From Chara braunii (Eukaryota > Plantae > Charophyceae), in NCBI GenBank assembly GCA_003427395.1, contig BFEA01000006.1, positions 2,419,337 to 2,483,336 of the forward strand: DNA of 64,000 nucleotides, given 5' to 3'. Made by a program: the position numbers and the translations under genes. The notes under the pieces are model-generated. The model ran no database searches and was not told where the DNA came from. It worked only from the letters and a program-made list of their open reading frames with translations. Positions 1-64,000 of this stretch are shown piece by piece; the stretch's first letter is position 1; the number at the start of each line of letters is the position of its first letter.

Positions 1-814
1 ATGAAGTCTAAGGGACAAGAAAGGGGAGGCGAGAGATCTTTTACGTGAACCCGACCTTGGGTCTTATCTGTAGTTAGACTCCCCTTCCCAATTTGACCCT
101 GATACTCCGATCGCTTCTCATACACCATTCACTGACCCAACATTCAGCTCACTGACATGCTCGTCCACACTAACGGGAGTGGACGGTACGCCACGCGACG
201 ATGACCCGATCACACCCAGTTCTAGAAAAGCTTAACCACAATCACATCCTGGTTGTACTTAATTACGAGTCCAGAAACCTTTACAACAAAAAAAATCAGG
301 ATCACGCATGGTTTAACAACTTCAAGAGCTAATATAATCTGTGACTTAGAACCTAAAAATCCAAGGGACGCATTAACGGTCCCCTCGCATCTGTTTTGCC
401 TAGCTTACGTTTTCTTGCACGTTCACACTGACCTTCTTCGAACACTACTTCACCTTCCCACTGACGTCGTCATCACCCATGCTCATTGTCACTCCTCACC
501 AGTGCATCGCTCAATTACATTTGCACACATCTCGCTACTGGTTCCTTTGCATCCGTTCACCACACGGACGATAATGAGTATAATGCCCCACCAATCATAC
601 ATTTGACAGTTCCGAGCGTGCAAGTTGAGTTCTCATCTGCTCAGAGGTAACCATGTTAACTACAACAAGTCCATGCGCTGGTGCGTGAGAGCCGACTACG
701 ATTAGGGTGAGAAGTGAAGTGATGCACAATCCTTGGTGAGTTGCCGCAAGCGTCAGCGAAAACGAAAGAGATGACAATCCCTTGAGTCAAGTCAGACTGT
801 CCTTCACGCAAACC

Positions 815-818
<4 letters not shown>

Positions 819-874
<56 letters not shown>
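819..874. repeat. (CT)n microsatellite, expanded relative to the right repeat copy
   Basis: About 27 CT units here; only a short CT run at the homologous site near 18891-18908. Confidence 0.9.
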
Positions 875-876
<2 letters not shown>

Positions 877-2151
877 GTCTCGTATGTCAGACATCGGAGG
901 GGTAATTTTAATGAACGCTCCTACAATGATTGAGTAAGGTACTAATGATGGAAAAATAAGAGAAAACGGGTATCTTCCTTAGCCATAGCGAGGATCCGGT
1001 ATTTCCAGTGGCATCGCGCGTGCCAACCAATAAGCGAAATTTGGTGTCTACAAAGAGGCGACACTCTGTAGTTACCCAGCAGGAGACTGATGATGTTGCC
1101 CTATGAAAATGTATGCCCCCGCAAAAGAGTTGTACACGTGGCTCGTTGCTATCACAGGCAAGCAGGGAGACCATGTAGACAAGATAGTTGGTGACGACAA
1201 CGGCCCAAGAAGTACTCGTCTCTCTCTCTATCTACCTGTTTGACCTCCTTCCTGCCTACTCATGCGAACCACACACGTTACCAGTGCCCCTTCTCACCTC
1301 ACTTCTCTTATCACCTCCTTACTCCTAGTCGGGTTTTCAGCTTGCTCGAATACCATTCGTCTCCCACACTGACATCACCGTTCTGATCGTGCCTGACTGT
1401 CTTTTGGCCAGAGAGGGAGAGTCGTACGCCACACTAAGATTCTCGAGATAAAGGGGTACAAACGCGCCAATTAGATTTCTTCGTTTCTTGCTTAAACTCC
1501 TATCCCCTGGAACAATGTGAAAACCCATTATAGCTCAATACGCGCAGAACATCACGCGAGAACGTGAAGGCAGCAGTTGACGTCACCTGCACTGCGCTAG
1601 CTCGTGCTCCGCTCATCCGCGTCGTTCCCCTTCCGTTGACCCCCTTGTCACTGCTCCGGGGCTGCTACGTGTCATCGCCCGTACCTCCTCTCTAACTCCC
1701 ACATTCGAAAACTCTCGTGCTCTGCTTGCTCGCGGGATCAGCATTAACCTCTGCCATGGAGCTACGCTCCCCTTTGTGATTCCTCTCGCATGAGTTGACC
1801 TCCGAGGGACTTCTCTCTCTCTCCCTCTCGGTCATACAGTCCTCTATAACCGCCTCTCGCACGCCGTCCTCTACCAATCTCGAGTTCTCGATGGCCTAGT
1901 CCTCTCCTCACTCACGCCCTCAACACACGATGCCTCACTAGCAGTCCGGCCAGAGCACGCGCATTAACCCCTTCCCTCCTGCTCATTCGACGCGGCTACC
2001 ATAGTGGCCGCTATTCACTGCCCAACGAAGTCAGGTTGACGTCAATGAATAGTCTCTCGGTCGCCACCGCTTGCGTCCCTCTCACTCTCTGCGTCTTTTT
2101 CACACGTGTTGACCTCTGGGGTACTCTCTCTCTCTCTCCCCCACTTGTCGA

Positions 2152-2775
2152 TCACACACCTTTCTTTCCTTTACCTCCCGCCTTTTCTGTCTCGTGCCCT
2201 CTTGGACTCCGCTGTCGCGAGCTGGCCTCGGGCCCGCCTTCCACAAGCTGTGCCTGGGGGTGTTTCTTGCGAACCTGGTCCGACCTATTCCAAGATTGGA
2301 GATCGGTCTCCCAGTCTCCAGCCTCACTCATCTCATTCTCTCCCCCTGAGTCCCTGTCCAGGTGGGCCTGTTCTCGGCCCACCGTGTCTGCTGAGGTCTC
2401 AGTCTCATGATATGAGACCATTACTTGCATCCTCGCCGTCACCCCGTCTCTCCTGCAGCATCGCTCAGCCCGATCCTTGGCTTCCTTAATAGCATCTTGC
2501 AGCCTCGGGTTAGTCCTCATTTCCTCCTCCTTAGCCCCTTCCACATTAACCTTTAGTCTCAGTTCATCTCCCCCATCATAATTGAGCAGCACCGTAATCC
2601 AGGGCCCTTCCCCAGACATGGGCTTCCAGCGAGTCTGGAGGTACCAGTAGCCTAGTGTATAGTCGTGCAGTGCCATAGCCAGACTTTTCTCAGCATCCCT
2701 TGCACCAGCCAAGCCTGCCGCTCCTGAGTAGTCAGGACCAAACCACTCAGCGCGTAAGCAAACGCACACTGGCAA
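2152..2775 (-). CDS. Hypothetical 207-aa ORF in the segment unique to the left repeat copy
   Basis: Open frame with globular-looking composition (LHDYTLGYWYLQTRW...WITVLLNYDGGDELRLKVNV); weak resemblance to the leader repeat domain. Confidence 0.35.
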   Translation of the reverse strand: MPVCVCLRAEWFGPDYSGAAGLAGARDAEKSLAMALHDYTLGYWYLQTRWKPMSGEGPWITVLLNYDGGDELRLKVNVEGAKEEEMRTNPRLQDAIKEAKDRAERCCRRDGVTARMQVMVSYHETETSADTVGREQAHLDRDSGGENEMSEAGDWETDLQSWNRSDQVRKKHPQAQLVEGGPEASSRQRSPRGHETEKAGGKGKKGV

Positions 2776-4030
2776 TCTCTCGTTCGCCCGCTAAGGTCGC
2801 CTAGCCTTCTACCTGGAATAAGCCAGTACTCAGCATAGCGAGGTCACTTAGGCCTAGCTTGCTAATGCCAACCTCCTTTTCCTCTTATAAAATTTTCGCC
2901 TACCATGATCCCCACGCTCTAGACGAGGAATCAAACTAATAAATTCAATTAATAAAATAAAAGAAAATACTCTATTAAGAGAAAAAAGTTAAAACCCAAC
3001 AGACAACAGGGAAAATTAAAAGTAGTACGCCAACGGTCGTAGTGCCAGCCTTTGCACGAAAGGACCCCTACGCTTAGCGCGATGGTCCCATAACGGGACC
3101 CCGACCGACGTTCCCCTCGCTTTAAAATGAACCACCGGCCTATCTCTTTCGGGTACTCGTGTCCGATGGCAAGGAGGGGGTTGATGACCTCCTATAAGGG
3201 GTGATGAGCTTCCTACCGATGCGGCCGCGGGTCGCCCCTCTTTTGGGGCCCTTTTTCGCAAAGCCCTGTCAGACAGGCCTGGCACAGGGAATCAGCGCCA
3301 AAATTGGGCCAGTCTGAACCATCAGACGAGGATCGCGCTTCAGAATTGACCCGTTGCCACCTTGAGATGACAGGCCAAAGGAAATCCGAGTCTGACAATT
3401 CGTGCAGGAAGGAAAATCAAATAATAATAATAATAATGATAAAGGGAAAAAGAAAACTCAGCGATACCGTGACCAGTTGTCGCTGGATTACTTCGAATTA
3501 AAACAACAGCCTTGATCTGCGCGCCCACTCTGACGCTCAATTTTCTTTTCGCTTTTACATTTTGTTTCCTTTCGTTTTCTTTTGTTCAACCTATTTTCTT
3601 TTTGACAGTGACCTGTTTTCGTGTACCTATCCCATAACCTATCCAGGGAGCGATTGGCGCGCAGCAGAAACGACAGCACCAATTTTTTCATCTTCGCGTC
3701 CCAGGGTGAGCCCGGCGGCTACCACAACCACAGGCCGGTAGTGTTCTGCTGTACAGTAGGGCGCTGAGCCTGCATGGACCAAAGGAAAGCCCTGTGGCGC
3801 ACCCTTTTGTAGAGGGCAAGCACCTACAGGCCGGTCCATTCCAAGACACCACCCCAGTATCTCAGCATTATTGTGGAGGTTAGGCAACGGACTAAGCCAC
3901 TACACGTCCGAAGCACCGGTACCAATCAGAGACTTGGCGCACAAAGGAGGGCCGGGACACCTCGCCCCTCGACATGATACCAAACCCCCACCCAGTGTCC
4001 CCGTTGGGTTGAAACTCGTGGGGCGCTTAG

Positions 4031-4037
4031 TATAAAG
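4031..4037 (+). promoter_or_regulatory. Putative TATA box for the antisense ORF
   Basis: TATAAAG about 25-30 nt upstream of an initiator-like CTCATTCA, followed by a pyrimidine-rich leader and CACC-ATG at 4307. Confidence 0.45.
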
Positions 4038-4306
4038 CAGCGCTTAGTTTAAGACTCTCATTCATCTTTTGCGTATCGCCGCGACTCGTCGTAGTATTTT
4101 GCGGTCGTCAACCTTTTTATGTCGTAGCATCTTCTTCTCTCTTTCTCCTTCTTTACACAGCGTCTTCTTCTCTTTCCTTCTCTCTCTCTTATCGTGCATG
4201 CGACATCGCTGCGTGGTCTACGCCGCTACCTTTGCCCCCTTTGTAGCTTCCTTTGTTGTTCATCTCTCTCTGTTTCGTCTCCTTAATCAGCGCTCGATCT
4301 CACACC

Positions 4307-4819
4307 ATGCCTGAGGCTCGTAGGGGACAGGGAAGAGGAAGGGGTGGTAGAGGAGGGAAGGCACGTGAAGAGTCGCCGGCTCGTGCACGGCGCGAATATA
4401 GTTCGGAGGAGGAGGAAGACGAGCGACATGGCTATGGTGCTCAGTCGAGACCTTACCCTCGCCAGTCACTGCCAACGTGGTGCGAAAGAACTCCATCCCC
4501 AGATAAGATGGAGTACTTCCATAAGAAGTTCGATGCTCGCTACGGCGCGCCCAACACTTCCTCTCCTCCCTATACTCCCAGAGCTCCCATCACTCCCACG
4601 ACGAGTAGAGCCCTGGTAACCATCCCTCCTGCTCTATGCACAGCTCCCTCTATCCCTCATCCCAATGGTTGTACTCTTTCCTACATCTTCTTCCTTCTCG
4701 TCTTACTTCAGGTTGAGTTCATGATTGTTTTCTATATCCTGTACAAACGCAATTTCCTCTCGAATTTCTATTTTTTTTTTTTTTTTAAGCCCTATAGTGT
4801 CCCTGGCTTGAGCGTTTGA
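4307..4819 (+). CDS. Gypsy antisense accessory ORF, 170 aa (RGG N-terminus, acidic tract, Pro-rich linker, C-terminal hydrophobic helix)
   Basis: Intact frame from CACC-ATG; protein-level homologue at 38546-39064 (GRGRGGR.GK, EEEE, W.E..PSP..M.Y...K....YGAP, hydrophobic-QVE). Confidence 0.75.
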   Translation: MPEARRGQGRGRGGRGGKAREESPARARREYSSEEEEDERHGYGAQSRPYPRQSLPTWCERTPSPDKMEYFHKKFDARYGAPNTSSPPYTPRAPITPTTSRALVTIPPALCTAPSIPHPNGCTLSYIFFLLVLLQVEFMIVFYILYKRNFLSNFYFFFFFKPYSVPGLSV

Positions 4820-5077
4820 ACACCTTAAAGTCGCGGATGCAGGTTCTTCGTGAAACAGGCCGCTTCTCGGCCACCAAAATAAATTTAAGAAGGATTATGT
4901 TCTCACTTTCTCGTTTGCTGCTAGTTCTGACCTCTTGTCATTCTGAAATCTGTTCTCAATCGGAATTTTTATAGCAGAACAAGGTTACCTTAACCTTCAC
5001 TTTGACTGTAAAATCGAAACATTGTCAGTCTGATACCAGTGCTTGGGACACTTGTCCAATCTGCCACTTTGGGAGTA

Positions 5078-5250
5078 GGGCATACCAAACCCATTTCCTG
5101 CTCTCTGGCTTGATGAAGATACCTTCCCAACTTCTCAAGTGACTCAGGGGATACCAAACCCTGTTTTCTTTTTCTGGTACGAGTGAGGCGTCTCCTAAAC
5201 TCCTCAGATAAAAGGAATGGGATACCAAACCCTTGTTCTTTTCTCTGGTC
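5078..5250. repeat. Three copies of a ~30-nt motif (GG.ATACCAAACCC...TT.....TCTGG) at ~70-nt period with unrelated spacers
   Basis: ATACCAAACC at 5082, 5151 and 5222. Confidence 0.8.
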
Positions 5251-6340
5251 TGGGAACTTCAAATAAGTATTTTTATAACTGCAAAACAGTGAGTTACACA
5301 AACAACCAGATTATGCAGGCTCCCTGTCAATTAACAACCAAACAACAAGTAAACAAAATAAAACCCCAAAATAAAATAAAATAATAAAATAATAAAAAAT
5401 AATAAAATAATAGACATAATAAGACAATCCTTCACACCCAAGAGTTATTGATTGCCTTGATTTTGACCCACCACTAGCCAAGAATGACAGACGTCCCGTC
5501 AGTCTGACATACCTCATTCGGCCCGCCTCAGGTCGAGACTAGTCAGACCATTTGCCTTGACAACCCCTTTGACCTGCCTCCAGATCAGGACCAGCATACC
5601 CACTACTCGAGTATGGCAGCCTTTTGGCACTCTTGCCAGGACACCCAGACTATAGCGGGTCTGGTCACCCTATGACAGTAGACCTCCCGTCAGTCAGAAA
5701 GTCCCGAACCTGGATTTGACCACTGCGGTCGGGGACTGGCTCACCCACCAGTTTTTGGCCTAAGGCGCTGGTTGCCTCGATCAGATTTTTGAACGTGGGA
5801 CCCGGTCTAACCACGGTTCCAGGCTCTGGCGAACCTCACTGGATTGCATCCTTTGACTGCGGTAGGGTTTCAGCTAACCCCTTTCGACCTCATAGATCAG
5901 ACCCCAGAGTCTTAGCCTCAGTTGACTACGGAATTCGACACTCGCGTCGGGGACCTGCTGACCCCACCAGATTGCAACCTATTGCGGTAAGGCTCTGGCT
6001 GACTCCGGCAATCAATGCATCTTTAGGTTAAAGAAGAAGACCCCAGGCACAGACAATGAGACAAGCATATCATAACCCACAAGCAGACTGCCCATGCCCC
6101 ATAACATGACGAACACTTCTCAAGAGACATCACTTCAGTGTCAAGAGGGACTGAACAGCAACATGATAACCGGCACCAAGCCCTTACAAGAAACTTCCCT
6201 TCATTCTCAAGAAGGATGCTTAGTGCTGGCCCCAGAGAGGTCCCTTCCCTCAGCTGGGAATTTCTCTTCCAAGAGACGTCCCGTCAGTCCCAAAGAAATA
6301 CTGAAATGCTGATCTAAGAGAGGTCCCCTCATCTGAGTGA

Positions 6341-6530
6341 AGACAGACAACTTAGTTAAGAAACACAAAGCCCCTCTAGCGACAACTCTCAGTCAAGTAA
6401 AGTTGGACTTCTTTATGCCTGTCCTCGTCAGAATTTCTTGGATAGACAACTTAGTCAGAGACACGAAGTCCTTCTGCTGACAACGCTTAATCAGACAGAA
6501 CTGAACTTTTTTATGCCCATCATGCTTTTC
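6341..6530. repeat. Degenerate ~99-bp tandem duplication in the Gypsy 3' region
   Basis: AGACAACTTAGT...GACAAC...TTTATGCC occurs twice. Confidence 0.6.
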
Positions 6531-6849
6531 TCTTTATCATATGAATAATATTAATTACATTTTCTGATGTGCCACAACCATGTGTTCCACGGATCTTTAA
6601 CACTGCGTCAATGCTCACAAGAACTGTATCTCACAGTTATTTGGAACTTAGCACTTATGGATCGATTGTAGCACTGCATCAAGTATATAGTCTTATTAAC
6701 TTCATTGCTTACTGAAACATAATATTAATTGACATGCTGGAAAATTGAAATGGCGAGCCATGCAAAAATGATCATAGTCTGCCGAAAATTCAGTCATGTT
6801 GTCTCATTGTCTTACTGTACTTTTATCTCAGTTCTCTGGAACTGTTCTC

Positions 6850-9800
6850 TCACTTGGATGACTGACCTTTCTTTCCTCTCTTTGAGATCAATGTAGGGAT
6901 CGGATCACGGTCTCTGAAAATGAACTTACGAAGTCTTGACCTCGATACCATGTCATGAACCCTGGATCCATCAATTTTTGATATCTCATAGACTTTGCTC
7001 TCTGCTTCTCCTGTAATTCTGTAGGGACCAATCCATCTGGGTTCCAATCGTTTAGTTCACTGAGTCTCAAGAGAACTATCGAACAGAAGGACAATGTCAC
7101 CAAATTTCAGTTTCTCTTTTCTTATATATCTTTTCTTGTTCCATCTCTCTTGATCTGACAATCTGCTGGATGTCATTCTCTCTGCAGCATCCATCATTGC
7201 TTGATCAATTTCTGATAGTTGTCTTATTCTGATCTGGTGGAGCTCTGAAATATAGTAGTCTCTGTCACTTTCTTGACTTGACCATGTCTTGACTATGTTC
7301 TCAATAGGCAATGTAGCATATCGGTCATACCACAAAGTAAATGAAGCATAGTCAGTAGTCCTCTTGACTGTTATGTTGTCAGCATAGACAACAACTCTCA
7401 ATACTCTTGGCCAATTATTGAGATTTCCTTCACACCACTTGGCCAATGAATCTTTCAAGGTCCTGTGACCTCTTTCGACTGGTGCATTCGCTTGAGGATG
7501 GTAAGTAGTCACATACCGAATTCTGACACCCAATCAGAGAGTGATCCTTCTTACAATCTCATTTCTAACCTCTGATCCTCTGTCTAAGACAAACTCTCTG
7601 ATGAAAGGATACATGAGATAGGCTTCTTCTATCCAGTCAGCCACTTGCTCGGTTGTCTTCCTTTTCATACCTTTTGCCTCAACATATCCAGATAAATTAT
7701 CTCTCATGTTCAATATATATCTCATCCCGCCCTTGCCTAATGGCATGGTGATGAGATCTAAACGAACTCTGTTGCCTGCTTCTACCAAAATAGTGGAAAA
7801 TAAAGGTTCAATCATTCTTGTGGTAGACCTGTTCTGACATAACACACATGATTTACAAAATTTGAAAATCATGTCTTTCATGCCAGGCCAGAAGTAGAGT
7901 TCGACAGTCTTAGAGTAAGTTGCCTCAGCAGCTCTGTGGCCACCTGCAACCCCCTCATGTAGAGCAGCAATTATCTATAATTGTCTCTCTTTACCACAGA
8001 CCACTCTTAGTAGAGGTAGTCCCCTTTTTAATCTGAACTTCTTCCTTGAATTTTTACAATAATATTCCTTTAGCTGTTCTCTTTCCATCTTCTTACCAAT
8101 CTCTTGATAACTTTCATCGTATTCTTCAGAAATGAAAAATATCTCTTCCTTCTTCTTTTCACCTTCTTTTTCTTCCTTTGAACCAGAGTTTTCCCCCATT
8201 TCATGAGCAGTCACTGCTGCAGCGTTAACTCTAGCATACCAATCATTTGACTCATCATTTTTCTTTTTCCCAAGAATTGACTCATAAATATAGGCATGAG
8301 GGATCTCTCCCCAACTGTCTCTCTCGTCATGCCACAAACTCCACTTATAGAAGCGTGGTACTTCATCATCTTCATCATCCTCATTCAAAAATTTATCAAC
8401 ATAGGCTGATTCTTCAATCGATCCGTTTACATCTTCTTTTTCTTCCTTTCTCCACTCAATCCGGCTTAGGCCATCTGCTCTGTTCTTCTCAGTAAAAATC
8501 TTTTCTAGCTTAAAATGAAAAGTCCAGATGAAGGCAATCCACCTGCTGACTGTTGGATCTACTTGCTGGTGCTTCTTAATGACACCAATCACAACAGATG
8601 CATCAGTCCTCAGGATGAATCTCCTCCCTAGTACATAGTGCCTGAAGCATCTGAGGCTATGAATAATCGCCAGCAAGTCTTTTCTGAATTGAGTATATCC
8701 TCTTTCTGTAGAGTTAAGAGTCCTGCTCTCAAAGCTCAGAGACCTCTCTTTCTCATTCTCATCTTTCTGAATTAGCACACCACGCAGAGCAACTGGTCCT
8801 CCATCAACCTCAATGATGAAAGGTCTCCCTTCCTCATCATCATAAAAAGACACTCCTGGCACTACACCCCCATCTTTTAATTTCTCCTGTAGAGTTTTTG
8901 CAGCGACTTATCTTTTCTCATTCCATGCTGAATTAACCCCTTGCCTTACCATCTCCCTCAGAGGCTCTGCAAGGGTAGCAAAATGAGGAATAAAAATCCT
9001 ATCGAATCCCCAGACACCCGAGAAGCTCCTGACATCTGTCACTCTCTTGAGTGGCAGGGGACAGTTGAAGATCTTGTCTATGTTTTTGGGGTCAGGACTT
9101 CTAACCTTGGAGAAACATCTAAAGTCCAAGATGATTACTTCTGGCTGAAAAAGAAGAGACTTCGATCCACTGGCAGCCTGGTTATATTTTTGAAGTCTCT
9201 CTATGACCATTTTCACTCCTTCAGCGTGTTCCCAGACAAACTTTCTGACTCCACCTGCGACTAAAGTCTCATCCCTTACTAGGGGTCCTTTCACAGGGTT
9301 GTCATCAATATAGGGGCTGATTATTTCAGGAAAAATATCTTGCATGATTTGGAGCATATCCCTTTGAACCACTGCCACACCATTAGTTCAACCCTGAGGT
9401 ACCACACACATCTGAATGAGTCCTCTTGGCGTGTGCATGACATTCATTGGCCGACTAGTGGGATCAATGAGAAACTGATCATAGTCAGAATATAAATCAA
9501 CTAAGGAATAAATGCATCGACCAGCAAAAGATTCAGAGAGGAGATCTGCATTAGGAAGACTACCTTTGTCACATACTGTCACAGAGTTGAGTTTCTGAAG
9601 ATTCTGTATCCATCTGAATCCACCCGCTGGTTTCCAAAATAAAACCAGTGGTTAGCATACGGTCCATCAGCAGGTTCAACAACGTTAGAAGCAATCTTTT
9701 TGTCAAGATATTTTACAACCTCTTCTTCTTCTTTCAGGGCATACTTGGTCGGCCTATAATTCCATGGAACATGATCAACTGTCGAAATTTTGACCATCTT

Positions 9801-10945
9801 GATCATATCCACATCCAACCGCCCTCTCTCTTCATCATTAAAGGAGAATGCACCTGAGAATTTCTGACAGATTTTGAAGATATATTATTTCTCTTTAGGC
9901 AGGATAACCTGATCCGAGTCTATCTTCATTGTGTCAAATCTCTCTTTGGTGACCCTATTCCCTAATTTTGCAGACTCTCTCAATGCTTTAATAATCTTTT
10001 TTTTTTTTTTTCAGTGCTTCATCATAATCCTTTTCTGTTAGGACTGCCACCGACTTTTTCTTCACCCCCTTGGGCTTATATTTTCTCTTTGACCTAGTGG
10101 CTATTTTCCTAAAAAAGGATGAGTCGATGCAAATTTTAATTACATTTTTCCTCCCTTAGCAGTCTCTACAACTTTCGTAAATGCTTCAATTGTCCATCTT
10201 CATCTTTGAGATAACCAAGGGCCTTTATCATTTTTGAAACTTGATTAATAGCCACTGAAATTTCTTCTTTTACCTCTTGTTTGCCTTCTTCTCTCAGTCT
10301 CCTAATCTTTTCAGTAGACTCTTCCTTTCTGATTGAATTAGCAGATAATCGATGTTTGAAATCATTTTTAGTGCAGACCATAAAAGTGTGTTCCTGAGCA
10401 GTCTCAGGATCTTGTAGGTCGATCCAAGAGGACCCCTTATGACCGAAAAATTGGACAGCCTCCATTCTATGCAAGAATGAAGTGCCAAAAATACAATCAT
10501 GGTCCAGTTCCGACACTACAAAACCCAATAGTTCAACTTACATGGTCCCAACCCTGATAGGCAGATTGTCAATAAACCCTGCCACAAAAAACTCTCCTGC
10601 AATATCACTCAGTATGTTTTGTGCAGGTCTATCAATAGATAAGTCGCAAGCCTCCATTGTTCTCCGAGAAAGGAGTATCATCTCTGCCCCAGAGTCCACT
10701 AAGGCTCGAATTTTCACTTGATTAATATAAATGGTCAGGTGTCCGCATCCCATGGTTGCAAATCTCATCTTGCAACCTGACAGTGATCTGTTCACCTGAC
10801 TGAAAAAGATTGATCTCAAATAATTAGCCTCTAATTTATTCTTCTCTATCAGCTTCTCTAGCTCTTCTCTCAGCTTAGGTGCCAGAGTCATTGCTTCTTT
10901 GAAGGACAGGGTCTCTTTTGTCTCTTCCAACATTTTAGTAATCAC
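6850..10945 (-). pseudogene. pol: Gypsy pol (protease, RT, RNase H, integrase) broken by stops and frameshifts
   Basis: PR: ALVDSGAE. RT: SLVDLYSDYDQF and PYIDDNPVKGP. RH: IEVDGGP, FESRTL, LRTDA, RADGLSR. INT: HHCC (LHEGVAGGH...CVLCQ), DLITMP, LDRGSE, HPQANAPVERGH, PRWIGPY. Confidence 0.95.
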
Positions 10946-37429: not shown

Positions 37430-37912
37430 AATCCCATGCCAAAAATAGCACGGGAATGTGCTAATTTTAGCACGGGACTGAGACAGGCCCAATCCCAGTC
37501 CCAAGTAGTCGACGAGTCAGTCCCATGCGAAAAATAGCACGGGACTGTGCTAATTTTAACGCAGGACTGGGACAGGCCCAGTCCCAAGTAGTCGAACAGT
37601 CAGTCTCGTGCCAAAAATAGCACGAGATTGTGCTAATTTTAGTACGGGACTGGGACAGGTCCAGTCCCAAATAGTCGAACAGTCAGTCGCGTGCCAAAAA
37701 TAGCATGGGAATGTGGTAACTTTAGCACGGGACCATGACAAGCCCAGTCCCAAGTTGTCGAACAATCAGTCTTGTGCCAAAAATAGCAAGAGACTGTGCT
37801 AATTTTAGCACGGGACTGGGACATGGTCAGTCCCAAGTAGTCGAACAGTAAGTCCCGTGCCAAAAATAGCATGCGATTGTACTAATTTTAGCAGGGGACT
37901 GGGACAGGCCCG
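37430..37912. repeat. 83-bp minisatellite, about 6 copies, each with two internal hairpins
   Basis: AAAAATAGCA at 37441, 37530, 37613, 37696, 37779 and 37862. Confidence 0.9.
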
Positions 37913-38545
37913 ATCCTGAAATATGAAGGGTTGGTCCCATGCTAAAAAATAACTCAAGGCCCCTTTTAATTATTACAAGGGTGTAGTTATTCTTTTACCT
38001 GGCCGTTTGGGGCTGTTCCTTTTCCGACCTGGCTATGCGGTCGCATCGGTCCGGTCCCACATGGTCAAACTTAATTTTCTCACTAACCTAAGGTACGATC
38101 AGGCCCCCATTAATTCAGCCCTTGTGGTCACGACGGTCCAGCCCAAACGGACGATCAAGTCACCTGCGGGTTATACCGCTGCACTGTTTTTTCCGTAGTT
38201 TCCGTGTCGGGAATTAACTGACGCGTTAGCTCCCGGCTGACTCTAACCGATGGTGGTTTTTGGTGCAGATTTGGCATGACATGGAGGCTGACCACGTTGA
38301 GTCAACTTCCGATGACGCGGCGCGTCGGCTTCCGAAAACCATACCGAACCCTATTCCTGGCGTCCTCGCTAGGACTTTGCTGCGATAAGAACTGATGACT
38401 CCGTCATCTATCATTTACGTTGAGTTCCCTAACTCGGGTATGTAGCGTTATCGTGCTTTCGCGACTACCGTTGTCATCGTTGTTCCCGGCCTACTTGCAT
38501 TCTCTCTGCACTTGCACCAGTTTCGCTTAGTAGTCCGCTTTCACT

Positions 38546-39064
38546 ATGCCACCGAAGATGCACGGTTCGGGTGTTGGACGAGGGAGAGGTGGTCGTCAGG
38601 GGAAGGCAGCCAATCGGCCAATAGACCTCACGTACGAAAGGGAGACGGCAGAGGAGGAAGAGGAAGAGGAGGAGGAGAGATCAGAAGGGGTGCGGACCGT
38701 ATGGGTGCGTCGTCGCCTAGAGGACTGGCACGAGCACAAGCCATCACCGGGGAGGATGGCATACTATTCCTACAAGTACGAGCAGCACTATGGTGCTCCG
38801 CCCCCTCGCTTTGACCCTCCTTCGAGTTCACACCCTTCACCATATCGCTCTTCTTCCTCCGCTCAGCCTCACCCTCGCCAACTCACCATCCTTCTGCAGT
38901 CGCCTCGCCCTGCGCCTCTGCCGCCACGCGTGCCAGATCCACCCGCTGCCCATCAAGCCACGCCATCCGACCACCGCCTGTGCATCTCAGTTGTGCTCTT
39001 TTTCATATGCCAAGTCGAACTATGCAGGCTCATAGGTTACTTAATATACAGAGGCGTCATATAA
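38546..39064 (+). CDS. Gypsy antisense accessory ORF, 172 aa, homologue of 4307-4819
   Basis: Intact ATG-to-TAA frame with the same motif order and nearly the same length as the first copy. Confidence 0.75.
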   Translation: MPPKMHGSGVGRGRGGRQGKAANRPIDLTYERETAEEEEEEEEERSEGVRTVWVRRRLEDWHEHKPSPGRMAYYSYKYEQHYGAPPPRFDPPSSSHPSPYRSSSSAQPHPRQLTILLQSPRPAPLPPRVPDPPAAHQATPSDHRLCISVVLFFICQVELCRLIGYLIYRGVI

Positions 39065-40289
39065 AATAAACGTCCATTCATTAGGGTGCTTGCCCGTAAG
39101 GGCTTGAGTACTTACTCAATAAGGCATGGACCTCAGGTCCAAGCCACCATCAAACTCAAGAAGCATCAGTCTAGTCAGTCCTGCGTTGCAAGACTACCGC
39201 GGGTAAGTACCATCTCACAGATAGTCCAGTTCATATCAACTCAAGTGGTCTGATCATAATGTCAGTCCTATTTTGCGCATCATCCAATCAATCCCAATCA
39301 TCTGACTAGACCCCTCATAATGTTAAGTCCAGTAATCCATATACTAGCCCAACACAGGCAACTCGTCCACAGAGTCCCTCTGCTCTCAGCGCATCATCAT
39401 CAATCAGCATAGTCATCATCAACCTCTCAGGCCTAGCTAGGTCATCGGTGGATATGGGACCAACCGTCGAATTCAGGACCATCTGGCCTTGATCTGGGTC
39501 ATCTTGGCCAAAGGTTGTCTCATAAGGGGGGAACAATGGAACATACCAAACCCCTTTCTCTTTGTCTGCCGACTTTGCGTCAATCATTGTCAGGTCATAC
39601 CAAACCTCGTTGTCTTCATGTGGTTGTAGGGTACCTGCAAAACAGAGGTCAAGTCGTGCAATAAAAAAAGACGAGAAGAGGCTCTCCCCTAAAGACCCTT
39701 GCCAACACCCCTTCCTCACTCACCCTCATGGTCTTACCCCTCGGCGTTCTAAGAGTGTTCCTGCTTACCCTGGTGGGCTTCCCCGCTGGCCCAACCCCGC
39801 AAGCAGAACAAAGTCAGCCCTGATTCCCAGTCAGCCCTTGCTCAGAAAAGCTAACGAGGAGCCGCACACCCCTTCGTGAAGCCCTCACTTCTATGAGTGT
39901 CGACCCATCGTTCGGATGCTCATTAGTCGATATCAGAGCTCCATTTGCTCGCTTGACTTCTTCCGACCACCCGACTCTTGCTATATGTGCAGGGAGCTAG
40001 CCAACACCTAACGAGACCGTACTGGTGATTCAGAAGAGTCCACAATTTAAGCTTAATGACAGTGGACTAGGAGGCCGTAATCCCCACGGCTCTCTCGTCG
40101 GCTGGGCAATGGATACCTTGCTTGCCCCGGCGCCAAGGGAATATTCCTAGAGACATGGCTCCCGAGAAATATCCTAAATCAGAGTGCTAGTAGGAATTTA
40201 TCGCCTTGATCAACCAATTGTTGGATTTTGACTGAGAGAAGCTCAGGATGCCTCCTTCCTTTCCGGCACTAAGGCCGAAGGGCCGCCGC

Positions 40290-40460
40290 CTGGCGGCGCC
40301 TATGGTCGCCTCTTCAATCTCTCCGTGTGGCATATGAAAAAAAACTTGTAGTCCAGAGCGGATTAGTTTAAGAATCCGTTTATCTCGGATTGTTCGCCGG
40401 ATGATCTTATACAGAGTTCCATGATTTACGGCTCCAGGGCCTACGTCCCGGTCTGAAGCC
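40290..40460 (-). pseudogene. Group II intron maturase/RT fragment
   Basis: VNHGTLYKIIRRTIRDKRILKLIRSGL...GEIEEATIG fits the .NH..L...I...I.D.RIL.LI...L pattern between RT subdomains 3 and 4. Confidence 0.65.
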
Positions 40461-40658
40461 ATGTGAATAAGTGGAAAAGCGGGGTTCATAAATAGGTTCT
40501 AACATCATTCTATAAGTAAGTACATATTTCAAATCTTTTTTTTTTATTGACGATCATGATAGTTGGTTTCATAGAAACTCTTGAAAATCAATCATCAAAC
40601 ACATAGATGGGCGTCCCGCCATGTTTTGCATGATTGAGTCTGTTTAGTTTGAAATCAA

Positions 40659-40738
40659 GCTCACTTGGTGAAAATGGTAAACACGACAGACTTAAAATCT
40701 GTTCCTACGGGTTATCCGTTCAAGTCCGATAGTGAGCA
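40659..40738 (+). tRNA. trnL: tRNA-Leu(UAA), organellar type, probably a non-functional nuclear copy
   Basis: Acceptor stem GCTCACT/AGTGAGC; anticodon stem ACAGA/TCTGT with loop CT-TAA-AA; long variable arm; TTCAAGT T-loop with one T-stem mismatch; no intron. Confidence 0.85.
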
Positions 40739-40739
40739 T

Positions 40740-40816
40740 ATTCGCTTGGTGAAAATGGTAAACACGACAGACTAAAACACTTTGTTGGTTCGAGCGAGTC
40801 GGGACCACGACGAATA
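40740..40816 (+). pseudogene. Degenerate second tRNA-Leu-like sequence
   Basis: Repeats CTTGGTGAAAATGGTAAACACGACAGACT; the anticodon arm and T arm are disrupted. Confidence 0.55.
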
Positions 40817-42811
40817 TAACTTAATAGGTCAAAGTGTCAGATTGTGACGTGGTGACCTGGGAACAGCTAACCACCTGAGGGTTTGAAGTTGTCGGCCACG
40901 GTGGCTCGGACGCTCCGTCAACCCAGCTAGCCTCGGAACATCTGAAATCTTGCTTCCGAAAATCATCTCTTGCGCAAGACGCACAACTGAAACTCCCTGC
41001 CCCTTCACGATGGTTCTGAGAGCTGACACCAAAGTGGACGCCACTGATGTTAGACCCTCGCCAGTGAACCGTTGCGAGAATCCGACAGCTGTAGTTGGAA
41101 CACCCCAACCATTGCGAAGAATGCAGTAAACTCCAATCTGTTGCGATGCTTGGAAATCTTCGTTTCGACCTCAACGGGTCCAACAGATCACCCCATTGAT
41201 TCTGGCACCTGACTGACTACCTATCCCTTTAGAGTCTGGTAGTCAGGGTTGTCGAGCCCCAGGACCCGGGCCCCGCCGGGGGTCGGGGGATCCGGGGTTC
41301 CGGGGGTGGGCAACCCCAACCCCGGCNNNNNNNNNNNNNNNNNNNNNNNNNNNNNNNNNNNNNNNNNNNNNNNNNNNNNNNNNNNNNNNNNNNNNNNNNN
41401 NNNNNNNNNNNNNNNNNNNNNNNNNNNNNNNNNNNNNNNNNNNNNNNNNNNNNNNNNNNNNNNNNNNNNNNNNNNNNNNNNNNNNNNNNNNNNNNNNNNN
41501 NNNNNNNNNNNNNNNNNNNNNNNNNNNNNNNNNNNNNNNNNNNNNNNNNNNNNNNNNNNNNNNNNNNNNNNNNNNNNNNNNNNNNNNNNNNNNNNNNNNN
41601 NNNNNNNNNNNNNNNNNNNNNNNNNNNNNNNNNNNNNNNNNNNNNNNNNNNNNNNNNNNNNNNNNNNNNNNNNNNNNNNNNNNNNNNNNNNNNNNNNNNN
41701 NNNNNNNNNNNNNNNNNNNNNNNNNNNNNNNNNNNNNNNNNNNNNNNNNNNNNNNNNNNNNNNNNNNNNNNNNNNNNNNNNNNNNNNNNNNNNNNNNNNN
41801 NNNNNNNNNNNNNNNNNNNNNNNNNNNNNNNNNNNNNNNNNNNNNNNNNNNNNNNNNNNNNNNNNNNNNNNNNNNNNNNNNNNNNNNNNNNNNNNNNNNN
41901 NNNNNNNNNNNNNNNNNNNNNNNNNNNNNNNNNNNNNNNNNNNNNNNNNNNNNNNNNNNNNNNNNNNNNNNNNNNNNNNNNNNNNNNNNNNNNNNNNNNN
42001 NNNNNNNNNNNNNNNNNNNNNNNNNNNNNNNNNNNNNNNNNNNNNNNNNNNNNNNNNNNNNNNNNNNNNNNNNNNNNNNNNNNNNNNNNNNNNNNNNNNN
42101 NNNNNNNNNNNNNNNNNNNNNNNNNNNNNNNNNNNNNNNNNNNNNNNNNNNNNNNNNNNNNNNNNNNNNNNNNNNNNNNNNNNNNNNNNNNNNNNNNNNN
42201 NNNNNNNNNNNNNNNNNNNNNNNNNNNNNNNNNNNNNNNNNNNNNNNNNNNNNNNNNNNNNNNNNNNNNNNNNNNNNNNNNNNNNNNNNNNNNNNNNNNN
42301 NNNNNNNCTCGCGGCGGGGGTCCGGGGCTGAAACCCCTACCCCGACTTGGGCCCCGGGGATCCCCGTGTGACAACGCTGCAGTGGTAGTGCCCCATTATC
42401 AAGGCCAATTTGGCGAGGAAGAAAAACATATTTTTACTTTATCTCACGACCAATCATTCCACCTACCAAAGGCAAGAACTGAAATCCCATAAACTGGTTC
42501 TCAATCCCCCAAGCATATCCCCAACACTCAATACATGATAAGCCAGATACAATGCAAGTAACTAAAATTTAAAATTTAATTCACAGTCACAACAAAACAG
42601 GGGTCAATCTAGGTCCGGTAGATACACGAGTCTACCACTGAATGCTGGTCAATAAATCTCTGGGACCACCTGGGTCCAGTAGACAACTTGAGTCTACCCC
42701 TAAGAGTCGAGTCATCATAGGCTACTCGTATCCAGCTCCAGCCTACGAAATCATTGCACAGTCGTCCGTAAGTTTGTCAAGTCGACTTTCAGCTGCAATT
42801 CGCGGATCACG

Positions 42812-43090
42812 GGGCACGTTCCAACACATCCGCATCATCCATAGCTGGCGGCACACGGGCGACGTCCCAACACATAATCATCATCTATAGTCAGCGACAC
42901 ACAAGCCACGTCCCAACATATGATCATCATCCATAGCTAGCGGAACACGAGTCACGTTCTAACACATAATCATCATTCATAGTTGGCGGCACACATGCCA
43001 CGTCCCATAAGCATTATAATCCCGAGGTCGGCGGCACACGGGTCACGTCCCAACCTATGTCGGGGGCACACGGGTCATGACCCAACATGT
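42812..43090. repeat. 46-bp tandem repeat just 3' of integrase
   Basis: ATAG.T.GCG..ACAC...CACGT.C.AACA units near 42841, 42887, 42933 and 42979, then truncated units. Confidence 0.85.
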
Positions 43091-43269
43091 CCAAGTCAGA
43101 GTTGAACGGCTCACAGGCCTCGCTCCAACATCCTGTCCGAACTCAGAATCAAGTCCGTATCTCTGAGTATAAATTTTCAGAGTCGGGAGACGGATGCTAT
43201 ACCGTAGGATTTTCTGCCATCAATCTCAGCCAGCTCATAAGCCTTGCCTTCGACTTTCATCATGATCTT

Positions 43270-44270
43270 GAATAGTCTCATCCACCTAACTTCCAATCTC
43301 TTGGTCCACTATGTCTCGAGAGATGTATCATGCAGAAGTACAATATCCCCGACTTCAAGTCATTCATTTTTGATGTACCTCTTGTTGTTCCACCGTGTCT
43401 GATCAAATAACCCGTTGTCTGGCATCCTCTTTGTGGCCTCAATTATAGCTTCATCCACTTCCTTAATCTGTCTGATCGTCAATCTCAGCAACTCCTCTGT
43501 GAAGTATGACTCACTCTGCGTCTCATGGGTTCATGTCTCGATTAGGTTTTCAATGGCAGAAGCAGTATACCAACTGTACCAGAGTGTGATAGGTCTAGAA
43601 CCCATAGTCCGTTTGATACTCACATTGCCTATATAGACAACCACTCTGAAGAAATATGGTCAGTTCTTAGAGTCACATTGGCATCATTTCGATATCTCAT
43701 CCTTTATTGTTTTGTGACCTTTTTCAACTGATGCGTTAGCCTAAGGATGATATGGCGTCACAAATCTGATTCTGACCCCAAATCTGAACATAAGTTTTCT
43801 GACCATCTTATTCTTGAACTCTAATCCTTGATCAACCACGAACTCACGTATGAAGTGGTATTTTAAGTAAATTTCCTCGATCCAATTTGCTACTACCTTT
43901 GAAGTTTTCTTACGGATGGTCTTAGTTTCAAGATAACCAGACATGTTATCTCTCATATTCAATATATATTTCATTTCATCCTTATCAGACAACATAGTAA
44001 TTAGATCAAGGTAAACAGTACTACCAGGCACAACAAGAACAGTGGGGTATAATGGTTCAATCAATCTCCTAGATGACCTTTCCAGCCAGGCTTCACAAGA
44101 CTTACAGTATCGCATAACCATATCTATGAGATCATTCCAGTATTCTAGTCTAGACACTTTATAGTGCATCACATCAACACCCCTATAACCCTTGCCAGAC
44201 TTTCATGCATCTCAACGATCACCTCTAATTGCCTTTCCTTACCTCACACCACTCTCAGCGATGGTAGTCC
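43270..44270 (-). pseudogene. Gypsy integrase remnant
   Basis: YLDLITM, YILNMRDNMSGYLE, FIREFVVDQG and GVRIRFVTPYHP align with the element-1 integrase (7057-7881). Confidence 0.9.
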
Positions 44271-44619
44271 TTCCTTAGCATCCAAAAAAAGGTGAACCCG
44301 TAGTCTAAAAGTCTTTTTTTTCCTCTCATGGTAGAACTCGTCAAACTGATTATTGCTCATTACCACACCAATCCTCTTATTTTCTCCATCATATTTTTTT
44401 TTCCTTCAATGTCCTCACTTTGCTCCAGGTCATCCAACCCATCTCAAATTTCATCCAACCGACGTCCAACCGTCCCTGAACTCTCAACTAGCTCGCGGGC
44501 AGGGACAACGACTCGTTCTGCCATCTCATACCACCCTTCCTCCTCATCCTCTTGGGCCACAGGTAATAAAGGTAGGGATCTTTCTTTCCTCCCCAGCAGT
44601 CCTCTCTACCTGTTTCCAT

Positions 44620-47600
44620 GGCTAAGGCCGAAACTAAAAAGCGAAATACGGCCCCCTCACCGATGAATTCTGCGATAAAACATATTTGGAACTGTTCCCT
44701 ATGCTGGACACAAGCGCCTCCCTAAAGACTGTACTGGAAAAGGGACTGCAACCCGGGGTGAGGTGGACGGAAGCATGGCACAGACCGACAACAATAATTT
44801 TTACACGATTCCTGCCACCACCAACATCAGCACAAGCAGCAGCAACAACAGACACAGGACAGGAGGGAGTCAAGGCTGAGACAAGGAAAAAACATGAAAC
44901 CCAACACCCGGCTCCACCGCCACGCCCGGACCCCCCGAACCCGGATGAGAGCGCACCATTAGATCTGCTGTGGAAAAGAAGACTCAAACAACTGGCTGAG
45001 ATGGGGCGTGGCGCCGGCCCGCTGTCGCAAAATGCTATGCTGCTTATCCCAATGCGAAAGAAAAACGAGAAAGGGAGGTGGGCTTGCTCCCAGAAGAGAA
45101 TGGCAAACGGGGGCCGTCACGCTCCAAAGTTGGTCGTCCTTTTGGGCGGAGCCACAAAACAGCCAATCTGATGCGGCGACAAAAATTCTGCAAATGAAAC
45201 TGGAATCTCACATTGCTGAATTTCTGCCGCCAGGAGCACAAGCCATGGCCACGATCTCAAACAGCCCCACACGCATAGCACAGAGGAATGTCTATATACG
45301 CTACGACCCGACCAAGGAGGCGGGCATGAGCTGGCATACCCGCGCCCAAATGTGAAATCTACCAATAGTCAAGATTGGACACAACGACACCTGGACCGAA
45401 CAAGATGTCCAGAGATGTCTACGTGCTCTCCTTAGACAGGGCCAGGACTGGGATTGGGACCAGCTGCCGTGTTCCCGCCTGTATGAAAGAATTAAAGGGG
45501 TATCATGAATAATGCAAGCAAGATTGACCCGGTCAGGGCCGTGTATAGGAAAGATCGCATCTGAAACCAATGCAGGAGAGCGGCTGATCTGGACCTGCGC
45601 TTGTTGAATGTGAACGACCTCGCCTCCTGTAAACCAGATAAACAAAACGCAATCTGGGACTTGATGAAAGGAAAGGGGGGACGAGACTGACCAGGTATAG
45701 TCTGCGTCCAGGAAACACACCTAATGGACACCCCAGAGCACAATCGCGCTCACAAAATGATCTGGTCATACCGTGCCTTCAGGGTCCATGCCCCGAAACC
45801 TGGAAGTGTCGGGGTGGCCATCTGGATCCCCCCGGAGTCCCGGGCAGACCCGGTTCACTGGGTGACGGACCAAGAGGAAGGCAGGTGGGTATCTATCCTG
45901 GTTACGTTGGAAATCGAAATTGTATGTATAGTGTGTATCTACGCCCCTAACACAGTAAACGAAAGAAGACTCTTCTTTGAAAATATCAAAGCACAAATAT
46001 CGGAAGGGGTCCCGGTCATTATAGCAGGAGACTCCAACGCAGCCCCGGATCGATGGATGGACAGATGGCGGACCCCCTCCCCGGCCCCGGTGTACGTGGA
46101 GGAGGATGAGCGGATGATCAATGATTTATGCCTCTCACTGAAACTTTTTGACTCCTTCCGGAAATTGAATCCAGATACAAGACTTTACTCATATTTAAGG
46201 AAGACCGGAACTGAAAGCCAGTCAAGATCCACTCGGGCCTTGATCACAAAATGTGTACGGTCACTCTATCCTTTCGAAAGAAACCCGATTGGGGACCGGG
46301 CTTCTACAAACTCAACACCTATATTTTGCAACAGCAAACCTTTTACAGCTACATTGCGGACTGCTGGAACTACTGGCACATGCAAAAACAGCACTTCCAA
46401 CAGACAACAGACTGGTTCAATAACAGCCTGTTTTACCTGCGTAAGAAATGCCAAGAATGTTCTAAACTACTGGCAGTCAAAAAACATCAACAGGAGATGG
46501 AGTTACATCAACAACTGCAACAACTTGAGCAACAGGACCAGCCTAGCAACACCCAAAATCTACCATCCGAAGTATACTAAACAATGCAGACACTGAGACA
46601 GCGACTCCAGACCTTTGCCACACAACGTTGGGAAGGAGCACGAATAAGAGGACGAATGTCAAAGTACCACACAGAAGGAACAATGGATAAAAGATTCTTT
46701 AGCATGGCTCGTGCACGCTCGCACAGAACAACCATCGAAGCGCTATATAACCCACAAACTGGACACCAAGATATCATCACCTCTACCCCCCATTGCGCAC
46801 AAATAGCAAGATCCTTTTTCCAAGACCTATTCACCTCGAGGTGCGCCCGACAGGAGAGGAATGCTAGGGAGAAAGAAATTGGGGAGTTCTTGGTACCACT
46901 GGAGAAGACCGTGATGGGCCAGCAAAAAATGGATCTGGATTGTCCTCTGTCCAAGGAGGAGATATGGACGGCGATGTTGCAGATGGAAGAAGAGAAGACG
47001 TCGGGCATTGATGGGTTTCCAAAGGAATTCTGGGAGACCTTCTGGGCTCAGATGGCCCCGGACCTGATGGAGTTCTATCAGGAGGTATGGGAAACAGGGA
47101 GCATGGGGGAGCTGGTGGGTCAGGGAGTTCTCACTTTGTTACACAAAAAGGGAGACAAGATGGACATTCGAAACTACAAACCTATAACTTTGCTCACAGT
47201 CGTCTACAAAATGTTAGCAAAGGCCCTGGGAAATCGGTTGTTCCCGGTCTTGGAAGACATTATCCATCCAACGCAAACCGGGTTCATCAAAGGGCTCAGG
47301 ATCCACAATAACATACTATTAGTTAATGAACTACTCAAGTTGACAAGACAGGACAAACAGAGTGTAGCCGTGGTCTTCATAGACTTTGAAAAAGCCTATG
47401 ACCACGTGGACTGGCTATTCCTAGACAAATGTATGGAGAAAATGAACATAGGGCCATTTTTTCCGCGTTGGACCACAATATTGCTCCAAAATGCAACCAC
47501 GAGTGTTCAAGTCAACGGAAGGATCGCGCCACCCTTCCCACTGCAGCAGTTGGTCCGCCAAGGGGACCCCCTGACACCCTTCCTGTTTATAATAGTGATG

Positions 47601-50115
47601 GAGGCATTGGCAGCGAACCTCCGAGCTAACAAAGATCTTAGGAAATTGCAGATCTCTGCCATCCCAGAAAAAGCAATCCCGATTTGTTCAATGTTTGCGG
47701 ACGATCTGACACTCATGGTCGATGCAACTGCAGCAAACATGGAAGAGATCAGGCGATTGTTTGAACGGTTTACAACGGTCTCAGACATGACAGTCAATTG
47801 GGGTAATAAAACCCTGGGATGGTGGATCCACCATCAAGGAGTGCGCCCCCCTGAACTCCCGCGGGTCAAGTGGCTCCCAGAGATGGCCCCGGTCAGGGTG
47901 TTGGGGATCATGCTAACAACACTAGGCAAGCCCACAGCGAACGACGAGTGGATTCTCAAGCCCGCTCTGGAAAAGCTAGCCCACTGGAACGACCGTCACA
48001 CCTCTCTTATTGGTAGGGCGCTGGTCAACATTCTGATACTGGGTGGCTTGGCTCTCGGTGATTCAACCTAAAGACAAAAGGGGCCTCGGGATCTTAGACC
48101 CGGATACCCAGATCAAGGCATTAACAATCCAATGGATCCGGCGATTGCTCTTCACTCAACACCTCCCTTGGCAGGCCCTCGCTTTGGAACAAATAGCGAG
48201 GCTTGCCCCACAGGCTCCACAGGCTCCACAAGGAGTTAACCCACTAACCTGGTTGGAAGACCTCCACTGGACAATACCACGGTCCCGTCGAAATGCACAA
48301 GCCCCCGGTCAAGGCACAACCCACGCAGATCTGATCAGGGACGACTTCTGGCCTCGAGTACTGCATGCCTGGCGACAATTCCCGTTACCCGACAAAGTCC
48401 CACCAACCAGGTGGGAAGAGGTGGTACGCCAACCCCTTTTCGGTAACAGACGGATCACGGATCGGAACAGCAGAGTGTACTGCAGTACAAGCACCCCGTG
48501 GAATGGCTGGGTTAAAAAAGGTGTAATCAGAATAAAAGACATATGGGACACACAAATGGGGGACTTGAAATCCGCGCAGCAACTAAGGACTACGCTAAAG
48601 TATTGTCACAAAGCGGAAGAACACATCGAAACCCTTGGTTTTGCCATCCCCCTGGACTGCATCCGCATCTTGCGCAAAGGGCCGCGGTTGGCAGAAGGGG
48701 ACTGGGTAGCCGCCCTAGGCGACCCGGAGAGTGTAGGCAATGTGATAGCAGTGCGTATGGACGAAGCCTTCACCATCCTCTTCCACATTGGTAAAAACAT
48801 TGTTCTCACCCGATACACCCCAGAAGTGGTAAGATGGTGGAGAAACTCCGACCTGCATAGGATCCGGGTGCTACAGGACAAAGATGTGTGGATCGCATAT
48901 CAGCCAAACACCCCCGTGGCCGAGCTCCCTTTTGATCCCGAAGAGTGGCAGTGGTCCCCCCCGCGAAAACGCAGGACTGGGGAGACTATGAAGCTGCATA
49001 CCTTAACAGTAAAGGCCACCTACCGGCTGCTGCGCCCAAAAGTGAATATAAAAGAAAGGGTAAAAGACTGCTGGATGTCTGACCTGAACGTAGGAAAGGA
49101 AGCCCTCCGCCCAATCCGATGGTTCTCCACCTCTAGGTCCAAACCAGCAAAGACGGCTTCGCTACAATGGCAGATAGAACACCGTTGCCTGCCCACCAAT
49201 GATTGGCTGATAGACCGTACATATCTAGAGCAAAGGGGACGGGTGCTACCATGGTGTAAGTCATGCCACACCGCCTTCCCCTCCCGCAGAATCCCGGAGA
49301 CCATAGAACATATATACATGCAGTGCCCAGGAGCTGTACTTACATGGCGGTGGTGGGATAGGATCTGGACGCGGTTAGCCACAGGCTCCAACTGGCCATG
49401 AGACTGGAGAGCCATATTATGCGAAACATGGTCCTCCACCACAGACAACACCTTTGAAAACAACATGTTTAAGCTAGGGAGGAGAGCAGTCATGTAGGCC
49501 CTCTGGAGAAAACGCTGCATCCTTGCAATAGAGGGGGTCCGCATCGCTGGGGAGGAAGTAACAGACATGATAAAACAGTTCATCCAACAAGAACTCAGGG
49601 TGCAGTGGCAAAAAGTCAAAAACCAGCTTGTTCTATTTCAGACACCCAAAGACATAAAACAAGCAATTCAGCGATTTTCGGGGGACTGGTTGGGCAGTGA
49701 GAAAGGGGGCTGGATCGCCTTCGTCCGATGGGACGGTGCACCCACTCAGGAAGGCAACCAAGACGAGTTCAGGCGAGACTATCTTATCTGTTTCAAAGAC
49801 TGGACTACGGTGGGACAGGAGATCCCGCTCCGACCCATTCCCGCCCCACCAGCTGGCAATGGTCTACATGCAATGGTATGGTGCAGGGTGACCGAGGCCC
49901 CGGACAACAACATAAGGAAGGCATTGGCGGAAGTAGCCGCTAGGGAAACAGGGACTTCTGGCGGTCTGAGGCAGACTGAAGAGGCGGTGGTCTGATGCCA
50001 ATTGAATAAGCAATGGTACGAAGAACTGTCAAATTGATGAACATACGGAGCGCCTCGGTCCAAACCATCCACAGAGTTGGCAGATACAGTCAGAAGATAG
50101 GGGGAGAGGGGAACT
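44620..50115 (+). mobile_element. APE-type LINE (L1/Tx1-like), decayed; 3' end falls in a gap
   Basis: EN: VCVQETH, CIYAPN, IAGDSN. RT (46584-48071): SGIDGFP, NYKPITLL, HPTQTGF, DFEKAYD, VRQGDPL, MFADD. C-terminal CKSC...ETIEHIYMQC. Confidence 0.92.
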
Positions 50116-50649
50116 NNNNNNNNNNNNNNNNNNNNNNNNNNNNNNNNNNNNNNNNNNNNNNNNNNNNNNNNNNNNNNNNNNNNNNNNNNNNNNNNNNNNN
50201 NNNNNNNNNNNNNNNNNNNNNNNNNNNNNNNNNNNNNNNNNNNNNNNNNNNNNNNNNNNNNNNNNNNNNNNNNNNNNNNNNNNNNNNNNNNNNNNNNNNN
50301 NNNNNNNNNNNNNNNNNNNNNNNNNNNNNNNNNNNNNNNNNNNNNNNNNNNNNNNNNNNNNNNNNNNNNNNNNNNNNNNNNNNNNNNNNNNNNNNNNNNN
50401 NNNNNNNNNNNNNNNNNNNNNNNNNNNNNNNNNNNNNNNNNNNNNNNNNNNNNNNNNNNNNNNNNNNNNNNNNNNNNNNNNNNNNNNNNNNNNNNNNNNN
50501 NNNNNNNNNNNNNNNNNNNNNNNNNNNNNNNNNNNNNNNNNNNNNNNNNNNNNNNNNNNNNNNNNNNNNNNNNNNNNNNNNNNNNNNNAGGAGGGAAGCC
50601 CCCATCGTCGTCTTCCATAAAAAATTTGTCGACGAAGGGCGCTTCCTCT

Positions 50650-53600
50650 AAAGTTTCCTCATCTACTGACCCTCATTCTATGCAGCTCAACCCATCGGCA
50701 TTATTCTTGTCAATAAGTATCTTCTCCAATACGAAATCATATGTCCATATGTAAGTTATCCATCTACTGACCGTAGCATCTACCTACTGGTGCCTTTTTA
50801 TGGGTCCAATCCACGTACCACGTGCCAACCGGATCTACAATAATCGAGAAGAGCAGTTTTTTCCAGTCCAGTGTTATTGCTTCTAAAAGTTCATTCCGTC
50901 TCGCTGTTTGATACCTCAAGTGCCCTAGCATGGATTTCACTTCCTGTAGTGATTTTCAGTCCCCCAAGAGATCATCTCACAGATCTCCAACAGGCAGGAT
51001 ACCTCTTTCCATCCAAGCTCTACCAGAGCTCGTATGGGCAGAATCTTCTTTGAACCAGTCCCCGTCTCGATATCTAATATGAGGGTTCTCAAACAGCGGT
51101 TCTTATAAAACCTTTGCCTTTCTTTCCGACAATTGGTCACGCATCAGGTCTTAATCTTTTCCAAGTTCGAAGTACCGCGGCCCAAAATTGAGACTTAACC
51201 TGTCGACGTTGATACAAAAACAACATTAAACATGTCCAGACATCCAAGGGGTGTTTTAGGTGCCACTTTTTTGCCAATAGGTTCTCTGCTAAGGCAACCC
51301 ATTGTTGATTGTTCTGATTATCCAAGTTGACTCGGATAATCCATCGTACTAGCATGGCATCGTTCTGGCATTTGGGGTCCTGCATCCCCAAGCCTCCTTC
51401 CTCCCTGGTCAGGCAGATCATCTTCCATACCACCTTAGATATAAATCCTTCCCCATCCTCAGCATGCGGCTTCCAAATGAACTTTGCCGCCTTTCTTCGT
51501 TCCTTAGTATACAACATGTCCCCAAAAGCTCGAAAAGTACCTACAAACCATAACAAGGCAAACAACGCCCCATTCGTCACCATCGCTCTATCAAATAAAG
51601 ATAAGTGTGGGGCTTTCCCCCAAGTAGTGGCTCTGTGTGAGACCCGTTGTAGCAAAATGTTCTCCTGGTTACCAGTACAGTCCGTCGAGGCTACCTGGAC
51701 GCCTAGGAATCGTATTGAGTCCCCCTCTTGAATGCGTTTCATACCGCAATCTCTGGCGATTTGAAAGTTGTCTGGCAGAAAATAAATCGATTTGTGCCAG
51801 TTCACAAAGGCTTCCGACAGGGACGCATACTCAGATAAACAATTTTTTAATGCAACCATCGCAGTGACTGTATTCTCATAGATTACAAGCATATCGTCGG
51901 CCAGGGCCTTGACCCTGCAGTCGCGATTACTAACTGAAAGCCCTCAGATTTGTGGGTGTGCTCGTATGTTATTCAACAGACCTTCCATTTCGATCGTAAA
52001 CAGGAGGTGGGCAAGCGGGCAACCGGGCAGCAACCCTGTCTCAAGGACCAGGTGAGCGGGAACTCTTTCGAGACTTTGCCATTGACAAGCACTGAAGCAG
52101 TTGAGTGGGTGTGCAATGCCACTACCCATTTGCAGAGGCATCCCCCAATCCCCATGATCTTGAGTGTAGCAAGAACATACGACCAATTAACTCCGTAGTA
52201 CGCCGTCTCAAGGTCCAGGAGTAGGATTGCTACATTTAGTTGCTCACCTTGAATTGTTTCTAGAGCCTGTACTGCCATAACAATATTGTCGAAAATTGAT
52301 CTACCCTTTATAAAGGCTGCCTGGTCTGAATGCACCACGTCGGGTAGATAACGGGTGAGCTGACTAACTGAGATTTTTGCCAGCAACTTATAGGAGACAT
52401 TCAACACTGATATGGGTCTCCAATTCCATATGTTAGCCCGGTCACCTTTTTTAAAGAGTAGAGAAATATTTCCTTTGCAGATATTGCTTGACAATTGCCC
52501 GCCCTATAGGACTTCATTACAAATTTCAGTAAGGGGTGTCCCGACTTCCTCCCAAATGGCCAGTTAGACTTCAACAGGGAGACCATCATCTCCTGGTGAT
52601 TTCCCTTTGGCCATAGCCTTAAGGGCCTCGTGTGCTTCCGTCATTGTGATCGGCCTGTCCAGATCTAGTCTATCGTTGGACGGTAGCCTTACCGGTGTAT
52701 TGAGCCAGTGATGTTCCTTCTGTTAGATCTGCAATTTGGCCATTGTTATGAGATCGAGAAGTGAGTATATCTTGGTAGTACATGACAACATAGTCACACA
52801 ATTGTATTAGCTCCTTGGCTGTAGGTGCAGTCGGATCGAATGGATGAGTCAGTTCCTTCATCGAAATTGTTGAATTACGTGGTAACAGTCTGTAGAAGGA
52901 TTCTTTGGTCATTCTATCATACACCGTAATGCCCTTGATTTGTAGTCTCTCAGTCCAAACTTCTAATTCGTTTTGCTGATAGTTATCTCATTCCAACATC
53001 AACTTGGCCCGTTCCTTTCCCCATACTTGGTTCGACACCGGATGTTCCATCATCCTGGCTTCCGCATACTTGATTTTTCTAATGATATAGGCTTTCTCTT
53101 TCTTCCTATCTGCCGCCAGAATTGGTAAATACACATCCAGCAGATCCGAGAAGATCTTGGACCTTGAGTTCCACCATTCCTCCATGGAGGTGAATGATGG
53201 TTGAGCATCTGGCCACTCCCTCCAGAATTTCCTCATCCATTCTACCAAGCCGGGGTCCATAAGATTCCGTGTATTAAAACGAAAGATTCCTTTGCTACGG
53301 GTACAATCATTGAGGTGAAACGATATCTGTACCGGTTTATGATCCGAGAGAGGTTGGAATTCCTCATAGACCAAAGCCACTTTATCCCATAATTGGGCAG
53401 AGGTCAGGAAGAAGTCCAGTCGGTGTTTTATGGTTTTGATACCCTATCTATGGTTAGATAACCAAGTATAACCACAGTCATCAGGATGCGATAATCGGAA
53501 AGGATCAATCAGTTCCAATTCCTCCATGAGGGACAACAATGCAACTGTGCCCTCGGGCCAAATCTGGGGGGTAGGGGATGGAAGGACATCCAGGGGCGCA

Positions 53601-56300
53601 TTCCAATCCCCGGCTACTACAGTGTGTTCTACCTCTGGAATAATATAGAGAAGTTCATTAAAAAATGTCGACCTTTCCCGTCTATCTGTAGGAGCATTAA
53701 TATTAACAACCAACCATTCCATGTTACCCACCATCAATTTGACCCACGCCCATCTGCCCCATAGATCGGCATAAAAATCTACGAGTTCAAAGTCTAGCCC
53801 ACAATTGATTAGAATCCCGTGAGCCATGAGCACGTGACCAAATTTGTGATTCATTCCACCAATTGCCAAGTGCAACCACTTTTTCTTCGTTAAGCTTAGT
53901 TTCCTGACGACATACAATACGAATATTGTCGTCGTGTAACCGCGACTTCAGTTGGTCTTTCTTATGTATTCCTGACGTATCGCCTAGTCCTCGTAGATTC
54001 CATGTGGATATCCTTAACTTACTCATCTAGTAGGATGGGCCCCCCCATTAGATTGGACTCAAGGACTAGACTGTGGTGTCCCCAAGGGTGACGTGGCAGG
54101 TCGAACCTGGCTTTTTAACCATGAACGAGAAAGAGCGATAAGAATAAAGGCAGAATTTAGCTTCTTCTCTTTAGGCAATTCCCTGTCCCGGGTCGGTCAT
54201 GAATTCTGCCGAAATAAGGGGCGGCGCCCTGATTCGGCAGAACTCATTTCTCCTCCCTTTGTGAAACCAAGCAAGTGGCAGAAGGCGAAGCCCCTCCTGT
54301 TCCAACCTCTCCACTTGTTCAGGAACAAAACGGACATCGACAATCAGGACAAAAAAACTCTTCTTCCCCCCCCCGCATTCAAGACTATCCACAATAAGGT
54401 GAGGCATGATTAGGTCAGGGATAAGACGAAATGCAAATTGGTCCTGAATTGCAGTTCGGATCAGTGACGCTACCACATAGGGCATAAGTGACTCCGGAGA
54501 GGAAATATTTATGAGGAATGGAGCACCTTCCACATTCATCCAAGAGATGACCCATGACGCGTTTCCTGTAATCGTGCAGAATACAAGGAGTATTTTTCTT
54601 TCTAAGTTCCGAATCTGGACTCTAGCAAGAGAAACTGGGACTCTCTTCCGTGTTGTCTTGTGCCTGGGGGTACCTACCTCCACCTGCTGATCCTGCAATC
54701 CTTCTGATCGAGGAATTGATGCCTCGGATCGCAGTGATCTGGCGCGTCGGCAACCCGTCATTTGCATCAAAACTTAATCTTTGTTGCTTACATGTTGAAC
54801 TTCCTCTTAAGCGTGATGGTCCTGCTGGTGTTGACGTGGATGCTTCCTTGTGCCCCCTAGTAGGGGGGGGTGAGTGTCCGCGTTTGTTCCCGAAGTATCT
54901 TCCAGAATTATAGTAGCCCTCCCTCCATTCACGACACCTGTGCCTGCAGTCCTCCCATGTGTGACTGGGTCAGCACCGGCTTGATTCTCGGGAGCTAAGC
55001 CCCCGGAACCTCCATGCTGCCTTATCAGCTCCTCAAAATAGGCCATGAACCCTGGGGGTAGTGCGGTGGCTCAAGGCGGCATGCCGCCTTGTTGTCCATA
55101 ATGATCGCATGTGTTCCGCGCCATTTGTTGAGGGGGGGGGCACACCCAGTTGCCCTGTGGATAGCCCGTCGGATAAGCACCCTGGATGTTGCCAGGAAAC
55201 TCACCTTGTCCCGAACAGAACACAAGGTTCTCGTAAGGCCGAAATCCTGGCTGCCCCTCCCCCCCCCCCCCCCCCCCGATTAGGTGTAGGGTGGTCTCAA
55301 AGATGCTTCTTGGCCGCCTCCACTATGTTGAGGAACTTGATGGCCGAAATGCTGCCCTTGACTTCCGGATCTTCCATTTCTTCTACACTCTGCTTCCGTA
55401 TGGAAGAAAGCTCGGCATCTTCTGCACTTTAGCATTTGAGACGACGCTAGCTTGACCTCAAGAGAATCGCCTTCCGATGTATCTACCCAGATCATGTCTC
55501 TCATATTGGAGCGGCTATCCGGATCAATATCAAATTTGATATTGACCAACGAGGGCTTCATTCTGTCCGGTTCCGTAGGGTGTCTACAGATAACGGGATT
55601 AATAGCTTTTCTGATACGAGCCTCCAGGAATAGAATTGCTCCCAATGGGACTTGAACCGCAATTACCCAGAAGGTCGACTCATCTTTTTTTCTTTGTTGC
55701 TCTCTAAGTTGTGCCGTTGTCAGCCATGGTTTGAATTCGAGACGATGGCTCGCATTCCAAGTGTAAGATGATCTTCTCCTTTAGATAGCATCCACCTGAT
55801 GATGGACCGGCTTTTCGCAACATAGGAGACTACATTTGGGCTCTCCACCTTCACCCTACCTCTCCCGAACTCCGTTGAGTCGAACGTCCCATCCTGCACC
55901 CTTTCGTCCTCGTACGCCCGTACAATATCATCTTTTACTCTCCTTGTCAAAAAGCGACCTCCGTCACGAAAAATTATCATAAGCGTATGCTCCTTGAGGC
56001 AGGCAACTTTTTCCTGGTCAATAGCCACATTTACTTCAAATCTGACTTCCCACAGGGCAATCTGCAGCTCCCCTGGATAAATGTCCGAGGGGATATCTCC
56101 TTCCTCATAGCACATCCGAATCATCTCCCTTAACCGCCCTCGATCCTCTCCTATCAGATTTGGGTCCGGAGTCGGCGAACGAGCCCCTCTCTCCTCGTCC
56201 GCCATCTCCTCCGCTTGTCAAACGTCCCGTGAATTTACTCGAGATCTTGCTCCTACTGGCCAGGACAAACTATTAGCTGGTCCTCCCTATACTTCTGAGG
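50650..56300 (-). mobile_element. APE-type LINE (L1/Tx1-like), decayed, with ORF1 and ORF2; 3' part truncated or in the gap
   Basis: ORF1 from 56205 with CRRCRAFFHTEAEC knuckle. ORF2 from 54026: TWNLRGL, QETK, INAP, GDWN, SDHKPV, KSPGDDG, NWRPISVLN, LRQGC, LADD, REEGGLG. Confidence 0.92.
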
Positions 56301-58102
56301 TAGGTAACAAACAAATAGCCTGCTTCTAACCAATAGAACTGGAGACTGTAGGCGGTTACCGGCTCCACACGATGGCTACCGCGACGACTAACACCTCACC
56401 ACCATCGTCAGCCTTCCGACATGGCGGAAGCAGCAGAGGAGCCATCTCTACCGTGCAACTATCCCGCTGGCAGCGCCTCGGTCGTGGAGTTCCTTCGTTG
56501 CCGTACGGCGGCGCTTGGTCCAAGCGCTGCGTTAGCGCTAGCGGAAGCGCCCCGGTCCGCCTTCGCCCATGCGACAGTATCTACTTCTGTACCTCATGCC
56601 AGCAGATGGCACGTAAAGGAAAACAAAACAAAAGAATAACTAAATCAAGATCAATGATATCTCATGGGAAAAAAACAGACAACAGGAAAAGAAGAGATTC
56701 CTGGCTGCTTATCATTTTGGCTGCATCAGACCAGAAATACAGCTTGTCTACGTTCAGCAACAAACTACTTCAAAAGAGATGTGGGGGAAGGCCCTCATTG
56801 AGGGCATAGTCATACTACCATGTTTCCCCGATACACACATACACGTATTCAAGTTTGTTTTTTTTTTTTAATCAATGATTCGAATAGAAAGCATACGCGC
56901 TGTGTTCAAACACGAGGGCTGTTCGAATAGAACACATGCGCGCTGTATTCGAGTGGAAAGCAACCTATGCATTATACTCGCTTACAACGCGTACGCATTA
57001 TGTTCTGGGGAAGACGGTAGTGCTTTCCAGGATGTAACTTACTTCTATCGCAGCCAAATCTTTGTTTTATTTTTCTTCTTATGTTTCTTTCGTCCTATTC
57101 CACAGTTTCCGGAAGGCCCGCACTCAGGTCAGACTCACAATAGCACTTTCCAGAATGTATCTCACCGCTATGGAGACCAAATCCGTCACTGTTTTCTTTA
57201 TTTTTTTTTATGAGACAGGTGTCGGAGGGTGTGCTGAGTAAGTAGAGTAGCCCAGCTCCGTTTCTCGTGTTTATTTCTTTTTTTTCGGATTTAGATTTCA
57301 GTACACTTTTTTGGGCCCACCAGCATTTCCTCTTGGAACCTAAGCCTTGCCTAATTGCTGTAGATTTTGCTACGGTATTCCTTCCTGAGAAAAATCTACA
57401 GTGACAGGCCATTTCAACTGGTGGTTTAAGCATATAAGATTTTGATAGAGAAAAGTAATTTAATTCGAGGACAGGAGGGAAGAAAGTGTGGGTTTCTGCC
57501 TTTCAAAAATCCACAGAACTCCACTGTTTATCTTGAAATTAGGATCTAGTCATGATATGGCACTTCAAGCTCCATCATCACTTCGCATTTTTTTTTTTTA
57601 ACCTACCATAATCGGTTGTACTGGCATCGAATCACAAAAGGTCACATAATTTGCTGCCAGAATCAATCGTTATAACCTTGGCTACGAAAGTCGCCCGGAA
57701 CAGCCCGCCCGGCCGGGCATCCTGGGCCCGGGCGGTCCGCCCGGAGTCACCCAGGTCGCCCGGGCGACTGATTTTCAGAGTTTTTTTTTTTTTTGGTGTG
57801 TCACATGGCGACGGAAGGAAGAAAGGAGGAGGAAGAGGAGGAGGAGGAGGAGGAGTAGGAGGAGGATGGGGAGGTGGAGGAGGATGACGAAGAAAGGAGT
57901 TCATTCATCGCATCACAAACTCCTTTCTCCTTCCTCCTCCTTCCAGCTCCTCCTCCTACTCGCCCTCCTCGTCCTTTCTCCGTCAGGTCGCCACGTCACA
58001 CACCATCACCCATGAGGAAGAAAGCATGCGAACGAAGGAGGAGGAGAAAGAAACGAGGACGCGGAGGAGCAAAAAGGAAGAGGAGGAGGAGGGGAAGGGA
58101 AG

Positions 58103-58139
58103 CTGTCTCTTATACACATCTAGATGTGTATAAGAGACA
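58103..58139. other. Nextera mate-pair junction adapter (back-to-back Tn5 mosaic ends), assembly contaminant
   Basis: CTGTCTCTTATACACATCT followed directly by AGATGTGTATAAGAGACA. Confidence 0.98.
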
Positions 58140-59018
58140 AATAGAGGGGGTCCGCATCGCTGGGGAGGAAGTAACAGACATGATAAAACAGTTCATCCAA
58201 CAAGAACTCAGGGTGCAGTGGCAAAAAGTCAAAAACCAGCTTGTTCTATTTCAGACACCCAAAGACATAAAACAAGCAATTCAGCGATTTTCGGGGGACT
58301 GGTTGGGCAGTGAGAAAGGGGGCTGGATCGCCTTCGTCCGATGGGACGGTGCACCCACTCAGGAAGGCAACCAAGACGAGTTCAGGCGAGACTATCTTAT
58401 CTGTTTCAAAGACTGGACTACGGTGGGACAGGAGATCCCGCTCCGACCCATTCCCGCCCCACCAGCTGGCAATGGTCTACATGCAATGGTATGGTGCAGG
58501 GTGACCGAGGCCCCGGACAACAACATAAGGAAGGCATTGGCGGAAGTAGCCGCTAGGGAAACAGGGACTTCTGGCGGTCTGAGGCAGACTGAAGAGGCGG
58601 TGGTCTGATGCCAATTGAATAAGCAATGGTACGAAGAACTGTCAAATTGATGAACATACGGAGCGCCTCGGTCCAAACCATCCACAGAGTTGGCAGATAC
58701 AGTCAGAAGATAGGGGGAGAGGGGAACTGGTGTGCAGCAGCAGGCATTTGGCGCCGGAATCCCCTGGACTCCACGGACTCCTAAGAAACAAGGAGGAACT
58801 AGGTGATCTAGCAGTGGATATCTGGCATCTAGTTTTGGATGAAGAGGTCTCCTCCCTGTTCCCAAACAAACCTGCACAGTTAATCCTCTGGAAGCCAGAG
58901 TAATCAATGCTGGCAGGCTTCTCATTCTATCTGTTCATGCTCATCAATTTTGTATATGGGACTCTGGACCCGTTTTCCAGCAGGTGAAGCTCCCCACCAA
59001 TAGATGGAGCCTCTCCCC
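58140..59018 (+). repeat. Copy of the LINE 3' end; 58140-58728 appears identical to 49527-50115, likely misplaced sequence
   Basis: Identical ORF translations in all listed frames; starts exactly at the adapter. Confidence 0.9.
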
Positions 59019-59045
59019 NNNNNNNNNNNNNNNNNNNNNNNNNNN

Positions 59046-59120
<75 letters not shown>
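59046..59120. repeat. (GA)n microsatellite at a contig edge
   Basis: Read directly from the sequence. Confidence 0.95.
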
Positions 59121-59122
<2 letters not shown>

Positions 59123-60081
59123 GCAGGTCTCTGAGAATTACCAGTGAAGAGGGGTATGCGCGCTGCTTTTGTCTGCCTTACAACTGCCAGCGCAACTGGA
59201 TTTGAAAAGTCGATGGCATACCTTCATGTTTTTGTTTTCTTTTTTTTCAAATGAAGGCATGGCATACCTTCATATATATATCCTCAAACAGAGTATATAT
59301 ATCGTCAAACAGAGTATATATATATACACACATATTGTGCTTAGACTTGCTGGCATACCTCCACCTGTTGACATATATAGAATCCTTGTCCTTCTTCTTT
59401 TTTGCATCATGCTATTGAGAGTTTGATAATGCTGTGGTTACTTTTCTGCTTTATATGTTACAGTCTTGATCGCCAGCAGGGCATGGACAAGAGTGGGGAA
59501 GGGAAGAGAGAGTGAAGGACAGAAACGGGAGAGAGGACAGGACAGAGGCATGACAGAATGCAATGGCCTATATCCGCCATGAAAAATCCCAACCAATCTC
59601 TGCCGGATTGTCGCGGCAATCGTGCTGTCTTTCACCCAAATAAACGGAAATTCTCCCTAGACGCAACTATCACGATCGTGAGCTCCATCCGGCTGAAGAC
59701 CAGTTGAGGTCTCATCAGATTAGCTCTGATCATAGCTTCATGTTTGCAGCTGAGCAGATGGGTGATTAACAACTCTTCTCCTACCTCACCAGAGTCTAGC
59801 ACAGAACGCCGTACTGTCCTTTCCCTTCGCCTTTCCTAAGAATATTCATGACCCCTGTATGCCTGTATGCCTAGCTGGCTAGCCATCTGCATCCATTGCT
59901 GTTGTGCTTGATAGACTATCTGCCAGTCTGTTTTGGCCTGCCTGGGGATATCTGTCTCTCCATTGTCTGTGTGCACTCAGCGTGCATTCAATAGGATCCC
60001 CCACTTGTCACTCCTCTCTCAGAGACCTAGGAAAAAAAACGAGACAGGGACAACATTCTCTCTCTCTCTCTCACATTCACA

Positions 60082-60084
<3 letters not shown>

Positions 60085-60150
<66 letters not shown>

Positions 60151-61060
60151 NNNNNNNNNNNNNNNNNNNNNNNNNNNNNNNNNNNNNNNNNNNNNNNNNN
60201 NNNNNNNNNNNNNNNNNNNNNNNNNNNNNNNNNNNNNNNNNNNNNNNNNNNNNNNNNNNNNNNNNNNNNNNNNNNNNNNNNNNNNNNNNNNNNNNNNNNN
60301 NNNNNNNNNNNNNNNNNNNNNNNNNNNNNNNNNNNNNNNNNNNNNNNNNNNNNNNNNNNNNNNNNNNNNNNNNNNNNNNNNNNNNNNNNNNNNNNNNNNN
60401 NNNNNNNNNNNNNNNNNNNNNNNNNNNNNNNNNNNNNNNNNNNNNNNNNNNNNNNNNNNNNNNNNNNNNNNNNNNNNNNNNNNNNNNNNNNNNNNNNNNN
60501 NNNNNNNNNNNNNNNNNNNNNNNNNNNNNNNNNNNNNNNNNNNNNNNNNNNNNNNNNNNNNNNNNNNNNNNNNNNNNNNNNNNNNNNNNNNNNNNNNNNN
60601 NNNNNNNNNNNNNNNNNNNNNNNNNNNNNNNNNNNNNNNNNNNNNNNNNNNNNNNNNNNNNNNNNNNNNNNNNNNNNNNNNNNNNNNNNNNNNNNNNNNN
60701 NNNNNNNNNNNNNNNNNNNNNNNNNNNNNNNNNNNNNNNNNNNNNNNNNNNNNNNNNNNNNNNNNNNNNNNNNNNNNNNNNNNNNNNNNNNNNNNNNNNN
60801 NNNNNNNNNNNNNNNNNNNNNNNNNNNNNNNNNNNNNNNNNNNNNNNNNNNNNNNNNNNNNNNNNNNNNNNNNNNNNNNNNNNNNNNNNNNNNNNNNNNN
60901 NNNNNNNNNNNNNNNNNNNNNNNNNNNNNNNNNNNNNNNNNNNNNNNNNNNNNNNNNNNNNNNNNNNNNNNNNNNNNNNNNNNNNNNNNNNNNNNNNNNN
61001 NNNNNNNNNNNNNNNNNNNNNNNNNNNNNNNNNNNNNNNNNNNNNNNNNNNNNNNNNNNN

Positions 61061-61098
<38 letters not shown>
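60085..61098. repeat. (TG)n and (CA)n microsatellites flanking gap 60151-61060
   Basis: Read directly from the sequence. Confidence 0.9.
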
Positions 61099-61120
<22 letters not shown>

Positions 61121-61277
61121 CCAACAAAAAAATGGTCCTCCAACCCACATGGAACTTAGCCCAGAACCACCCCTTCTTGATGATTAAACTAACAAGCCTA
61201 AATAGTAAACCAGGCCCAAAAGGGCCGTCTCAAAGTTTCAAACTTCCTGACAGAGGCAACTGCAGGCAGTGCAGGGT

Positions 61278-63731
61278 TCATGATGTGGGCGGGCAAGGAG
61301 GAGGTGAAACCAAGACAGTGTTCCCAGCACTGGGAGTGAGTGGTGGAGGAGGCCTGATTGCGGGTGGGAGCAGAGGTGGTGGCCCTACTCCGCTTTGAGG
61401 AGGAGACACTCCATGTTGTGGAGGTGGCGGTCCTTGTGATGATGGAAGTGGCTGTGGTGGCAACGGAGGACGTGGAGGCATAGCAGAGTGGGACGGTGGA
61501 GGGGTGGTGATTACACCTTGAGACAAGGGTGGTGCCATTCCGCCCTGTGATGAAGGTGGTGGCATTCCACCTTGGGATGAGGATGGTGGCATTCCGCCTT
61601 GTGATGAGGGTGGTGGGGGTGGCATTCCTCCTTGTGGGGATGGTGAGGGGGGTGGCATCCCTGCTTGGGATGATGGAGGTGGAAGGACTGCACCTTGGGA
61701 TGAGGGACGCAGAGGTGGTGCCAATCCAGGTTGTGATGACAGAGGGGAAGAGCCACTCTGTGATGACGATGGTGGTGGTGGTGGCCTCCCGCCTTGGGGC
61801 AGCATAGATCGTGGTGGCATTCCACTCTGTAGGGGGGGAGGAGGCCGCATTGCACCTTGTGGAGGAGGTGGCATTCCGCCTTGTGGAGGAGGTGGCATCC
61901 CGCCTTGTGAAGGAGGTCCCATTCCACCTTGTGGAGGTGGCATTCCACCCTGTGGTGGAGGGGGTGGCATTCCTCGGTTTGGGGGGGGTGGCATTCCTGG
62001 AGGCCTTCCGATCTGCGGAGGTGGCGGCATTCCGCTTTGTGGACGGGGTGGAAGTCCACCCGGCAATGGTGGCATTCCACCTTGGGGAGGTGGCTGCATC
62101 CCACCAGGTGGTGGTGGTGCCATACCACTTGGACGAGGAGGGGCAGACATTCCACCCTGCTGTGGTGGCATTCCAGGTGGCTGTTGTGGTGGGGTTGCTG
62201 CAGGTGTAAGTGGCATTCCTCCTGGCTGTGGTGGTGACGGCATTCCCAAAGGCTGAGGTCGTGGTGGCATAGCTGAAGACTGTGCAGGAGGGCCCATGGA
62301 CGATGGTAGTGGTGGCATCCCAGTCTGTGGCGGTGGTGGCCTTCCTGATTGTGGGGGAGGTGGCATTGTTGACCTCGGAGGAGGGGGCATTCCAACCGGT
62401 GGTGGAGCACGCATCCCATTCGGCATGGGAGGGCCTTGGGAATGGGGAGGTCGCATGGGGAAAGGAGGAGGGAGCCCCCTTGCATGCAGTAGTGGTGGTG
62501 GGCCTCGTGAGCCCATCTGCTGAAGAGGAACTGGTGGCCGTTGAGGTGGGACAAATCCCTGGGGAGGCAATGGCATGCCCATCATTTGTCGAGGATGCCC
62601 TGGCCCATCAACCACCGGTGGAGGGGGTGGCCTAGGCCCATTCATTGAGGGTGAAAGACCAGGTGGAGGTCCTCCATTCACAGGTGGATGATGAGGACCT
62701 GCAGTGAAGGGTGGTGGTGGGCCATTCCCAGAAACAGGAATCGGTGGCATCCCGTGTGGTGGGGGGGGCATGCCGTTGGGTAGGGGAGGTCGAAGTGGGA
62801 ATGGTGGTGGTCCCAATCCTGGAGGAGGGCCCATGGATCCAGGAGGACCACCCATGTTTGGTGGGGGAGGGAGATTTCCAGGCAGAGGGGGTAGACCAGA
62901 CGGCAGTGGAGGAGGGCCTTGCACCATCGGAGGACGAGGGTGGGGAGCCCCCGGCAGTGGTGCCGGCCCTGGACCCATTCCGCCAGGAGGTCCTCTTTGC
63001 AAAGGTGGTTCCACAGGGGGTGGTCCAATGTCCATTCCATCTGGCCCATCCGTCTGTCCAGGTGCACGACCACCTGCAGGCTTCTCCTGCAACTTGGGCT
63101 TGAAATACAGCTGAAGAGTGAATACCTTTGAATCTGGATCCCAGTGTGTAAAGAAACGACTTGCTGCCTTGTCGATCTCTGTGCTTGGGATCTTGAAAGC
63201 AATGATCTCATACGGCTCTGCTGCAAAAAGAAGGTACTGGAATCGCTTATCCCACGCTTCAATCCTTTGCTCATACGAAGACATGAACCTGTGCCTTGGC
63301 TTGGTTCCATCTTCAATCTCAGGGTACTCTATCTGAAACAAGAGTGACCGTTGATGCACCTCTGCATCGTACTGTTTTGTAACACGGTATCCAGGCCGGC
63401 CAATCTTTGTCGTCTTCCGGGGGACAATCTTGCGTTTGTTCGGCTGTGGCTGCACAGGGGCTTCCTTTGCCTCTCGAGCTGCTCGCTTGGCTAGATTTGT
63501 TTGGTGACGTTTTCCTTGTGTGTGTGCAAGGTAATTGCCCTCATTGTTGTGCAGAGTCAAGCACAGTTTGCATTCATAGCTTCCAAGATGGTTCCGCATA
63601 AAATAGGGATCTTTTGCAAGATCAATCGTCTCCAGAGCCAGTCGCCTTAGCCTCTCACGCCTGTCAACAGCCTCATTCTGAGCAGAGGCTGCACCTCCAC
63701 TCCCAGGCTTGCTTCCCCAATCCCGATCCAT
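61278..63731 (-). CDS. SF3A2: Splicing factor 3A subunit 2 (SF3a66/SAP62/Prp11), 817 aa, single coding exon
   Basis: MDRDWGSKPGSGG...RRERLRRLALETIDLAKDPYFMRNHLGSYECKLCLTLHNNEGNYLAHTQGKRHQTNL (U1C/matrin-type zinc finger), KIGRPGYRVTKQ, PRHRFMSSYEQ, QYLLFAAEPYE, then a Pro-rich tail. ATG is at 63731; the ORF-track start at 63752 is a non-ATG codon. Confidence 0.96.
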   Translation of the reverse strand: MDRDWGSKPGSGGAASAQNEAVDRRERLRRLALETIDLAKDPYFMRNHLGSYECKLCLTLHNNEGNYLAHTQGKRHQTNLAKRAAREAKEAPVQPQPNKRKIVPRKTTKIGRPGYRVTKQYDAEVHQRSLLFQIEYPEIEDGTKPRHRFMSSYEQRIEAWDKRFQYLLFAAEPYEIIAFKIPSTEIDKAASRFFTHWDPDSKVFTLQLYFKPKLQEKPAGGRAPGQTDGPDGMDIGPPPVEPPLQRGPPGGMGPGPAPLPGAPHPRPPMVQGPPPLPSGLPPLPGNLPPPPNMGGPPGSMGPPPGLGPPPFPLRPPLPNGMPPPPHGMPPIPVSGNGPPPPFTAGPHHPPVNGGPPPGLSPSMNGPRPPPPPVVDGPGHPRQMMGMPLPPQGFVPPQRPPVPLQQMGSRGPPPLLHARGLPPPFPMRPPHSQGPPMPNGMRAPPPVGMPPPPRSTMPPPPQSGRPPPPQTGMPPLPSSMGPPAQSSAMPPRPQPLGMPSPPQPGGMPLTPAATPPQQPPGMPPQQGGMSAPPRPSGMAPPPPGGMQPPPQGGMPPLPGGLPPRPQSGMPPPPQIGRPPGMPPPPNRGMPPPPPQGGMPPPQGGMGPPSQGGMPPPPQGGMPPPPQGAMRPPPPLQSGMPPRSMLPQGGRPPPPPSSSQSGSSPLSSQPGLAPPLRPSSQGAVLPPPSSQAGMPPPSPSPQGGMPPPPPSSQGGMPPSSSQGGMPPPSSQGGMAPPLSQGVITTPPPSHSAMPPRPPLPPQPLPSSQGPPPPQHGVSPPQSGVGPPPLLPPAIRPPPPLTPSAGNTVLVSPPPCPPTS

Positions 63732-63934
63732 TTTCGAAAGCCGAAGTGGCAATTGGTGACTGCCCCTTCTTCAACCCAGAAGATCAGGCGATATTCACAT
63801 CAGCGTAGGATCGTACCGCAAAACAACAACGAGATTCTACTTGCAGGCTCAGCAAGGCCCCTTTTTGCCCCTGTAGGACTTTATTCTCACCTGCACAAAA
63901 ATAACACCTGTAAGCACGGAATCGTTGGGCCACT

Positions 63935-64000
<66 letters not shown>
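63935..64000. repeat. (CT)n microsatellite upstream of SF3A2
   Basis: Read directly from the sequence. Confidence 0.95.

Follow-up and report, generated by a model that had tools for sequence, protein, structure and literature searches.

Extra ORFs are frequent in plant LTR retrotransposons, and a role is known for almost none of them. Does the ORF at 4307 to 4819 of this Chara braunii sequence, which reads against a Gypsy element, represent a gene of that element, and if so what kind of protein does it encode? The window (the whole 64,000-nucleotide stretch of DNA that was analyzed) is repeat-rich eukaryotic DNA with several N gaps, and it holds a second, candidate related ORF. Comparison of these two ORFs with a third copy from another C. 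braunii scaffold leads us to regard the gene, with high confidence, as a real accessory gene of these Chara giant Gypsy elements. The explanation that we favor as a whole, and consider somewhat probable, is an accessory gene for a tail-anchored RG-box protein that would recruit element RNA or Gag particles to a membrane. The evidence comes from three copies, all of which lie in dead elements and one of which carries a stop codon.

Homology and coding conservation of the ORFs

A first-pass annotation, made from the sequence alone, had placed two related ORFs on the plus strand of the window, and both were found there; the third copy lies at a further locus, L001.

4307–4819, plus strand: copy 1 ORF (o1), 170 aa from the ATG, antisense to element 1
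38546–39064, plus strand: copy 2 ORF (o2), 172 aa
L001:10001–10513 (C. braunii scaffold BFEA01000961.1): copy 3 (o3), sense to gag-pol, with one in-frame stop
5082–5231, plus strand: array of the motif ATACCAAACC, downstream of o1
3977–3986: further copy of ATACCAAACC, at the LTR junction of element 1
39543 and 39597: two copies of ATACCAAACC, downstream of o2

The o1 frame is counted here from its ATG and would reach 188 aa if an upstream TTG were taken as the start. Pairwise BLASTP of o1 against o2 returned a weak match (38% identity over 48 aa, E 6e-5). In a global alignment the two proteins are colinear: both carry an N-terminal MP...GRGRGGR.GKA followed by a poly-E tract, then the common core W.E..PSP..M.Y...K....YGAP and a Pro/Ser-rich part, and both have a hydrophobic C-terminus that contains QVE and ends in Y.[IL]Y[KR]. 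A profile built from o2 and o3 alone matches o1 at E 2.5e-11 in a search of 2138 six-frame segments, and judged by this match o1, o2 and o3 are homologous, as had been proposed for the first two. The scarcity of DNA similarity between the two ORF regions, also noted earlier, was confirmed; the DNA around o1 gave no alignment with the DNA around o2, and the sole noncoding likeness is the decamer ATACCAAACC. What was conserved, then, is the protein, since the flanks cannot be aligned.

The o2 and o3 proteins are 55% identical as aligned (47% by tblastn), and blastn of the element 2 region (window 36000–45000, o2 included) against L001 detected no DNA similarity at E 1e-8. In a protein-guided alignment of 165 codons, o2 and o3 differ at 62, 43 and 112 sites of codon positions 1, 2 and 3, respectively, giving a pN of 0.30 versus a pS of 0.89 that is saturated. 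In a protein-blind MAFFT nucleotide alignment, 504 of 504 aligned nucleotides fall in one codon phase, the indels preserve the frame, and the fractions of sites that differ are 0.38, 0.29 and 0.62 by codon position (chi-square p 8e-10). The single codon phase, together with this pattern of differences, indicates purifying selection on the o2/o3 frame rather than neutral drift, in line with the conserved protein that the first-pass annotation had envisaged. tblastx prefers the ORF frame (1.5e-35 versus 1.4e-9 for the opposite strand). Going by these substitutions, purifying selection acted on the gene during the divergence of the elements.

The same results bear on the reading that the ORFs arose by chance in low-complexity, C/T-rich DNA or mark a conserved noncoding element. 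Simple tracts (RG, poly-E and P/S) are abundant in the proteins and the o1/o2 BLASTP match reaches only E 6e-5, as that reading would have it, but the profile match to o1 and the codon-phase evidence essentially refute it; the substitutions are specific to codon phase, the indels are in frame, tblastx picks the ORF frame, and the flanks are unconserved. We regard a chance or noncoding origin as barely conceivable.

The intactness of the frames contributes less. It had been pointed out that both ORFs are open while the neighboring pol is broken, which is true of o1 and o2, but with ~5% decay per copy (the LTR pair is ~90% identical) the chance of finding no stop in 510 nt is ~0.3 per copy, and o3 carries an in-frame stop at L001:10343–10345. 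Intact frames beside a broken pol are therefore weak as evidence: they are not significant, and they do not serve as a sign of ongoing selection. The unspliced o3 frame is colinear with o2 over its length and terminates at the o2 stop position.

A public C. braunii gene model, GBG91865.1 (535 aa), raises a further alternative, namely that the ORF is the first exon of a longer spliced gene and that the apparent membrane anchor is intron sequence. Only the first 82 residues of the model match the ORF profile (E 2e-12); after ...RRYG it splices at a GTGCGT donor (L001:10243), joining two distant exons, and this use of the donor is what speaks for the spliced reading. However, exon 2 is the element's own gag (DUF4100) and exon 3 is a post-integrase ORF, so the model is chimeric, and the Chara gene is misannotated within it in the public genome. 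The GTGCGT donor is missing in o1. Past the donor, the frame retains codon-phase conservation, the second-position pattern of a hydrophobic segment, and a conserved stop. Few second-position changes were found in the transmembrane segment (3–8 of 27–28 codons), which rules out that the hydrophobic tail is an intron or read-through into a 3′ UTR. A spliced first exon is, on balance, very improbable. An intron reading of the o1 C-terminus itself (CAG followed by GTTGAG, then poly-T and AAG) was considered and rejected on codon-position evidence. A search for the gene model identifiers found no mention in the papers covered.

Sequence signals that could serve expression of the ORF are listed below.

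4031–4036, plus strand: TATAAA, 276 nt ahead of the o1 ATG; copies 2 and 3 do not conserve it
4878–4883, plus strand: AATAAA, +59 nt after the o1 stop
39065–39070, plus strand: AATAAA, +1 after the o2 stop
L001: AATAAA, +27 after the o3 stop

AATAAA occurs within 60 nt of all three stops (3/3), whereas ~0.04 occurrences are expected per 60-nt window at a background of 0.00065 per nt, and this suggests a putative 3′-end signal common to the three copies. The TATA box previously noted for copy 1 is present, but it is not a conserved feature of the gene.

Placement of the gene within the elements

The orientation of o1 relative to its element was established from the following features of element 1.

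1–3974, minus strand: 3′ LTR, cut by the window start and containing a 1.35-kb insertion at ~1750–3096
6898–12547, minus strand: gag-pol, broken, with Retrotrans_gag, protease, RT, RNase H and integrase (Pfam)
6898–7941, minus strand: integrase
14880–14895, minus strand: primer-binding site (PBS), 15/16 match to the L001/L003 PBS TGGCGCCGTTGCCGGG
14900–20675, minus strand: 5′ LTR, ~5.8 kb, of which the repeat pair verifies only 18054–20675

A direct repeat pairs 1–3974 with 18054–20675 at ~90% identity. On the minus strand the 3′ LTR begins at 3974 with TGTCGAGG, just before which lies the PPT-like sequence GGGTGGGGG; the LTR starts TGTCG. We infer the U5 end from the conserved block CTGCGTGACA (14952–14961) and from GCGACA before the PBS. 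A block AAATCCTGCGTGACA is found 57 nt upstream of the PBS, and the same block ends the LTRs of L001 and L002. The orientation of element 1 is fixed by its PBS, which matches that of L001/L003 at 15/16 bases. The LTR pair, PBS and gag-pol are contiguous with zero N runs, and o1 starts 333 nt inside the U3 edge of the 3′ LTR and reads inward. Since the LTRs, the minus-strand PBS, the LTR-end block and gag-pol all orient the element, o1 is genuinely antisense. Cassette genes at window 13315–16144 are not homologous to the tail-anchored ORF. All close protein relatives of the Gypsy pol in the window are C. braunii proteins, and the carriers are a Chara-specific group of giant Ty3/Gypsy elements with LTRs of 5.8–6.8 kb.

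For copy 2, the nearest pol sequence is the following.

43147–44399, minus strand: element 2 integrase and end of RNase H, 49–53% identical to element 1

The o2 ORF lies 4.1 kb from the integrase end, with an N gap at 41327–42307 between them, and a LINE (Exo_endo_phos + RVT_1, 45.7–49.4 kb) is inserted upstream in element 2. The order of features is the same as in element 1, namely an ATACC[A/G]AACC-like motif, the ORF, the ATACCAAACC array and a minus-strand integrase, and this colinearity makes an antisense layout likely. o2 is thus probably antisense within element 2, by a linkage that crosses the N gap.

The third copy is arranged differently. The features of L001, and the LTRs of two relatives, are as follows.

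L001:2972–4596 with L001:22243–23746: LTR pair, of which the second member runs into a gap; expected length of the 5′ LTR ~6.8 kb
L001:9791–9806, plus strand: PBS, exact
L001:10925–11707 and L001:12114–12896, same strand as o3: two 260-aa paralogous ORFs, 36% identical, downstream of o3
L001:13186 to ~18035, same strand as o3: gag from 13186, pol to ~18035
L002:8259–10181 and L002:21880–23752: LTRs
L004:3101–6685 and L004:16006–19925: LTRs

In L001, o3 lies on the same strand as gag-pol and heads the sense ORFs, ~190 nt downstream of the PBS; its ATG at L001:10001 is the first substantial AUG after the PBS, with only a 2-codon uORF earlier. The region L001:9400–9800 aligns with the 3′ end of the L002 LTR, and the alignment runs past the point at which the two LTR copies of L002 diverge and into the PBS. 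Between L001:9021 and 18943 there are no N runs, and the LTR end, PBS, o3, the two paralogous ORFs and gag-pol are contiguous. The 260-aa paralogs have no Pfam match and are not homologous to the o3 protein.

One gene therefore occurs in two layouts, 3′ antisense in element 1 (and probably in element 2) and 5′ sense in L001. In both element 1 and L001 an LTR edge lies a few hundred nucleotides from the gene, which is read toward the interior of the element. The earlier description of the ORF as antisense and 3′ of integrase holds for element 1 and, across the gap, is likely for element 2, but L001 has the gene in sense at the 5′ end; its extension to a general rule of antisense, independently transcribed ORFs fails, the gene of L001 being the first sense ORF after the PBS. 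Linkage to Gypsy elements is by contiguous sequence in element 1 and L001, and in element 2 it runs only across the N gap.

Three further Chara loci (L002–L004) were found through pol homologs; they hold related elements but showed no homolog of the ORF, and L003 is mostly gaps. L002 and L004 are readable from LTR to LTR except for 0.2-kb gaps, and their integrases are the closest to that of L001 (62–68% identity). Neither contains a homolog (HMM E<=1) or a comparable ORF on either side. The gene is patchy: only some lineages of the Chara giant Gypsy elements carry it, and the family-wide presence once supposed does not hold. As the related elements L002 and L004 are without a homolog, the gene is dispensable for transposition and for the basic replication machinery.

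Patchiness and mobility raise the possibility that the ORF is a captured host gene fragment, a passenger with no role in the element, whose conservation stems from recent ancestry or from host selection before capture. Its position and orientation vary between elements, as those of transduced or recombined modules do, and related elements are without it. An exhaustive HMM search of 1.84 billion protein representatives, the C. braunii proteome included, returned GBG91865.1 as its sole match, that is, no host paralog and only a model that lies on an element copy. Synonymous sites, moreover, are saturated while the protein was kept, from which it follows that selection acted over a long divergence inside the elements. 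We therefore consider a passenger origin improbable and retain an accessory gene of the elements as the preferred reading.

Other searches were likewise empty. Pfam scans of o1, o2 and the pieces of o3 found no family at E<=0.01 and none at E<=10, PF04195 included; word-index protein searches returned nothing with o1 and nothing with a 4-row alignment at E<=10; a PDB sequence search gave noise only (E>0.1); ESM Atlas features yielded nothing usable; and no relatives turned up when JGI metagenome contigs and IMG/VR viral contigs were scanned with back-translated patterns. The first-pass annotation had not recognized the family, and with Pfam, PDB, 1.8 billion proteins, metagenomes and viral contigs containing no relative except the chimeric Chara model, and with no match to a characterized transposable element ORF family (PF04195 included, at E<=10), the protein belongs, as far as sequence comparison can tell, to no recognized family and constitutes a new one.

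Several minor leads were set aside. Recombination, suggested by discordance between integrase and ORF identities, was rejected since three taxa yield no topology. A MAFFT alignment had suggested that the sequence upstream of o1 and o2 might be a degenerate 'U5 end-PBS' leader like that of o3; this was rejected because the orientation does not fit, what the upstream sequence resembles (15/24) being the reverse complement of a tRNA-like motif beside the PPT. Matches to the hydrophobic tail at L001 ~27.8–28.0 kb are weak and consist of poly-T low complexity.

Predicted anatomy of the protein

All three copies have the same order from N- to C-terminus: an RG/RGG box, an acidic helix, a conserved core, a Pro/Ser linker and a C-terminal hydrophobic helix. 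In the window these parts are located as follows.

4331–4363, plus strand: o1 RG/RGG box
4478–4552, plus strand: o1 core, W58–P82
4685–4741, plus strand: o1 hydrophobic C-terminal helix, after which come 25 residues encoded in part by a poly-T run
38726–38800, plus strand: o2 core, W61–P85
~38978–39049, plus strand: o2 C-terminal transmembrane helix (AF2), with only 4 residues after it

The RG box (residues ~9–19) reads GRGRGGRGGK in o1, GRGRGGRQGK in o2 and GRGRGGRLGK in o3, and G9–K18 is nearly invariant. It qualifies as a clustered RGG/RG motif, although the box is short, with a di-RGG in o1 and one RGG plus an RG in o2 and o3. By motif, the N-terminus may be RNA-binding-like. The acidic region is helical by prediction, at low confidence. 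The conserved core of ~30 residues has the consensus W..PSP.[KR]M.Y...K....YGA across the copies, and AF2 (o2) places a helix at 68–82 with a pLDDT of ~80. Within the core S-P-x-[KR] is invariant (PSPGR, PSPGK, PSPDK), a motif that we take to fit the minimal CDK-type consensus. The Pro/Ser linker that follows (~55 residues) is disordered.

AF2 (o2) predicts the C-terminal helix at 140–168 with a pLDDT of ~90 and leaves the rest of the protein disordered; the model has a pTM of 0.22, with no globular fold or domain. The best 19-residue Kyte-Doolittle windows score 2.2–2.6 and span residues 127–145 (o1), 145–163 (o2) and 142–160 (o3), after which 25, 9 and 9 residues remain, respectively. In o2 and o3 only RGVI or KKII follows the anchor, and the stop position is common to both. 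Neither a signal peptide-like segment nor a second hydrophobic stretch was found in the protein, so that it has, by prediction only, a single transmembrane segment at most ~30 residues from the C-terminus, as expected of tail-anchored proteins. The RGG box, acidic tract and C-terminal anchor of the first description are thus upheld, the anchor as a prediction by Kyte-Doolittle analysis and AF2.

The predicted layout is that of a tail-anchored protein, the entire N-terminal part of which would face the cytosol. In such a layout the transmembrane segment exits the ribosome only after termination, and insertion must for that reason be post-translational. A Q-[VI]-E motif is conserved in the middle of the predicted transmembrane helix; given these conserved Gln and Glu residues, it is uncertain which membrane would be targeted and whether insertion would even be stable. 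A literature search turned up no relevant report of a tail-anchored protein in LTR retrotransposons.

Possible function and comparison with known systems

We can outline how an accessory protein of this architecture might act. In the 5′ sense layout the genomic RNA would serve as its messenger, with the accessory gene as first cistron. In the 3′ antisense layout the messenger would be a short antisense RNA begun within the 3′ LTR or just inside it, driven either by a promoter of the gene's own or by an LTR antisense promoter. The protein would be inserted post-translationally into an endomembrane, and its cytosolic part (RG box and core) could recruit element RNA or Gag-RNA particles, a step that might concentrate assembly or shelter the RNP. 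The role in RNP tethering specifically is drawn from domain architecture alone, and we offer it as tentative and rather doubtful. If RNP-membrane tethering were true, it would add a membrane-associated step to Gypsy replication that lies outside the standard model.

As the main alternative, the protein could be an element-encoded regulator, for example an RG-motif decoy for arginine-methylation/Tudor-dependent small-RNA silencing or a restraint on copy number, with the membrane anchor serving only to sequester partners. N-terminal GRG repeats of this kind are known substrates for arginine methylation. The gene is dispensable for transposition, and its patchy presence is typical of accessory or counter-defense genes. 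Retroviral antisense genes are, furthermore, regulators (PMC10186651). However, searches of Pfam, PDB and the ESM Atlas revealed no sequence or structural likeness to any known suppressor or regulator, and we judge a regulatory function fairly unlikely, preferring membrane recruitment of element RNA or Gag particles.

The antisense genes of two retroviruses provide a point of comparison. HBZ of HTLV-1 and ASP of HIV-1 both depend on negative-sense promoters in the 3′ LTR for their transcription; the former is a nuclear bZIP protein, and the latter is a hydrophobic, membrane-associated protein of ~190 aa with a proline motif and two predicted transmembrane domains, encoded in overlap with env (PMC10186651). 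Like these genes, o1 is antisense to gag-pol and reads inward from the 3′ LTR side, and like ASP the Chara protein is small and proline-rich with a predicted hydrophobic membrane segment, a likeness that is a positional and architectural analogy only. Unlike ASP and HBZ, the Chara ORF overlaps no sense gene, its product has a single predicted C-terminal anchor, and there is no sequence relationship. Taken furthest, the comparison would make the proteins a Chara-restricted family of tail-anchored RG-box adaptors, each a membrane tether encoded by a movable 5′-sense/3′-antisense module with 3′ LTR-side expression as for HBZ and ASP, a composite picture to which we attach little credence. If it held true, no earlier accessory protein with a membrane-anchoring role, and no earlier sense/antisense 'flip' of a single gene, would have been described for LTR retrotransposons of the green lineage.

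The first-pass annotation had pointed to the antisense ORFs of Tat/Retand-type elements. Retand antisense ORFs encode TRP28 (Transposase_28, PF04195), and reports of them are confined to flowering plants (PMC11963269). As in that system, o1 is an extra ORF that lies between integrase and the 3′ LTR, antisense to gag-pol, its function is unassigned, and the 3′ region is long with short repeats. Unlike Retand/TRP28, the Chara protein does not match PF04195 at a threshold as loose as E<=10 and has a tail-anchor architecture, the ORF is much shorter (170 aa, where Retand ORFs run from >600 bp to several hundred aa), and the gene also occurs in sense at the 5′ end, in L001. The placement between pol and the 3′ LTR in antisense orientation is found in element 1 and, across the gap, likely in element 2, but not in L001. 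The hosts differ as well, Retand and TRP28 being known from flowering plants (PMC11963269) and the present gene from a charophyte alga. With no TRP28 domain, and with those lineages reported only from flowering plants, the suggested Tat/Retand relationship was not sustained. Antisense extra ORFs (TRP28) have so far been restricted to flowering plants, and Chara is a streptophyte alga near the land-plant stem.

The survey of plant LTR retrotransposons by Neumann et al. 2019 recorded extra ORFs (eORFs) only from 250 codons upward and took their side and orientation to be lineage characters; it reported no non-chromovirus Gypsy elements in algae (PMC6317226). The Chara ORFs have only 170–172 codons, fall below the 250-codon threshold, and would for that reason have been invisible to the survey. 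The two layouts constitute a natural experiment in which expression of an accessory gene from a polycistronic sense RNA can be set against expression from an antisense transcript near the 3′ LTR. By side and orientation, in the terms of the survey, o1 (and probably o2) is an eORF-3′R and o3 an eORF-5′F, and unlike the eORF classes described there, one homologous Chara gene holds both positions (PMC6317226).

Accessory ORFs upstream of gag and the GBG91865.1 gene model

On the sense strand of L001 (Chara braunii scaffold BFEA01000961.1), the small accessory ORF with an RG box and a predicted tail anchor is followed by two tandem 260-aa ORFs (10925-11707 and 12114-12896) and then by gag. The two ORFs are paralogues with 36% sequence identity and form part of a 5' accessory cassette. 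Neither has a Pfam match, and a counterpart of the pair is absent from the window and from the three further Chara loci with related Gypsy elements (L002-L004, of which L003 consists mostly of gaps). Element 1, a minus-strand giant Gypsy element of the window, carries the following ORFs at its own 5' end:

13315-13620, minus strand, ORF in the PBS-to-gag interval
14139-14552, minus strand, ORF in the PBS-to-gag interval
15629-16144, minus strand, ORF within the LTR end

The minus-strand ORFs of this region (window 13315-16144) match one another in tblastx and have motifs in common, for example PYVKKG, as copies of a tandemly arranged domain.

The public Chara braunii gene model at this locus, GBG91865.1 (CBR_g53845; L001:10001-18943, BFEA01000961.1), is a chimera, whose exons are derived from three parts of the element:

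Exon 1, accessory ORF, 81 N-terminal aa
Exon 2, within gag (DUF4100) of the L001 element
Exon 3, the ORF directly downstream of the L001 integrase

LTRs, priming sites and terminal repeats

The LTRs of both elements are very long, at ~5.8 kb in element 1 (window 14900-20675 and 1-3974) and ~6.8 kb in L001 (L001:2972-9788). The PBS of these Chara Gypsy elements, TGGCGCCGTTGCCGGGGA, is presumably the complement of the tRNA-Asp 3' end. Motifs resembling a tRNA 3' half were observed in both elements, namely GAGTTTCAACCCAACGGGGAC in element 1 (window 3990-4015, minus strand), immediately upstream of the PPT, and GAGGTTCAACGCTCCCAACGGGG in L001 (L001:9743-9777), at the LTR U5 end and immediately before the PBS. 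The decamer ATACCAAACC occurs as a single copy at the 3' LTR junction of element 1 (window 3977), as an array with a spacing of ~70 nt downstream of the element 1 accessory ORF (window 5082, 5151 and 5222), and as two copies downstream of the accessory ORF of element 2, the second Gypsy element of the window (39543 and 39597); it was not found in L001-L004.

Insertions and other repeats around element 2

A LINE is inserted into element 2, upstream of its integrase, and ARAGORN returned two tRNA predictions, which may mark genuine tRNA genes or else the heads of tRNA-derived SINEs:

45724-49401, plus strand, LINE with three ORFs (endonuclease/exonuclease/phosphatase domain and RVT_1)
40659-40738, plus strand, predicted tRNA-Leu(TAA), in the element 2 3' region between the accessory ORF and the N gap at 41327-42307
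32924-33007, minus strand, predicted tRNA-Ala(GGC), elsewhere in the window

A 589-bp direct repeat has 100% identical copies (window 49527-50115 and 58140-58728), the first directly abutting the N gap at 50116-50588; either the two copies are the LTRs of a very young element, or the sequence was duplicated during assembly. At 50590-51010 there are remnants of RNase H/RT with homology to element 1. Finally, an 824-aa open frame on the minus strand (window 61278-63752) overlaps a 24-nt-period repeat (GGTGGCATTCC...), the translation of which is Gly/Pro-rich.
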